From Leptolyngbyaceae cyanobacterium (GTDB lineage Bacteria > Cyanobacteriota > Cyanobacteriia > Phormidesmidales > Phormidesmidaceae), in NCBI GenBank assembly GCA_965263355.1, contig CBDHHL010000056.1, forward strand, positions 544,001-608,000: a stretch of 64,000 bases of DNA, in the 5' to 3' direction. The first letter of the stretch is position 1. The number at the start of each line of letters is the position of its first letter. The notes below the pieces were generated by a model, which was not told where the DNA came from, searched no databases, and was given only the letters and a program-made list of their open reading frames with translations. Positions 1 through 64,000 of the stretch are shown piece after piece. Position numbers and translations under genes: made by a program.

Positions 1-249
1 AACAGGAATATCTTGAGTTTTCGGATTTTGCTTAAGTTTTTCACAAACCTCAAATCCATTCATTCCTGGCATCATTACATCCAGTAAAATCAGATTTGGT
101 ACGATTTTATCTAGTTTTTTAAAAGCGCTCTCTGCACTTTTTGCAACCGAAACCTTATAATTAGATTCCTGCAAAAACTCATAGAGAAGTTTGATGTTGG
201 TAGGAATATCATCAACAATCAAAATCTCACTTCGTTGGGAACTCAACAT
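1..249 (-). CDS. Response regulator receiver-domain protein, N-terminal part (runs off the window)
   Basis: Manual translation from ATG at 249: MLSSQRSEILIVDDIPTNIKLL...PNLILLDVMMPGMNGFEVCEKLKQNPKTQDIPV, a typical REC domain; not in the ORF track because it is truncated. Confidence 0.9.
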   Translation of the reverse strand, partial: MLSSQRSEILIVDDIPTNIKLLYEFLQESNYKVSVAKSAESAFKKLDKIVPNLILLDVMMPGMNGFEVCEKLKQNPKTQDIPV

Positions 250-379
250 AATTTAGAGAGGTCCATAGGAATACATAATGAGAATGGCTAGCCTGTAAAA
301 GAAGGCTTTACTATTGGGTTAGCCTAGCTTACCTAGATTTCCCAAAAGGTGATGGATTCCTAAAAAGAAACTTCATGGT

Positions 380-3109
380 TTAAAGATTTAAATGGGGGCT
401 AACCAGCTGGACAATGCCTTCATCATCAAATTCATCAATCAGTTCCTGCAATTTGTTAACAAACTTTGTATAGTCTGGCCCCAACTTTTTAAGCTGAGCA
501 ACCTCGGTTTGAATATCTGAGATATAGCCTTTCTCAGCTGCTTCATAGAGAGGAATGAGTACGTTCGACGGTGGCACTATCATTTCAGATTCAGGATCAG
601 TTGGTACATTTTCAGTTTCAGGTTTTGGTTCATATTGCCAATCGAGTTGCAGCGTCTGCTGAAGCTGTTCTATTAATTCTTGTGCCTGTATTGGTTTAGC
701 TAAGAAGCTGCTGAATCCCATCTCAAGGCAGGCTTGTCGGTCAAACCCAGATAGATGGGCAGAAGAGGCAATAACCGGTACTGATTGGACCTCTGGCAAC
801 TTACGCAGCTGCTTAAATAAGCCATAGCCATCTAAATTAGGCATCAGCAAGTCTGTAATAATTAAATGTGGCAAAAATGATTGTGCTTTGGTCACCCCAT
901 CTTGACCATCCTTGGCTTCAATCAGTTCAAAACCAAGGGGATCTAAAAGGTTGACAATCACAGAACGATTTTCCCAACGATCATCAACCACCAAAATTTT
1001 TCTGCGTTTACCCTCATATCCAATTAACCGGCCTAACGTCTGCTGCTGAAGATCAGCCTGTATCCAGTCCTCTGCCAGGGGACAACATACTTTAAATTCA
1101 AAGGTACTACCCTCGCCCAGCACACTTTTAACCTGAATGTGGCTATCCATCAACTCTATAATCCTTTGGCTGATGGCAAGGCCTAACCCCGTCCCTTCAA
1201 TGACATGCTTAGTATTATCTGTCTGTTCAAAGGGGGCAAAAATTTTTTCAAGATTATCAGCAGCAATACCAATACCCGTATCTACAACAGCAAAATGAAG
1301 TCCTATCAATGCTGAATCATCCGGATCAGGTTGGACGCCCACCCTCAGGGTTACATTACCTGCTTCAGTAAACTTGACTGCATTACCAATTAGGTTTAGC
1401 AAAACCTGACGCAGACGTTTTTCATCAGCCACAATCCCCGGTGGTAGTGTATCAAGGGGCTCAAAAATGATAGGTAGTTTTTTCTGCTCGGCTCGAATAC
1501 GGCAAATTTCAACAACACCTTGCAAAAAAGAAGGAAAATGGAAGGGTTTAGGGTTTAGTTCTAGCTTTCGTGCTTCTATTTTAGAGATATCTAAAATATC
1601 GTTAATTAAGGTTAAAAGATGACTGCCACATTCGGCAATGGTCTGAATGCTGCTGCGATCTTTCTTGGAGCGATTTTTTTGAATTTGTAGAATTTGGGCA
1701 TAGCCTAAAATGCCATTTAGTGGCGTTCTTAACTCATGGCTCATATTGGCCAAAAACTCGCTTTTAGCATGGTTAGCCGTATCTGCAGCTTTCTTCGCTT
1801 CGGCTAACTGGGCAGTACGCTCAGCCACTCTAGTTTCTAACATTTCAAAGGAATCTTTGATTTGTTTGGCCATGCGATTAAACGCAGATGATAATCCCCG
1901 TAATTCTTGAATACCCTTGACCTGAAGCGTTTGCTCAAGGTCGCCCATGGCAATGGCTTGACTAGCCAGATTTAACCGCTGAATAGGAGTCGTAATCCAA
2001 CGTGATGTCAGTATTCCTAATAAAGTCGCAGTCATCAAAGCCGCAATGCATAACATGATGGTATTGCGGGTATTGGCATTAATAACTCCCATAAAATCAG
2101 CTTCTGGGATAGTCACCACCACTAGCCAATCTAAACCATAGTCATCTTGCCAGGGAACCACCTGAACAAACTGTCGCTCTCCGTCTATTCGAAAGTCTAT
2201 CTGTTGAATATTTTGAATATTTTCAAATCCCTTAAACTCTGTTTTTAGATGTTGAGCTGTTGCTCGAATTATTGGATCAGAACTGTTTAGGGCACTAAGG
2301 CGTTGGGTTTCTCCACCGGCAACGTTGTAAGTTTTGGCTTCGCTAGAATTTCCTATCAGTAGTCCATCTCGTTCGATCAAAAAGGCTTTGCCATTAGGAC
2401 TAATGTCTAGTTTTTTCAGAAAATTACTAATATCACTAAGCAGCAAATCAATACTAAATGCACCAAAAAACTTGCCTGTAGGCTCATATAGAGGAAACGT
2501 AGCTGATGCGGCGACATAGTCCTCAAATCCTTCTGCGGTGTAAATACTACTCCAGGTAGGTTTGCCTGCATTGACAGCATCGATATACCACTGGTCCTCT
2601 GGAGCATAGTACTCAGTTGCATCTAATACATCGGTGCGATTACCCTGAGTATCTGTACCATAGGTGTAGTCTTTCCCATCGGCTAATGAATGTTCTACTA
2701 TAGTGACGCCTTGACCTTCCAGCCAGCGTCCAGCTCCTACCCCTTCTCCTGACTCAAGGTAGTAGCCAATAAAATTGATATCTGGATAGGTTTCTGCCTT
2801 TTTCCATAGGTTACGCCCCATTAGCTCAAAATTCCTGATATCAACGGTTCCAGCCTGTAGCTCATCGACCGTTATAGTTCCCAATTCATGGGGAAGCGAT
2901 AGATAACTATCTAGATGTTGATCGACCCGATTACTAATTTCCTTACTAAGGCGCAAAACCAGGTCATTAACAGCCCTTTGGCTATTTCTAAAAGACAGGT
3001 ATCCAACTAACCCTACCGCTGAGAAAATTTGCAACATAAAGGGGACGACAAGCACAAGGCTTAAAGGCGTCCCACGGAGCGTTTGACGATCTTTGCTGTC
3101 CATAGCCAC
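380..3109 (-). CDS. Hybrid sensor histidine kinase (TM-dCache-TM-HAMP-HisKA-HATPase-REC)
   Basis: H-box [16 protein letters not shown]-box [11 protein letters not shown]-boxes DTGIG and GTGLGL, REC ILVVDD...DLLMP; two TM helices flank a periplasmic Cache region. Confidence 0.95.
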
Positions 3110-3348
3110 AACTTTTCGGGCGCAACATTACAGGAAAATAGATGACGATGAGTCTTGCCAACCTTCTTATCAGGGTATTGGAAAAAACTAAACTCAGCTA
3201 TGTTCGCTATAATGCCCAGGACAAAATGGATAACTGCAGGGTATAAATGGCTACGTTATTATGTTGCACTACACACAATTAGCTAACTTAAACAGCGTGT
3301 AGTGCATGAAAATCTAACGCTTACGTTTCTTTGATCAAAACCGTGAAC

Positions 3349-4119
3349 TCAAGAAGATTTAACTCCACATGCAAAGATAGTATAGAAGAACCCCTGGTCT
3401 GCATATTCAGGTAAATCTCTAACACGAATGTCAAGATTAACAAAGCCATTGTCTAAAAAACAATTCATTACATCCTGAGGATTTAGTTCCGTAGAGGGGA
3501 AACAGGTCTCCCCTACGCGATAATAATTGCCTGAACCACAGGCTGAAGTAATAAGGGTACCGCCAGGCTTCACCATGCCCATAATATTAGTCATGTAGAT
3601 ACGCCATTCCTCTTTATTAAGACTAATGCCTTCTGCGCAGTAATGGGCGGTTACCAATGGGTAAAAGTTACGTTTAGTCTCTCCTAGTGGATTAGCCTGC
3701 CTGACATCACCTGGTGTAACAAGAGTAACTTTTTGCCGTACTTCTGACTCCCTCTGTTGAATCTCTGAAGGGGTAGGGGTTTGATGTCCTTCAAGTTGCA
3801 GTACTTTTTGAGTAAAAGAATGCCAATCGTAGGCTGTTTTATCAGCAGAGAACCATTTTTTTAGTTCGGTTAAATTGGACTCAACATATTCAGAAACATG
3901 AATTTCTTGGGTTTTGGTCACCAAAGGTAAAATATGGGAGATAATGGGTCCACTACCGAAATCTAATGCCACCGGAACAGAATCGATGCGCTTTAAAGAC
4001 TCAGTCAAAAACTCCAAACAGTATTGTTCATCAGGCATGATACCTGAATAATATTCTTGTAAATACTGTTTAGGATCCCAATCGGAATAATTGGCGTATT
4101 TAATCTCAACAGCTTGCAT
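3349..4119 (-). CDS. NNMT/PNMT/TEMT-family SAM-dependent methyltransferase
   Basis: N-terminal WDPKQYLQEYY, SAM motif ALDFGSGP, AYDW and VKPGGTLI segments resemble the NNMT/PNMT family. Confidence 0.85.
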   Translation of the reverse strand: MQAVEIKYANYSDWDPKQYLQEYYSGIMPDEQYCLEFLTESLKRIDSVPVALDFGSGPIISHILPLVTKTQEIHVSEYVESNLTELKKWFSADKTAYDWHSFTQKVLQLEGHQTPTPSEIQQRESEVRQKVTLVTPGDVRQANPLGETKRNFYPLVTAHYCAEGISLNKEEWRIYMTNIMGMVKPGGTLITSACGSGNYYRVGETCFPSTELNPQDVMNCFLDNGFVNLDIRVRDLPEYADQGFFYTIFACGVKSS

Positions 4120-4172
4120 AGGTTTTCTCCAATTTTATCAAGGACTAGTCGTGTTCAGGGTGGTCATCAACA

Positions 4173-7100
4173 TTAACTAATATTGTCCAGATATTTTGCT
4201 AACAGGCAACTATCAATTGTTGGACAAGTAATATTGGATTGATTCAGGCCCTTTAGAGTATTTTGGCAATCAAACATTTGGGTGCCTGCTAACCAAATTT
4301 CTAATCGAGTAAGCGAATGTCCGTGCACAACTTCCGTCAAAATTTTAGCTAGTGGGCTGAGGGCGTTCTGCATTTTATTCAACTTAGTTTGCCAATGCTC
4401 ATAGGATACTTGTCTAACCGCATAGCCAACATTGTTAAGCTGATGGACAAGTTTATCTAACGGATAAGGGTAAGGATTTACTAGATGAAAAGCTTGATTC
4501 AAGGATTCTGTTTGCAATGATAGATGAACTATCGCTCGACTAACATAATCGACGGGTGTCATGTCGATTATCCAATCTAAATCAGGCGCACTTTCAAGCG
4601 CAATAACACTATTTAGAAAGCGGCTCATTAAATCTGTTGAGTTACATATTCCCGTTTGAGTGTGGCCGGTTACCATCCCTGGGCGATAGATACAAGCTGG
4701 AATACCCGCTGAAATCGCCCGTGTGATCAGCTGTTCTGCCACCCATTTGCTTTGGGCATAGCCGCCGACAATTCCAGATCCTTGGGCGATATTATCACTT
4801 TCATAAATAACCGATGGTCCCATGGTTAGCAATGATTCAAACACATCTAAGGTGGAGATGTAGTGAACGGGCTTAAGCCTATCATAGCTGGCAAGCTTTA
4901 ATATGGATTGAGTGCCCAGCACATTTGCCGCCTTTAAAGCTCCATAGGGGTAAAACAGATTCACACTTGCCGCACTGTGGTAAATGACATCTATAGTGTT
5001 AGCCAGGTGCTTAAATTGTTCTCTTTCTAGTCCCAAGAGAGGACGAGCTATATTGCCAATAAGGGGTTTGATTCTGCTGTAGGGAATATCAACATTTGGC
5101 AAATTCTGCTGTAGGGATTGACGTAATCGCTGATACCCTTCTGTAAGGGTTTGTGCCCGTACTAAGCAATAAACAGTAGCATCTGTATGTTGCAATAGGG
5201 TATGTAACAAGGAGGTGCCAATAAATCCTGTTGCCCCCGTTAATAAAATTGCCTTCGGATTTGTCCAATGTGATACAGGCTTTGACCAATGATTATATGA
5301 GGCAGCAGATGAAATCAGGTTAAGCGATGCTTCAGTCTCTAGTTCAGATAGAGACATATATTCTGTTATCGTAGAAGGCTTTCGGTCATGCTTTAATTGT
5401 TTGCCTACTAACTGTTTGGATAAATCTGCGATGGTTGGTTGCTTAAAGAAATCAGTAAAATTGAGTATTACTTTGAAAGAACGCTCAATTTGCGACATTA
5501 GCTGCATTACTCGTAATGAGTCACCACCCAACTCGAAAAAGCTATCATTAATCCCAATCGGTGAAATATTCAAAACATCTGCCCAAATACTGGCTAGTTT
5601 CTCTTCTTGAGCTGTTTCGGGTGCTACAAACAGAGCAGAGAGTTCTGGTCGGGACGAATCAGGTATAGGTAGCGCTTGTCGATCAATCTTACCATTGGCA
5701 TTGAGAGGAAAACTGTCTAACAGTACAAATGTTGCGGGCACCATGTACTTGGGTAGCTTTTGCATTGTATAGGTGCGCAGCTGAGTCGAAAGTGTATGGG
5801 CTATTTTGGCCTGGAGGGGATTATTGGCATAGGTATGCCAGACTTGACACGATGGTGGTGGGATGGGGGCTGGTAGTGGTTCAATACTCCCCAACTTATA
5901 GTCAACACCAGTGGCTTGGGGTTTAAACAGGGCATTAAAAGAACCATTATTGGCTAAACTGGGCCAGCTAATGGTCACATCGTAGGATAGCTCAGTCGCA
6001 AGCTGTTTGAGCGCTTCAGGATCGACGCCGACGATATTCTTAGTTTGCCTGAGATAATCTTTCAGATTAGCAACGTTACCAGAGAGTTGGATTTGCTTAC
6101 GTACATCAACAACACTGACATGGGGTAAAACTCTCGCATTAGGGATATTGCGAAAACCAAATACTTTGGTGGAGGAGTTCTTTAATCGTTGACGTAGTTC
6201 AGAAAAATCAGCATAGTGTGGCTGCCAATCTAACCAACGAGTTTCAAGTATGGATTGGGGCGTTGAGCCTACATGTAAGACAACGTCATAGCGAAATTGA
6301 CTTAGTTCATTATGAAATTGGCTTTGTTTCAGCAAAATTTGAACCTGGCTAATCTGGGGTAAATGCTTTTGCAGCGCCAAGAAAAAAGAAGGATCGATCG
6401 TGAGTTCTTCTTCTTGATATATCCTTTTCTGAATACGTTGCCAGAGTTCTGTGATGGGTAGGTCATCATCAGCATTGGCTAATTCTATAGCCGCTGCAAA
6501 TGCCTCTTGCAAGAGATAATTTCTGATGTCTCCGATAAACAGAGAACCCCCTGGTTTGATTAACCGTACAGCTTGTTCTATAACAGAAACTAAGTAATCA
6601 ATACTTGGGAAGTATTGTAAAACCGAGTTTAAGATGACCGTGTCATAGGAAGCAGGGGCTATATTTTCAAAGTTATCGGCAGCCCTATTTTTAAGGGTGA
6701 CTCGTGGTGCTAACTCTGGAGTCTTTGCCAACTGTTTTTTAATGTGGTCTAAAGAAACGTCTGATATGTCGGTGCCAATGTAGCTTTTACAGTGTGACAC
6801 TACTTGAAATAACAATAACCCTGTGCCACATCCCAGTTCTAAAACTCGTTCCGGCTTGAGTTGTAAGATTCGCTCAACAGTGGTGCTGACCCATTCCTGC
6901 ATCTCAATATCCGGCAGCAGCTCACCTGTGTAACTGCTGATCCAGCCACTGATGTTGAAAGTATCATCCCACTCTGTGTTGACTGTATTTAAGTGGTCAT
7001 CGTTATGAATTGCTTGCCATTGGTTGATTTGTTCTTGTTCTAGTTGGTCACGAATTGACCTGTCAGCAGTGGTGTTAGGGCAACTGCTTTGATCTGACAT

Positions 7101-8579
7101 ACAATGCTGCAAATGGCTTTTCACATAGGCAATTAACCGGTTACTACCCAGACTATCTGTTTGTGCTATAACAACAGCCTCTTGGACATCAGGATGCTGT
7201 GCTAAAAGAGTTTCAATTTCTTGTAATTCAACTCGAAAGCCTCGAATTTTAATTTGATTATCGGCACGCCCCAAAAATTCTAACTGGCCATCGTCACGAT
7301 AGCGAGCTAAATCACCCGTTTTATAGAGCCGGATAGCTTGTGTCTCTCCGTCTAAAGCAGTTACTAAAAACTTATTGGCTGTGAGATCAGCACGGTTTAG
7401 ATAGCCTGCTGCCAGGCTTCGTCCACTGAGATATAGGTCCCCTGAATTTCCCTGAGGGACTGGTTTCATACGCTCATCAAGAATATGGGCCTGAATATTG
7501 TTCAGGGGTTGTCCAATGGGAATACTTTCTCCGTGATTAAGCTTGATGGCATAGGGACCTGCTAGGTGACAATATGTAGCAACAACAGTACTTTCTGTTG
7601 GGCCATAGGTGTTTACCAACTGTACTTTAGGACTAACAAATCGTTGCCAGATAGTTACCCATTGGGGGAGTGCTCGCTCCCCACCAATAATGGTGAGTCG
7701 AATGGTTGAGGCTAAACCTAGGGTTTCTAGGGAGGCACACAATTGATGCCAAAAGGCAGTGGGTAAATCTAAAACAGTTATCTGTAACGTGTTGCATGCG
7801 TCAAGAAAGTCTGGCATTGACTTGAGCATGTTTTCATCACGGAGCACCAATGTAGCCCCTTGGGTAAGCGTTAGAAAGATTTCCTCAATGGCGGCATCAA
7901 AGCTAATTGATGAAAATTGCAATACGCGATCGCATGCGACAACACTATAGGCCTGGTTGGCTGAATGCACAAAATTTGACAACGCCCTCTGGTCTACCAT
8001 GACACCTTTAGGTTTACCTGTTGAACCAGACGTATAAATGACGTAAGCCAAATGGTCTAAAGTAGGCAACGATATGGGGTTATGGTCTGGCTGTTGGGTA
8101 ATAAGGGGCCAATCGGTTTCCAGGCAAATCAGTTTTGCTTTATGGGTTGGGAGAGCTGAAGCTAGAAATTGTTGCGTAAGTAACAATGAGACTTGAGAAT
8201 CTTCTAACATCCAGTCAAGACGCTCTGAAGGATAGCCAGGGTCCAAAGGAACATAGGCTCCACCTGCTTTCAGGATAGCTAATACCCCCACAATCATTTG
8301 AAAGGAGCGTTCAAGGCATAGACCGACCAATACGTCTGGACCGACACCTTGCTCACGTAAATAATGAGCAAGCTGATTTGCATAGGCATTTAATGTTTGA
8401 TAGCTCCAACATTGCCCCATAAACTCAATTGCCGGGGCTGTAGGCCGTTGCAGAACCTGAGATTCAAATAATCTACAGACAGATGCTGGGTTCTCAGCAG
8501 AAACAGTCAGGAGACAATCCCTAAAGTTGGTAAAAACCATGTATTGATTTCCCTCAAATACTGATAGCAGGTTTGACAA
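4173..8579 (-). CDS. Stand-alone NRPS-like enzyme: adenylation, embedded N-methyltransferase, thiolation and terminal reductase domains (A-NMT-T-R)
   Basis: A motifs YTSGSTGKPKG, YGPTE, YKTGDL, NGKIDR; NMT VLELGCGTG and LNSVLQYFP; T GGDSL; R LTGATGFIG and YAQSK; no C domain. Alternative ATG start at 8540. Confidence 0.95.
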   Translation of the reverse strand: MSNLLSVFEGNQYMVFTNFRDCLLTVSAENPASVCRLFESQVLQRPTAPAIEFMGQCWSYQTLNAYANQLAHYLREQGVGPDVLVGLCLERSFQMIVGVLAILKAGGAYVPLDPGYPSERLDWMLEDSQVSLLLTQQFLASALPTHKAKLICLETDWPLITQQPDHNPISLPTLDHLAYVIYTSGSTGKPKGVMVDQRALSNFVHSANQAYSVVACDRVLQFSSISFDAAIEEIFLTLTQGATLVLRDENMLKSMPDFLDACNTLQITVLDLPTAFWHQLCASLETLGLASTIRLTIIGGERALPQWVTIWQRFVSPKVQLVNTYGPTESTVVATYCHLAGPYAIKLNHGESIPIGQPLNNIQAHILDERMKPVPQGNSGDLYLSGRSLAAGYLNRADLTANKFLVTALDGETQAIRLYKTGDLARYRDDGQLEFLGRADNQIKIRGFRVELQEIETLLAQHPDVQEAVVIAQTDSLGSNRLIAYVKSHLQHCMSDQSSCPNTTADRSIRDQLEQEQINQWQAIHNDDHLNTVNTEWDDTFNISGWISSYTGELLPDIEMQEWVSTTVERILQLKPERVLELGCGTGLLLFQVVSHCKSYIGTDISDVSLDHIKKQLAKTPELAPRVTLKNRAADNFENIAPASYDTVILNSVLQYFPSIDYLVSVIEQAVRLIKPGGSLFIGDIRNYLLQEAFAAAIELANADDDLPITELWQRIQKRIYQEEELTIDPSFFLALQKHLPQISQVQILLKQSQFHNELSQFRYDVVLHVGSTPQSILETRWLDWQPHYADFSELRQRLKNSSTKVFGFRNIPNARVLPHVSVVDVRKQIQLSGNVANLKDYLRQTKNIVGVDPEALKQLATELSYDVTISWPSLANNGSFNALFKPQATGVDYKLGSIEPLPAPIPPPSCQVWHTYANNPLQAKIAHTLSTQLRTYTMQKLPKYMVPATFVLLDSFPLNANGKIDRQALPIPDSSRPELSALFVAPETAQEEKLASIWADVLNISPIGINDSFFELGGDSLRVMQLMSQIERSFKVILNFTDFFKQPTIADLSKQLVGKQLKHDRKPSTITEYMSLSELETEASLNLISSAASYNHWSKPVSHWTNPKAILLTGATGFIGTSLLHTLLQHTDATVYCLVRAQTLTEGYQRLRQSLQQNLPNVDIPYSRIKPLIGNIARPLLGLEREQFKHLANTIDVIYHSAASVNLFYPYGALKAANVLGTQSILKLASYDRLKPVHYISTLDVFESLLTMGPSVIYESDNIAQGSGIVGGYAQSKWVAEQLITRAISAGIPACIYRPGMVTGHTQTGICNSTDLMSRFLNSVIALESAPDLDWIIDMTPVDYVSRAIVHLSLQTESLNQAFHLVNPYPYPLDKLVHQLNNVGYAVRQVSYEHWQTKLNKMQNALSPLAKILTEVVHGHSLTRLEIWLAGTQMFDCQNTLKGLNQSNITCPTIDSCLLAKYLDNIS

Positions 8580-9439
8580 CCTGGACTTTTAAGAGCTGAA
8601 CACAGGGATACACCATCAGGCCATACTCTCGGACCTGAATAATGCCACTAAAGCACAAGACTCTGATTTAACAGAGAAAGGGAAGAAAAAAATGTCTTAT
8701 AAAATCATTGGTTGTGATACGACTTATGATGAACTAGGAAGATTTTGATCCCAACAGGAGATTACATTCACAGGCTGACGAGCTAGCTAGCTAGCTAACT
8801 TCATACCATAGAGGGATATTATAAGCTTCTCTATCTCTCATATTTTTTTGATACCCATAGTCATGGCAAATGGTAAACGTGTTATTTCAAAGCAAACGTT
8901 GACATGTGCTAGATATCAATACGCGACGATAATCTGCATTGATAAGCCGACTGGATCACTGGATCAAAAATAACCAATCATAAATCATCTGCTATTTCAG
9001 ATGATTCAGTAAAAACAAAAACATGAAGTTTCTCTCACTGATCTTGTTTTACGCTTTATTTCCCCTTGATAAAAACCGTATTTGGGATTTTACGTTGTAG
9101 TAAAAGTTACAGTGATTTGATTATCGCGTTTTTTCTTTTATGAATTTTTTATAGAAAACTTAGTTTTTAAGGGCTATGACATTGGTTCATACCTATGAAT
9201 ACTTAGATATTTTTTTTAGAAATTTTGTTGTATTATGCAGATTTTTATCCATATGGGTACCAAAACGTAAAAGTATGACTTTGAGAACAGCTTTGCAATG
9301 AATTGATAATCCGTCTTTAAATATTTTCTTAGTATTTTTCATGTTTTCTCAGTATTTTCTCAGTTAGCATCTGGAAATTCGGTTTTATCTAGCCATGCTG
9401 GCGACGTCCACCTATAGTTTTAGTCTCTGATGTTCTCGC

Positions 9440-9469
9440 TATGGGCGAGATGTGGACATCTCGCCCATA
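9440..9469. repeat. Near-perfect 30-bp palindrome
   Basis: TATGGGCGAGATGT-GG-ACATCTCGCCCATA, 14-bp arms. Confidence 0.85.
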
Positions 9470-9943
9470 AACCTGAAGTGAGCATTTTGGCACTCTAAAA
9501 AAGCAGATGTAAAACTAACATCTGTGAATATTCCCGACTCCCTGATGCCACCAAACTACACTTAGCCCAACTGGAAAAGGTTGTCGTTCTCAATCTAGAA
9601 TTCGATAGGCCTTTTCTTTAATGGCTGCTCTGTCTTTCTTGGTTTTTATGTTTACACTTTTTCTTGCTTCGTAATGTTACTACCAGGAGAGAATGAAATT
9701 CTTTGTCTACTGGAAAACAAAGGAATGAATCTTAAGAAACGTTGTTATGCTTTACTGGTATTTATACTTACTTCTGAAGTACGCACTGAGTATTTAAACC
9801 TTGTCCACCTCCAGAACTGCAGTTTTGCCGTAGAGGTAACTCCAGGTTGAACCTTGGACGTGGCTTAAGTACCTAAATTAAGGCAGGCTCTACGCCATTT
9901 GTATCGGTCATCTTGGCAGTTTTCTGCAAGGTAGCATTCATTT

Positions 9944-9991
9944 AAAAAACTAGGCCATTGACTCCGCAGACTAAGGAGAGCAATGGCCTAG
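9944..9991 (-). terminator. Rho-independent terminator of the CHRD/RTX gene
   Basis: Stem CTAGGCCATTG...CAATGGCCTAG followed on the minus strand by T6, 30 bp after the stop at 10022. Confidence 0.8.
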
Positions 9992-10021
9992 GCTAAGTAG
10001 ATTAGTGTTGCATTCCCATGA

Positions 10022-13000
10022 CTACACGATGTTGGTAAAGCTACTTTCTGTTAGGTTTTCTGTAGCTACCCCCTGCAATGTTGCTAAGACGCCATTGTCA
10101 ACAATGATGTCATTGCCAGCAAAGGTGAGCTGATTAAAGCTGAGACCACTGGACAAACTAATTAGATCGATACCCACCTTAAAGTCGGTAATAGTATCGA
10201 TACCGCTACCTACCATCAGGACAAAGGTGTTATAGCCCTGACCACCAGCAAGAACATCATTGCCAGCCCCACCGTCTAGGACGTCGTTCCCCGTCCCGCC
10301 AATCAACATATCGGTACCGATACCGCCTTTTAAGGTGTCGTTACCAATGCCCCCTTGGAGGAAGTCGTCGCCACTGTTGCCAAACAGCAAGTCGTCGCCC
10401 ATGCCACCCTTGACAGTGTCATGATCACCACCTCCCTTGAGGGTATCCTGACCCTGGCCACCAAACACCTTGTCGTTGCCAGTGCCTCCCTTAAGCTGAT
10501 CGTTACCGACACCCCCATCCAGGTCGTCGTTACCGTCTCCACCGTTGAGGATGTCGTTACCAATGCCCCCCTGGAGAAAGTCGTCGCCACTGTGACCAAA
10601 AAGTCGGTCGTCGCCCATGCCGCCCTTAACGGTGTCATCGCCACTACCCCCTCTAAGGGTGTCCTGACCCTGACCGCCAAACAACGTGTCGTTATCAGCA
10701 TTTCCTCGAAGCAGATCATTACCGGCACCACTATCTAAATTGTCGTTACCGTCTCCACCTCTTAAGGTGTCGTCACCAACACCATCTTTGAGAACATCGT
10801 CGCCCGTGCTACCCACAAGCAGGTCATTGCCGGGGCCACCCCTTAAGGTGTCATTGCCACCCTGACCGTGAATAATTTGGTCACCTGGGCCACCCACAAT
10901 GGTGTCGTCAGCATTAGTCCCCATAATGGTTTCTGCTGCCTCAAACAGCGGTATTACCTGGCCACGAATTGCACCGGGCGTCTTCAGTGCATCAGACTCG
11001 ACAGTGTGAATCTGAATGTAGAGTTCACCGGCTTGCAGTTCGTCAAGAAAGTCGCTGAGGGGCTTTGTTTCAGGATCGTCATCGGTATCGCCGTCGCCAT
11101 TCAGGTCAGTGGCATCGGCATCATTCCAGATACCGGTGATAATGCCGTTCTCAAAGTCAACAACAAGATTGTCGTCATCCTCACTGGGTAAGCCAAAAAT
11201 ATTTAAGGTATGGGGTCCATTTTCACCTTCGGGCCCCAAGTGTAAATGAATGCGCGTGACATCATTGGCTTCGGTGCGGCTGGCACTATCTTCCTTGAGG
11301 GCTAACCCTTCAAGCTTAATCTGATAGGCTAGGCCGCTGCCATCTTCTGCCAAGATAAATGTAGCGGTTGCACCTGCAGTGGAGTCAGGAATAGCGTCAT
11401 CTTGAACAACCTGTTCACCATCGGCTACCAGGGTAAACACGTCTGCTTTTAGGGGTGGCTCAATCTGACCACGAACACCACCAAGGATGCCTAATCTATC
11501 AGATTTCGCATCGTGGATTTGAACATAGAGGTCACCTGCCTCTAGCTCATCTAAAAAGTCGCTAAAGGCCTTAGATTCAGGACCATCATTGGTGTCACCG
11601 TCGCCGTTCAGGTCAGTGGCATCATCATCATCCCAAAAACCTTTGAGAATACCGTTCTCAAAGTCAACTTCAAGATCGTTGTCATCTTCACTGGGAAGAC
11701 CAAAGATATTTAAGGTATGGGGACCATTTTCACCCACAGGCCCGCTATGGATATGAATCTTGGTGACATCATTGTCCTCAGTACGGCTGGTCGGATCTGC
11801 TTTGAGGGTTAAACCATCAATGTCGATCTCATAGGCCAGGCCGTCTTTAGTGCGCGTAAAGCTAGCCTTGGCAGTGGCGGTCGAATCAGGAATAGAGTCA
11901 TCTTGAACAACCTGTTCACCATCGCCCACTAGCGTAAAGTTATCCACTTCGTCGATGGGGATAATCTGACCACGGGCACTGCCTGGGGTACCCAGTCGGT
12001 CGGATTCAACATCGTGGATTTGGATATAAAGATCACCGGCCCGCAAAGCTTCCAGAAACTCATTGAGGGGTTTGGATTCGGGACCGTCAGCGGTATCGCC
12101 ATCACCGTTGAGGTCTCTGGCATCATCGTTGTCCCACTGACCGGTAATGATCCCGTTCTCATAGTCCACTATGAGATTGTTGTCATCTTCGCTAGGCAGG
12201 CCAAAAATATTCAGGGTGTGGGGACCATTGGCACCGCGTTCACCGGCATGGATGTGAATACGAGTGACATCGTTGTCTGCGGTCCGATCGTCGGGGTTTT
12301 CCTTGAGGGTGAGATCATTGAGTTTGATTTGGTAGGCCAAGCCGCTGCCGTCTTCTGCCAGAATAAAGGTGACGGTAGCTGTGGCATCACTATCGGCAAT
12401 GGCTGGATCTTGAACGACTTGGGGACCGTTTGCGATCGCAACAAAAACCTCCTGCGTCGACGCCATTGGTTTAGTCACCGATGGATCCAGCTGGCCCCGC
12501 ACAGTACCGGGAGTACCGAGCTGATCGGTAGCCACATCATGGAGCTGCAGATAAAGCTGCCGCGCTTTTAACTCATCAATCAGCTGGCTTAATGGTTTAG
12601 TCTCGGGCGGATCATCGGTATCGCCATCCCCAGTTAGATCAACGGCATCATCATCTCCCCAGACACCAACAATCACGTTCTGTTGATGGTCAACCAACAA
12701 ATTATTGTCATCTTCGCTAGGAAGACCAAAGATATTCAGGGCGTGGGGACCGTTTAGACCTTCGGCCCCCTGATGTAGGTGAATCTTAGTAACATCATTA
12801 TCTGCCGTGCGCTTGGCAGGGTCCGCTTCCAGATTTAGGCCATCCAGTTCGATTTGATAGGCCAGCAGTTCCCCATGCTTAAGGGGCGTAAATGTCGCTT
12901 TTGCTGTAGCCGTGGAGTCAGGAATAGACGACGGTTGAACTACCTTGTCACCTTCAGCTAGCAGGGTAAAACTGTTGTCAGATTTGAGGGGCGTAATCTG

Positions 13001-13537
13001 TCCCCTAACTACACCGGGGGTACCCAGCTGGTCCGATGCCACATCGTGTACCTGGATGTAGAGTTCGCCTGCGTCTAAGGCGTCAAGAAATTCGCTTAAG
13101 GGTTTGGATTCAGGGTCATCATTGGTGTCACCATCGCCATTGAGATCCTTGGCATCCCGATCTTGCCAGATACCTGTGATGATGTTGTTTTCATAATCAA
13201 CGACCAAATCGTCGTCATCTTCACTAGGCTTACCAAAAATATTCAGGGTATGGCCACCATTAGTGCCGGGAGCCCCGACATGGAAATGAATCTTAGTAAC
13301 GTCGTTGGCTTCGGTGCGGCTAAGGGGATCTGCCTTAAGATTCAAACCATTGAGTTGGATTTTATAAGCTAACCCGCTATTATCTTCCGCCATAAGCAGT
13401 GTGACGATGGCAGTAGCGGTGGAATCAGTGATGGTTTCATCTTGCACCACCTGCTCCCCATCAGCTAGTGCAAGAAAGGCAGGTGTGGATTTATCTATTC
13501 CTGAAGGAGCTAGGCGATCAGTCATGGGTTCTAACAA
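10022..13537 (-). CDS. Secreted protein with five tandem CHRD domains and C-terminal RTX calcium-binding repeats
   Basis: Five repeats of IHxHxG...LY[IVL]Q[VIL]H...RGQ; many GGxGxDxLx nonapeptides; terminal DTITDF...D.I.L segment typical of type I secretion substrates. Likely ATG at 13525. Confidence 0.88.
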   Translation of the reverse strand: MLEPMTDRLAPSGIDKSTPAFLALADGEQVVQDETITDSTATAIVTLLMAEDNSGLAYKIQLNGLNLKADPLSRTEANDVTKIHFHVGAPGTNGGHTLNIFGKPSEDDDDLVVDYENNIITGIWQDRDAKDLNGDGDTNDDPESKPLSEFLDALDAGELYIQVHDVASDQLGTPGVVRGQITPLKSDNSFTLLAEGDKVVQPSSIPDSTATAKATFTPLKHGELLAYQIELDGLNLEADPAKRTADNDVTKIHLHQGAEGLNGPHALNIFGLPSEDDNNLLVDHQQNVIVGVWGDDDAVDLTGDGDTDDPPETKPLSQLIDELKARQLYLQLHDVATDQLGTPGTVRGQLDPSVTKPMASTQEVFVAIANGPQVVQDPAIADSDATATVTFILAEDGSGLAYQIKLNDLTLKENPDDRTADNDVTRIHIHAGERGANGPHTLNIFGLPSEDDNNLIVDYENGIITGQWDNDDARDLNGDGDTADGPESKPLNEFLEALRAGDLYIQIHDVESDRLGTPGSARGQIIPIDEVDNFTLVGDGEQVVQDDSIPDSTATAKASFTRTKDGLAYEIDIDGLTLKADPTSRTEDNDVTKIHIHSGPVGENGPHTLNIFGLPSEDDNDLEVDFENGILKGFWDDDDATDLNGDGDTNDGPESKAFSDFLDELEAGDLYVQIHDAKSDRLGILGGVRGQIEPPLKADVFTLVADGEQVVQDDAIPDSTAGATATFILAEDGSGLAYQIKLEGLALKEDSASRTEANDVTRIHLHLGPEGENGPHTLNIFGLPSEDDDNLVVDFENGIITGIWNDADATDLNGDGDTDDDPETKPLSDFLDELQAGELYIQIHTVESDALKTPGAIRGQVIPLFEAAETIMGTNADDTIVGGPGDQIIHGQGGNDTLRGGPGNDLLVGSTGDDVLKDGVGDDTLRGGDGNDNLDSGAGNDLLRGNADNDTLFGGQGQDTLRGGSGDDTVKGGMGDDRLFGHSGDDFLQGGIGNDILNGGDGNDDLDGGVGNDQLKGGTGNDKVFGGQGQDTLKGGGDHDTVKGGMGDDLLFGNSGDDFLQGGIGNDTLKGGIGTDMLIGGTGNDVLDGGAGNDVLAGGQGYNTFVLMVGSGIDTITDFKVGIDLISLSSGLSFNQLTFAGNDIIVDNGVLATLQGVATENLTESSFTNIV

Positions 13538-13797
13538 CTTATTGGGTGGTTCCTACGTGAAAATTCTGACCCTAGATAAGACTCTAGCTAAATTAACGGG
13601 CAGAAATATCAAGGGGATATCAAATTCAAGCAGGCAAAATAAAATAAGTTATGAAGTCTAGGCTATGGATAACCCTTAACGGGTGAGGGCTTCCTGAGTT
13701 TCACTTAGTATCATTTATCGACTGAAATCAAGATAGAGATGACTATGTGGGGACCATCCTCTATTCAGATAAACGTTATGTCATGTGCTACACATTG

Positions 13798-14349
13798 TTA
13801 TGCTGCGACTTTTTGTGCTAATTCGAGAATTTTATTAGCAGAGCGTAAGTTCCGAGCTGTAGCACTTACACCAAGCACCTTTTCAACACTACGGGCTAAC
13901 TTAGATCGGGCCACTCCATTGGGAGCATAAAGGTAGAACGTGTTGCCCACTAACTTACACACCTCTGATTCATGGGCAAGTGCTGCGGCTGCCTCGATTT
14001 TTTGTTCTTCAGGTTCATGGGCCAGGAAATACAAATGAACCGATTTAGGATCATCAGCATGGGAATCAAATGGATTGTTGCTAATGGCCAAGTTCAATTG
14101 ATTAACGTTCAGAATGTGGACACTAGGGGTAAACCCATGGCTTTGCTCAATGGCCGCACTGATAGCAGATGAGAGTTTATCTTTGTCCACGGCCTCAGAT
14201 TGAAAAACAACATTGCCGCTCTGAATATAGGTTTGAATCTGCTTGAGACCAATTTGTGACAAAACGTCTCGCAGATCTTTCATTGCGATAACATTCTTTC
14301 CACCCACATTGATGCCACGCAGTAGTGCCACAAAGGTAGTTAAACCCAT
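13798..14349 (-). CDS. DUF1697 family protein
   Basis: ALLRGINVGGKN, TYIQSGNVVF and TARN signatures; ATG at 14349. Confidence 0.9.
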   Translation of the reverse strand: MGLTTFVALLRGINVGGKNVIAMKDLRDVLSQIGLKQIQTYIQSGNVVFQSEAVDKDKLSSAISAAIEQSHGFTPSVHILNVNQLNLAISNNPFDSHADDPKSVHLYFLAHEPEEQKIEAAAALAHESEVCKLVGNTFYLYAPNGVARSKLARSVEKVLGVSATARNLRSANKILELAQKVAA

Positions 14350-14526
14350 ACTCACACCAAGTCTCCAGCTTATTTTGAGGGGGCATGGAGCATCACTATA
14401 GCATCATTTAATTTTTCGGCGACAATGCCCTTGATGCACTTCTAGCACAGACAAAAAAGCCACCCGGTCAAGATAGCATTGTTAAATTTTCTCTATTAGA
14501 TATGTAACACAGTATCTTGTATAATA

Positions 14527-14730
14527 ATGAGCTTAAAAACACAACCCAACGATACCAATGTTGGCCAGTTTATCCAGTCAGTAGAAAAATGAGCAGCGTC
14601 GTAGCGACTGCTTGGCCCTATTGCCGATTGTGCAGCGTATTACCCAAAAGAGCCCATAATGTGGGGAGATAACATTATTGGGTTTGACAGCTACCATTAC
14701 GAAAATAGAAGTGGACGGGGCGGGGAGACG
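14527..14730 (+). pseudogene. DUF1801-family gene remnant (two frameshifts, 3' truncated)
   Basis: Pieced frames give MSLKTQPNDTNVGQFIQSVE / NEQRRSDCLALLPIVQRITQK / EPIMWGDNIIGFDSYHYENRSGRGGE, resembling the DUF1801 N-terminus. Confidence 0.75.
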
Positions 14731-14751
14731 CGCTCAGTTATCCCTCCATTA

Positions 14752-15498
14752 CTAGAACTTGCCGCCATTTACCCATTCCTGCTTTGGAGGGATAGGCTCT
14801 TGATTGGCCCATAGCTCTTCAATCTGTCCGTTTTGTAAGCGGAAAAGGTCAAACCGTGCGATTTCCTGATCGTCTTGTAATATTCGGCTATAGGCAACGA
14901 CAAAATTACCCTGTCCAATAATTTTAAAGACCTGGTTATAAGCCCCCACGTATTCATCCAAGGAACCAGCATCCGATGAGCAATGAATCACTAGTGCATC
15001 ACGGTTGAGGTAAGACTCTAGCTTATCTTTTTGACCTAAAACCATCACGTTACACATGAAATCACGAATGATCTCTTTATTCTCATCGGTTGCATCAATA
15101 TCCTGGACTTCGACTGGGCCATTAATTTGATCATGGTCAGCATCAGCCTCAGACTCAAATGCTGAGATTACGTCCCAATGTTCAATGATTTTATCGTCCT
15201 GGTCGGTGTCAAATAAATCGGTGGTGACCCACTTTGCTGCGCCGTTATTGATATCTTGAAAGGCCTGTAGAAACACATATTGCCCGTCAATGATTGATCG
15301 AATAATACGGATATCCCTGACGGGATAGCGTTCAAGAAACGATTCAAAGAATTCAATAAATCCTTCAATGCCGTTTTTTACACCCGTACTGTGCTGGGTG
15401 TAGCGTATTCCAGTGTATTTGGTCACGGCCTCACGGGCGTTGCCGTCACGAATACCTTCCATGTAAAGGTTGGTGGCATTTTGCAGTTTTTGGTTCAT
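14752..15498 (-). CDS. Tandem SnoaL-like / NTF2-fold protein
   Basis: YTQHS...G.EGF, DLF...KIIEHWDV, repeated as FDLFRLQNGQIEELW. Confidence 0.85.
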   Translation of the reverse strand: MNQKLQNATNLYMEGIRDGNAREAVTKYTGIRYTQHSTGVKNGIEGFIEFFESFLERYPVRDIRIIRSIIDGQYVFLQAFQDINNGAAKWVTTDLFDTDQDDKIIEHWDVISAFESEADADHDQINGPVEVQDIDATDENKEIIRDFMCNVMVLGQKDKLESYLNRDALVIHCSSDAGSLDEYVGAYNQVFKIIGQGNFVVAYSRILQDDQEIARFDLFRLQNGQIEELWANQEPIPPKQEWVNGGKF

Positions 15499-15553
15499 TG
15501 GAATTTTCTCGTGGGAAGTTAACGACAGAATTGCGCCGCGATCAAAATCTAGT

Positions 15554-16408
15554 TTAAGACGTTTGCCTTAAACCCATAAAATAATCTTGCCAACGTTGGT
15601 GTGGTCTACCGGCAGCAGCGGCAAAATCACTGGGGTTATCCGCTTCACCGGCTCGAATACCGGCATAAATGCCTGCAATCACAGTACCCAGAAACTCACC
15701 TAACCCGGCCACACAGTCACGTTGATACTCTTCTATCGTCATGGCACGGTAGGTCAATTGAGTGCCAAAGGCTAAATTCAAATACTCAGCTAACGCTGAT
15801 TGGGTAATGGCTTCACCATGCAGATTGTAGGTATTGCCATTGTGCTTGTCCTCAGTCAACATCCTGGCATAGGCATAGGCTAGCTCAGGGCGAGTGGTAT
15901 AGCCGCACTTGCCTGTCCCAGCGCAGTTTACGATCTCTCCTACTTGTTTGTAGGTTTCGATGTAGTCCACATCGGGTTCAATATAGATGCCATTGCGGCC
16001 AATGACCCATTGCAAACCGCTGTTGCGAACATCCTGTTCGGTTTGGCGATTGCTTTGAATAACAGGACTAAAGGTAGTGCCTTCATCAGCACCTTGGACG
16101 CTGGTGTAGACAAGTTTGGTAACGCCTGCGGCTTTGGCGGCTTCAATTACGTTGCGATGTTGGCCGATGCGTTTATCTGGGGCATCCATGCCGGATACCA
16201 ACAGTACCCTGTCTATCCCCTGCAGTGAGACCTCTAGCTCCTCTCGATTGTTATAATCGCCCTTGCGGATCTCTACATTGAGATGAGCGGCTTTAGCCGG
16301 TGTCCGGGCCAGACCGATAACGTTTTCTTTTCCAATTAGGGTGCAAGTGGCTTTAACGATTTCGCTACCTAGTTTTCCACTGGCTGCTGTGATGGCAATT
16401 TTGACCAT
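15554..16408 (-). CDS. NmrA-like / atypical SDR NAD(P)H-binding oxidoreductase (QOR2-like)
   Basis: IAITAASGKLG Rossmann motif, QHRNVIEAAKAAGV, RNGIY. Confidence 0.85.
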   Translation of the reverse strand: MVKIAITAASGKLGSEIVKATCTLIGKENVIGLARTPAKAAHLNVEIRKGDYNNREELEVSLQGIDRVLLVSGMDAPDKRIGQHRNVIEAAKAAGVTKLVYTSVQGADEGTTFSPVIQSNRQTEQDVRNSGLQWVIGRNGIYIEPDVDYIETYKQVGEIVNCAGTGKCGYTTRPELAYAYARMLTEDKHNGNTYNLHGEAITQSALAEYLNLAFGTQLTYRAMTIEEYQRDCVAGLGEFLGTVIAGIYAGIRAGEADNPSDFAAAAGRPHQRWQDYFMGLRQTS

Positions 16409-16469
16409 AGATGTGTCTTATGTGGGGAATTTACAGACTGCCGAGGGCATTGCCCCCGGCCCTAATAGT

Positions 16470-17138
16470 TCAGATAAAGCGACGTTTGCGAGCAACGGAA
16501 CTAGCAAACATTAGTCCACCCACCAGCAACATAGGAACCGTTGACTGGGGTTCAGGTACGGATTTGGTTGTAAAGTTGATCTTCGCAGTGTCACCCAAAT
16601 TGGTTACGTCAGTGCCTTCGCCAAGTTCTACCAACAGACCGCCATTCTCAAATTCGATGGGGACAGGAATACCGATATCGAAAAGATCAGCGATGTCTAG
16701 GGAAAAACCTGGTTCTAAAACTTCAACATTGGCAAATTCATTTAACTCGTCTGAGCCATCCAGACTGGCTGAGGTAACGATGTTGCTGTCGAATCCGATA
16801 TAGTAGCGATCAAAGCGACCTGCAGGGGAAACTAAACTCGCTACCACACTATTATCCACCAGGGTCATGGTGAGAGAATCATCACTGATATTGATGTCGT
16901 ACAAGGAGGCGAAGGCCGAAAATTCAATATCATCGGCTACAAGCTCAGGGCCTGCAAAGTCGAAAACAGTCTCAATTCCACCTGTAATAACAGAGTCTTG
17001 AAACGTGTTAACAGCTGTTGCTGAATCTCCTAACACAGCTGCTTGAGCTGTCTCTACAGGAAGTACAACGGCCCCTAGGCTAAGGGAAAGTACTGCGATC
17101 GCAACAGCATGAATGCGGTCAAATGTTAAGTCCATCAT
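16470..17138 (-). CDS. PEP-CTERM sorting-domain protein
   Basis: Signal peptide ending AQA, acidic body, C-terminal VPEP, TM helix and RKRR. Confidence 0.9.
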   Translation of the reverse strand: MMDLTFDRIHAVAIAVLSLSLGAVVLPVETAQAAVLGDSATAVNTFQDSVITGGIETVFDFAGPELVADDIEFSAFASLYDINISDDSLTMTLVDNSVVASLVSPAGRFDRYYIGFDSNIVTSASLDGSDELNEFANVEVLEPGFSLDIADLFDIGIPVPIEFENGGLLVELGEGTDVTNLGDTAKINFTTKSVPEPQSTVPMLLVGGLMFASSVARKRRFI

Positions 17139-17254
17139 GATATTACCTATACCTAAGAAAGTAAACGTAATTGTTCAACTGAATACAATCCCCCAAGACT
17201 TAATAGCGTCTAGCGTTACAAACCATCACCCACCGCCGGACGGCATCTAATAAC

Positions 17255-17320
17255 ATCCTAAGTAAATTAACCGATATAATAAATGGTCAAAAATGCCAAT
17301 TTTTAGGGTCAAAAATGGAC
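17255..17320 (-). promoter_or_regulatory. Conserved promoter element copy 1 (putative AraC operator plus -10 box)
   Basis: CCGATATAATAAAT-GGTCAAAAATG-n11-GGTCAAAAATGGAC; minus-strand TAGGAT 24 nt from the proximal repeat. Confidence 0.7.
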
Positions 17321-17594
17321 TGCCGTTTTACCATAGGTATTCGCTAGCTTTCTTCCCAAAAACAGTTATCTCAAAGAACTCGATACAGGCTCGTTGTCAA
17401 TAAAATGTTGTCAATAAAATAAAGATAAAGAATCCATGACTGACTAGGGAAGCTTGAAGTGACAATGATCAATAAGAACTCCATCGACTGTTGTTACGAG
17501 TTTTTACTTTAGACAGAGAATCTTTACACCTTAATCTGAAGCTAAACTGGTTGGCTACACAATTTTGATTGTTCAAAGGGAATAGGAGCCTACA

Positions 17595-19208
17595 GTGAAT
17601 CCAATTCAGATCGCTACCTGGGATGAGGTGCCCGATCGTCAGCCGATGGCTGCGATCGCAGAGGGCGTTGATCTCGTCATTGTGCGTTGGGACGATAATG
17701 TTTCTGTTCTTTATGGTCGCTGTCAGCATCGCGGTGCCCTGATGGCCGATGGCTATATTGAAGGCGACAATATTATCTGCGGTGTTCACCAGTGGGACTA
17801 TCGCTTTGACAGCGGCGTCAGCGCCTATAGCAACGACGAATATTTAGATAAGTTCCATGCCTGGGTAGAGGACGATGGCGTATTTGTGGATGCCGCTGAA
17901 ATCATTGCCTGGAAGGAAGACCATCCCCAGCCCTATGATCGCGATGCCTACCAGGGAGCCTATGCCGATATCCATGGCACCATAGAAGAACCCCACACTA
18001 AACTCATTCACGAACTAGCCGCCAATGGCCTAAGTAAAACCGGACACCACGGCCCGGTAGCCGCCATGGGTGTTCCAGGTCCAGAATTGCCCCGTTGGGA
18101 GAATCTACAGTTTGTCACTGCACAGCTGGCCCGATTGCCCCAGTTAGAAGAGATTCCCGTGGCAACAGAGCTGGTGATTGGTCCCCGAGCCAAGCAGCCC
18201 CTCAAGTTAGACATGCCCATTTTTGTTTCAGACATGAGCTTTGGAGCCCTATCAGAAGAGGCTAAGATCGCCCTGGCTAAAGGTGCAGAATTAGCGGGCA
18301 CTGGCATCTGTTCTGGTGAGGGGGGCATGCTACCAGAGGAACAAGGTAACAACAGCCGCTACTTTTACGAATTAGCCTCTGCCCGATTTGGGTTTTCCTT
18401 GGAGAAACTGACACAGGTGCAGGCATTCCACTTTAAGTGTGGTCAGGGGGCTAAGACCGGCACAGGAGGACACCTGCCTGGCCATAAGGTAAAAGGCAAA
18501 ATTGCAGAAGTGCGGGGCCTGAAGGAAGGAGAACCTGCCGTTTCTCCACCTCGTTTTCCTGACTGGGAATCTGTTGAGGATTTTCGCAACTTTGCCGCAA
18601 CAGTGCGGGATATAACAGGCGGTATTCCTATCGGGGTCAAACTATCTGCACAACACATTGAGCAAGATATTGAAGCCGCTCTCCGCATTGGAGTGGATTA
18701 TATTATCTTGGATGGTCGTGGGGGTGGTACCGGTGCGGCTCCGCTGATCTTCCGAGATAACATTTCCGTGCCAACAATTCCAGCCCTGGCACGGGCAAGA
18801 AAATATTTGGATCAGCGCGGTGCCAGTCACGTCACCCTGATTATTACCGGCGGCCTCCGCACCCCTGCAGACTTTACCAAGGCCCTGGCCCTGGGTGCAG
18901 ACGGTATTGCTGTATCCAATGCGGCGATTCAGGCCATTGGCTGTTTGGGCATGCGGGCCTGTCACACCAACAATTGTCCGGTGGGCATTGCTACCCAGAA
19001 AGAGAATTTGCGATCGCGCCTGATCATCGACGATGCGGCCCTACGGCTGCAGCGATTCTTCAATGCCTCGGTGGAACTTATGCAGGTACTTGCCCGTGCC
19101 TGTGGTCATACCCATCTCAATCAGTTTTGTCAGGATGACTTAACCACCTGGGATCGAGAAATGGCCTACCTTGCAGGTGTTAACTATGCCGGTGTGACGC
19201 CATTGTAA
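17595..19208 (+). CDS. Rieske [2Fe-2S] domain fused to an FMN-binding glutamate-synthase-like domain
   Basis: Rieske CQH...CGVH; MSFGALS, SGEGG, GQGAK, DGRGGGTG; [3Fe-4S] motif CLGMRACHTNNCP. Confidence 0.92.
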   Translation: MNPIQIATWDEVPDRQPMAAIAEGVDLVIVRWDDNVSVLYGRCQHRGALMADGYIEGDNIICGVHQWDYRFDSGVSAYSNDEYLDKFHAWVEDDGVFVDAAEIIAWKEDHPQPYDRDAYQGAYADIHGTIEEPHTKLIHELAANGLSKTGHHGPVAAMGVPGPELPRWENLQFVTAQLARLPQLEEIPVATELVIGPRAKQPLKLDMPIFVSDMSFGALSEEAKIALAKGAELAGTGICSGEGGMLPEEQGNNSRYFYELASARFGFSLEKLTQVQAFHFKCGQGAKTGTGGHLPGHKVKGKIAEVRGLKEGEPAVSPPRFPDWESVEDFRNFAATVRDITGGIPIGVKLSAQHIEQDIEAALRIGVDYIILDGRGGGTGAAPLIFRDNISVPTIPALARARKYLDQRGASHVTLIITGGLRTPADFTKALALGADGIAVSNAAIQAIGCLGMRACHTNNCPVGIATQKENLRSRLIIDDAALRLQRFFNASVELMQVLARACGHTHLNQFCQDDLTTWDREMAYLAGVNYAGVTPL

Positions 19209-19259
19209 CTAGACTCGAATTAATTATTATCCCCCCGCTGTCTAATCAGGAGAACGTTT

Positions 19260-21212
19260 ATGTCCATCGCATCCCAATGGTTTAAGGTACTCGATTTAGA
19301 TGAACTGCCTGAAGGTCGTGTTAAAACCGTGACTGTGGGGCATAAAAGTCTCGCCATGACCCATTACGACGGGCAGTATGGCGCTCTGGATAATCGCTGT
19401 CCCCACCAGGGGGGACCGTTAGGGGAAGGTTCCATTGAAAATGGTTATCTGCGCTGTCCCTGGCACGGGTGGGACTATTGCCCTCTCACCGGTCAACCCC
19501 CCGGCGATCTGGACGTAGATGACGCCCTGGAAACATTTCCCGTGGAGGTCCGCACCGACGGTATATATGTCGGCATAGCAGACGAACAGGTCCACAGTCG
19601 CACCGTCACCGATGTCATGGCGGAAACCCTGGTGAACTGGGGGGTTACCCATGTGTTTGGCATGGTGGGCCACTCCAATCTGGGGCTGGCCGATGCCCTG
19701 CGTCGCCAGGAAGAACAGGGCAAACTCACCTTTATCGGCATTCGCCACGAAGGAGCTGGGGCCTTTGCCGCATCTGCCTATGCCAAACTCACCGGACGGC
19801 CCGCTGGGTGTCTTACCATTGCCGGTCCTGGAGCCACTAACCTACTGACCGGCCTGTGGGATGCCAAGGTGGATCGCGCTCCCATATTGGCCCTGACGGG
19901 ACAGGTCAGCACTCAGGTATTGGGCACTGGCAACTTCCAGGAATGCGATTTGTCTGCCGCCTTTAGTGGAGTCGCGGCCTGGAGCCAGACGGTACTCAGC
20001 CACAGCAAGCACGCAGAACTAATGACCCAGGCAGTCAAACATGCCCTGCTACAGCGGGATGTAGCCCACCTGATTTTCCCGGACGAAATCCAAACAGAAC
20101 CCGCTGCTCCGGAAGCCACTGCCTCTAGCCCCACAGGCAGACTTACTCCGTTGCAGATTGCACCGCCGCCTGACTCCCTGGCCCAGGCAATTGAGCAACT
20201 CAACGCGGCAAAACGCCCCGTCATTATCGTTGGCCACGGTGCCCGGTTCACCATGGAGCCTATCATTGCCCTGGCGGAAATGCTCAACGCTCCTGTGTTG
20301 ACCACCTTCAAAGGTAAGGGGCAAATCTCCGACCATCATCCCCTGGGCTGTGGCGTATTGGGACGCAGCGGCACCCCCATCGCCTCCTGGTTTATGAATG
20401 AGTCGGATCTGTTGTTGGTCTTTGGGGCCTCTTTCTCTAATCACACTGGCATTTATCCTGGTATGCCCATTATTCAGGTGGACTTTGACCCGCTGGCATT
20501 GGGCAAGTTCCATCCAGTGACGGTGCCCGTATGGGGAGAGATTAGTATTGTGGTGGAACAGCTCCGTTCTGCGCTGGCAGACGTTACCAACACAGAAGAC
20601 CAGCGATCTGAAATTGCAGAACGCTGGGCTATCTGGAGAGAAGAAAAGAAACGTCGGGAAGACGACGATCGCGGCAATGGCATCAACTCCGCTGCAATTT
20701 TTGCGGCCATGACTCGTCAGGTGCCTGCCAATGCGGTGATTTCAGTGGATGTGGGCAACAATACCTATTCCTTTGGTCGCTATTTTGAATGTGAGGCCCA
20801 GTCAGTCTTAATGTCAGGCTATTTAGGCTCCATTGGTTTTGGTTTTCCAGGGGCTATGGGTGCCTGGGCAGCGGCTGGTCATGAGCGGCCCATTGTTTCT
20901 GTGTCTGGAGATGGTGGCTTTGGCCAGTATATGGGCGAGTTTACTACGGCAGTGAAGTATGGCATGAATATTACCCACATTCTGTTGAATAATAGTGAGC
21001 TGGGTAAGATTAGTAAGGAACAACGGGCCGGGGAATGGGATGTCTGGCAAACGTCTTTGCATAACCCTAGCTTTGCTGAGTTTGCCGAGATTTGTGGCGG
21101 TAAAGGAATTCGAGTAACTGAGAAGTCGGCGTTAGATGAGGCGATTTCTGAGGCGTTGGCCTATGATGGGCCTGCCATTGTTGAAGTGGTGGCGGATGTA
21201 AATCTGATTTAG
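19260..21212 (+). CDS. Rieske domain fused to a ThDP-dependent pyruvate oxidase/acetolactate synthase-like enzyme
   Basis: Rieske CPH...CPWH; RHEGAGAF with catalytic Glu, GPGATN, ThDP motif GDGGFGQ...LLNN. Confidence 0.92.
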   Translation: MSIASQWFKVLDLDELPEGRVKTVTVGHKSLAMTHYDGQYGALDNRCPHQGGPLGEGSIENGYLRCPWHGWDYCPLTGQPPGDLDVDDALETFPVEVRTDGIYVGIADEQVHSRTVTDVMAETLVNWGVTHVFGMVGHSNLGLADALRRQEEQGKLTFIGIRHEGAGAFAASAYAKLTGRPAGCLTIAGPGATNLLTGLWDAKVDRAPILALTGQVSTQVLGTGNFQECDLSAAFSGVAAWSQTVLSHSKHAELMTQAVKHALLQRDVAHLIFPDEIQTEPAAPEATASSPTGRLTPLQIAPPPDSLAQAIEQLNAAKRPVIIVGHGARFTMEPIIALAEMLNAPVLTTFKGKGQISDHHPLGCGVLGRSGTPIASWFMNESDLLLVFGASFSNHTGIYPGMPIIQVDFDPLALGKFHPVTVPVWGEISIVVEQLRSALADVTNTEDQRSEIAERWAIWREEKKRREDDDRGNGINSAAIFAAMTRQVPANAVISVDVGNNTYSFGRYFECEAQSVLMSGYLGSIGFGFPGAMGAWAAAGHERPIVSVSGDGGFGQYMGEFTTAVKYGMNITHILLNNSELGKISKEQRAGEWDVWQTSLHNPSFAEFAEICGGKGIRVTEKSALDEAISEALAYDGPAIVEVVADVNLI

Positions 21213-21376
21213 AGAATTCTAGGAGGAGTTCAGGTCGACTTACTAGCTATCCAATAGGCTGTCAATCTTCATCGACGGCAGCCCTAGAGGGTGAGAGCCT
21301 AGCTATAAGTAGTACGGTACTTTGATGCTTACCAACATCAGTTATACCTGTCAATCAAAAAAGGGCTCTATTTGCA

Positions 21377-22153
21377 TTAAGACTCACCATAGTCATGGTC
21401 TGGATGGTTGCTGGCTCCAGCTTTCCAATACCCTCGCGAAACTAGTCGTTTTTTGCTAATGCCCTGTTGGTTTAGCAAATAAGCCCGCATCTGCCGCATG
21501 GCATTGGCTTCACAGGCAATCCACCAAAAGACATCATCACTATCTTTCACTCGGGTTAACGCCTCAGGTAAGTAGTTCTCTAGGAGCATGCCTGGTCTGG
21601 CCGCTTGTTCCTGGCGAAATAGCCATGTGGGTTCCACATCAACAGAGGAACTAAGCGATCGCAACTCACTCGCATCTTCGACTTCACAAATCACGATGGG
21701 GGTACAGCCCGCTGGTAGTGCCTCCAGCACCGTGCCTGCTGCCGGGATGGCAGACTCATCCACCAGCATCACCATAGTTTTCAAACTCGCTGGAATATCC
21801 ATGCCACCGCCCGGTCCCGCGACTGTTAAGGGGGCACCCACCTGAGCCTGGCTTGCCCAAGTGGAGGCCAGGCCATTACCGTGGAGCACAAATTCCACCG
21901 TTAGCTCGTTGGTATCAGGGTTAAAAGATCGGGGAGTGTATGTACGCATTTGCGATCGCATTTTCTTGGGGTCAGCAGCTCCGTTAGTATCAGCACCAAA
22001 CAACAGTTTGATATGTGCCCCCGGACGGGAAACGGAAAAACCTGCCAGGGTTTCACCGCTAAAAACGATCCGTCGCACCCGAGGGGTGACTTGCTCAATG
22101 GTTTGAACAGTCACCTGTCGCATTGGCGGACGACGTCTGAGCTTAGAGAGCAT
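21377..22153 (-). CDS. Siderophore-interacting protein (ViuB-like FAD-binding reductase)
   Basis: PGAHIKLLF, MRTYTPR, FVLHG.G.AS.WA, DESAIPA, WIACE, GYWK. Confidence 0.9.
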   Translation of the reverse strand: MLSKLRRRPPMRQVTVQTIEQVTPRVRRIVFSGETLAGFSVSRPGAHIKLLFGADTNGAADPKKMRSQMRTYTPRSFNPDTNELTVEFVLHGNGLASTWASQAQVGAPLTVAGPGGGMDIPASLKTMVMLVDESAIPAAGTVLEALPAGCTPIVICEVEDASELRSLSSSVDVEPTWLFRQEQAARPGMLLENYLPEALTRVKDSDDVFWWIACEANAMRQMRAYLLNQQGISKKRLVSRGYWKAGASNHPDHDYGES

Positions 22154-22325
22154 ACTTTTGTTTTGTAAATTGACAGTTGAAATGAATAAAAAACTTTTCA
22201 GTCACTTGATGATGGTGTTGATTTGTCAACACTCTTGTGTGGTCGGCATTTTTGGGACTCTACATTGTCATAACGTTAGCGACCATTTCGGCTGCCACAA
22301 TGGTTGGCGTGTTCCCACTCATCCC

Positions 22326-23153
22326 TTAGGGGTTGCTAGCTTTCATAACGTCACTACCAAAGCCAAACTTGCCGTTTTCATTTTTCCATTGATCGCGAGG
22401 TAGAAGTGTTTCAAGAATGTCCCAATGTTCGACAATAAGTCCATCTTGGATCCGGAAGAGATCATAGTAAATGGTAGGCTTGCCCATCATCTCTCCTTGG
22501 GAGAGCGCTAATACAAAATTACCCTCTCCAAAAATCGCACCATCTTTGGAGAGAACCATTGGTGTGCCAGCGTTAGCCATAGCGGTCATACCATTCATCA
22601 AAGTCTCCAACCCATCATCAACTAATGGATTATGTTGGGCAAACTCCTTAAGAGAGAAGAAGTTTGGGAGTTTATCTATGTTCCCTTCTTGGGAAAGCAC
22701 TTCTGCATATAAGCGCTTAACTAAATTTTTGTTCTCCTCGGTTTTATTGAGATCTACGATTTCAGTGGGTCCATCGATCATGCTACGGCCCGATACCGTT
22801 TCGGTTACCGTGGTTTGCAGGTTATCCCAATGCTCTACAACCAAGCCATCTTCGAAACGAAATATATCAAAACCGATTTTCGGCCCAAAAAAGTCATACT
22901 CCGTATGGGTAATGACATAATTTCCGTCTTGGAAGGCGCGAACCACATTTGCCGAGAATCCTTGGGGAGGAGCGTTCTTTATGATTTCAGCAAATCCAGC
23001 CAAACCGTCGGCTACCGCCAAATTGTGTTGAATATATTTGTTGGGATTGATGTAAGTAATGGGGCCTTGATCACCAGTATTGAGGCTGTTTAAGAGAGCC
23101 AAAACCTTTTCCTTCGGTGTTAGTGATTCCATTTCAGACACAGATTGTTTCAT
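22326..23153 (-). CDS. Tandem SnoaL-like / NTF2-fold protein
   Basis: YIQHN...DG, FDIFRFEDGLVVEHWD and YDLFRIQDGLIVEHWD. Confidence 0.88.
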   Translation of the reverse strand: MKQSVSEMESLTPKEKVLALLNSLNTGDQGPITYINPNKYIQHNLAVADGLAGFAEIIKNAPPQGFSANVVRAFQDGNYVITHTEYDFFGPKIGFDIFRFEDGLVVEHWDNLQTTVTETVSGRSMIDGPTEIVDLNKTEENKNLVKRLYAEVLSQEGNIDKLPNFFSLKEFAQHNPLVDDGLETLMNGMTAMANAGTPMVLSKDGAIFGEGNFVLALSQGEMMGKPTIYYDLFRIQDGLIVEHWDILETLLPRDQWKNENGKFGFGSDVMKASNP

Positions 23154-23181
23154 TTAGATCTAAGGTGTTGCTTTAATAGCC

Positions 23182-23260
23182 ATCATAAATAAACAGACCG
23201 ATATAATAAATGGTCAAAAATGATAATGTTTAGGATTAAAAATGGACACACTGTCCTTTG
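23182..23260 (-). promoter_or_regulatory. Conserved promoter element copy 2, including a copy of the first araC codons
   Basis: CCGATATAATAAAT-GGTCAAAAATG-n11-GATTAAAAATGGACACACTGTCC; minus-strand TATGAT 24 nt from the proximal repeat. Confidence 0.7.
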
Positions 23261-23328
23261 GTAAGTGATTTGAAGAAGGGGCAGGCTCCAAACATATAGG
23301 GCATCAATTGGGAGCCGATGGCCTAGTA

Positions 23329-24661
23329 TTACCTCGATATTTCCAAGTTACCGCTGCGGATATGTAAATCCCTCTGTGGGTAGGGCATTTCAATTCCATG
23401 ATCGGCGAAAGCTTGCCAGACCGCACAAATCAGTTCACTGGTTACCACCTTAAAAATCAACGGATCGGCAATACAAAATTTCAACTCATAATCAATACTA
23501 GAGTCACCAAAATTAAGAGCAAACGCGGATGGAGGTGGCGTTTCTAGGACCTGGGGATGTTCATGGGCAACGGATAACAGTACCTCAATTACTTTAGGGG
23601 GACTGCAATCGTAATGAGCCCCTACCACCAATGAAAGAAACACGAGATTATTGCTGCCGGTCAAGGTGGAAACATTTTGAGTGAAAAAGATCTGATTCGG
23701 GATAATTTCCTCAGAGTTATCTTTGACCACTTGCACTGTCGTCGCCCGCACACCTAATCGAACTACCTTGCTAATATCGCCATCAATTTTGATAATGTCT
23801 CCTGGTTTTAAGGCGCCTTCAAACAATAACCAGATACCACTGACAAAATTGCTAATAACCTCTTTAAGGCCAAAGCCTAACCCGACTGAGAGTCCCCCAG
23901 AAATTGCAGCCACAGCGGTTGGGCTGACACCCACATAGCCAAAAATTAAGACCGTCCCTAATGCAATCAGAAAATATCGCAGGATCAATGACACTACTTG
24001 CCTGATTCTAGAATTTTGAAACCCTTGATTTTGAAAAATCGTTAACAGTAGATTTTCAAATAGAAATACCCCAATATTCCAGAAATACAGCCCTAAAATA
24101 CTGATGAATAAGGCTTTTAAGAGAACGGAAAAGATTTAGCACATTAACATGGGCAAGCTGTCGTAGATTAAAGAACCAACTAAGAAGACGGCAGACCGCA
24201 TAGAGGCAAAAGAGTGGCCCCAAAAACAGAAGACGGACACGTTTGACAAAGGTAATGGGTAAAAATGTAAAAAGCGATCCGACAAAGAGGCGATAAAGCC
24301 AAAAATCCCCTATAATGTTCAGGCCATCGGTTAAATATCCTGCAAACCAGCCCCATTGTTTAAACAACAGGGTGACGATGCCAACGGCAATCCAAATCAA
24401 TGTCGGAGTGGTTAAATAATGAATTAGAGCAAGACTATATTGTCTCCACTCCAGTCGTTGATTACAGGTTTCGTCTACGTTGAGCTGAGGATAACGTTGC
24501 CTGAGTTGCAACCAAATCCATCGAGATATGGCCCAAGCCAACAATGTCGTGCTCACAACTGCAAAAAATTGGCGTTGGACGACGGGACGCTGGAAAAAAA
24601 TACTGACTTTGAGTAATTCATTCCAAAGATAACTGAGGGGTAGGCTTGTTGAATCGGTCAT
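23329..24661 (-). pseudogene. Small-conductance mechanosensitive channel (MscS family), frameshifted near 24128
   Basis: The 3' ORF has GLGFGLKEVISNFVSG...GD, IIPNQ, FGDSSI, IEMPYPQRDLH, and its frame stays open upstream (VLLKALFISILGLYFW...) to about 24128, where the 5' ORF leaves frame. Confidence 0.85.
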
Positions 24662-24671
24662 TGTTTCCTAG

Positions 24672-25982
24672 TTACTCCTCCAAGCCAAATTCTTGTTGAA
24701 CAATCGCTTTGATTTCGGTTTCCGCCCTATTCGGGCTGAGTTCTCCAGCTAAAACTTGTTGATATAGGACATTGCCACGCTCCACCACCGCCTCAGTCTG
24801 TTCCATTGCATCCAATGCAATCGCTAAGGCATTATTAGATTGCTCTTGCAATGTTGCACGAATCGGAAATAATTGTGGGTTAATCGTGACCAGCTTGTTG
24901 CTAGGGATAAACGGAATAGCAGCTTCGATTCTCTTTTGCTGTTCTGTATTGGTTAGAAACTGAGCCAGTCTAAGGGCTAATTGGTATTGTTTAGAGCTAG
25001 AAGCTTGATTGAATACAATAATTCCCGTCTCCAGGATGGGACTGGCCGGTTGATTGGGCCGCCCCGGCAGCAGAGTCACCCCGAGTTTTTTTTTATCAAG
25101 GATTCGACTAAAGTCTGGGAGCCAATCTGAACGGCATCCGAGATAGGCCAATTGCCCGTTTAGAAAGGCCTGCCGCAGCGCTGCCGTATCGTCACTCAGA
25201 ATAAAATTAGGTTCATTTTGGGCGTCTTTAAGCCACCGTAACCATTGGGCCCAGGCTCGCCATTGCTGGGCATTAACGGTATCTTGGTTCTCAACCGATG
25301 TCTCGCCAAAGCTGCCGATACCCCAATAGGTTTCGAGAAAACCAGACATAAGACCCACGGAGTAGCCTTGTTGAGCCTGTTGAATCAGATCTGATAGGGT
25401 ATTGGGGAGAGTTTTAACTTTAGTTTTGTTGTAGCAAAGGACTTGGGTCGTCAGGAACAACGGTAAGCCATAGGGTTTGCCTTGATAATAAACATTCTTC
25501 AGGGCTTCGGTGCGAAACTGAAAGGCTTTAAGGTCTGTTTCGTCCACCGTCCTGAGGAGTCCAGCTTCAATGACGTCAATCAGTTCAGGATTGGCACGTA
25601 CACTTAAGAGGTCAGGGCCAGCACCTCGCTGAATTTGGGCTTGTAGGGGCGCTTGGATCTGTCTAAATGGAAAGGTTTCAACAAAGATCTTAACTTGAGG
25701 ATATAGCTTATTAAAGTCTTCAAGATTGGATCGAACCACCTGTTGAATACTTCCCTCTTGACTTTCTGCTCCCGTCGATGGCAGTTCGACCCACAGCAAA
25801 ATTTGGCCTTGAAGGGACTCCTTTTGGTCGGTCTCAGGTTGAAGTTGTAGCTGCGATGAACAGGCGGTGATAAAAAACAGACCAATCGAGAGCAGCACAA
25901 CGCAGGCTATCCGAACGGTTGACAGGGGTATTATTTTCTTAAACAGTGGGAGACTCAAAGTGCGATCAGGTAGTCGAGACAT
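24672..25982 (-). CDS. Extracellular solute-binding lipoprotein (carbohydrate ABC SBP type)
   Basis: Lipobox-like FITAC, GAGPDL, YGLP...LCYNK. Confidence 0.85.
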   Translation of the reverse strand: MSRLPDRTLSLPLFKKIIPLSTVRIACVVLLSIGLFFITACSSQLQLQPETDQKESLQGQILLWVELPSTGAESQEGSIQQVVRSNLEDFNKLYPQVKIFVETFPFRQIQAPLQAQIQRGAGPDLLSVRANPELIDVIEAGLLRTVDETDLKAFQFRTEALKNVYYQGKPYGLPLFLTTQVLCYNKTKVKTLPNTLSDLIQQAQQGYSVGLMSGFLETYWGIGSFGETSVENQDTVNAQQWRAWAQWLRWLKDAQNEPNFILSDDTAALRQAFLNGQLAYLGCRSDWLPDFSRILDKKKLGVTLLPGRPNQPASPILETGIIVFNQASSSKQYQLALRLAQFLTNTEQQKRIEAAIPFIPSNKLVTINPQLFPIRATLQEQSNNALAIALDAMEQTEAVVERGNVLYQQVLAGELSPNRAETEIKAIVQQEFGLEE

Positions 25983-26047
25983 GCTACCTTACCATTGCGA
26001 TCGCTCCCAGTTTCTTGATTATTGCAGTTATTTCAGATTTAGCCGCC

Positions 26048-26120
26048 AGCATAATCAGCCAGTCGATATAATAAATAGTCATAATCATGACGTTTAGGGT
26101 CAAAAATGGACACACTGTCC
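26048..26120 (-). promoter_or_regulatory. Conserved promoter element copy 3, overlapping the araC start codon
   Basis: CGATATAATAAAT-AGTCATAATC...GGTCAAAAATGGACACACTGTCC; minus-strand TATGCT. Confidence 0.7.
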
Positions 26121-26993
26121 CTTGCCAATGTGAAATGGTCATCTGCGGTCAACAGTCACTTTGAAGTGGTGCGATTAGAGAGACTAGAGACTTTAAACCA
26201 GCGAGGGCTGCCTGATGATCACGATCCCTGGCAGCCACACCGTCTTCACTTCCATGCTTTAATTTTGTTTACCCAGGGGCAGGGCACCCACGGCATTGAT
26301 TTTAGTGATTACTCCGTCAAGGCAGGGACATTGATTCACATTTGTGCCAATCAAATACATCATTTTGGCCATAGCCAGGGATTAGAGGCCTTTATGGTCG
26401 TGTTTTTGCCTGCTGCCTTGCCGACCAATTTATTAGGACTATCCACCAGTATTTCCAGTCCCGTATCCTGGTCTACCATTCAATATATTTGGCCCTCTGT
26501 CACATCGCTTAAGTTGAGACAAGCCCATCTGCTCCAACAACACATTGAACTTTTGGAAACGTATCAAACAACAGCCTCCGGTCAGCAACCCGCTGCGCAG
26601 TATCTGTTATGGTCCATAATTTCCTTCGCATCTCAGGCGGCAGTAGAGGCTGAAAAGCATCACTCGGGCAAGACGATAGATCCACGGTTTCTAGAATTTG
26701 TTGAGTTGCTAGAGCAATCGTTTGAGTCCTGTCGCAATGTGAAATGGTATGCGGCACAAATGAACTGCTCGGCAAGAACGCTTTATCGCATCTGTATGGC
26801 AGCGGTTGGTAAATCGCCTAAGGCAATTACGAACGAGCGGGTGGTGGTTGAAGCCCAACGTCGCTTACTGTTTGGTAATAAAACGGTTAAAGAGGTGGGA
26901 TATTCATTAGGTTTTGAAGAGACTACTAATTTTATTAAATTCTTCAGACACCTTGTTGGTCAGAATCCCGATGAGTTTCGTAAGACAGTCTAA
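26106..26993 (+). CDS. AraC-family transcriptional regulator
   Basis: Cupin PHRLHFH...G.H.IDF; C-terminal HTH pair VKWYAAQM and VKEVGYSLGFEETTNFIKFFR. Confidence 0.93.
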   Translation: MDTLSLANVKWSSAVNSHFEVVRLERLETLNQRGLPDDHDPWQPHRLHFHALILFTQGQGTHGIDFSDYSVKAGTLIHICANQIHHFGHSQGLEAFMVVFLPAALPTNLLGLSTSISSPVSWSTIQYIWPSVTSLKLRQAHLLQQHIELLETYQTTASGQQPAAQYLLWSIISFASQAAVEAEKHHSGKTIDPRFLEFVELLEQSFESCRNVKWYAAQMNCSARTLYRICMAAVGKSPKAITNERVVVEAQRRLLFGNKTVKEVGYSLGFEETTNFIKFFRHLVGQNPDEFRKTV

Positions 26994-27005
26994 GTTGTAC
27001 AACCA

Positions 27006-27131
27006 GGTATCAACGCAAAGGGGGATGATTTCCTCAATAATTTAGAATTCGGAGTACTCTACAAGAAGGGCAAAGCCCTACGGAATACACCCTTTCCGAA
27101 TGCCGAAACGTCCTGACTCAAGTTGATACCC
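27006..27131. mobile_element. MITE-like element
   Basis: Terminal inverted repeats GGTATCAAC (27006) and GTTGATACC (27122); related ends at 36418-36490. Confidence 0.6.
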
Positions 27132-27222
27132 GTCCCAGACGATATATTGCAGACCTCCATATTGGCTTGCATCTACTCAGCAAGAACTCTATAGTCTTGT
27201 CAACGTACTATGCGGAGGCAGT

Positions 27223-28084
27223 AATGTCGGCAACAAAGGCACGAGTAGTCTGCTGTGAGGACCACACCCATAACCTTACTTTATTATCCACAGCCTTGAC
27301 CCAGGCTGGATTTTGGGACTGCCTCTCCTCATCTATCGAGGCGACAGACGTTGCATCAGAGGATTTTAACATTCTCATTATCCCCGATTTTTCCTACTTT
27401 AGTGAAACCTCCTCTACGGGAACTGACCCCGCTCTGGTAGAGGGGTTAATCGATTTACTCCACAAGCAAGGGTATACCAATGTCGTGGTGGGGGCCTCCC
27501 AGGGAAGTGCTGTCTAGTGGCTAGAAAACCGTGATGTCATGGTGGGGGCAGATATGGTCGGATATCGATTTGTGACTGAAGCTGGCCATGACTATGATGT
27601 GATTGATTTATCAGAGGATAGGGTGGATGTGCCATTTCCCCAGGAAAGTGTACTCCATGGTACGGAACTGGCCCGTCCCTGGGTGGAGGCAGAGTTTCGC
27701 ATTATTGATGAGTGACCCGATCTGTTTGATAGTTTGCGCAGTATACGGCAGGCAGCGACCCAGGCCTATGATGTATTGTGTCGTGGTTCGTTTTTTACTA
27801 GTAATCGTCATATTCTCAGCGCCATGAGAATTAGTCGTTTTTCGCTGATTGATTCTCTCCATGCCTGTCAACTTTCCCGAGATCAGTCACTTCTGTTTAC
27901 GGCAAATCGCGGCTTAAATCATATTACGCTTTACGATTATCCCTCGGCAAAATTGCGTTTGCGGGTGCCCATGCCAGATTTACAGAATTATGTGCCAGGT
28001 CTCTCTCCTTTGGCCGATCCTCACCTTGGGTTTCACCATAGTTATCTCATCAGTCCTGATAGCTTAGGACAACATCAAAGCTAA
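27223..28084 (+). pseudogene. Chimeric remnant: DUF362-like N-terminus with in-frame stop, joined to an unrelated-looking C-terminal fragment
   Basis: ILIIPDF...TGTDPALVEGLIDLLHKQGYTNVVVG, TAG at 27515, frame continues WLENRDV...VIDLSED...LARPWVEAEFRII and breaks near 27705; a coding-like tail ends at 28084. Confidence 0.65.
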
Positions 28085-28122
28085 AAAGTAGGCTATGGAC
28101 ACAGCCAGACTAATGTAATCAT

Positions 28123-28158
28123 AAAAAAAGAGGCTACTGAGCTAAAACAGCAGCCTCC
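28123..28158 (-). terminator. Probable intrinsic terminator
   Basis: GAGGCTACTG...CAGCAGCCTC stem flanked by A-tracts, downstream of the PEP-CTERM gene. Confidence 0.55.
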
Positions 28159-28210
28159 AAAAATATCACTAGAACACGCGAAATCTTAATGATCACAAAC
28201 AAGCTAATCT

Positions 28211-28993
28211 TCAGCCAACAGAATTTAAGGCAAGGCAAGCCGTCTGATGTTGAGAACGATTCCGTTTGCCCAGGATAAGGATGCCTGCCAGTAAACTAAC
28301 CCCTAATAGGGCACCTGGTTCTGGTGTTTGAACAGGCTCATCTTCAGGATCAGGATTGACACTAATCAGTTCACCGCCCAGCAACTTATCACTCAAGTTT
28401 CCATTAACCTGCTGAAAACGAACTGCAACATTTAACTCCTCAGCCATAATAGCGGCTTCAAATCGGGCTCGAAATTCTTCTACTGATTCGCCATTAAGGC
28501 CATCAAACACTAATGAAGCATTATTTGTTAATCCCTCAGCCAAGGCACCATTAGCATTGCCCCCTACAAAGTTGTTATTGTCAGCAATGGCAAAATCAAA
28601 GTTACCTACACCTGCCATACCGCTAAATGGTTGGAAGCTAACATTTTCTAGTAATGTATCCAGTTCAGTGCCAAGATTGCTGGATGCCAGGCTAAACTCA
28701 TCAAACATATCAAAGGCAATACCTGTGAGTTTCGATGTGGTTGCCCCAACCCCAAAGGTTTCTTCTCCAGTTGTATTTTTAATTTCTAGATCAATCTGAA
28801 CTTGATCGCTCCCAAGGTCCTGAAACTCAAACTTGACGGTAGCGGCTGCCCCTGTGGCTGTTGGATTTGATGATTCGCTATCTACACCGAAGTTATAAGT
28901 AAATGCACTAGCCGGGAACGTAGTGGCTAAAACAGTACTGATCCCTATTCCCAAAGCTAATGAAACCGTTGACATTACAGATTGTGTGTGCAT
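28211..28993 (-). CDS. PEP-CTERM sorting-domain protein
   Basis: Signal peptide ending ASA, C-terminal TPEP, TM helix and KRNR. Confidence 0.88.
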   Translation of the reverse strand: MHTQSVMSTVSLALGIGISTVLATTFPASAFTYNFGVDSESSNPTATGAAATVKFEFQDLGSDQVQIDLEIKNTTGEETFGVGATTSKLTGIAFDMFDEFSLASSNLGTELDTLLENVSFQPFSGMAGVGNFDFAIADNNNFVGGNANGALAEGLTNNASLVFDGLNGESVEEFRARFEAAIMAEELNVAVRFQQVNGNLSDKLLGGELISVNPDPEDEPVQTPEPGALLGVSLLAGILILGKRNRSQHQTACLALNSVG

Positions 28994-29308
28994 ACTTTCT
29001 ATTTCCTAGACGTTTTTGCAGGCTAAAGAAACTTGTTATGTGACAAACGTTTTGCCACTACCAGATCAATGTATCTATTTACACAAGTAGATGTCATCCC
29101 AAAGACTAACGATTGGCAATAGCTTTAAGCACTGCAAAAAAAGGGTTATAGACTTTTACTAAAAACCTTTAAATATGCGGATAAGCACGTATAAAAAATC
29201 TATTAAGGTAAATTTTAGGAGTAATTTCCAGGAAATATACTTAGCCATCCTTCAAGAAGGCAAAGACACAATCACCGACCAGTAATGATTTCTGCATGTA
29301 AATTCCCC

Positions 29309-29340
29309 TAGACCCTATAGTTTACTGTAGGGTCTAAGCT
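29309..29340 (+). promoter_or_regulatory. MerR/CueR-type operator-promoter
   Basis: Dyad TAGACCCTATAG-ttta-CTGTAGGGTCTA spanning -35 TAGACC and -10 TAAGCT with a 20-bp spacer. Confidence 0.8.
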
Positions 29341-29366
29341 AAGAGGAGTTCATCAGGAAGTAAACC

Positions 29367-29564
29367 ATGACCCTCCAGCTAACGGTTCCCAACATGGCCT
29401 GTGATGCCTGTGCCAAAAACATCACAAACGCGGTTAAAGCGCTAGACGGCAATGCAACAGTCACCGCCGATCCAAAAACTAAGCAGGTAGATATCGAGAC
29501 AGAAACGGCTGAAGCCAGCATACGAGAGGCCCTTGAAAAAGCAGGCTATCCGGCTTCGGCTTAA
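29367..29564 (+). CDS. copZ: Copper chaperone (HMA domain, CopZ/Atx1)
   Basis: MACDAC metal motif, 65 aa, AGY terminus, upstream of a Cu-ATPase. Confidence 0.92.
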   Translation: MTLQLTVPNMACDACAKNITNAVKALDGNATVTADPKTKQVDIETETAEASIREALEKAGYPASA

Positions 29565-29600
29565 CTCACCCCGTTACCCCTCAGTGTCTAGGAGGCCACT

Positions 29601-31859
29601 ATGACTACTGCAACCCTAGCCCTAAAGGGTATGAGCTGTGCGGCCTGTGCCAATGCTGTTGAAACCGCCATTCAACAGGTGCCAGGGGTCAATACAGCCC
29701 AGGTTAATTTTGCGGCTGAGCAGGCCAGTGTTGACTTTGATGAGCATAGAACTGGTGTAGATGCCATCACCGCTGCTGTTATCGAAGCAGGGTATAAAGC
29801 GGCTGAAGTTAGGGACATCGGCATTGATATTGAAAAAGACCAAACTGAACGACAACGACAACAACGGTCGCTATGGTCGCGGGTGGTGGTCAGCGGCATT
29901 GTGGGTATTGTGCTGATTGTGGGCTCTATGCCGGCCATGCTGGGCATTCACATTCCCGGTTGGCCGATACTGTTGCACAATGCTTGGTTACAGTTGGTGT
30001 TGTCAACACCGGTTTTGTTCTGGTGTGGCCAGTCGTTTTTTGTGGGAGCCTGGAAAGCGTTTGCCCATCGAGCGGCTAATATGAATACCCTGGTAGCCTT
30101 GGGGACGGGAACAGCCTATCTTTATTCTCTATTTGTCACGCTGTTTCCTTACGTGCTAACGGCCCAAGGACTAACCCCTGAAGTGTATTACGAAGCGGCG
30201 GTGGTCATTATTGCCCTGCTACTCCTGGGACGTTATTTAGAGAATCGAGCCAGGGGACATACCTCAGATGCGATTCGTCAGCTAATGGGACTACAGCCCA
30301 ACATGGCCAGGGTGATCCGCCAGGATAGAGAACTTGATATCCCCATCGAGGCGGTGGTGGTGGGGGATGTGGTAGTGGTGCGCCCCGGCGAAAAAATTCC
30401 TGTGGATGGTGAAGTAATATCAGGCATTTCTACCGTGGATGAGTCCATGGTGACTGGCGAACCTATTCCCGTCCAAAAGACTAGAGGCGACGACGTTATT
30501 GGGGCCACTATCAACAAAACCGGCAGCTTTCGCCTGCGGGCAGCACGGGTGGGCAAAGACACGATGCTGGCCCAAATTGTGCAGCTAGTCCAGGCGGCCC
30601 AGGGGTCAAAAGCCCCCATTCAAAAGCTGGCGGATCAGGTGACTGGCTTATTTGTCCCAGTGGTTATTGCGATCGCACTCCTCACCTTCATGCTCTGGTT
30701 TAACCTTACGGGCAACACCACCCTATCGCTCCTCACCACCGTTGGGGTTTTAATCATTGCCTGCCCCTGTGCCCTGGGCTTGGCCACACCCACATCGATC
30801 ATGGTGGGTACCGGTAAAGGGGCTGAGAACGGCATTTTGATCAAAGATGCCGAGAGTTTAGAGCAGGCCCACAGGCTGCAAACCATTGTGCTGGATAAAA
30901 CCGGCACCCTCACCCAGGGTAACCCCACGGTGACGGACTATCTAACGGTGCGGGAAACTGCTGATGGCAATGGCAGTAGGTTGCTTCAGCTGGCTGCCGC
31001 CGTTGAAAATCAGTCTGAGCATCCCTTGGCGGCGGCTATTGTACAGTATGCCAAAGACCAGGGTGTGGAGGCGCTACCCCTGGTTGACAATTTTGAAGCC
31101 ATCGTCGGCAGTGGGGTCCAGGGTACTGTCAATGAGCGGCAGGTACATATCGGTACGGAAGCGTGGATGCAGAGTCTCGGCATTGATACCGCGATTCTAC
31201 AAGGGCAGCGACAGGCCTGGGAAGCAACGGCTAAAACCACGGTATGGATTGCGGTGGACGGGAACGCAGAAGCCCTCTTGGCCATCGCTGATGCCCTGAA
31301 ACCCTCATCGGCTGGAGCCATCCGAGCATTACAACGCCTGGGGTTAGAAATCGTGATGCTGACCGGGGATAACCCCCAAACAGCTGCGGCCATTGCCCAG
31401 AAGGTGGGCATTCATCGGTATATTGCCCAGGTGCGTCCCGACCAGAAAGCGGCCCATGTGCAACAGCTGCAGGCGGACGGGAAACAAGTGGCCATGGTCG
31501 GCGATGGGATTAATGATGCCCCGGCCCTGGCTCAGGCAGATGTGGGCATTGCCATTGGTACCGGGACTGATATTGCGATCGCAGCCAGCGATATTACCCT
31601 AATTTCTGGAGACCTCAGCGGTATTGTTACCGCTATTCGTCTAAGCAAAGCGACCATGGCCAATATCCGCCAAAATCTGTTCTTTGCCTTTATCTACAAT
31701 GTGGTGGGTATTCCCATTGCCGCCGGTATCCTTTACCCAATTTTGGGCTGGCTTTTGAACCCAATGATTGCTGGCGCAGCCATGGCCTTTAGCTCAGTTT
31801 CTGTGGTCACCAATGCCCTGCGATTGAGAAAATTTAAACCTGAAGGGGTACGGCAATGA
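29601..31859 (+). CDS. copA: Copper-translocating P1B-type ATPase (PacS/CopA)
   Basis: GMSCAAC, TGE, CPC, DKTGT, SEHP, GDGIND, YN and MAFSS motifs. Confidence 0.96.
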
Positions 31860-32059
31860 AATCAAAGACATTTCTGTTGAGTGGTTTATTTTGTTTGGGC
31901 CTAATTATAAGCACAGCAACCATGGCCAGTGGAAATATTGACGAGTTTCAAGCAATTGAACAACCGTTAGGGGTCAAATTAGGCGTAACGGTCATAGGTT
32001 TGGGGTTGATTGTTTTAGAACTATGGTGGTTTCTTGCGAAAAGGCGTCGAGGGAATTAA
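31856..32059 (+). CDS. Small membrane protein translationally coupled to the Cu-ATPase
   Basis: ATGA overlap; signal-like N-terminus and [15 protein letters not shown]. Confidence 0.7.
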
Positions 32060-32138
32060 TCCTCAACGCCAAAATTGTCTAGTACAGCGATTTCTTATGG
32101 AGGAACCGATGGGCCGGTGATATTGCTTGCGTAAAGAA

Positions 32139-33136
32139 CTATCCTATTTCTGCTGGTGAAATCTTGCGCAGATGACGCTTACAAACCCCAAGGGTTCCTA
32201 ACATAACTAGGCCAAGCAGCATCGAAGACTCAGGCACTGATTCCGGCGAATCAGTCTCAGTATCACTCCATTTGACCCCTGAGATAGCGCCGCTAACGTC
32301 AGCATACTGAAATTTAATTTGACTCAGCCCCTGAGCTATTCCATTGTTTTCGTCAATCTCAAAACGGAAGACAGTGTTGTTGCCTAGTTGCTGGCCTTCC
32401 TGATATAACGTGACACCGTCAAGGCTAAAGCTGGGTTCTGGATCAGTTGCAGGATCGTATGCAACACCATCTTGAGTCTTGTTGGTCCTGCTGAGGTTAC
32501 CAGAGTTGTACTGACCGCTATACTTGTTATAGAAGCCGCTTACTAAGGCATCAACATCAATATCCAAGATTTTGTCACCTTGATCATTGTAGCCAAAGAC
32601 ATTGATACCTTTGTCTCCATCCTCTTCGAGTTCAACATCTATCAGGGTAAACTGTTGGAAATCAATTAGTTTAGCGATACTATCCTCGCTGGTGAAATCC
32701 AGCAAGACTTCCCCCCCGTTGGCATCATCATTAGGATTTAAATTATTTCTCTTGCTATGCTTCTGGATAATTAGTGCATACCTTGGTCTTGTGTGCCATA
32801 GTCAGAACCTGTTTCCAGGTCATGGTCTTGTCCATCGCGGGTACGTGTATCGTACAACCTTAGCGTAGCGTTGGGGTCACTACTATCGTATTGACCGTTG
32901 CCTCGATAATTTATACCAGAGATATTTACACCCCAGGCAGCCCATTCATCATCAATATTTCTCCCTTCACTAGCTAAATACGTTGAACCAGTTTGGATGA
33001 CATCGTCAATGGTAATGGAATCGAAATCTAAGTGATAAGTTGCAGCTTGAGCAGATGAGCTAAATAGGCCAAACGTCGCAAGCGTGGCACTTGCTGCAGT
33101 GAGTAGTAATTTTATATACGGTCTGGTCGGAATCAT
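32139..33136 (-). pseudogene. PEP-CTERM protein split by a one-base frameshift near 32780
   Basis: 5' ORF has a signal peptide (SSAQA); restoring one base in GGT-AT-GCA gives G-x-ALIIQK...PNDDANGG, in frame with the 3' ORF ending VPE, TM helix, KRHLRK. Confidence 0.85.
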
Positions 33137-33496
33137 GTGGTTGTCTCCCTGTAACGGCCTGTTAATATTTTGGAAATCTATTTGACCACCTAAGCCATAT
33201 GTCAAATTTAATACTCTAGAAATCTGACTGGCTATCGGTAAATACTGATCTTATATGAAGAGTTTGATCTTTATTTGTAGGTTACCCCCCCCCCTTTAAA
33301 GGGGTTTAGTAAAGAACAGATGTTTTTTGTTGTTTTGTTCTAGGGGTTTTCTCTGAATAGGCCCATATACAGACCCCAGTCAAGATCCTTCATCGCTTAG
33401 GCAAGAGTGCTAGAGGCCGTTTCTTTCAGATGCCATCCTATTCAAGTCAGTAACGCTACTTAAAACGCTTTAATCAACGTCCCTAAATCTTTCTGT

Positions 33497-35188
33497 TTAT
33501 TCCCCAAAGGTATCAACCTGAGACTGTTCCACCAGAATTACAAAAATTGTCTCTAGACCATTAGAGAATCGCAGCGTATTGACCAAATCGTGCTCAAGGT
33601 CAATCGCTGAGTCAACGATAATCATATCGGGCCTAAGGGCCAGTGCCTTTTCAATTCCGTCTTTGCCCGTAGCCGCTTCAGTTACGGTATAGCCCCGTCC
33701 CAGCAAAACCTGCGTCAAATTTTGGGTGGTGGCAACATCCATATCCACCACCAACACTTTGCGATTTGACATGCCCTGGTCTAACAAGGTTCTAATATCA
33801 TTGAGCAATAACTCCGTATCGATGGGCTTGGTTAAATAGCGATCCACCCCCAAACGGTATCCTCTTTCTTGATCTTGAATAATCGAGAGAATAATGGTGG
33901 GAATGCCCATAGTCGCCGGGTTATTTTTAAAGACAGCGGCTAAGTCAAAGCCATTGATGGTGGGCATCATCACATCCAAAATGATTAGATCCGGTGTTTC
34001 TGCCTTCACCTGGTTGAGGCCATCCATGCCATCCTTGGCAGTTCTAACCTGGTAGCCAGACGCCTCTAATTCCTGGCGTAGCAACTGGCGAATATGGGGC
34101 TCATCATCAATGACCAAAATTGTTTTATGAGATTTTTCTGTTGGGGTTACGGCGCGATCAACATTTTCTTTTAGTTGTTGTATCAGGGATTGCCAGTCGG
34201 CATTAACCGCCCTACCTGCTTGGGCCATATGGATTGGTAGGGAAAAGGAAAACGTGCTACCCTGCCCTAGCTCGCTTTCCGCCCAAATGCGTCCATTGTG
34301 ATGGTCGATAATTTGTTTACAAATGGGTAATCCCAGCCCAGACCCCTTTGGTTTATCGGTCATTACTTCCCCCACCTGGACAAATTTCCCAAACACTTTT
34401 TCTAGATCATTCTCAGAAAGACCAATGCCCGTATCAATAACGCTGACGACAATTTCGTTATCTTGTTGATAGGCGCGACAGGTGACAGAGCCCCTATCAG
34501 TAAACTTAGTAGCATTGGACAACAGGTTAATTAACACTTGAACCAGGCGGTTGCGATCTCACAGTACCTCTGGCAACCCTGGTTCAAACTCACAAATCAT
34601 ATCTAAACCAATGGTTTGAACCAGCACAGATGTGGCCGAAATCGCCTGGTTAATCACCGCTGTAATATCAGTCGGTTGCATATTCCAGTCGATTTTGCCA
34701 GCTTCAATTTTAGAAATATCCAATACATCCTTGATCAAGGCTGTCAGACGCTCACCCTCAGCCACAATGATGCCAAGGTTGTCACGGACCTGTCGTACCG
34801 CTCGCTCAGTCTTTTTGGTTTCAGTAGTTACAGCCGGTAGTATCGTATCTTCCAGCTTTTTTTGGATCAGTTTTGCAAACCCTAAAACTGAGGTGAAGGG
34901 CGTCCGTAACTCATGGGAAACCGTAGACAGAAAGTCGGTCTTCATCCGCGCCACTTCTTTCTCAGCCGTCATATCCCGAATCAAAACCACCACACCATTT
35001 GACTGATTTGGGTCCGAATTAGATGTAGTTTTAGTATCTTGCGTCAGCAGTAACGTACCATGGCTAGATTTCAGCAACTGACGGGCCTCTTCCAACACCA
35101 GAGACGCCACTTCTTGAATCTCTGGGCAATTAATAATCTTTTCTGACAGCTTAAACAGCAGGAAAATTTCCTTATACCTACCCAACAA
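33497..35188 (-). pseudogene. Hybrid histidine kinase (HisKA-HATPase-REC-REC) with in-frame stop and probable internal deletion
   Basis: SHELRTP; PEVL*DRNRLVQVLINLLSNA with TGA at 34559-34561 in frame; a GAF-like start joins directly to a PAS C-terminal VVVLIRDMT. Confidence 0.85.
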
Positions 35189-35215
35189 CTCCTTTGATTA
35201 AAAATGCATTAGCCT

Positions 35216-35242
35216 GTAGGGGCAATCCCTTGTGGATTCCCT
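35216..35242 (+). repeat. REP-like palindromic repeat
   Basis: GTAGGGGCAATCCCTTGTGGATTCCCT; inverse copy at 53987-54013. Confidence 0.75.
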
Positions 35243-35284
35243 GCGATTCGACAGGATTTCGCATTAGCTTTCCCTCAGCTTACT

Positions 35285-36328
35285 CTATTTCTTTGCGTTC
35301 CGTTTAGCATCCTCTAGCCACTTGTCAAAAGTGCCTTGGTTATTACGAACCCATTCTTCTGCATGGCGACGAATATCCTCAGGACTGTTCTCTCCATCCC
35401 GCATACGTTGATTTTGTAAGCTGACATCTGTGATAGGAATATTAACTACCTCAAACCATCGAGCAATGTCTGGATGAGCCCGTAAAAACTGACGATTTGC
35501 TAAAATTTCGATCTGATTAACTTCAAATCCAAGATTTTTACCATCAACAATAGAGGCATTTGCCTGAATGCCAACAACAGGTACATCTAGCCAGACAACA
35601 TCCTCATCTGGAACTAGAACACCACTCACCCATAAGGGAGTCCATGTGTAGTACAGTACTGGGTTGCCTTCGTCATATCGCTTGATAGTTTTCTCCATCA
35701 AGGCAAAGTAGTTCTTACTATCATGTTCTACAGTGCTTCGCAGGTTATAGTTATCGAGATGGGATTCAATTACGTCTCGACACCCCCACCCTGGTGGGCA
35801 ACCAACTAAGTTAGCTTTGCCATTACCATCTGTGTCAAACAACTTAGCATTTTCTGGATTTCTCAAGTCTTCTAAACTATTAATGCTGTTATTAGTTGAT
35901 GTTGTTTTATCAATCAGATAGCCCTGTAGAGCATTGTCAATTAACGGATTGACTCGTTTCAATTTTTCGTGTCCTCCATTATCTTCAAAGAAATTTCGGT
36001 GGAGAGGATTCCAATGAACAGCTGTGTAATCTAGATAGTCACGGGCAATGGCTTGATGAATAACATCATATTCTAGCTCAGAACCAGCAATTGGGTTATA
36101 TCCTAAGGACTCTAAACCGATATTAATTACTTCAGTTTGAAACAGTTCCTCTAAAGTTGCATAGGCTGAGCGAACGACCTTATCTGAACTGACTAACGAT
36201 ACATTTTCATTGGTAAGATTGCGGCAGCCAGTCAATAAGGTTAAGGCACTGAGTGCTCCCAAAAGTAAAGACCACCGCTTAACTAAGTCGATAGCATAAC
36301 TTGATGAATTAGGCAATAAATGTTTCAT
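35285..36328 (-). CDS. proX: Glycine betaine/proline ABC substrate-binding lipoprotein (ProX family)
   Basis: Lipobox LLTGC, QGYLIDK, LFDTDGNGKANLVGCPPGWGC, YYTWTP. Confidence 0.9.
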   Translation of the reverse strand: MKHLLPNSSSYAIDLVKRWSLLLGALSALTLLTGCRNLTNENVSLVSSDKVVRSAYATLEELFQTEVINIGLESLGYNPIAGSELEYDVIHQAIARDYLDYTAVHWNPLHRNFFEDNGGHEKLKRVNPLIDNALQGYLIDKTTSTNNSINSLEDLRNPENAKLFDTDGNGKANLVGCPPGWGCRDVIESHLDNYNLRSTVEHDSKNYFALMEKTIKRYDEGNPVLYYTWTPLWVSGVLVPDEDVVWLDVPVVGIQANASIVDGKNLGFEVNQIEILANRQFLRAHPDIARWFEVVNIPITDVSLQNQRMRDGENSPEDIRRHAEEWVRNNQGTFDKWLEDAKRNAKK

Positions 36329-36417
36329 AGTCAGTTGATATGTTCTTTAAACAATGAAGTTATCTTGATAGGGATTGATTACAAGCTCCGCCAACAAATG
36401 AGTTCAAAATGTAAATC

Positions 36418-36490
36418 GGGTATCAACTTAAGCCGAGAAATCTTGGCTGAGTAATAGCCTTAGGGAACATCCCGCTTTGAGTTGGTATCC
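36418..36490. mobile_element. Short MITE-like element of the same family as 27006-27131
   Basis: GGGTATCAACTTAAGC...GCTTTGAGTTGGTATCC imperfect terminal inverted repeats. Confidence 0.55.
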
Positions 36491-36724
36491 ATAAACTCTT
36501 CTTTTAACCTTCCTTTAACCTTAGAGAGTCCCTTTAGTGATGAACCGAAATATGATGACTGTGTAAGAAATGACTATCTAGACGGCCAGTATTTATACTT
36601 ATTTGGTAAAGTAACTACAGTTGTCTCTTTTGCTCAAATAATTTGGTTAGATCAGTTTTCAACGACTGTCTTTAAACATACTCATTCAATCTATTTAATT
36701 CAGGAAATAGAAGACGCAATCAGG

Positions 36725-37183
36725 ATGAAAATATTGTTTGTCTGTGATGGAAACATCTGTCGCAGTCCAGTAGCCGCTACCTTTTTTTGTTCTAACTTAG
36801 AAAATGGCAGTATCGAGGTTCGTTCAGCTGGCATTTATGCATCGGTTGGCAGACCACTGATACAGCAAATGCAGCAGGTGTTGTCGGAGTATGGTCTGAC
36901 CGTTGATCATGCTTCTCAGAAAATATCATCTGAAAATTTAACCTGGGCGGATTTAGTTTTCACTATGACCCGTCCCCAGAAATTTATTTTAATTAGCATG
37001 GTGCCAACTATTGCCGACAAAGTGTACACCTTGCAAGAATATATTGGGCATCCAGCCCAGGATGTTGCCGTACCTCGGGATGAAACGTTGTCAGCCTATC
37101 GACAATGTGCTGACTACATTCGGCAAAGTTGCTTATTATTGTATAGAGAGTTGTTTCAAGCTAGGTACGATCGCAGTAAATAG
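36725..37183 (+). CDS. Low-molecular-weight protein tyrosine/arginine phosphatase family protein
   Basis: MKILFVCDGNICRSP P-loop, SAG, ADLVFTM; likely start is the ATG at 36725. Confidence 0.9.
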   Translation: MKILFVCDGNICRSPVAATFFCSNLENGSIEVRSAGIYASVGRPLIQQMQQVLSEYGLTVDHASQKISSENLTWADLVFTMTRPQKFILISMVPTIADKVYTLQEYIGHPAQDVAVPRDETLSAYRQCADYIRQSCLLLYRELFQARYDRSK

Positions 37184-37205
37184 AAACCAACCAATTAGCA
37201 TTAGC

Positions 37206-37769
37206 TCATGTCCCTTGGTTGAGTCTATGGGTGTTATCAGCCCAGTTTAGGGCGGATTCCCAAATCAGATCATAGATGGGGTCCTTGATGTCATAGTAGG
37301 TATCGATATCATTGCTGTGGTGTTTGGCGATTTCACGCTTGCTTAACTCAACAGATTTAGCTGAATTTGGGTGGTTACGGAGATAATCGCGAAATAATAA
37401 GGCATATTGTTGATTTGGATTACCCTCAATTCTCACATGGATATTTGCCCGCCGTTGGCTATCCGGTTGGTGAAATAATTGTTTTGCCCATAAATGGGGG
37501 GTGGCATCTGCCCCTAAGGGAACGTGATCACAGGTAATCTGCCTCCTGTAGTGATAACCTTTTGCCATCAGCTTTTTAGGAATATCGGCAATAAGGGCCT
37601 TTACAGTGATTTGAATGTCGATAACGTCTTTGGCACCCAGACCGGGCACTGAGGTGGACCCAATATGGTCAATACGGAGAGCTTGTGCGCCTAAGATTTC
37701 TGAAAGCGTAGCTTTAATCGTTTCAAATTCTTGGGGCCAGGTAGGTTTGTAGGCGTGAATAACGATCAT
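37206..37769 (-). CDS. GrpB family protein
   Basis: HIGSTSVPGLGAKDVIDI, LLFRDYLR. Confidence 0.92.
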   Translation of the reverse strand: MIVIHAYKPTWPQEFETIKATLSEILGAQALRIDHIGSTSVPGLGAKDVIDIQITVKALIADIPKKLMAKGYHYRRQITCDHVPLGADATPHLWAKQLFHQPDSQRRANIHVRIEGNPNQQYALLFRDYLRNHPNSAKSVELSKREIAKHHSNDIDTYYDIKDPIYDLIWESALNWADNTHRLNQGT

Positions 37770-37794
37770 GGTTTTGGTGGATCATGCTATTAGA

Positions 37795-38469
37795 TTAATG
37801 GGGCTGACGTTCTCGCATTTGGCGTTTCATGGCTATGCGGATCCAACGTTGAATCACTTGTTTCCAGGCATTGAAGTCTGCGTCACTGGGGGTGGTTATT
37901 TGCCAAGCTTGACGAGCTGTAATCTGAGTGCACCATCGATTGAGGTCAGCATAGGCTGCTAGCTCTACACCCAGTCTGCAGAATAAGGGAACGGTTGCGC
38001 CAACAACAATATCTGCCAGATTTAAACGCTCACCGCCAAAGTAAACGTCTTGCCCCAGGTAGCTGTTCAAAAATGTTAGCCCCGTATCGAGTTGTTCTTT
38101 AACCTCTTGGGTTAATGGAATATAGTCTTGATTAACTAATTTAGAGAGTTTTGGAACTAATTCATTAACAGTGACCATCTGAATCATTTTCATGATAGCC
38201 CGTTCCCTATGGCTTGCAGGGATGAGAGACGGTTGGGGATAGCGGTCTTCTAGATAGTCCAAAATCGCGATTGATTCAATCACGCGAAAGCCGTCCTCAA
38301 CGATGACGGGAACATGATGAAAGGGACTGAGGGCAAGAAACTCAGACTGAAACTGTTCGCGTTTACTGAGATCGACGATGACGGGGTCAAAGGGAATCTC
38401 TTTTTCCAGTAGGGCTAACCAAACCCGTCGAGCAATTGGAGATAGGGGGTGATAGTAAAACGTTAGCAT
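37795..38469 (-). CDS. Glutathione S-transferase
   Basis: SPIARRV, SPFHHVPVI, IESIAILDYL, LNLADI; ATG at 38469. Confidence 0.92.
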   Translation of the reverse strand: MLTFYYHPLSPIARRVWLALLEKEIPFDPVIVDLSKREQFQSEFLALSPFHHVPVIVEDGFRVIESIAILDYLEDRYPQPSLIPASHRERAIMKMIQMVTVNELVPKLSKLVNQDYIPLTQEVKEQLDTGLTFLNSYLGQDVYFGGERLNLADIVVGATVPLFCRLGVELAAYADLNRWCTQITARQAWQITTPSDADFNAWKQVIQRWIRIAMKRQMRERQPH

Positions 38470-38964
38470 GGCACAATCCTTTATGAAATAAAATGAGAGA
38501 CCGCTCACAGTCTTTTTTGAGGTAAAAAATGTGATACGGCTGTGTATAGTCCTCTAGGGACTATCCTAGAGTGACCACATAGCTGCAAGATGGCGATTCA
38601 ATATGCTCAGCAATAGCTGCTGTAGATGCCGGATTTGCAACATCCGTTTTATTGGACTCCCTTTGTCTTGGTAGGGAGTTGATCATAGGTATTGCTTATA
38701 AGTCAGGATTTTTACCAAGTTTTTACTTTTCATAGATAGAATGGTAGCGAATGTAACAGTCAGATGTAAGTTTCCTATTTCAAGAAGTTGGGGTATTTTT
38801 TATTTCATGACTTAAAATTATCGGTTCATCGGTTTGAACTACCCAAGCAGATTCATCTTGATGTGCTGGTATCGCACAACAATTGGAGGTTGGGGGCCTT
38901 TTCAAAGATTGTTGTCCTTAAGAGGGTCTTGGGTAATTTATTTTGCCTACCTATTTATCAGCGA

Positions 38965-40056
38965 TCAAACCAAAAAGTCGCGAATTTCATTCGCCAATTG
39001 AGCGCTAGCTGAATCTCCAGTGACAAACTCTACCGCGTCTGCATTGACCGCACCTAAACCAAGATCAGCTGCCCGTCGAATCTGATCTTGATGCCAAATT
39101 GAACCGATTGAAACGTTGCGTGTAGTCCCCAGCTTTCGCAACAGCGCAATACCCACCGCATCAATGGCTATACGATCTGTACTAGCAAACATAGCCCCAG
39201 CCTGTACCCGTTGGCCCTGTTCGGGACCGCCATTTACAAACGCATCCACACCGTCGATAATCACTAACGAAGGGCGATAGGCCGCATTGACTTCGGCGAT
39301 CATTAATCGTTGGCTGGCGGAACGGTGTAGTTCACGCATATAGTCGTGGTTATCGCCCGGTACATAGCGAGCTACCATACCGATAGTGTTTTTTAGTGAC
39401 AGGGTAAAATCACCCCCAAAGCGATGGGTTTTGAGGCAACAGACATTGATAATGGCATCAGCATCAAGCACAGGTCGAGCCACAGCAAACCCCTTTGACC
39501 AATTTGTTCCTGCGGCGGCAAAATACTGCCAGTCTTCTTGCCTTAGGTCATCAAATACCAGGGCATTAAATCCATAACGCTGACTAAGGTTAAAGACCTG
39601 CATTTGCTCCATGGCTCTGCGGGTCTCTGCCATACCAGACCGATCGCCAACGGTAATGCCACTGGCCCCATCTGCCTGAATTTCCTGTACTAATGTTTCT
39701 AATACGATAGGAGCTGTGGCAGCTGGCGCTGGATCACCCGTATTGTAATTGGGCTTAATAAATACTTGCTTGTTGTTGAAGCTGGGAGGCTGCAACAATT
39801 CAATAGCCTGACGCACCCCAGCCGCTCGATCCGTAGTACTAACAATGGCTACACGGTGGGGGTTAAGGTTGGCCGCTGCCAACGGTGCAGCTAAGTTTGC
39901 AGATAACTCTAAGGGCAAACCCAATGGCTCTGACGTGGCCACTGACGTTGTTCCCAATGTATTTAGAAATGGGGGGATGGTAACGGCACCTGCCAGTAGC
40001 CCCAGATATTTTAGTAATCCACGGCGAGATGGGGTAATGGGATGTTGAAGTGACAT
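38965..40056 (-). CDS. DUF362 protein with twin-arginine signal peptide
   Basis: SRRGLLK Tat motif; VFIKPN, LKTH...TLSLKN.IG, IIDG, DRIAIDAVG. Confidence 0.88.
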   Translation of the reverse strand: MSLQHPITPSRRGLLKYLGLLAGAVTIPPFLNTLGTTSVATSEPLGLPLELSANLAAPLAAANLNPHRVAIVSTTDRAAGVRQAIELLQPPSFNNKQVFIKPNYNTGDPAPAATAPIVLETLVQEIQADGASGITVGDRSGMAETRRAMEQMQVFNLSQRYGFNALVFDDLRQEDWQYFAAAGTNWSKGFAVARPVLDADAIINVCCLKTHRFGGDFTLSLKNTIGMVARYVPGDNHDYMRELHRSASQRLMIAEVNAAYRPSLVIIDGVDAFVNGGPEQGQRVQAGAMFASTDRIAIDAVGIALLRKLGTTRNVSIGSIWHQDQIRRAADLGLGAVNADAVEFVTGDSASAQLANEIRDFLV

Positions 40057-40489
40057 AATGAACAGTAGGGAATGACAGATATTGACTAACTACCCTATTG
40101 TGGCTGGTCCGTATGAGAATTATCTGAAGTGAAACGTGTAAATGCCACTAAAATGATTTTCTAGGTCTTTTTAAGCATTGTTGTTTGGTCTGAAGACAAG
40201 AACTCTCGTCACACCATTTTATTCACTCCCCAAGAAGAACGGCCCTAGGCGTATGATTTAAGAAATGTAAACATTAAGCAAACATTAAAACGTTGCGTTT
40301 GATAATCAGTACTAACATCTTAAAAATTCCTGAAGTCCATACTCATTACTAAGCAAAACTCCATCGAGTCAAGATTCATGTTGTTTATTTAGCTCGCATT
40401 GACATATACAGCTTATATATCAGTAGTTTTAGCTGTAATGACAAAATAGATGCGATGGGGGCTGTATATGCAATTCCATTACACGGGTC

Positions 40490-40850
40490 AGTTTCTCTTA
40501 GATGTGCTTGAGCCTTCGCAACGGGGGTATTGCAGCTTTATTTTAAGGCTATTGACGATCATCTTTATATGCCATTGCAGAGAGCATATGACGCTGCGTC
40601 GACTTACCCTTACTTTTCACAGGAGTTGAAGATTGTTCGAACTCTTCTTCCTAAAAGCAGTTTGATTGCCCAGAAAGTAGTTGCTCAAGTCTTAGGGGCT
40701 TTTCCTGAGCACCAGTGCTATAGCGGACCTCTAGAATCAGCGAATGTTAGGCTTTCTAGTACACGAGACGCAGAAATGTTTCAAATTTACCTTTGGGTAT
40801 GTTTGTTAGAAACAAATACCAGTGTTGTACAACGAGAGCTGTTTCCTTTT
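40490..40850 (+). pseudogene. Internal fragment of a conserved cyanobacterial hypothetical protein
   Basis: YFKAIDDHLYMPLQRAY...SSTRDAEMFQIYLWVCLLE...ELFP reads as coding, but there is no proper start and it breaks abruptly near 40850. Confidence 0.55.
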
Positions 40851-41085
40851 CACCCAAGACAGCATTCATCAAGTATTACGCCGTTTGGAGCAATTTAAGC
40901 AAGCTCCCCCACTATGCCAACTATCGCCTCTATGGTGCAGTGGCCGCCATCGAGATTGATAAAGATGTTGACACCTATGCCTATAACCAAGGACTCTTTG
41001 TCATTCAGTAATCTGGAGACAGTGTCACCAAAGGACTCTTTGTCATTCAGTAATCTGGAGACAGTGTCACCATTAGTAACAAACC
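40850..41085 (+). pseudogene. C-terminal remnant of a DUF3782-like / PD-(D/E)XK-like protein
   Basis: YRLYGAVAAIEIDKDVDTYAYNQGLFVIQ*SGDSV with internal stop and tandem duplication. Confidence 0.55.
40989..41072. repeat. Perfect 42-bp tandem duplication
   Basis: AAGGACTCTTTGTCATTCAGTAATCTGGAGACAGTGTCACCA twice. Confidence 0.95.
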
Positions 41086-42079
41086 TGACTTTACTCCTTG
41101 CACTTGGTGAATCGTACTATTGCCTATGGCTGTTGGCGTAATCTGCAAGTATGGAAGATGCTGAGTACATCACAGGGCCAGTCATCCAAGTTCCTGTCAG
41201 TAGACGGGGTTCGCGAGACTAAGTAGTTACGAATATAGTTCGAAGAACATCAACAAGTACTTGAACACTTCATAGACTTATGTATTCTGCAAACTTTTTG
41301 GCTGGTTACTATCTATTTCTTGAGTTTTGCGGGTAATTAATCATACTCTGAGAAACAATATGGGGTGATTTGATACTTCACAGTTTTCATACGTAAATAC
41401 TGTTGAACTTCATTAAAGCGACTTTTTATACAGTTGCTTGTGGTGGTCAGAGTTGGCGATATTGCATCAGTGATAGTCTATTTCAAGCTTGCAGAGACTT
41501 AATCCTGTTTGGTGCTCTACATACTGCTCTACACAAACAGTGTGCATTTGTCTTGGATAGACTAGTGTTTCAACCTAAACCACGTCCAAGTTGAAACCGG
41601 GAGGTTCCTCTACGGTAAAATTACCGTTCTAGACGTGGAAAAGGTTTAATACTTCAAATGTTTTCAACATAAGTAAAATTAGGTGGATAACAAAAGCCGA
41701 CCGTAACTTAGGATACACTTAGGGCAATCTTTAAATGCTGGGCCTTATTTCTTAATAAGAGAGAAAAGTTGTTATAGATTTAAAGTTTTGGCCTTAAATT
41801 GTCCTGATAGTTGAATTTCATAGGCTTCCTATGGGTTTAGCCTATGAAATTGACGTTAAAGATAATACAGATTATTTTTTTGTTGCTTCTATGGGTTAAA
41901 TCTGTTCCAAGCCCTTAGGATCTGGAGAGGATAACCGTTTTAAGCGGAACGTTTTTGCATAGATAGGAGTCAGGAAACAGGTGGACGTAAGGCTCTGGAA
42001 CTGATTCCTGATTCTCCAACTAACCAAGATTTTCAAACTTATGTTACTTCCCCTTGAATAGCATGAGATTCGATATCTG

Positions 42080-43333
42080 ATGGCTAATAGGGATCGCTTA
42101 CTTCACTCTAAATGTACTAAATATGTCCGAGGCTTGTATTTGCCATTATCAGTAGTTATGCAAAACGGATATTTCCCAGGCAACTTGAACAAGTTTATGT
42201 TGACCCTAACAGTCCTAATGTTAGGTCATGGTGTTCATTGCAATCCTGTTAGGGCTCAGTCTACTCCAACAGATAGGGAGTCTTTTCAGTCTCCACCTGT
42301 TGAACCGAGGTTGCCAGAATTACCTGCATCAACTGATACTAATTTCTGGGTAGGAGATACCTATATCCTCGGGGTTGGAGACTATTTACAGGTAGATGTC
42401 TTTAATATTCCTGATTATAGTGGTGAATTTCGAGTATTGTCCGGTGGTACTCTGAATATTCCAGTGGTGGGGCTGGTTGCGGTAGAAGGGCTATCGTTAC
42501 AACAGGCTGCAACCCTGATCGAAAAAAGCCTTGAACCCTATGTTAGACGCCCGAATGTTACCCTCAGTGTCTTGGGCAGTCGTCCGATTCAGATTGCGAT
42601 CGCAGGCGAAGTCCATCGACCAGGCACCTATCGCGTGACAGCGGGTGATAACTCAAGTGGCGCATCGGCAACTATACCAACCTTAACCCAAGCCATTGAG
42701 CTAGCCGATGGTATCACCCAGTTAGCAGACATTCGCCAAATTGAGATAAAGCGTCGTCTGCCAGCAGTATCAAATGTCACACAGTCAAGGAATGCATTAT
42801 TAAGTGATGCAGGTCGCAAGCAAGCCCAATTTCAAACCATTTCAGTCAACCTCTGGGACCTGCTAAAAGAAGGTAACCTAAGCGAAGATTTAGCATTGCA
42901 AGATGGCGATCGCATCATCATTCCTACGGCAGACACATTGAGTTACGATGAAGCTACCGAATTAGCCACTGCAAGCTTTTCCCCCGATCAGATTTCAATC
43001 AATGTTGTGGGTGAAGTGGGCTCTCCTGGCAATATTAATGTTCCCCCCAATATCCCCCTTAACCAAGCCATCTTAGCGGCAGGTGGCTTCAACGATCGGG
43101 CGCAAACAGGTACCGTTAGTTTAGTTCGCTTAAACCCCGATGGGACTGCATCTCAAAGAGACATTGAAGTTGACTTTACCCAGGGAATTAATGAAGATCT
43201 CAATCCATCGTTACGGCCCAACGATACCGTTATTGTTCGACGGTCTGGTTTAACCCGTGCAAGTGACACCGTTAGGACTATATTTGCCCCCTTCAACTTG
43301 GGTCTTAACATTCTTCGACTGTTTGGCCTGTAG
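42080..43333 (+). CDS. wza: Polysaccharide export protein (Wza/KpsD family, SLBB domains)
   Basis: YILGVGD.LQVDVF, GEVHRPG, LQDGDRIIIP, GEVGSPG...AILAAGG; true start may be a downstream ATG (42158 or 42197). Confidence 0.9.
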   Translation: MANRDRLLHSKCTKYVRGLYLPLSVVMQNGYFPGNLNKFMLTLTVLMLGHGVHCNPVRAQSTPTDRESFQSPPVEPRLPELPASTDTNFWVGDTYILGVGDYLQVDVFNIPDYSGEFRVLSGGTLNIPVVGLVAVEGLSLQQAATLIEKSLEPYVRRPNVTLSVLGSRPIQIAIAGEVHRPGTYRVTAGDNSSGASATIPTLTQAIELADGITQLADIRQIEIKRRLPAVSNVTQSRNALLSDAGRKQAQFQTISVNLWDLLKEGNLSEDLALQDGDRIIIPTADTLSYDEATELATASFSPDQISINVVGEVGSPGNINVPPNIPLNQAILAAGGFNDRAQTGTVSLVRLNPDGTASQRDIEVDFTQGINEDLNPSLRPNDTVIVRRSGLTRASDTVRTIFAPFNLGLNILRLFGL

Positions 43334-43403
43334 GCAGACTAGTTTCATCATCTCATTCGATTTTTAGTTGGTTTATTAGTATTTGATCATCTCTTTTGAA
43401 GAT

Positions 43404-44579
43404 ATGAAAGTTGCTCTAGTCCATGATTATCTTACCCAGAGAGGTGGTGCCGAACGGGTATTTGAACTTCTTTGTAGACGGTTTCCTGACGCTGACATTT
43501 ACACGTCACTGTACAGCCCACAGGACACCATCGATGTTGGCAATCGGCAGGTCAATACAACGATGCTGCAGTCAATTCCAGGGGCAAGCAAAAAATTTAG
43601 GCTGTTTGCACCATTATATTTCTCGGCATTTGAAGCATTAGATCTGCAACAGTATGACTTAATCATTAGCAGCACAACAAGTTTTGCTAAATCGGTTGTA
43701 AAACGTCCTGATGCCTACCATGTCTGTTTTTGTCACAATATAACCCGCTTTCTTTGGGATACCCGCACCTATATCGATCAATACAAAGACTACAGACTAT
43801 TAATGCCAATTATTCAGCCTATTTTTCAGAAGCTGAAACAATTTGACTTAGTTCATGCCCAGAAGCCAGATTTATACATTTCTAATTCAACCATCGTAGC
43901 TCAGCGTATTCAGCAGGTATACAAACAACCAGCAACTACGGTTAATTATCCTATCGATATCGAAAAGTTTGTTTTTTCAGATAAAAAAGATGATTTTTAT
44001 CTGATTTCGTCTCGTCTACTTGGCTATAAGCGAATAGATATTGCTATCGAAGCATTTAATTGGCTAGGGTGGCCGCTGATCATTACGGGAGATGGTCCAG
44101 AAAGAAAACGACTGGAAGCCATAGCCCTGCCAAATATCACATTTCTGGGCCATGTAAGTGACGATAAACGCAAATATCTAATGTCGCGAGCAAAAGCTGT
44201 CATTGTATCTGCCCTAGAAGATTATGGGCTGGTGCCCATTGAGGCCAATGTTAGCGGAACTCCTGTTATTTCCTACGGGGCTGGTGGTGTTTTAGACACT
44301 CAAATTCCTGGTAAAACAGGTGTCTTTTTTTACCGTCAATCTCCAGAAGCATTGCTTAAAGCACTGTGTGAAGCCAACACCATCCAATGGGACTATAAAC
44401 AAATCCGGGACCACGTCCTCAAGAATTTCACAGAGGATGTTTTCTTTGAAAGAGTTATTAAAGTCATCCAGGATTCTTTGAATAAGCGTTCTCTAGGTAA
44501 AGATAGTCCTTTACCATATGAAATATCTAAGCTGAATAAGTTGAGCCTAATAATTGATAAGGACACAAAAGTATGTTGA
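43404..44579 (+). CDS. Glycosyltransferase family 4
   Basis: MKVALVHDYLTQRGGAERV, YKRID, EDYGLVPIEA; ATG at 43404. Confidence 0.92.
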   Translation: MKVALVHDYLTQRGGAERVFELLCRRFPDADIYTSLYSPQDTIDVGNRQVNTTMLQSIPGASKKFRLFAPLYFSAFEALDLQQYDLIISSTTSFAKSVVKRPDAYHVCFCHNITRFLWDTRTYIDQYKDYRLLMPIIQPIFQKLKQFDLVHAQKPDLYISNSTIVAQRIQQVYKQPATTVNYPIDIEKFVFSDKKDDFYLISSRLLGYKRIDIAIEAFNWLGWPLIITGDGPERKRLEAIALPNITFLGHVSDDKRKYLMSRAKAVIVSALEDYGLVPIEANVSGTPVISYGAGGVLDTQIPGKTGVFFYRQSPEALLKALCEANTIQWDYKQIRDHVLKNFTEDVFFERVIKVIQDSLNKRSLGKDSPLPYEISKLNKLSLIIDKDTKVC

Positions 44580-46870
44580 CAAGCCCAATGTCTATCACTA
44601 CAAATGAACCGGAATTTGGGTATGGACAGCTTTTGAATGTCCTGTTGCGACGTTTTATCTGGGTTGGAGGTTCCATTACAGTAGCAGTAGTTATTGCCAT
44701 TGTCTCAACCTTAAAAGAAGAGCCCATCTATGAAAGCTCCATACGGCTGTTGGTTGAGCCCAATTATCAAGAAGAGATTGATATCACTAAACAGGACGTA
44801 GAGCTACCATCCAAGTCTCAAACAGATTATGCTACGCAACTCAATCTGATGCGCAGCGAAGCCTTTATTAAAGAGACCATTGAAAGAATGCTGGCCAGGC
44901 AGCCTCAAACTTGCGATAAGTCAGCCGACCAATCTAGCTGTATCAAGAAGTTCCAAAGCCAGTTAAAACTGTCCCAAGTTGTTGAGGCTAAAACAGTAAC
45001 CAAAATTTTTGAAGCAAAATTCAGTGACAAAGATCCACGTATTGTACAAGATTTCCTAGAAACCCTTGGCTATGTCTATTTAGACTACAATAAAGAACAG
45101 CAGGAAGAACGCCTGGAAAAGGGACTATCCTTGGTGAATCGACAAATTAACGAGGTCGAATCAAGCTTGTCTCAATCCCGTCAAGCATTAAGACAATTTC
45201 GCGAAATAGAAAATCTGATTGACCCAGAACAGGAAGCCCCTACCGTCGCAGACGCGTTAAGGCAAGCTGAGCAAACTAAGATAGACGTTGATATTCAGTT
45301 ACTTGAAACTCAAGCCCAATACGCTGCCTTGCAAGATAAGCTTTTAATCGATTCTCAAACAGCCTTAGTTTCGTCGCGACTGAGTCAATCTTCCCGCTAT
45401 CAGCAACTCTTAAATAAAATACAAGAAACAGAACTGGCCTTAGAACAGCGGTTAGCCCTTTATGCTGAAGCAGATCCAGGGGTACAAGATCTCATCAGCC
45501 AGAGGCAAAGACAGATAAGTCTCCTGCAGCAGGAAGCCGAACGAGTCCTTGGGCAGGTTCCGACTCAGTTTGATTTAAACGAACAGACGTTATTGACCGA
45601 AGGGCAACTGAGTGGAATTGATCTAGATCTAATCGAGGAGCTTGTAAACACCGAAGTAAGCTTAAAAAGCTTAGCTGCACGTCAGTCAAGCCTGGCAGTG
45701 GTTACTCAGATGTTACAGACTAGGCTGAATAATTTCCCAGCCTTAATTTCAGAGTATAACCGTATTCAACCTGAAGTAGGCATCCAGGAAGAATCTCTAG
45801 TCAAACTACTGCAGCTGCGCCAAGAACTTAGCAATGAGATCGCCCAAGCAGGCTTCAGTTGGGATATTGTCGAACCCCCTAAAGCCGGTAGAGAAATTGC
45901 TACGCCACCCCTACAAAATATTCTATTAGGAATTGTTGCAGGATTCTTTGTGGGTAGTGCTTTAGCCTTTACTCGAGAGGCTATGGATAAAAGTGTACGT
46001 ACTTCTGATCAGCTCAAGAAACAGTCGACGTTGCCTTTATTGGGGATTATCCCAGAAATACCTAGGAAAACTTGGGATAGCTTACCGGTGATCAATGGTG
46101 CTACTCCGTTTCCCACTAAAGTATTTTCCCTCAGTCAATATCAACCTTTCCGAGATGCGCTCGATTTAATTTACAAAACCATTCAGCTCAAAAATGCTCA
46201 GCCATTAAAGTCGCTAATGGTGACCTCGGCTAAAGCAGAGGAAGGTAAGACTACATTATCGATTGGGTTGGCCTTGAGTGCGGCGCGATCGCACCTACGC
46301 GTATTACTTGTTGACGGTAATTTGCGTAACCCATCATTACATCAATATTTTGGCTTATCCAATGAAGAAGGGATATCAACACAGTTCCCGATAGATCCCT
46401 CGCAATTAGACCATATTGATATCTCTCCTATACCAGTCAACATTGCAGGCACCAAGATTTCCGTTTTACCCGTAGGTCCTACCCCTGGCGATCCGATAAT
46501 GTTCCTCAGCTCTCTCCATATGCGTTCTTTTTTAGAAAGAGCTGAATCAGATTATGATCTGGTCATTGTAGACGCACCTGCTATTTTAGGTCTGGCCGAC
46601 GGTCTCCAGCTCGCGTCGTTGTGTCAAGCATCCGTGATGGTCAGTCGGCTAGATCATACGACCCAAAGTGATTTAACCCAGGCAGTAACAATCCTCAGTC
46701 AAATAAATACAATTGGTATTATTGCTAACGGATATCAAGAAAGCAACTATCAAGATCCGCCTTACACGTTAAATGGGTCTAGGAAAGTGTCTAAAAAAGA
46801 ACCCGCACTTTGGCAACAGTTCCGAGCGCTCATAATAGCTCAAGTCCTAGCTTTTGACAAAAGATTTTGA
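44573..46870 (+). CDS. wzc: Polysaccharide co-polymerase / BY-kinase (Wzc/GumC family)
   Basis: Two TM helices around a coiled-coil region, Walker A TSAKAEEGKTT, VLLVDGNLRNP, YDLVIVDAP. Confidence 0.92.
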   Translation: MLTSPMSITTNEPEFGYGQLLNVLLRRFIWVGGSITVAVVIAIVSTLKEEPIYESSIRLLVEPNYQEEIDITKQDVELPSKSQTDYATQLNLMRSEAFIKETIERMLARQPQTCDKSADQSSCIKKFQSQLKLSQVVEAKTVTKIFEAKFSDKDPRIVQDFLETLGYVYLDYNKEQQEERLEKGLSLVNRQINEVESSLSQSRQALRQFREIENLIDPEQEAPTVADALRQAEQTKIDVDIQLLETQAQYAALQDKLLIDSQTALVSSRLSQSSRYQQLLNKIQETELALEQRLALYAEADPGVQDLISQRQRQISLLQQEAERVLGQVPTQFDLNEQTLLTEGQLSGIDLDLIEELVNTEVSLKSLAARQSSLAVVTQMLQTRLNNFPALISEYNRIQPEVGIQEESLVKLLQLRQELSNEIAQAGFSWDIVEPPKAGREIATPPLQNILLGIVAGFFVGSALAFTREAMDKSVRTSDQLKKQSTLPLLGIIPEIPRKTWDSLPVINGATPFPTKVFSLSQYQPFRDALDLIYKTIQLKNAQPLKSLMVTSAKAEEGKTTLSIGLALSAARSHLRVLLVDGNLRNPSLHQYFGLSNEEGISTQFPIDPSQLDHIDISPIPVNIAGTKISVLPVGPTPGDPIMFLSSLHMRSFLERAESDYDLVIVDAPAILGLADGLQLASLCQASVMVSRLDHTTQSDLTQAVTILSQINTIGIIANGYQESNYQDPPYTLNGSRKVSKKEPALWQQFRALIIAQVLAFDKRF

Positions 46871-47014
46871 CTAAACTAGCGAACTTCACGTAGTTATGCA
46901 AAATCTGCTCTATACGTAATTTTATATAGGCTATTACTTAAAACTATTGATTTTACCTAAACAAAAATCGTAACCTGAATAGAATGATGGCAACATGCAG
47001 CGCTAGATAAGTCT

Positions 47015-47947
47015 ATGAAAACTTCTACTATCTTACTCAATACCCCTGTAGTATACCGATTAACACCAGATAGTGTTGACACGCCTGCTTTCGAGAATAG
47101 CAGTTTAACTTGGAATGAGGATTCGCTACTGATTACCTCTATCTCTCACAATACAGATGTAAAAATACCTGCCTTAAGAAATAAAGCATGGTTACAAAAC
47201 TGTCTAAAATGTTCTCCCATACGCAAGGTCTATCTTGATCCAGCAATGGAGGAATCTATGATCAAATCATGGATAGACATCTGTCATACGACACAAAAGG
47301 AAGTCTACCTAAAATTGTCGTCTGATGTTGCGCTCCCCCAAGACCGGTACCCAGACATTTGGAAAATAAAGCGCTTGGTCGATTGGTTAATGGCTGCTTT
47401 ATTGTTAGTTATATTCAGCTTACCCATATTGCTATTGGCACTTTGCATTCGGATTGATTCCCATGGTCCTATTTTTTTCCAACAGTGGCGAGTCGGTTAT
47501 AGAGGCAAACTATTTCGAATGTATAAGTTTCGCAGTATGGAGGCAGATGCAGAAATGCGACACCACGAGGTGAAGCAAGACAACCCAGGGTTACATAAAC
47601 CAGACCATGATCCACGGATCACACGGGTAGGATATTGGTTACGACAACTGAGTTTGGATGAGATCCCACAACTTTTCAATGTGCTCAGGGGAGAAATGAG
47701 TTTGGTAGGCCCTAGACCTTGGGCGCTATATGATGCAATACAGATTGAATCAGCATTGCTAGAACGATTAAATGCTCTGCCAGGGATAACAGGACCGTGG
47801 CAAGTCTCTGTTCGTCCCAATGAATTAGACTTGTATGCTGTTACCTGTCGCGATTTGTCCTATCTACAATGTTGGGATCTACTCAAAGATCTACGTATTC
47901 TGTTATTAACAATTCCTAAAGTATTATTTGGCATTGGAGCACAGTAG
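47015..47947 (+). CDS. hepC: Initiating sugar-phosphate transferase (HepC/WcaJ-like)
   Basis: KRLVD, KFRSM, DPRITRVG, LDEIPQLFNVLRGEMSLVGPRP, PGITG; cyanobacterial N-terminal extension. Confidence 0.85.
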   Translation: MKTSTILLNTPVVYRLTPDSVDTPAFENSSLTWNEDSLLITSISHNTDVKIPALRNKAWLQNCLKCSPIRKVYLDPAMEESMIKSWIDICHTTQKEVYLKLSSDVALPQDRYPDIWKIKRLVDWLMAALLLVIFSLPILLLALCIRIDSHGPIFFQQWRVGYRGKLFRMYKFRSMEADAEMRHHEVKQDNPGLHKPDHDPRITRVGYWLRQLSLDEIPQLFNVLRGEMSLVGPRPWALYDAIQIESALLERLNALPGITGPWQVSVRPNELDLYAVTCRDLSYLQCWDLLKDLRILLLTIPKVLFGIGAQ

Positions 47948-48059
47948 CAATCAATACAACGGTATAACACTATAGTTGCGACCTACGGACAGGGTGCATT
48001 TACAGTATGGAGTTTATTTTTCAAAGTGATATCACATAGCTAATAGACCGAAAAGTCCT

Positions 48060-49907
48060 ATGAAACGTGGATTTTATAAGCCACTTTACCGCCTCATTAA
48101 AGCGACTCAGTTCTGGCAGGACAATGCGCTCATTCTACGAGAGTTTAGTCACTTTCGCTATATTGTCATTCTGGCCCTATTAGCTCCCTTATTTGCAGCT
48201 GTTTTTGAAGGGTTTAGCTTAAGCTTTCTACTCGTTTTCTTGCAAAACTTGGTTAACTCAGCTGAGCCATTTCAGACAGGATGGACCTGGTTTGATATTT
48301 GGGTCCTGGGTGTTGAGCAATCTGACTTTAGTCAATTGTGTCGAGTCTCTGGGCTGATCTTAATTTCAATCTGGCTACGGGCACTGTGCAACTACCTGGC
48401 CCAATGCTCTATGCGCTTAACCCAGGTTAGACTCACCGACCGCTTATACAAGCAGGTGTTTGAGCAGCTGCAAGCCTTGAGTCTTAAGTTTTACAGTCAG
48501 GTACGCGGTGGCGAAATTATCAATACCCTAACCACTGAAGTTGGTCAGCTACAGCAGGCAATTGGTGCTTATAGCTTTTTATTTGCCAAGGGATCAACGT
48601 TAATTATCTATGCTGTGGTAGCTCTCAGCATTTCCTGGCAATTGACCCTTACAACCTTGCTGCTATTTGCCCTTATGGCAGCAGCCCTGTCTAATCTCAA
48701 CAAACGTATTCGAGAAGCGAGTTTCCTTGTTCCTCAAGCTCGGGGCAACTTTACTGCGTTGGCTGGGGAATTTGTGAATGGTATTCGTACAATCCAAGCA
48801 TTTGCCACTCAGGATTTTGAACGGCAGCGCTTTTATCAGGCAAGCGAGAACATTGTTTCAGCTACTACAACAGTTGTTCAACGGGCCGCCTTAAATCGTC
48901 CTCTTGCAGAAGGGTTAGCGTCAACAATATTAATTGGCATCATTATTGCCGCCATGGGTATTTTTGTGGCCAATGGTTCACTCGAAGTTTCATCATTGCT
49001 TACGTTCCTGTTTGTACTATTCCGGTTAGTTCCCGCCACCCAGAGTATCAGTGGCAGTATTGCCGATCTGAACCGTTTCCAGGGCTCGGTGGAGAATATC
49101 AAGGCTTTATTAGCCACCGAGGACAAACCCTATTTACAAAATGGGTATCGACAGTTTTCAGGACTGCAGCGGGCCATCGAGTTTATTGGTGTTGATTTTG
49201 GCTATGATTCTGATGCCTTGGTACTCAAGAACATTACATTGACAATTGAGAAAGGTACAACTACAGCATTAGTGGGTGCATCTGGAGCTGGCAAAAGTAC
49301 GTTAGCTGATTTGATAGCGAGATTTTATGATGTGAACGCTGGGCAGCTGTTGTTTGACGGCATAAGTTTACGAGAATTTGATTTTAATTCCGTCCGTCGA
49401 CACATGGCTATTGTCAGCCAAAGTACGTTTATCTTTAATGCATCTGTGCGAGACAACATCGCCTATGGTTCTAACAGTGCTACGGATGCTGAAATTTTAG
49501 GAGCTGCAAAACTGGCTAATGCATACGAATTTATTAGAGACTTAGACCAAGGATTTGATACGGTTTTAGGCGATCGAGGGGTCCGTTTATCGGGTGGACA
49601 ATGTCAAAGAATTGCGATCGCCAGGGCATTACTGCGAAATCCAGAGATTCTCATTTTAGATGAGGCAACCAGTGCCCTTGATTCAGTTTCAGAGAAACTT
49701 ATTCAAGAGTCAATCGAAAAATTATCAGTGGGCAGAACAGTTATTGCCATTGCCCATCGTCTGTCTACAATTGCTAATGCAGACAAAATCGTTGTGTTAG
49801 ATAAAGGCCAAATTATTGAGCAAGGTCGATATCAAGAACTTTTAGATAGAAAGAGTCATCTATGGAAATATCATCAAATACAAAATCAACATACACAGCC
49901 AGCCTAA
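48060..49907 (+). CDS. hepA: ABC exporter, fused TMD-NBD (HepA-like)
   Basis: Walker A GASGAGKS, LSGGQ, ILILDEATSALD; N-terminal ATQFWQDNALILREF resembles HepA. Confidence 0.85.
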   Translation: MKRGFYKPLYRLIKATQFWQDNALILREFSHFRYIVILALLAPLFAAVFEGFSLSFLLVFLQNLVNSAEPFQTGWTWFDIWVLGVEQSDFSQLCRVSGLILISIWLRALCNYLAQCSMRLTQVRLTDRLYKQVFEQLQALSLKFYSQVRGGEIINTLTTEVGQLQQAIGAYSFLFAKGSTLIIYAVVALSISWQLTLTTLLLFALMAAALSNLNKRIREASFLVPQARGNFTALAGEFVNGIRTIQAFATQDFERQRFYQASENIVSATTTVVQRAALNRPLAEGLASTILIGIIIAAMGIFVANGSLEVSSLLTFLFVLFRLVPATQSISGSIADLNRFQGSVENIKALLATEDKPYLQNGYRQFSGLQRAIEFIGVDFGYDSDALVLKNITLTIEKGTTTALVGASGAGKSTLADLIARFYDVNAGQLLFDGISLREFDFNSVRRHMAIVSQSTFIFNASVRDNIAYGSNSATDAEILGAAKLANAYEFIRDLDQGFDTVLGDRGVRLSGGQCQRIAIARALLRNPEILILDEATSALDSVSEKLIQESIEKLSVGRTVIAIAHRLSTIANADKIVVLDKGQIIEQGRYQELLDRKSHLWKYHQIQNQHTQPA

Positions 49908-50014
49908 ACATGTAAGTATGCATTGATATTAGCTATTTTGAATAGAGATTATTTCTATAAAAATCAGGCTAATGAGCTACATTTACTTTTTAGTTATTTT
50001 ATCTAATTAATAGT

Positions 50015-50914
50015 ATGAAAAAGCCAGACTTCTTTATCGTAGGGGCACCTAAATGTGGCACTAGTACACTGACCTATAGTTTGCTAGAGCATCCAAAAAT
50101 TTTTATGCCAAAGCCAGCAGAACCACTCTTTTTTTGTCCGGATGTTACTGGCTCAAAGGTCTCTACATTGGAAGACTATTTAAGGTTATTTGAACCTGGC
50201 AACGATAAAGTTTGTGGAGAAAAATCAACACGATACCTATTTTCAGAGATCGCTCCTCAAAAAATATATCAGTTTAATCCTGACGCAAAAATTATTATTA
50301 TTTTACGAGAGCCAGTTTCTTTTATGCATTCCTGGCATAGTGAACTACTAATGTGGTTTGTTGAAGATATTGATGATTTTGAAACTGCCTTAAATATAGA
50401 AACTGATCGTAAAAATGGTAAGAATATACCTAAAACATGTTCAACACCAAGACAATTAAGCTATCGGGAATTTGCACAGTTTAGTTCTCACATTAAACGA
50501 TACTTATCTGTCTTTGATAGAGAAAAAATTCATTTTCTAATCCTGGAAGATCTTCAGGAAAATCCCCTTGATACATTTCGGAGCCTTTTCAATTTTCTGG
50601 GAGTTGATCCTGATTTTGTTCCTACCATGGAAGTTAGGAATAAAAATAAGAAAATTGCAAATATGACATTGCACCGGTTTTTTAGAACTCCACCCAGCTG
50701 GCTTAAAAAAACATCTAATTTATTATTGCCTAATGACTTAGTGCGAAAACGTATTTTAGGCAATCTGATAAAAACAGTTGAAAAGATAAATGTGAGCCGT
50801 AAGCCAAGGGAGAAAATTGATCCTATCTTGCTAAAAAAACTGAAGCAGGAAATGGCTCCAGAAGTTGATCGATTGAGTAAGTTGATCGATCGAGACTTAA
50901 GTATTTGGGCATGA
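50015..50914 (+). CDS. PAPS-dependent sulfotransferase
   Basis: PDFFIVGAPKCGTS, GEKSTRY, KIIIILREPV. Confidence 0.92.
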   Translation: MKKPDFFIVGAPKCGTSTLTYSLLEHPKIFMPKPAEPLFFCPDVTGSKVSTLEDYLRLFEPGNDKVCGEKSTRYLFSEIAPQKIYQFNPDAKIIIILREPVSFMHSWHSELLMWFVEDIDDFETALNIETDRKNGKNIPKTCSTPRQLSYREFAQFSSHIKRYLSVFDREKIHFLILEDLQENPLDTFRSLFNFLGVDPDFVPTMEVRNKNKKIANMTLHRFFRTPPSWLKKTSNLLLPNDLVRKRILGNLIKTVEKINVSRKPREKIDPILLKKLKQEMAPEVDRLSKLIDRDLSIWA

Positions 50915-50950
50915 GCAATCTTATTTTACTTTAAATATTAGGAAATTCGC

Positions 50951-51865
50951 ATGAAATACCCCGATTTTTTTATCGTGGGAGCTCCAAAATGTGGCACCAC
51001 GTCCATGTGTAACTATTTAGATCAACATCCAGATATTTTTATTTCAAAGCCTAAAGAGCTTAACTTTTTTGGTGCGGATTTAACACCGCCCCAAAGAAAA
51101 CTTACCCTTGAAGAGTATTTAAAGTATTTCGAAAATAGTCAAAATAAAATTTGTGGTGAAGGGACACCCTTTTATCTTTTATCTAAAGCGGCTGGTCAGG
51201 AAATTAAGGCTCTGAACCCTAACGCTAAAATTATTATTATGCTACGGGACCCAGTAGCATTAATTTACTCATTACATAGTCAACTGCTTTTTGGTTCTAG
51301 TGAAAATGTAGCTGACTTCAAAAAAGCATTAGAGCTTGAACCTTATCGTAAAAAGGGACAGCATATTCCAGACCGCTGTAATCGTCCCGAGGCACTATTT
51401 TATAGTGATATTGTCCATTTTTCGGACCAGGTCAAAAACTACTGGGAGATATTTGGGAAAGAAAACGTGCACATCATCATTTTTGATGACTTTAAGCAAA
51501 ATATCCCAGAGATATACAAACAAACCCTAGATTTTTTAGGCGTTCAGTCTGATTTTGAAGCAAATTTCCAAGTTCACAATCCCAATACCCAGGTCAAGGC
51601 GGTTTCTATTTATCGCTTTTTACGAAAACCTCCGGCCTGGATATTTAAGCTTGGGCGAGCCATTACGCCTTCATTTTTAGCACCCCTAAGACGAAAAATA
51701 GGTTGGAGCTTTATCAAAAAGTCTCAAAAAATGCTTACGGCAGAGAAACCTCGGCCCAAATTAGATTCTGAATTTGAGCATGATCTCAGAAAGCGATTCT
51801 CTCCAGAGGTAGAAAAGTTAAGTCAATTAATTGATAGAGATCTTTCCCATTGGATGGTTAGCTAA
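50951..51865 (+). CDS. PAPS-dependent sulfotransferase
   Basis: PDFFIVGAPKCGTT, KELNFF, KIIIMLRDPV. Confidence 0.92.
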   Translation: MKYPDFFIVGAPKCGTTSMCNYLDQHPDIFISKPKELNFFGADLTPPQRKLTLEEYLKYFENSQNKICGEGTPFYLLSKAAGQEIKALNPNAKIIIMLRDPVALIYSLHSQLLFGSSENVADFKKALELEPYRKKGQHIPDRCNRPEALFYSDIVHFSDQVKNYWEIFGKENVHIIIFDDFKQNIPEIYKQTLDFLGVQSDFEANFQVHNPNTQVKAVSIYRFLRKPPAWIFKLGRAITPSFLAPLRRKIGWSFIKKSQKMLTAEKPRPKLDSEFEHDLRKRFSPEVEKLSQLIDRDLSHWMVS

Positions 51866-51904
51866 TTGATACCTAAAGTAAACCATACTTAAATTATTCT
51901 TCCT

Positions 51905-52855
51905 ATGAATCGGCCAGTCTTTTTTATCGCAGGGAACTCAAAGAGTGGAACAACGGCTCTTCACGCTTTTCTTAAGCAGCATCCTGACATTTTTATGAGT
52001 GTTCCTAAGGAACCTAATTTTTTCGCGAAAGATTTTTGTCGTGATCCTAATCCAGGGGCGTCTTTTTATCCTATGGCTCACAGCCAATATCTTGGCTTAT
52101 TTTCTGAGGCATGGCCTGGACAGATGTGTGGGGAGGCGAGTGCATGTTATTTATACTCCACTGTGGCAGCGAGGGAAATCTATAACTTTAACCCGAAGGC
52201 TAAGATCATTGTTATTCTGCGTGAACCCGTAGATTTCCTGCGTTCTTACCACCTGCAATCTTTAAAGAATCTTCCTACAGAAGCAGAAACGATCAAGGGT
52301 TTTAAGCATGCACTGGACTTAGAGCCCTCTCGTAAGCGAGGAAAAAATTTACCGCCTAAATGTCTCATACCTGAGTTTTTATATTATCGGGAGCGGGTTA
52401 AATATGTGGAACATCTCAAACGGTTTTATCACTATTTTGGGGCAGACCAAATCAAGGTCATTATCTATGACGATTGGATCAACGATAATCAGGATATTTA
52501 TAAAGACGTGCTTGATTTCTTAGGCATTCGTTCAAACTTTGAACCTAGTTTTTCCACCCATAACAAGGGCGGAGTTATCCTTAGGGCCAAATGGTTACAG
52601 GAAATTGTTCACAATTTATCCCATGGAAAAAATGGATTCCAAGGATTAAAAGTATTGACTAAAACTGTCTTTCCAGACGCTATCAGAAAAAAACTTTTGC
52701 AGGTGATTTACCAAAAGGCGGTTTTTTCTAAAGCAGATGCGTTAGATCCCATGCTTGTAGCCTCTCTGAAAAAGGAATTTAAGCATGAAGTGCTTGCCTT
52801 AAGCCACTTTATCAATCGAGACCTTATGGAAGTTTGGAATTACCAGGATGTATGA
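51905..52855 (+). CDS. PAPS-dependent sulfotransferase
   Basis: FFIAGNSKSGTT, KEPNFF, GEASACY, KIIVILREPV. Confidence 0.92.
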   Translation: MNRPVFFIAGNSKSGTTALHAFLKQHPDIFMSVPKEPNFFAKDFCRDPNPGASFYPMAHSQYLGLFSEAWPGQMCGEASACYLYSTVAAREIYNFNPKAKIIVILREPVDFLRSYHLQSLKNLPTEAETIKGFKHALDLEPSRKRGKNLPPKCLIPEFLYYRERVKYVEHLKRFYHYFGADQIKVIIYDDWINDNQDIYKDVLDFLGIRSNFEPSFSTHNKGGVILRAKWLQEIVHNLSHGKNGFQGLKVLTKTVFPDAIRKKLLQVIYQKAVFSKADALDPMLVASLKKEFKHEVLALSHFINRDLMEVWNYQDV

Positions 52856-52888
52856 CGCATTTTGTTCTCTCTTACCCGTTCAAACCCC

Positions 52889-53944
52889 ATGGCTAACCTA
52901 ACGTCTCGCATTACGGTTTCATGCAATGCCCCCTATGGTAAGGGCGGTCTCGGTCAGCATCTGGCTCAGGTACTGAGCGAGGCCATTAATGCGGGACACC
53001 AATGTACCTATTATTGCGCAAAACCAGCTACCACCGTGCACGAGGGGCATGGTGTTGAACTCTTACAGCCTAAACTACTGCGATATACGCCATTGCGTTA
53101 CAGTCCAGGCTGGATTAACTTTTCTAGTGTCGATTGTTTTGATCGCGCTGTTGCTAGAAAACTACCGCCTGCTCAAATTTTTGAAGGGTTTGTGGGGCAA
53201 TCGCTCTCTACGTTTAAACGTGCCCGCCAGCTGGGGTATGGAAAACTGCATTTACAGGCAGCCAACAGCCATGTCGATAATGTTATTTCTCAGCATCAAA
53301 AAGCGATTCAGCGATTTGGTCTGGAAGAAAGTTGGCTTAACGAGGCTCAGCAACATAAAACCCTTGAAGAGTATAAAATGGCGGACGTCATTTTTGTAGC
53401 TTCTGAATATAGTCGTCAAACTATGTTAGCTGCAGGCATCCCAGATCACAAGCTGCAGCGAATTGAGTTGACGGTGAATCCACGGTATCAACCAACAGCA
53501 ACGCGTAAGCAGGATGATACATTTCGCATTGTCTATGTCGGTAGCCTGACGGTGATGAAGGGTATCCCGGTTCTACTGGAGGCATTTTCGCGATTACCTG
53601 ATAAAAATATCGAACTTACGTTAGTGGGTGGTTATGCTACACGGGGTATGCGCCGCTGTATTCAAGGGTGGTTAGCGAAAGATCCTCGGATAAAACTGGC
53701 TCCTGGGGACCCATTGCCCCATCTGCAAAATGCAAACCTTTACGTACATCCTACCTACGAAGATGGATTTGCCTATGCACCGATGGAAGCACTGGCCTGT
53801 GGTGTGCCGGTTGTTGTTACAGAAGATACGGGCATGAAAGAGCATATCCAGGAGGGGATCAACGGGTATATTGTCCCCACGGGAAGCGTAGACGCTTTGG
53901 TAGAACGGCTGATGTCTTTGCAGAAAAAAGAATTAGTTATGTAA
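52889..53944 (+). CDS. Glycosyltransferase family 4
   Basis: YVGSL...KG, EDGFAYAPMEALACGVPVV; ATG at 52889. Confidence 0.9.
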   Translation: MANLTSRITVSCNAPYGKGGLGQHLAQVLSEAINAGHQCTYYCAKPATTVHEGHGVELLQPKLLRYTPLRYSPGWINFSSVDCFDRAVARKLPPAQIFEGFVGQSLSTFKRARQLGYGKLHLQAANSHVDNVISQHQKAIQRFGLEESWLNEAQQHKTLEEYKMADVIFVASEYSRQTMLAAGIPDHKLQRIELTVNPRYQPTATRKQDDTFRIVYVGSLTVMKGIPVLLEAFSRLPDKNIELTLVGGYATRGMRRCIQGWLAKDPRIKLAPGDPLPHLQNANLYVHPTYEDGFAYAPMEALACGVPVVVTEDTGMKEHIQEGINGYIVPTGSVDALVERLMSLQKKELVM

Positions 53945-53986
53945 TATTTATTACTCGAAATTCTGGTTAACTGCCCTTGATATTGT

Positions 53987-54013
53987 AGGGCAACCACAAG
54001 GGATTGCCCCTAC
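53987..54013 (-). repeat. REP-like palindromic repeat
   Basis: Reverse complement GTAGGGGCAATCCCTTGTGGTTGCCCT. Confidence 0.75.
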
Positions 54014-54098
54014 GGATTGTTCATTGTTAATCGGATTTACTTAATTCGGACCAAACTATTTTTACTTTTAACTTAAAAACTACTAAATATAAATCAAT

Positions 54099-54860
54099 AT
54101 GCCTAAAAATCTAATCTTTTTTACTCATATTCCTAAAACATCGGGAACAACATTTTTTCGATCTTCGGTAGTGCCCAACATCCCTCAAACTCAGATCTAT
54201 GAAGTAGCCAGTATTAAAAAGGTTTTAGCAGATCGTTTGACCGCCAAGCTCAGGACAGATGACTTAACGGTTATCAGCGGTCACTTTAAGTATGGGATGC
54301 ATTACCTCTTCCCATGTAAGCCTAAATATATTGTTTTTCTACGGGATCCCATTGATCGAGCAGTTTCTTTTTACTACTTTATCAAAGACTCCAATGTTAA
54401 TGTGTATCGTCATCCCATGAGGGACTATGCTGATAGTGTTTCCATTGCAGAGTTCTATCAAAATCCTAGGTTTTCTAATATGATCTGCCAGCAGATTGCT
54501 GGCTATAGAGTGAGTGCTATTTATCAAAAATTTTCTCAACATAAGAGTATTCAAAAACACTTACTGGAAACTGCATCGGACCATTTATTTAATCGATATG
54601 AAAATTACGGCTTGTTAGAGCAGTTTGATGCGTCTCGTAGGCTGCTTTGTAGTCGGCTTTCACTAAATGCAATTAATAAAAATCTAAAAAAGCAGAAGAA
54701 AACAGGTAAGCGTCCTCAGATAGAGGACCTTTCTATGACTACTCTCTCTGCCCTAAAAACTTCCCATGCACTAGACTTAGCGCTTTATGAGCAGGCCAAA
54801 GCTAAGTTCTTTGATCAGTTTGAGGTCCACGAACAAGAAAACTTTTTGAAAAATGCATAA
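54099..54860 (+). CDS. Sulfotransferase family 2 protein
   Basis: FTHIPKTSGTT, SGHF, FLRDPIDRAVSFYYF, LDLALYEQA. Confidence 0.9.
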   Translation: MPKNLIFFTHIPKTSGTTFFRSSVVPNIPQTQIYEVASIKKVLADRLTAKLRTDDLTVISGHFKYGMHYLFPCKPKYIVFLRDPIDRAVSFYYFIKDSNVNVYRHPMRDYADSVSIAEFYQNPRFSNMICQQIAGYRVSAIYQKFSQHKSIQKHLLETASDHLFNRYENYGLLEQFDASRRLLCSRLSLNAINKNLKKQKKTGKRPQIEDLSMTTLSALKTSHALDLALYEQAKAKFFDQFEVHEQENFLKNA

Positions 54861-54908
54861 TTTGTCGTTGTGGATCGAGGGATAAATTAATTTGGTGGAG
54901 TATCAACA

Positions 54909-56081
54909 ATGATTATTATTGGTCACTATGATCGCGAAATTTGGGCGAAAGGGGGAAAAGCCAGCTATATTCGGCGAGTTAGCTCAGCTCAAAGAGATAA
55001 TGGTCATCAGGTCTACTATTTTAGTAAATACCCCAGCCATGGTACTGGTCGCTATGAAACGTCTATCACGGTAGAGACTACCACAGAGCTATTTGCAAAG
55101 GCTAAAGAATTAGGTGTGGATATTCTAAATCTACATCAGTCGGTGAGCCATGTTGCCTCAGGGGATATTCCCCTGGTTCGAACGTTGCATGAGCACAGTC
55201 CCTACTGTCCTAGTGGGAGTAAGTTTCTCCAACGATGGCATCGTCCTTGCGATCGCAAATATAGCTTTTATGGATGTATGTGGGGCCAGGTGGTTGATCG
55301 CTGCAGTAGTATACGTCCTCAAAAAATCTATCAAAATTTTCAGAAAACCTTTCAGGAAGCAGATACACTACCAAATATTACAGTAATTACTGTCAGCCAC
55401 TTTCTAAAACAGCAAATGTTAGCGTCAGGGTATCCCTCTGAAAGGGTGCATGCCCTGCCATTGTTTGCGCCTGAGTCATTTAGCCAGACTGTAGCATTAC
55501 CTGCAACGGGCATTCCTCACTTTGTTTTTTTAGGTAGATTTTCACCGAGTAAGGGGCTGGAGTGGCTGTTAAAATCCCTTAAAAATATTGCGGTGCCCGT
55601 ACATTTAGACATTGCTGGCGAGGGGTTTCAGGAACCTGTCCTAAAAACTTTGGTCAAAAAGCTTGGGCTGACTGATAGGGTGACCTTTCATGGTTGGGTA
55701 AATGCGGATCAAGCTAATGATTTAATTCGCTCAGCCAGGGCATTAATATTCCCATCTGTCTGGCATGAACCTGCGGGTCTGGTTGCATTGGAGGCAATGA
55801 AAAACGCTAGACCTGTGATTGCAAGCCGAGTTGGTGGAATTCCTGAAATGGTATCCCACCAGGGGAATGGCCTGCTTGTTTCACCCTACGATATCAAGGA
55901 GTTGAGTAACAGTATTGAAACCCTGGCAACTGACTGGTTACTGGCCAAACGTTTGGGTGAGCAGGGGCAAGTCTGTATTGCTCAAAAATTTACCTTACAA
56001 AAGCATTTAGAGGGTCTTATGGCCCTGTATCAACAAATTATTGATACGACCAAAAATCGTTCACCTCTAGTTAATACATAG
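54909..56081 (+). CDS. Glycosyltransferase family 4
   Basis: FLGRFSPSKG, PSVWHEPAGLVALEAM. Confidence 0.92.
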   Translation: MIIIGHYDREIWAKGGKASYIRRVSSAQRDNGHQVYYFSKYPSHGTGRYETSITVETTTELFAKAKELGVDILNLHQSVSHVASGDIPLVRTLHEHSPYCPSGSKFLQRWHRPCDRKYSFYGCMWGQVVDRCSSIRPQKIYQNFQKTFQEADTLPNITVITVSHFLKQQMLASGYPSERVHALPLFAPESFSQTVALPATGIPHFVFLGRFSPSKGLEWLLKSLKNIAVPVHLDIAGEGFQEPVLKTLVKKLGLTDRVTFHGWVNADQANDLIRSARALIFPSVWHEPAGLVALEAMKNARPVIASRVGGIPEMVSHQGNGLLVSPYDIKELSNSIETLATDWLLAKRLGEQGQVCIAQKFTLQKHLEGLMALYQQIIDTTKNRSPLVNT

Positions 56082-56124
56082 ACTAACAATAAAAGAAGAT
56101 ACTAGTTGCCCAAGAAACCTTTAA

Positions 56125-57285
56125 ATGAAACTTTGTATTGTTACTCATAAAGTTACGCTGGGGGATGGTCAAGGGCGTGTCAACTATGAGATTGCTCAGG
56201 AAGTGTTGCGGCTTGGTCATCAATTAATTCTCGTCGCTAGCTACATAGCCCCTGAGCTAGAGCATTTAGACTCTGTACAATGGGTGCCCATCAAGGTGGC
56301 TCAGCTGCCTGGTTCATTGCTGCGTAATCTAGTCTTTTCCTATCAGAGTGCAGGGTGGTTACAGCAGCATCGTGATGAGTACGATATCTTGCTGAGTAAT
56401 GGGGCTATTACGTCTGCGCCCAGTGAGCTGAACACTGCTCATTTTGTCCATAGTACCTGGCTAACCTCGCCATATCATACTATCCGCTATCGTCGCGATC
56501 TCTATGGCGTGTACCAATGGTTGTATACAGCCCTCAATGCCCATTGGGAAAAACAGGCGTTTGCGCGTAGTACAATCGTTGTTGCCGTGTCTAGTCAGGT
56601 TAAAGCTGAATTAGTTCGCATTGGTGTTCCAGCTAAAAAGATTCAGGTTATTCCCAATGGTGTAGATCTAGAAACGTTTCAACCGGCTACGGTGGATCGT
56701 TCGGTGTTAGGGTTACCTGAAGGCGTTACCCTTGGGTTATTTGCTGGGGACATTCGTACACCGCGTAAGAATCTTGATACGGTGTTGCGATCGCTCACCC
56801 AAATCCCCAATCTGCACCTAGCCATTGCCGGCGATAGTAGCGGCAGTCCCTACCCAGCCATGGCAGCAGACCTGGGCATTCAGGCCCGGACTCACTTTCT
56901 TGGCTATCGCCGAGATATGCCACAGCTGATGCAGGCTGTCGATCTATTTATCTTTCCCTCCCGTTACGAAACCTTTGGCCTGGTGGTGCTAGAAGCAATG
57001 GCCAGTGGTATTCCAGTGATTACAACCGCAACGACCGGAGTCTCGGAATTGGTCACCCCTGAGGTCGGTTATGTCATTGCTCACCCTGACAATGTTTCAG
57101 AGCTTAAAAACGCATTAATCCAACTAAGTCAAGATGCCGACCTACGTAAGCGCCAGGGGACTGCCGCTAGAGCAATAGCCCACCAGTTCACCTGGAAAAA
57201 GTTAGCTCAACAATATGTAAATCAGATTGAACGCTTAGCAATGTCACAATCGACCGCTGCTGTTACTACAGCTGTCTCAGCATGA
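56125..57285 (+). CDS. Glycosyltransferase family 4
   Basis: GDGQGRVN, RKNL, PSRYETFGLVVLEAMASG. Confidence 0.92.
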   Translation: MKLCIVTHKVTLGDGQGRVNYEIAQEVLRLGHQLILVASYIAPELEHLDSVQWVPIKVAQLPGSLLRNLVFSYQSAGWLQQHRDEYDILLSNGAITSAPSELNTAHFVHSTWLTSPYHTIRYRRDLYGVYQWLYTALNAHWEKQAFARSTIVVAVSSQVKAELVRIGVPAKKIQVIPNGVDLETFQPATVDRSVLGLPEGVTLGLFAGDIRTPRKNLDTVLRSLTQIPNLHLAIAGDSSGSPYPAMAADLGIQARTHFLGYRRDMPQLMQAVDLFIFPSRYETFGLVVLEAMASGIPVITTATTGVSELVTPEVGYVIAHPDNVSELKNALIQLSQDADLRKRQGTAARAIAHQFTWKKLAQQYVNQIERLAMSQSTAAVTTAVSA

Positions 57286-58382
57286 CCGTCACGACTCTGG
57301 TACCACGCTTACGCCCTGCCATTGACGGAGTGGGTGACTATGGGTTCAAACTGGCTTTACAACTGCGTGAAGATTACAACATTACCACCCAGTTTATTGT
57401 TGGCGATCCAACCTGGCAACGAAATAATGATTTAAAGGGCATGGAGGCACATGCCGTCAGCTGCCGTTCAGTGGAGAGTCTTCTCTCTCACCTGCAAGGT
57501 ACATCCACTGTCATTTTGCACTATGTTCCCCATGGTTACGCACAGAAAGCCTGTCCGTTCTGGCTCATTCAAGCACTAGAACGTTGGCACACCTCTACCG
57601 CCAACGCCAGCCTAATCACCATGTTTCATGAACTCTATGCGCTCGACTGGCATCGCCCTTGGAGTAGTGATTTTTATTTATCTCCTGTTCAACAATATCT
57701 GGCCGCTCGTGTGGCTCAGCTTAGCACTGTCTGCCTGACCAGTACCGAACGCTACCGCCACAGTATTCAGCGACTGAGCCATGGCAAACACACCCAGGTC
57801 TCCGTACTGCCAGTGCCTTCAAATATGGGCGAACCATCCAGGCTTTTACCCCTATCTCAACGCCAGCGTCGACTGATTATTTTTGGTCAACGTCGCAGCA
57901 AAGGCCCCATATATCGTCATTTCCAGGCGTTACTTAATCAGATATGTCAGACGTTAGCGATCCAAGAGATCTGGGATATTGGCCCCTCGGTTGACCCCAC
58001 CCCAATACAAATCAGCGCAGTGCCTGTAAAGAAACTGGGAAAACTGCCCGAGACTGACATTAGTCAAATTCTCTCAGAGTCTTTAGCCGGTTTTTTAAGC
58101 TATGACCCTAAACGATTGGGGAAATCTGGCATTTTTGCCGCCTATTGCGCCCACGGCATGGTGCCCATTAACCACACCCATGGGCCAAGCCCTGTGGATG
58201 GTTTAGTGGTTAATCAGCATTATTGGTGTCCAATATTCGCGCCATCTCACCCACCTGACATAGAGACAATTGCAGACTATGCCCTGGCCTGGTATCGAAA
58301 CCATGGGTTATCTAAACAAGCCGCTGTCTTTCGCCACCATCTTTCCAACGTAATTATTTCAGCGACTGCCCATGAATTATAG
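57282..58382 (+). CDS. Divergent GT-B glycosyltransferase
   Basis: DGVGDY, TMFHE, LPVPSN, KSGIFAAYCAHG; inside the EPS operon. Confidence 0.75.
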   Translation: MTVTTLVPRLRPAIDGVGDYGFKLALQLREDYNITTQFIVGDPTWQRNNDLKGMEAHAVSCRSVESLLSHLQGTSTVILHYVPHGYAQKACPFWLIQALERWHTSTANASLITMFHELYALDWHRPWSSDFYLSPVQQYLAARVAQLSTVCLTSTERYRHSIQRLSHGKHTQVSVLPVPSNMGEPSRLLPLSQRQRRLIIFGQRRSKGPIYRHFQALLNQICQTLAIQEIWDIGPSVDPTPIQISAVPVKKLGKLPETDISQILSESLAGFLSYDPKRLGKSGIFAAYCAHGMVPINHTHGPSPVDGLVVNQHYWCPIFAPSHPPDIETIADYALAWYRNHGLSKQAAVFRHHLSNVIISATAHEL

Positions 58383-59826
58383 TAGGACATGGCAGCAAGC
58401 CCCTCAGGAGATTGCTCAACCGCCAATTATTCAGGCCACTCATAAGAGTTCCTCAGTGGCCTGGGGGATCATTATTTCACTGTTTGCGATCGCCATCGTC
58501 GGTGCCAGAGTGGGACTGGGATCGATGTTAAATCTTTTGTTTCCCCTGGGTGCCCTAGCGGTTGGTTTTTACCTGTTTACCTCATATCCAAACTTATATT
58601 TTGGCTTTACCTGGTGGCTCTGGTTTGTTACCCCCTTTTTGCGACGACTGGCTGACTATTGGGGCAGCTACACCGAACCTAGCCCGATGCTGCTGACCCC
58701 CTATTTAGTCACTGGATTAACGATATTTTCGGCGATACAAGCATTGCCAAAAGCCCATAAAACCGGATCTATTCCATTTGCGATCGCCTGTGTTGGAGTA
58801 GTCTACGGCTTTTGTGTCGGGTTAGTTAACCATTCTCTTTATCCAGGCAGTTTTTTCTTTACATTGATCAAATCCTTGTTGGGATGGTTGACCCCCGTAA
58901 CCTTTAGTTGGTATGTATTTAACCGCTGGCAAGACTACCCACAGTATCGTCAACTGACTCGGCGGATCTTTCTATGGGGCCTGCTAATTATGGGGCTTTA
59001 TGGCATCTGGCAATATGTCGCTTTGCCAGACTGGGATCGACTGTGGCTGATGAAATCTGGTTTGTTTTCTTCCCACGGATTACCAGACGCATCCGGCGGA
59101 TCAAGGGTTTGGAGCACCATGCAATCAGCAGAACCCTTTTCTGCTTATGCCGCAGGTGGACTGTTGTTACTGCTGAGTCATCAAGGCCCCATGCTCTTAC
59201 CCGCATCAATTGCTGGTTTGGTCGCTCTACTATTAACGACAGTAAGGTCAGCCTGGCTGGGCTTCTTTGCGGGTTTAATCACGTTGTTTGCATTCCTTAA
59301 ACCTAATTTTCAGATGAGGTTAGTGGGCTTAGCTGTTGTGATTATCCTGTGCATCATCCCTATTCTGACATCGGATCTTTTTTCTGATGACATTGTCGCT
59401 GACATTATTAACCGATTGAATACCTTCTCTGATCTGGGAAATGATCGCAGTACTGACGTTAGGTTAAACACCTTTAATGCCCTGATTGGTCAAGCCCTTA
59501 CAAGCTTTACTGGTCGAGGTTTGGGGCGGGGAGTGCGTGACAGCACGATCTTATCAACGATGTTTGAGATTGGCTGGGTCGGTGTTTCCTTCTATGTCGG
59601 TGGACTGTGCTTACTGTTGATAAAACTGTTTAATAACACTACTTGCAAAGCAGATTCATTTGCCATGACAACCCGAGCAATTGCGGTCAGTGCCCTAATT
59701 CGACTACCGGTAAATAGCGTTTTTGAGGGAGTAACCGGTATCTTACTATGGGTTTCCATTGCTCTGGGACTGGCTGCGGTCAAATACAATGAAAAATTTG
59801 GTTTAAACCCTAGACAAAACATTTAA
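58372..59826 (+). CDS. O-antigen ligase / Wzy polymerase-like membrane protein
   Basis: Many TM helices, RVWSTM, VRSAWLG, R...GRGLG pattern. Confidence 0.8.
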   Translation: MNYSRTWQQAPQEIAQPPIIQATHKSSSVAWGIIISLFAIAIVGARVGLGSMLNLLFPLGALAVGFYLFTSYPNLYFGFTWWLWFVTPFLRRLADYWGSYTEPSPMLLTPYLVTGLTIFSAIQALPKAHKTGSIPFAIACVGVVYGFCVGLVNHSLYPGSFFFTLIKSLLGWLTPVTFSWYVFNRWQDYPQYRQLTRRIFLWGLLIMGLYGIWQYVALPDWDRLWLMKSGLFSSHGLPDASGGSRVWSTMQSAEPFSAYAAGGLLLLLSHQGPMLLPASIAGLVALLLTTVRSAWLGFFAGLITLFAFLKPNFQMRLVGLAVVIILCIIPILTSDLFSDDIVADIINRLNTFSDLGNDRSTDVRLNTFNALIGQALTSFTGRGLGRGVRDSTILSTMFEIGWVGVSFYVGGLCLLLIKLFNNTTCKADSFAMTTRAIAVSALIRLPVNSVFEGVTGILLWVSIALGLAAVKYNEKFGLNPRQNI

Positions 59827-59859
59827 GAAATAAACAATTTCAGGTATAGTAAGTTCCCT

Positions 59860-61035
59860 ATGGAGACATCCAAAAAAGTTTTATTTGTTGTTCGATATCT
59901 TTGGGGCGATGAAGGGATCTCTATCCACTTAATCAGGCTAGCCCAGGGCCTGATTAGGTTAGGTTGGGACGTTGGCCTAGCATCAGCAATCCCAGCCGAT
60001 CAAGAGCATCAATCTCATATCGTCGACAAATTCAGATCATGTGGCATTAAATACTTTTATGTTCCATTTCCACAGAAAATAAATCATCCCAATAAGCTAC
60101 CGTCCTTTTTTACAGCCCTGACTGACCTGGCTAAAATTATTCAACAGTTTAAGCCCGATCTGCTGCATATCCACTCCCTTTCAGTTTCTCCCTATGCCCA
60201 CATCATCCGTTTACTATATGGGCTGCCCTTTATCGCAACGGCCCATATAGAACCCAAGCTCAAGCCCTCTAATATTCTTTTTTTTAAGTTTTTCAATAAA
60301 CTTTTCCCACCCTTTTTAGGTAATCGATTTATTGCTATCAGTACAGCAATTGAAACTATATATGCAGATAAAATAAACGTTAACAAAGCCAGAATTAAGT
60401 TAATTTATCATGGATTTGACATTAATTACTTTCGGCCTCCCTCTGAAAGTGAAAAAATAGAGGCACGTAGGGGATTTAATCTACTGGATGAGGCTAAGGT
60501 TGTCTGTTTAATTGGGAGATTAGACCCAGTTAAAGGTCACAAAATCTTATATCAGGCCTTATCTCTTTTAAAGGAGCAGGGTATTCATATTTTTGCCATT
60601 TGTGCAGGGACAGGAGGAGAGTGGGAAAGTCGAATTAAGGCTCAACCTAAAGACTTTGCAGTCCATGACCTGGTTCAATTTCCGGGTTTTACGGATGCTC
60701 GTAACGTAATATGGGCCGCCGACGCTATTGTTCTGCCAAGCCAGCGGGAAGGATTTGCCTTAGTGATTCCTGAAGCAATGCTTTGTGGCGTGGTGCCCAT
60801 ACGCACCCCTGCGGCTGGTGCGTATGATCAAATAACAGACAACGTCAATGGCTTTATTATCCCGTTTAATGATCCAGATGCCCTGGCGTCTGCACTAAGA
60901 AACCTCCTAACTCAAGAGTCTCTAAAAGAGTCTATGAGCAAGGCCGCGATTTCCTTTGCCACTGATCAGTTTTCTGAGACCACAATGATTAATAAAACAA
61001 TTGAAACCTATTTAGAGGTTGTGGGAGATAAGTAA
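59860..61035 (+). CDS. Glycosyltransferase family 4
   Basis: IGRLDPVKGH, PSQREGFALVIPEAM. Confidence 0.92.
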   Translation: METSKKVLFVVRYLWGDEGISIHLIRLAQGLIRLGWDVGLASAIPADQEHQSHIVDKFRSCGIKYFYVPFPQKINHPNKLPSFFTALTDLAKIIQQFKPDLLHIHSLSVSPYAHIIRLLYGLPFIATAHIEPKLKPSNILFFKFFNKLFPPFLGNRFIAISTAIETIYADKINVNKARIKLIYHGFDINYFRPPSESEKIEARRGFNLLDEAKVVCLIGRLDPVKGHKILYQALSLLKEQGIHIFAICAGTGGEWESRIKAQPKDFAVHDLVQFPGFTDARNVIWAADAIVLPSQREGFALVIPEAMLCGVVPIRTPAAGAYDQITDNVNGFIIPFNDPDALASALRNLLTQESLKESMSKAAISFATDQFSETTMINKTIETYLEVVGDK

Positions 61036-61051
61036 TTTTCCCTGAAATCCT

Positions 61052-62191
61052 ATGAAAACACTTCAAATTGGCATGGGTTGGTTTCCAGAACAACCAGGCG
61101 GGCTAAACCGGTTTTACTATGGCTGTCTCCAACATCTGCCCAGCATTGATGTGGCGGTTAAAGGATTTGTTGTGGGTTCTCAGCACATAGCCTCCGAGTC
61201 CCATGGGCAAGTCTTTAGTTTTGCCCGTCGAGACGCTTCTTTACTCAATCGTTGGTGGTCTATTCGTCAGGAATTTAAAGCATTTTCAAAGTCCATGGAT
61301 TGCCATGTGATTGCATCCCACTTTGCCCTTTACACCCTGCCAATTCTGGATCTGACGAGTGAGTATCCCCTTGTTGTTCACTTTCACGGCCCCTGGGCAT
61401 TAGAAGGTAATACTGAAGGGCACCGCAAGCTCTCTAACTGGTGCAAAAAAAGAGTTGAACAACCTTGCTATAACCGGGCCAGTCACTTTGTCGTACTGTC
61501 CCAGGCGTTTCGGGATATTCTCCACCATGAATATCATGTGCCGTTTGAACGTATCCATATTGTTCCAGGAGGTGTGGACCTCAAGCAATTTCAACGTACT
61601 CAATCAAAAATCGCTGTTCGTCAAGAATTAGGCTGGCCTACGGATCGACCTATTTTATTTTCTGTCCGTCGTTTAGCTAAACGCATGGGGTTGGAAAATC
61701 TGATTGCTGCCATCGATATTATTCGCCAGCAGCATCCTGATGTGCTCCTGCTGATTGCTGGCAAAGGTCGCCTCAAAGACAGTCTGGAGCAACAAATCTC
61801 AGACCGTTCCCTTCACGATCATGTTCGACTTCTAGGATATCTGCCTGATCAATTACTGCCCCTGGCCTATCGTGCAGCGAACCTATCCATTGTTCCCACG
61901 GTTGCTTTAGAGGGGTTTGGTCTGACCGTCATTGAGTCCTTAGCAGCAGGAACCCCCGTACTGGGCACCCCCATTGGGGGTATTCCAGAAATCCTACGTC
62001 CCTTGTCAGACGATCTTGTCTTTGCCAGTCCAAATGTAAACGACCTGGCTGCCCATATTAACAATGTCCTGTCAGGTCAGATAAGACTACCCAGCGTACA
62101 GACCTGTCAGACCTACGTGCAAGATCACTATGCTTGGCCAGTGATTGCCGAGCAAATTAAAACCGTTTATCAAAAAGCCCTTGTAGATTAA
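61052..62191 (+). CDS. Glycosyltransferase family 4
   Basis: HFHGPWA.E, VRRLAKRMG, LEGFGLTVIESLAAGTP. Confidence 0.92.
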   Translation: MKTLQIGMGWFPEQPGGLNRFYYGCLQHLPSIDVAVKGFVVGSQHIASESHGQVFSFARRDASLLNRWWSIRQEFKAFSKSMDCHVIASHFALYTLPILDLTSEYPLVVHFHGPWALEGNTEGHRKLSNWCKKRVEQPCYNRASHFVVLSQAFRDILHHEYHVPFERIHIVPGGVDLKQFQRTQSKIAVRQELGWPTDRPILFSVRRLAKRMGLENLIAAIDIIRQQHPDVLLLIAGKGRLKDSLEQQISDRSLHDHVRLLGYLPDQLLPLAYRAANLSIVPTVALEGFGLTVIESLAAGTPVLGTPIGGIPEILRPLSDDLVFASPNVNDLAAHINNVLSGQIRLPSVQTCQTYVQDHYAWPVIAEQIKTVYQKALVD

Positions 62192-62199
62192 CCCATTAC

Positions 62200-63411
62200 A
62201 TGAACATTCTATTTCTTGATCAAAGTGGAAAATTAGGCGGCGCGGAATTATCTCTGCTGGATATAGCAACCCATCATCGCGATCGCAGCCTCGTCGGTCT
62301 CTTTCAAGATGGTCCCTTTTGCGAATACCTACAAAACCGCAAGGTGCCTGTGCAGGTTTTAACCAACCAAGCATTACAGGTCCGTAAAGACGGCAATCTG
62401 TTGCAGGCGCTTAACAGCGTAGAACAACTTATCCCCTTAGTAAATCGCGTTGTTCAGCTCAGCCATAACTACGATGTGATCTACGCTAACACTCCTAAAG
62501 CCTTTATCATTGGAGCCATCGCCAGCTATCGCAGCAAACGGCCATTGGTCTATCATCTGCGTGATATTATCTCAGCCGATCATTTTAGTCGTTTTAACCG
62601 CTATCTTTTAATTACCTTAGCCAATGCTTGTTGTAATCTGGTGATTGCTAATTCCAAGGCAACTCGGCAAGCCTTTATCCAAGCTGGAGGACGACCTGAC
62701 CTTGTTAAAGTCATCTACAACGGATTTAATGCAGACACCTATCAGGCAGCCGACACTGATGCTAACAACATTCGTCAGCAGTTAGGGTTAGAAGACAATC
62801 ACTTTGTAGTGGGGCACTTTAGTCGACTGTCTCCCTGGAAAGGGCAGCATGTCTTAATTGACGCCCTCAGCCGCTGTCCTAAAAATGTTGTGGTCCTCCT
62901 GGTTGGGGATGCCCTTTTTGGTGAAGACGAGTATGTTAACCAAATTCATCAGCAGGTCGAGGCGTTAAATCTGCAACATCGGGTTCACTTTCTTGGCTTT
63001 CGTTCCGACATTCCTGCCCTGATGCAGGCTTGTGATTTGATTGCCCATACGTCCACTGCGCCTGAACCCTTTGGTCGAGTCATTATTGAGGGTATGCTTT
63101 GTTGCCGTCCTGTGATTGCCGCAGCAGCAGGCGGTGCTGTTGAGCTAATTGATCATGGTCGTACTGGCTGGCTGACTCCCCCCAATGATGTGCAAAAATT
63201 GACCGCTACTATTACTAACGCCTATCGTCAGCCTGAAATCGCCAGAACAATTGGGCAACAGTCTCAACACCATGCGAAAACATATTTTAATCTTGCTATC
63301 ACGAATGAAAAAATCCTAAACTTGCTTAAACAGATACCGTTACAAAAACGTAAGACAGAGATACTTCTGTCCAATCCTGCCATTTTGAAATTGTTTAACC
63401 TACGTTCCTAA
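62200..63411 (+). CDS. Glycosyltransferase family 4
   Basis: GGAELSL, SRLSPWKGQH, PEPFGRVIIEGM. Confidence 0.92.
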   Translation: MNILFLDQSGKLGGAELSLLDIATHHRDRSLVGLFQDGPFCEYLQNRKVPVQVLTNQALQVRKDGNLLQALNSVEQLIPLVNRVVQLSHNYDVIYANTPKAFIIGAIASYRSKRPLVYHLRDIISADHFSRFNRYLLITLANACCNLVIANSKATRQAFIQAGGRPDLVKVIYNGFNADTYQAADTDANNIRQQLGLEDNHFVVGHFSRLSPWKGQHVLIDALSRCPKNVVVLLVGDALFGEDEYVNQIHQQVEALNLQHRVHFLGFRSDIPALMQACDLIAHTSTAPEPFGRVIIEGMLCCRPVIAAAAGGAVELIDHGRTGWLTPPNDVQKLTATITNAYRQPEIARTIGQQSQHHAKTYFNLAITNEKILNLLKQIPLQKRKTEILLSNPAILKLFNLRS

Positions 63412-63638
63412 ATACGTGGGGTGAGCCACACCTATTTTTAGTGTATGAAATAGGTGATTCGAGAAGTTTGTTCTCAATGGCCATATTACAGCCCACCGTA
63501 CTGAGTTTTTCCAATAGGCTTAAATTGGGGTACGGCGAGGACAATTGTATCTGTATCCCGAACTCTTTTTTACTGAAGATTTAGGAGGTGAAATTGTGAC
63601 CATGAAACTATTGTTTAATAAGGCATTACTGAATAGAG

Positions 63639-64000
63639 TTACCAAAACCCATTCAGGCTGAGAACAAACTCAGGCAAAATAGGATCTCCTGATAGTTGAT
63701 TCGGTTGTTCCAAAACCTCTTTTGGACTGTTAGAACGATAAATTTCAACCTGTTTCGCCTTGCGATTTAACAACCAGCCTAGCCTTACGCCATTCTCCAT
63801 ATACTCCTGCATTTTCGCTTGTGCCTCAGTCAAGCTATCCGTCAGCGACATCAACTCCAATACAAAATCTGGTGCTAACGGCGGAAATTTCTCCCGTTGT
63901 TGAGGGGTTAGGGAGTCCCATCGCTCCTGTTTAACCCAAGCAACATCGGGGGATCGATCCGCTCCATTCGGCAAATGAAAGCCCGTAGATGAGTCAAACA
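63639..64000 (-). CDS. Uma2-family endonuclease-fold protein, C-terminal part
   Basis: FDSSTGFHLPNGADRSPDVAW, PDFVLELMS, KMQEYMENGVRLGWL; start lies outside the window. Confidence 0.92.
   Translation of the reverse strand, partial: FDSSTGFHLPNGADRSPDVAWVKQERWDSLTPQQREKFPPLAPDFVLELMSLTDSLTEAQAKMQEYMENGVRLGWLLNRKAKQVEIYRSNSPKEVLEQPNQLSGDPILPEFVLSLNGFW

Follow-up and report, generated by a model that had tools for sequence, protein, structure and literature searches.

Does a small NRPS-like enzyme encoded next to a membrane histidine kinase make the molecule that the kinase senses? This question is raised by a locus of a Leptolyngbyaceae cyanobacterium (GCA_965263355.1), which lies at the start of the 64,000-nucleotide stretch of DNA that we analyzed (CBDHHL010000056.1:544001-608000; hereafter the window). 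A sequence-only reading had proposed that an A-MT-T-R enzyme and an NNMT-type methyltransferase use a basic amino acid to make a small methylated amine that lacks a carboxylate, and that the adjacent dCache kinase is the receptor of this amine. The gene content and its conservation in related genomes suggest that a cognate synthase-receptor module is probably encoded here. True cell-to-cell autoinduction is conceivable, and we hold it to be somewhat doubtful.

Organization of the locus

We found four co-oriented minus-strand ORFs separated by intergenic gaps of 53, 239 and 130 bp, an arrangement on which the ORF coordinates and the Pfam domains agreed with the earlier reading (Table 1). The likelier start of the NRPS gene is the ATG at 8540 (1455 aa), and most close homologs begin at the aligned position. 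In run X1, independent contigs spanned positions 1-9826, no piece showing more than one difference, and an assembly artefact is therefore excluded. Upstream of the NRPS gene, 1.4 kb of non-coding DNA was followed by a gene for a CHRD/RTX protein. C, TE, PKS and exporter domains, which had been described as missing nearby, were indeed not found in the four genes or in 21 further window ORFs (10022 to 40056). The ORFs past 42 kb resembled an exopolysaccharide cluster when judged by eye. The closest named relatives were marine filamentous cyanobacteria (Leptolyngbya PCC 7375, Adonisia and Leptothoe), with NRPS identities of 67-74%. Downstream of gene 4, four relatives (L001, which is the cultured Leptolyngbya sp. 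PCC 7375, L002, L005 and L071) encoded a conserved ~420-aa protein without a Pfam match, beyond which a CheA/CheW cluster was present in three of them.

Table 1. Features of the locus, in window coordinates
Feature	Position	Strand	Details
A-MT-T-R NRPS-like enzyme gene	8579-4173	minus	1468 aa from TTG
NNMT/PNMT/INMT-family small-molecule N-methyltransferase	3349..4119	minus	256 aa; Pfam NNMT_PNMT_TEMT
Membrane hybrid histidine kinase, proposed receptor	380..3109	minus	909 aa; Pfam domains
Periplasmic dCache_1 sensor domain	2072..2974	minus	kinase residues 46-346
Receiver domain, N-terminal part of gene 4	1..249	minus	83 aa, cut by window edge; Pfam Response_reg
Conserved non-coding block, candidate promoter/operator	8821..8980	minus	identity in relatives
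Inverted repeat, candidate site for dimeric regulator	8916..8942	.	TCAATRC-N11/13-GYATTGA

The A-MT-T-R enzyme and its predicted product

The Pfam order of the NRPS was AMP-binding, a methyltransferase within AMP-binding_C, PP-binding and NAD_binding_4, and we located the characteristic motifs of the MT (LELGCGTG), T (GGDSL) and R (TGATGFIG and YAQSK) domains. Motif anchoring gave the A-domain code DAEDIGTVVK, which matched the lysine-activating MxcG at 10/10 positions. The A domain of MxcG activates lysine, and its code is listed in Table 5 of PMC12195549. Close homologs of the window enzyme had the same code or variants differing at one to three residues. From this code we strongly infer that the A domain activates L-lysine, and the expectation of a basic amino acid as substrate was thus upheld. 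MxcG was also the best NCBIfam model for the enzyme; orthology was rejected, as the score was 805 bits against a cut-off of 2300 and there was no C domain.

The MT insertion in the small A subdomain matched the interrupted A domain 5wmm, whose methyltransferase we take to be an N-methyltransferase. The R domain was closest to MxaA (4u7w; 300 bits as compared to 213 for the next match), and its presence is in line with the predicted removal of the carboxylate by reductive release. The MxaA R domain is a four-electron reductase and yields an alcohol. Since the NRPS lacks a C domain, N-alpha-methyl-lysinol or the aldehyde would be expected as the release product. The final product is likely N-methyl-lysinol (or a cyclic imine) that is methylated further by the NNMT/GntF-like enzyme. 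For these candidates we calculated [M+H]+ values of 147.149 (N-methyl-lysinol, as compared to 147.113 for lysine) and 127.123 (cyclic imine), with 14.016 to be added for each additional methyl group.

An exchangeable methyltransferase slot

The NNMT-like protein matched the human NNMT, INMT and PNMT structures, those of NNMT being its best PDB matches, and the enzyme most plausibly adds further N-methyl groups. It also passed the NCBIfam GntF model NF041360 (123.6 bits against a cut-off of 60). However, a homolog linked to a decarboxylase passed at 83 bits, and the model is therefore permissive. We rejected a guanitoxin pathway, because only the methyltransferase matched, its neighbours were unrelated, and none of gntA-E, G, I, J and T was seen within the window. 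A 'GntF' annotation in these cyanobacterial genomes thus does not imply guanitoxin production. The pairing of synthase and methyltransferase held for the window itself, but in relatives the NNMT position proved to be an optional slot that was empty or filled differently. In two relatives it held a BesD/HalD-like gene, scoring far below its cut-off, together with a SET-domain gene, and in the homolog P0060 a SET domain was fused to the NRPS. BesD/HalD-like and SET families act on lysine, which agrees with the lysine code of the A domain.

The module might instead serve a larger NRPS/PKS or guanitoxin-like pathway in trans, with the genes of that pathway lying elsewhere, as the match to the GntF model and a free C-domain gene beside L075, a distant Gly-type paralogue, could suggest. 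We consider this extremely unlikely, given the permissive cut-off and an NRPS that carries its own release domain and has neither a C domain nor a long N-terminal docking region. In addition, C, KS and other gnt genes were absent next to the lysine-type loci examined. A larger cluster was not seen beside any lysine-type relative examined.

Linkage of synthase and sensor across genomes

We examined 101 genomes of the G001 order, scoring the best five NRPS candidates per genome. The NRPS was present in 7, and the top sensor matches (457-547 bits) came from the same 7 genomes, 3 of which lay outside the sensor profile. The two genes were always adjacent, at a distance of 0.35-2.3 kb, so that the kinase is conserved beside the synthase in other genomes, as the proposal demanded. 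Thirteen genome loci with the NNMT were found, and 11 of them had an adjacent sensor of the same clade in co-oriented, convergent (L010) or divergent (L012, L013) layouts; the exceptions were L008, with NRPS and NNMT, and L009, with an NRPS fragment only. Among 301 genomes of the G004 order, the three best NRPS matches were G513, G004 and G712. The sensor was adjacent and divergent in G513, where the NNMT stands alone elsewhere; G004 is itself a member of the sensor profile; and G712 was split, with the sensor 75 kb from the NRPS and a SET gene still before the sensor. A high-scoring sensor without a lysine-type synthase nearby was found in G640 of the same order. The locus of G002 was likewise split, and its NRPS also ended early, at residue 1338. 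Among 401 genomes across the phylum, no sensor apart from those of the two profile members exceeded 490 bits, and the cassette is therefore rare.

A quick IQ-TREE analysis of 57 sensor-domain rows placed all 21 synthase-linked rows and two orphans in one 23-row branch with a moderate SH-aLRT support of 86; 11 rows had built the profile, L004 and L014 are near-duplicates, and L011 contributes two rows. Of the 9 branch members that were reached through the sensor, irrespective of their neighbours, 6 adjoined an amine synthase, namely a lysine NRPS (L071, L072, L073 and L091) or a methyltransferase with a PLP decarboxylase (L081 and L082). The remaining three were L093/L092, which kept the SET gene with the NRPS 75 kb away, and the orphans L080 and L094; L080 lies at a contig end, and neither an NRPS nor a decarboxylase was matched in its genome. 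On the other hand, BLAST detected an NRPS-R, NNMT or that decarboxylase at none of 43 next-best paralogue loci within flanks of ~8-10 kb (23 placed in the tree and 20 not, lone methyltransferase-domain matches being disregarded and 11 further tree rows with 1.5-kb flanks being left out of the count). Fisher values for the linkage were tiny but ignore relatedness, since close marine relatives dominate the counts, and many of the genomes are incomplete MAGs.

The fourth gene had been read as a receiver protein belonging to the module. In relatives it encoded a cytoplasmic REC-HisKA-HATPase protein of ~440 aa and not a lone receiver, and this part of the proposal fell. Specificity for the cassette was rejected as well: of 20 control loci, 10 had the same pair of kinase and REC-kinase, which makes gene 4 a generic partner encoded downstream of kinases of this type.

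The sensor domain and its pocket

The kinase had the layout TM-dCache_1-TM-HAMP-HisKA(H458)-HATPase-REC(D753), with Pfam matches to dCache_1, HAMP, HisKA, HATPase_c and Response_reg and two hydrophobic segments flanking the sensor domain. An AlphaFold model of the sensor domain (pLDDT 90) had a dCache fold. Foldseek scored amine and amino-acid chemoreceptors alike against this model; PctD ranked second, close to the amino-acid sensors, and structural-alignment identity to any solved domain was 12-17%. We assigned Y167, D172, W174, Y190 and D221 to the pocket. Four of these correspond to PctA residues that are kept (Y121, W128, Y144 and D173 as Y167, W174, Y190 and D221, respectively), and D172 aligns with R126, the carboxylate-binding Arg of PctA. 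Membership in the dCache_1AA amino-acid sensors, which requires this Arg, was rejected on account of D172. Features of the dCache_1AM type were present, namely the aromatic pair W174/Y175, the terminal D221 and the replacement of the Arg. The amine sensor PctD has the corresponding pair F188/Y189 and D235 with no Arg at the amino-acid site, and also a cation-pi aromatic residue (W155) and an R103-D133 pair above the pocket (10.1101/2023.04.06.535858). A set of residues was characteristic of the clade: in its 23 rows, W129 and Y198 were invariant, and D172 (22/23), F195 (21/23) and D147 (19/23) were present in most.

The loss of the pocket Arg, to which the sequence-only reading had attached weight, was real in the window but not special to it. 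Outside the clade, 27 of 34 cyanobacterial paralogues had an acidic residue here (25 E and 2 D), and with such a residue as the norm we rejected the argument that loss of the Arg proves a cognate pocket. An acidic Arg site marks a broad family of sensors for ligands other than amino acids, rather than a cognate receptor.

Sensor variation alongside the chemistry

At four loci (L012, L013, L081 and L082; two of them had been chosen as controls) a methyltransferase and a group II PLP decarboxylase replaced the NRPS, and a sensor of the same branch was kept. The NNMT was present at all of these except L081. A PLP decarboxylase is a different way of removing the carboxylate. This decarboxylase matched aromatic and lysine decarboxylases alike, so the ligand of the sister cassette may differ; the methyltransferase of that cassette gave no significant PDB match.

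We also compared L073 with L003, whose NRPS enzymes are sisters with 84% identity. The L073 genome had no NNMT match. The kinase cores of the two, from HAMP to HATPase, were 87-91% identical as compared to 57-67% for the sensor domains, a swap that represents a single event. The L003 sensor domain was 78-85% identical to that of the window. G127 was changed to Q in L073 and the other three lysine-type loci without an adjacent NNMT, and G513, whose NNMT lies elsewhere, keeps the Gly; judging from strand alternation, residue 127 would face the pocket.

Paralogous A-MT-T-R enzymes with other codes, which we take to be of the Gly, Ala or Pro type, showed 38-45% identity. They adjoined a second dCache kinase family (21% profile identity) or fusions of an amino-acid permease with PAS-GGDEF-EAL or kinase domains. 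In a sample from the G004 order, 13 of 18 stand-alone paralogues adjoined a membrane sensor; one of the other five was split, one lay beside an MFS-HEAT-cNMP fusion and three had none. Approached from the second sensor family, 4 of the 5 best non-training matches adjoined an NRPS-R, and none of the 17 lower rows did. At one of these four, L111, synthase and sensor were both broken.

These observations bear on whether the genes are functionally coupled at all, as the kinase could have come to lie beside the NRPS by chance in an ancestor and been inherited with it as one island. The kinase family is abundant, as each genome has 5-7 matches to the profile, the genomes with the linkage are mostly related to one another, and split or orphaned loci exist (G002, G712, L008 and L094), all of which would fit such hitch-hiking. 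Nevertheless, it appears very unlikely to us, since the linkage holds over three gene orientations, four cyanobacterial families and NRPS identities down to 51-53%, survives the exchange of the synthase for an unrelated decarboxylase, is absent from all of the controls, and recurs with two other sensor types.

A conserved palindrome upstream of the synthase

In 40-nt bins, the block at 8821-8980 was 52-69% identical to 8 relatives, as compared to 10-50% for the other non-coding bins, apart from the 40 nt directly preceding the ATG. The block contained a palindrome whose strict form occurred in the window and at five other distinct places (L001, L003, L015=L085, L071 and L073). All of the strict matches lay upstream of lysine-type NRPS genes, with 0.3 expected in 2.15 Mb. 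A relaxed pattern, applied to the upstream DNA of 11 other synthase genes, gave no match, and the palindrome was missing in more distant members. A scan for promoters and terminators gave fewer matches than in shuffled sequence. Since the cassette encodes no DNA-binding protein, we put autoinduction forward only as a possibility.

Alternatively, the kinase might sense an outside cue, such as an amine from a host, an alga or a neighbour, and switch the synthase on, the product being an effector (a defence compound, an osmolyte or a surface modifier) and not the ligand. Regulators are, in general, often encoded beside their targets. The conserved palindrome would suit this reading, as would the abundance of amine-type pockets among cyanobacterial paralogues and the fact that dCache amine sensors (PctD, PacA and McpX) bind common small amines (10.1101/2023.04.06.535858). 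It leaves unexplained, however, why the sensor domain alone diverges where the NNMT is lost, why other sensor families lie beside other synthase subfamilies, and why the sensor is usually co-oriented with and downstream of the synthase. We therefore judge an outside cue to be unlikely.

Proposed mechanism and implications

For the favored cognate module we propose the following sequence of events. The A domain would activate L-lysine and load it onto the T domain, and the embedded MT, by homology to NRPS N-methyltransferases, would methylate the alpha-amine. The R domain would then release N-methyl-lysinol, the alcohol being most likely, or else the aldehyde, which could close on the epsilon-amine to give a seven-membered cyclic imine. 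The NNMT-like enzyme would add methyl groups, for which the epsilon-nitrogen or that of the ring is the probable site. The product would reach the periplasm and bind the distal dCache pocket, where the Asp in place of the carboxylate-binding Arg and the aromatic residues would suit a cationic methyl-amine. Finally, the hybrid kinase would signal through its own REC domain and the downstream REC-kinase, with outputs that might, speculatively, include the palindrome upstream of the synthase.

The lack of an exporter in the cassette counts against a signal, because a dicationic amine should need one. The same lack, and that of a transcription factor, would be expected if the product were sensed only inside the producing cell or filament, as periplasmic metabolic feedback or as a cue for filament length or sheath; the hosts are filamentous, and on general grounds their cells could plausibly share a periplasm or sheath. 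This explanation shares every step up to binding in the periplasm with the cognate module. On the other hand, a dedicated enzyme that consumes ATP, SAM and NADPH, whose tailoring partners can be exchanged and whose sensor varies to match, would seem more typical of signals that carry identity, and we regard sensing confined to the producer as fairly unlikely.

Taken further, and tentatively, filamentous cyanobacteria may possess a modular family of cell-cell signals in which the window encodes a methyl-lysinol 'dialect' autoinduced via the palindrome, a reading that we consider possible without leaning towards it. The signals would be N-methylated amino alcohols or amines derived from Lys, Gly, Ala and Pro by stand-alone A-MT-T-R reductases or decarboxylases. 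Exchangeable methyltransferases would add to their diversity, and their receptors would be dCache kinases that co-evolve with them or permease-like c-di-GMP enzymes. If this is true, the circuit encoded in the window would be quorum sensing native to cyanobacteria. A product that acts between cells would provide mat- and biofilm-forming cyanobacteria with a self-made signalling circuit with strain-specific variants. Both orphan dCache kinases and small 'orphan' NRPS genes are numerous in cyanobacteria, and the module would pair one set with the other. A defined ligand, methylated lysinol or its cyclic imine, is also predicted by it for a defined receptor.

Comparison with known systems

Our literature searches, which covered mainly openly accessible papers, found no description of this module. 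As a whole, it would join a synthesis of the valdiazen kind to the wiring of CqsA/S or PhcB/S/R, but it belongs to neither group, nor to the guanitoxin cluster. Its parts have known counterparts. Like MxcG of myxochelin biosynthesis (C-A(Lys)-T-R), the enzyme has the Lys code, and its R domain resembles that of MxaA from the myxalamid pathway; unlike both, it has an embedded N-MT and neither a C domain nor an aryl or polyketide donor. The methyltransferase shares the PF01234 fold and the match to NF041360 with GntF and animal NNMT, PNMT and INMT, but the other gnt genes of the guanitoxin cluster, as given in PMC10673588, do not lie beside it. The sensor resembles dCache_1AA and dCache_1AM sensors in its dCache_1 fold, W174/Y175 pair and D221, and the Arg is lost as in the amine sensors. 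In contrast to known dCache_1AM members, it has an Asp at the Arg site, and those members sense environmental amines and not the product of their neighbours.

With respect to the synthase, HamD is an A-T-R enzyme that, according to the text of the ham paper, makes the autoinducer valdiazen, which induces its own genes (PMC5878181). The main text of that paper describes AraC/GntR/LysR-type neighbours, and the word 'receptor' is absent from it. In the valdiazen and leudiazen systems of Burkholderia and Pseudomonas (HamD, MgoA and PvfC), a stand-alone A-T-R enzyme turns an amino acid into a small reduced molecule that can diffuse, as proposed here. Our system differs in using Lys instead of Val or Leu, in its embedded N-MT and NNMT tailoring, and in the adjacent membrane dCache kinase. 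Diazeniumdiolate-forming partner genes were absent from the window and from the lysine-type loci examined.

With respect to gene arrangement, CqsA/CqsS, LqsA/LqsS/LqsR, PhcB/PhcS/PhcR and RpfF/RpfC/RpfG each have the gene for a signal synthase next to those for a membrane histidine kinase and a receiver protein. Their signals are fatty-acid-derived and made by PLP, crotonase or methyltransferase enzymes, and their sensors are multi-TM proteins; to our knowledge, NRPS reductases and periplasmic dCache domains occur in none of them. What the window locus shares with these quorum-sensing cassettes is that synthase and membrane kinase are conserved together. In phcBSR, moreover, the synthase is SAM-dependent and the third partner is a receiver-kinase.

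Relatives of the cassette and their sensors

Sister cassettes, in which a methyltransferase and a group II PLP decarboxylase were either fused or separate and NNMT was present or absent, adjoined a sensor belonging to the same branch of the sensor-domain tree as that of the window. This decarboxylase may act on lysine or on an aromatic substrate. Among sensors outside the branch, the closest one was adjoined, divergently, by a terpene synthase (L051:5952-10405), and the two are possibly another synthase-sensor pair. In some relatives other genes held the tailoring slot, the position occupied by NNMT in the window; the BesD/HalD-like gene among them scored far under the cut-off, and its iron ligands were not evident by eye. 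The cassette was split in genome G002 (L002, L085): NNMT-kinase-REC lay behind transposases on one scaffold, and a second scaffold carried the NRPS, which was truncated at residue 1338.

Paralogous A(-MT)-T-R enzymes with codes of the Gly/Ala/Pro type adjoined a second dCache kinase family, and at L111 both genes were broken. Gly-type enzymes adjoined permease fusions, which suggests a putative transporter-like receptor tied to c-di-GMP; two of these loci (L100-L103) also carried a PPTase gene.

A conserved protein followed gene 4, the receiver gene, at L001, L005 and L071 and was itself followed by a convergent CheA/CheW cluster; these genes are a candidate output of the cassette.

Other features of the window

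At the short repeated element many contigs stopped or diverged and depth rose about fourfold. The GC of the CHRD/RTX gene was higher than that of the cassette. The Rieske-fused enzymes comprised a Rieske-glutamate-synthase-like FMN domain and a Rieske-thiamine-diphosphate enzyme. The OpuAC protein and hybrid kinase suggest a putative second methylamine-type sensing module. This kinase (33497-35188) was split over two ORFs (HisKA, 34559-35188; HATPase-REC, 33497-34537), possibly by frameshift or truncation.

Features of the window and of loci from other cyanobacterial genomes (L)
Feature	Location	Strand	Remark
Short element	window 9790-9870		many copies in source genome; contig comparison
1171-aa protein	window 10022-13537	-	five CHRD domains, RTX calcium-binding repeats
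Two neighbouring Rieske-fused enzymes	window 17595-21212	+	
OpuAC protein, hybrid kinase	window 33497-36328	-	OpuAC, glycine-betaine-type substrate-binding protein, immediately upstream of kinase
Exopolysaccharide cluster	window 42080-63411	+	numerous glycosyltransferases; by eye from ORFs
Three tandem sulfotransferase-like genes	window 50015-52855		within exopolysaccharide cluster; by eye
BesD/HalD-like gene, small SET-domain genes	L071:10346-11604; L072:4600-5959; L093:8510-9022		tailoring slot
Sister cassette	L012:7355-9832; L013; L081:6719-9300; L082:10573-13974		
A(-MT)-T-R, second dCache kinase family	L076, L077, L079, L095, L104, L108, L109, L110, L125, L126, L112, L111		
Gly-type A-MT-T-R	L100, L101, L102, L103		adjoins amino-acid-permease-PAS-GGDEF-EAL or -kinase fusions
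Conserved ~420-aa protein	L001:15490-16791; L005; L071		directly after gene 4; no Pfam match

Follow-up and report, generated by a model that had tools for sequence, protein, structure and literature searches.

The hybrid histidine kinase encoded at the beginning of the window, the 64,000-nucleotide stretch of a Leptolyngbyaceae cyanobacterium analysed here, is fairly likely to be the receptor half of a pherotype-like signal synthase-receptor cassette, whose signal in this organism would be a methylated lysine-derived diamine. The sequence-level basis consists of the gene order, the domains and pocket residues, the conservation of the cassette, and the finding that, in relatives, the type of synthase and the pocket of the sensor change together; the quantitative evidence for this co-variation comes from a sister receptor clade, not from the clade of the window. 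Amine-binding dCache domains, NRPS-derived signals, and A-T-R-R amino-alcohol synthases are already known; the finding is the family of matched synthase-receptor cassettes rather than a single substitution in the sensor domain.

Gene organization of the cassette

The genes of the cassette lie on one strand in the order A-MT-T-R reductase, variable tailoring gene, dCache kinase, and REC-kinase (Table 1). The reductase has no condensation domain, and its SAM motif, T-domain Ser motif, and NAD(P)H and YxxxK motifs are intact. Its A-domain pocket code, D-A-E-D-I-G-T-V-V-K, contains two acidic pocket residues and is of the basic-amino-acid type; we take it to be a lysine code. A literature search for the pocket codes returned no relevant paper. 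The closest solved A core found by structure search was ApnA A1 (E 3.6e-49), which according to PMC8402340 activates Arg and Tyr, so that Arg or Orn may be the substrate instead. Overall, a basic amino acid is predicted as the substrate with about three-quarters confidence, and the chances that it is lysine are even. Close copies of the NNMT-family gene (81–86%) were present in 6 of 172 genomes, every one inside this cassette. A promoter and terminator scan gave no excess over shuffles (14 vs. 24.5 and 6 vs. 8.2, respectively).

Table 1. Features of the window cassette and of its predicted receptor
Feature	Position	Strand	Evidence
Hybrid histidine kinase, predicted receptor	380..3109	−	dCache_1-HAMP-HisKA-HATPase_c-REC by domain search
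dCache_1 sensor domain, residues 42–340	2090..2986	−	Pfam PF02743, E 8.8e-13
Distal-pocket motif Y167-x4-D172-x-W174 ... Y190 (E193) ... D221 of dCache_1	2447..2611	−	Sequence and PctA alignment
Y167 codon	2609–2611	−	
D172 codon	2594–2596	−	
W174 codon	2588–2590	−	
Y190 codon	2540–2542	−	
D221 codon	2447–2449	−	
Stand-alone NRPS-like reductase A-(MT inserted)-T-R, 1468 aa, predicted synthase	4173..8579	−	Pfam
NNMT/PNMT/TEMT-family methyltransferase, predicted tailoring enzyme	3349..4119	−	PF01234, E 3e-37; NNMT structure, E 6e-24
REC gene, 5′ end, cut by the window edge, predicted next relay step	1..249	−	REC-HisKA-HATPase kinase in relatives; homologous position in L001 and L047

Sensor domain and its distal pocket

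The sensor ORF encodes 909 aa and has a GTG start. According to the sequence, hydrophobic segments flank the dCache domain in a pattern typical of an extracytoplasmic sensor. A structure prediction, which had been proposed as a check, yielded a confident dCache fold (AlphaFold, pLDDT 96.3); the model superimposed on PscC with Z 22.4 and rmsd 3.2 over 242 aligned residues. The original prediction described in this domain an amino-acid-binding motif with the carboxylate-binding Arg replaced by Asp, and this was confirmed. All five residues are present, with Y190 (in SSIY) at W+16 and D221 (in FSID) at Y+31. In a profile alignment of 38 related domains with PctA (YDPRSRPWY), D172 fell on the R126 site, Y190 on Y144, and D221 on D173, and E193 adjoined PctA D146 with a one-residue insertion. 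The distal-pocket motif is not due to chance. By homology, the side chain of D172 would face into the pocket.

In PctA, the ligand's carboxyl moiety is held by Y121, R126, and W128 and the amino group by Y144 and D173; affinity falls 61-fold with R126A, and binding is lost with D173A (PMC8915833). Loss of the R126 equivalent disfavours the binding of ordinary amino acids, and in this respect the proposal of a cationic ligand without a carboxylate is supported, but the substitution is no mark of a synthase, as shown below. The fold and the best sequence matches are common to the window domain and the dCache_1AA sensors (PctA, PscC, Mlp24/37; PMC8915833). Equivalents of Y121, W128, Y144, and D173 are kept as Y167, W174, Y190, and D221; R126 is replaced by D172, and a second-shell acid, E193, is added.

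The original prediction also relied on the existence of amine-sensing dCache domains, and these are indeed described as dCache_1AM (bioRxiv 10.1101/2023.04.06.535858) and as TlpQ (PMC6234866). The dCache_1AM class (PctD, PacA, McpX, 3LIB) shares with the window domain the loss of the R126 charge and the retained amino-binding Asp. It is defined, in the same preprint, by an insertion with R103/D133, by W155 and other residues such as M215 and S217, and its first Tyr and Arg are not conserved; unlike it, the window domain retains a counterpart of Y121, and its top-ranking matches are amino-acid sensors. In a profile search, the window domain matched PscC and PctA at 1e-13 and McpX at 5e-7, and PctD, PacA, and 3LIB were absent from the matches at E 0.01. 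The structure scores were close (PscC, Z 22.4; PctD, Z 21.3), and hhalign of the window domain against the dCache_1AM-like sister clade covered residues 129–297 only. The dCache_1AM residues F188/Y189 and D235 are matched by W174/Y175 and D221, which are common to the amino-acid motif and hence not diagnostic. By sequence, the window domain appears nearer to the amino-acid sensors than to dCache_1AM, and its sensor is likely a separate derivation.

The polyamine/histamine receptors TlpQ/McpU (PMC6234866) resemble the window domain in their acidic pocket and in the +16/+31 spacing, W192, Y208, and D239 of TlpQ being spaced as W174, Y190, and D221 (PMC6234866, PMC7584622). They differ from it in having D210 at Y+2, where the window domain has A192 followed by E193 at Y+3, in overall structure (14% structural identity), and in being chemoreceptors for outside compounds without a tie to a synthase. 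AI-2 binding by dCache_1 domains needs all of R126, W128, Y144, D146, and D173 (PMC7584622), and the window domain has Asp at the R126 site. Fold searches scored amino-acid, amine, and polyamine sensors no more than about 3 Z units apart and did not separate the ligand classes; an ESM Atlas search gave generic dCache clusters. An amine is quite probable as the ligand of the window sensor.

Distribution of the acidic residue

Asp or Glu occupies the Arg site in 208 of 269 homologues, namely the 119 nearest listed and the best 150 of 4,290 cluster representatives. The nearest 119 (120 homologues listed of 1,544 found, minus the protein of the window itself) comprised 116 acidic sequences (77 D, 39 E), three with another residue, and none with Arg; among the best 150 representatives, 92 were acidic (78 E, 14 D), 29 had Arg, and 29 had other residues. 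An acid at Y+3 accompanies the acid at the Arg site, being found in 169 of the 208 acid-type homologues vs. 0 of the 29 Arg-type ones. The cyanobacterial dCache subfamily around the sensor includes 1,391 representatives at E 1e-30.

All 11 sensors with a stand-alone reductase within 2.5 kb have Asp (out of 56 distinct related sensors in the fetched loci). The remaining 45, without such a reductase, have Glu in 27, Asp in 5, Arg in 10, and other residues in 3 cases; this set counts in L148 and L099, and 11 of its Glu rows are near-identical orthologues. The original prediction, which tied the substitution to the NRPS neighbour and was to fall if the substitution proved common in homologues lacking synthase genes, does not hold on this point: the acidic residue occurs in 32 of the 45 sensors without an adjacent synthase, and Asp as a cassette-specific mark is ruled out. 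The Arg-to-acid change marks, by sequence, a large cyanobacterial sensor subfamily. The change is probably older than the cassette, an existing sensor subfamily having been recruited. This acid-type subfamily, which is not clearly the published amine family, probably binds amines.

Conservation of the cassette in relatives

From 80 sensor matches, 20 were fetched (20 of the top 24). A reductase was adjacent in 12 of the 13 sensors with at least 60% identity (the window, L001–L005, L047, L087, L089, L090, L147, and, across a scaffold break, G449); in the exception, L148, a SET gene lies beside the sensor, and a reductase of the basic type is found at a distance of about 75 kb. No reductase was found in the 18 fetched stretches around sensors with 50% identity or less. 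The predicted tailoring gene encodes an NNMT-family enzyme in the window, L001, L003, L005, L047, L087, L089, and G449, and a HalD-like halogenase plus SET pair takes its place in L004 and L090, the two cassettes with the code DTEDIGGVVK; L002 and L147 have no tailoring gene. HalD-like halogenases and SET proteins act on Lys/Orn. The downstream genes in relatives encode REC-kinases or, in some, REC-GGDEF/EAL proteins.

Seen from the enzyme side, four of six stand-alone A-MT-T-R enzymes in a 401-genome sample of the phylum adjoin a dCache kinase (one of them being the search centre), as do 5/5 further ones in the 172-genome order. Stand-alone reductases without a kinase beside them were found at L048, L049, L080, L082, L083, and L180–L183, which speaks against the synthase-receptor reading, as do the 5 of 20 close sister-clade sensors with no reductase nearby. 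L088 was rejected as a kinase-less case, its frame stopping at a run of N with the remaining cassette on another scaffold, and NRPS frames of about 1,450 aa partly matching the query were dropped as extra A-MT-T-R enzymes, being mostly C-A-T-R terminal modules. A metagenome scan gave three loci, one a copy of L004. In the R-domain tree, where the short duplicate loci L017–L046 were wrongly labelled "nosensor" (L018 = L047), most cassette R domains fell into one clade (0.985) together with several non-cassette enzymes, and two Pro-type ones fell outside.

Several other gene arrangements were observed in these loci. At L184:7114-12974 (G406), the genes immediately upstream of a related dCache kinase (46%), which has Gly at the Arg site, encode a methyltransferase, a PLP-dependent decarboxylase, and an NNMT (48%); this set would provide another way of making an N-methyl amine next to a sensor of the subfamily. 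At L186:4155-10653 and L187:9147-15251, genes for an NNMT (30%) and a Rieske oxygenase lie upstream of those for a dCache hybrid kinase and a REC protein, and this may be a further cassette of the synthase-receptor kind. An Ala-type A-T-R enzyme without an MT domain lies upstream of a third, unrelated clade of dCache hybrid kinases at L188:3826-11591 (G833). At L099:2-10522, a Gly-type C-A-MT module, a separate T-R protein, and a flavin amine oxidase lie upstream of a related dCache kinase. The Gly-type A-T-R enzyme at L082:9218-12916 carries two PilZ domains at the usual place of MT insertion, which suggests c-di-GMP control of the synthase; L083:7095-10787 is alike in length and code. At L151:5949-10408, a terpene synthase gene is divergent from an acid-type dCache kinase.

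Co-exchange of synthase and sensor parts

Ten cassettes were compared within the clade of the window, leaving out L089, L148, and G449. The sensor of L002, which has no NNMT, is 55–67% identical to that of L005, and the A, MT, R, and kinase parts are 82–91% identical. Residue 127 is Gly in NNMT-type sensors and Gln in L002, L004, and L090; L147, without NNMT, has Gly. The L005/L002 swap is a single block explicable by one recombination and therefore weaker evidence than that from the sister clade. The co-variation of synthase and sensor in the window clade is only suggestive.

An enzyme of this kind also lies ahead of the kinase gene in L050 and L051, but the dCache kinase is a different one there and represents a second clade whose profile best matches the dCache_1AM structures 3LIB, 3LI8, and PacA. 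We fetched 40 of 61 matches, some loci stopping at contig edges, and found a reductase adjacent or one gene off in 15 of the 20 closer loci and in none of the 20 weaker ones. The A pockets of this clade are Gly-, Ala-, or Pro-type or one of two Gly-like variants, the substrate names being our assumption from the pocket codes. For these non-basic codes, pairwise BLAST readings were off-register and remained unused, and Gly/Ala position 278 was taken from a separate reading. All four Pro-type A domains beside sensors are without an MT domain, which would be expected were a secondary amine required as the product. In some sister cassettes, a short-chain reductase lies upstream.

The sensor tree of the second clade largely groups by A type. 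Since such grouping is explicable by kinship, 17 intact cassettes (the split L111 excluded) were divided into segments. The nearest neighbour was of the same A type for 14 of the 17 distal modules, compared with 6/17 for the proximal module, 7/17 for the kinase, and 9/17 for the R domain. The partial Mantel correlation of the distal module with the A core, given R, proximal module, and kinase, was r = 0.40 (p = 0.0003; 3,000 permutations, kinship ignored), and that with R was −0.36; the proximal module correlated with R (0.36, p = 0.012) and hardly with the A core (0.07, p = 0.26). The distal modules of L113, L115, and L116 (3/17) do not follow the A type.

Pairs of cassettes at the same locus show how such exchange may proceed. 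L109 and L113 differ in two divergent islands, the A core (47–72% DNA identity) and the first 200 residues of the sensor (61–68%), which lie about 2.7 kb apart with DNA at 82–99% identity between them. The two-island pattern is repeated in L108/L115, and the control pair L109/L107, of the same A type, shows no such dips. In L117/L114, one block from the A core through the distal module was swapped, with flanks at about 95–99%. In the second clade, the predicted signal-specifying part (A core) and the predicted signal-binding part (distal module) co-vary apart from lineage.

These data bear on the possibility that the sensor responds to an amine or polyamine from the environment and controls the synthase or unrelated genes, the co-change resulting from linkage alone. 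The subfamily is mostly found without a synthase, the pocket spacing is like that of TlpQ/McpU, and the swaps in the window clade are single blocks, all of which would suit an environmental sensor. Linkage, however, predicts that the distal module tracks the R domain or the proximal module; it tracks instead the A core about 3 kb off, and two same-locus pairs have separate islands. We consider an environmental sensor unlikely.

Predicted signal and its reception

Under the preferred synthase-receptor reading, the substrate of the A-MT-T-R enzyme would be a basic amino acid, most likely lysine, which the enzyme would activate and N-methylate and whose carboxyl group it would reduce, giving an aldehyde or alcohol (or perhaps a cyclic imine); another methyl group would come from the NNMT-family enzyme. 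The diamine so formed, having no carboxylate, would be bound in the acidic distal pocket of the sensor, D221/Y190 presumably contacting the former alpha-amine and D172/E193 the second cation, and the sensor would feed a phosphorelay that continues with the REC-kinase or else, in certain relatives, with the REC-GGDEF/EAL proteins. The idea that the ligand is a diamine made by the neighbouring enzyme is thus retained as plausible, given the basic-type A pocket with its two acidic residues, but the link between sensor and product is supported by the co-exchange across cassettes and not by the Asp itself. We regard it as likely that the sensor binds the product of its own cassette, and a role in cell-to-cell communication with strain-specific signal types as slightly better than an even bet.

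The sensor could also bind the cassette product as feedback on a private metabolite such as an osmolyte, a nitrogen store, or a cell-envelope modifier. Methylated amines are typical osmolytes. A dication would need an exporter, and domain search found none in the window cassette, which counts against signalling and suits a private metabolite; fungal A-T-R-R enzymes make choline (cited in PMC13194791). Feedback of this kind would nevertheless leave several interchangeable chemical types at one locus without a clear reason, and it fits poorly with a dCache domain placed between hydrophobic segments as in extracytoplasmic sensors; we give it a low probability. An allelochemical or deterrent product (e.g., a reactive amino aldehyde or halogenated amine), with the kinase triggering self-protection or detecting competitors, would match the variable tailoring (NNMT; HalD + SET; none) and the type switching of an arms race, but it is improbable, as no resistance or transport gene is conserved in the cassettes and the downstream genes are REC-type regulators.

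For the synthase-receptor reading, a wider proposal can be made, though tentatively and with somewhat less than even confidence. Filamentous and unicellular cyanobacteria would share a family of cassettes for kin recognition or quorum sensing. In these, an NRPS-like reductase encoded by one gene would supply an N-methyl amino alcohol or aldehyde, derived from Gly, Ala, Pro, or Lys according to type, and the reader would be a dCache hybrid kinase; such kinases would have been recruited from different sensor clades on at least three occasions. The type would be switched by joint exchange of A core and ligand module, the window representing the Lys-diamine type; further dialects may exist in the cassettes with decarboxylase-NNMT and with NNMT-Rieske genes.

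Relation to known signalling systems

Synthase and kinase are adjacent in agr, comQXP, CqsA/CqsS, and RpfF/RpfC, and in two of these, agr and comQXP, a conserved kinase core is combined with signal-determining and signal-binding parts that vary in step. The cyanobacterial cassette has neither synthase nor sensor homology to these four systems, and its predicted signal is a small methylated amine. As in pherotype systems, the adjacency of synthase and receptor is conserved (12/13 close sensors and 15/20 close sister-clade sensors); co-variation apart from lineage was found in the sister clade only and is suggestive in the window clade.

The NRPS enzymes of Pvf/Ham/Mgo are reductase-terminated. 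Their products (valdiazen, leudiazen; PMC10194917) are, like the signal predicted here, small molecules derived from amino acids by an NRPS-type enzyme, but the chemistry involves an N-oxygenase and the hosts are Proteobacteria, whereas the window cassette is cyanobacterial. The Pvf receptor is left for future study in PMC10194917; in the window cassette family, a candidate receptor is adjacent and co-varies. The A-T-R1-R2 enzymes (fungal ATRR; diatom PtNRPS1, leading to tryptophanol; PMC13194791) likewise perform condensation-free NRPS-like reduction toward an amino alcohol, and the PtNRPS1-type product regulates growth in diatoms (PMC13194791). They have two R domains, whereas the window enzyme has one R domain and an inserted MT domain, a linked receptor, and several substrate types in its family.

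Within the open literature, with most subscription journals and bioRxiv supplements outside the search, we found neither this cassette nor the cyanobacterial subfamily with the acid substitution described. The cassette family likely marks an undescribed, strain-specific chemical signalling system. To our knowledge, few cell-to-cell signalling systems have been defined in cyanobacteria. If the proposal is true, signal chemistry, synthase, and receptor are named for one such system, and the predicted ligands are simple compounds: N-methylethanolamine for the Gly type, N-methylalaninol for the Ala type, and prolinol for the Pro type.

Other genes in the window

At 33497-36328 (−), a gene for an OpuAC betaine-binding protein precedes a kinase that is divided between a HisKA frame and a HATPase-REC frame; this may be a quaternary-amine sensor that is broken or split. 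The 1171-aa protein encoded at 10022-13537 (−) combines five CHRD domains with RTX calcium-binding repeats, and neighbouring Rieske-glutamate-synthase-domain and Rieske-TPP-enzyme fusion genes are located at 17595-21212 (+). The region 42080-63411 (+) is occupied by an exopolysaccharide cluster, which encodes an ABC transporter and many glycosyltransferases and includes three sulfotransferase genes in tandem.
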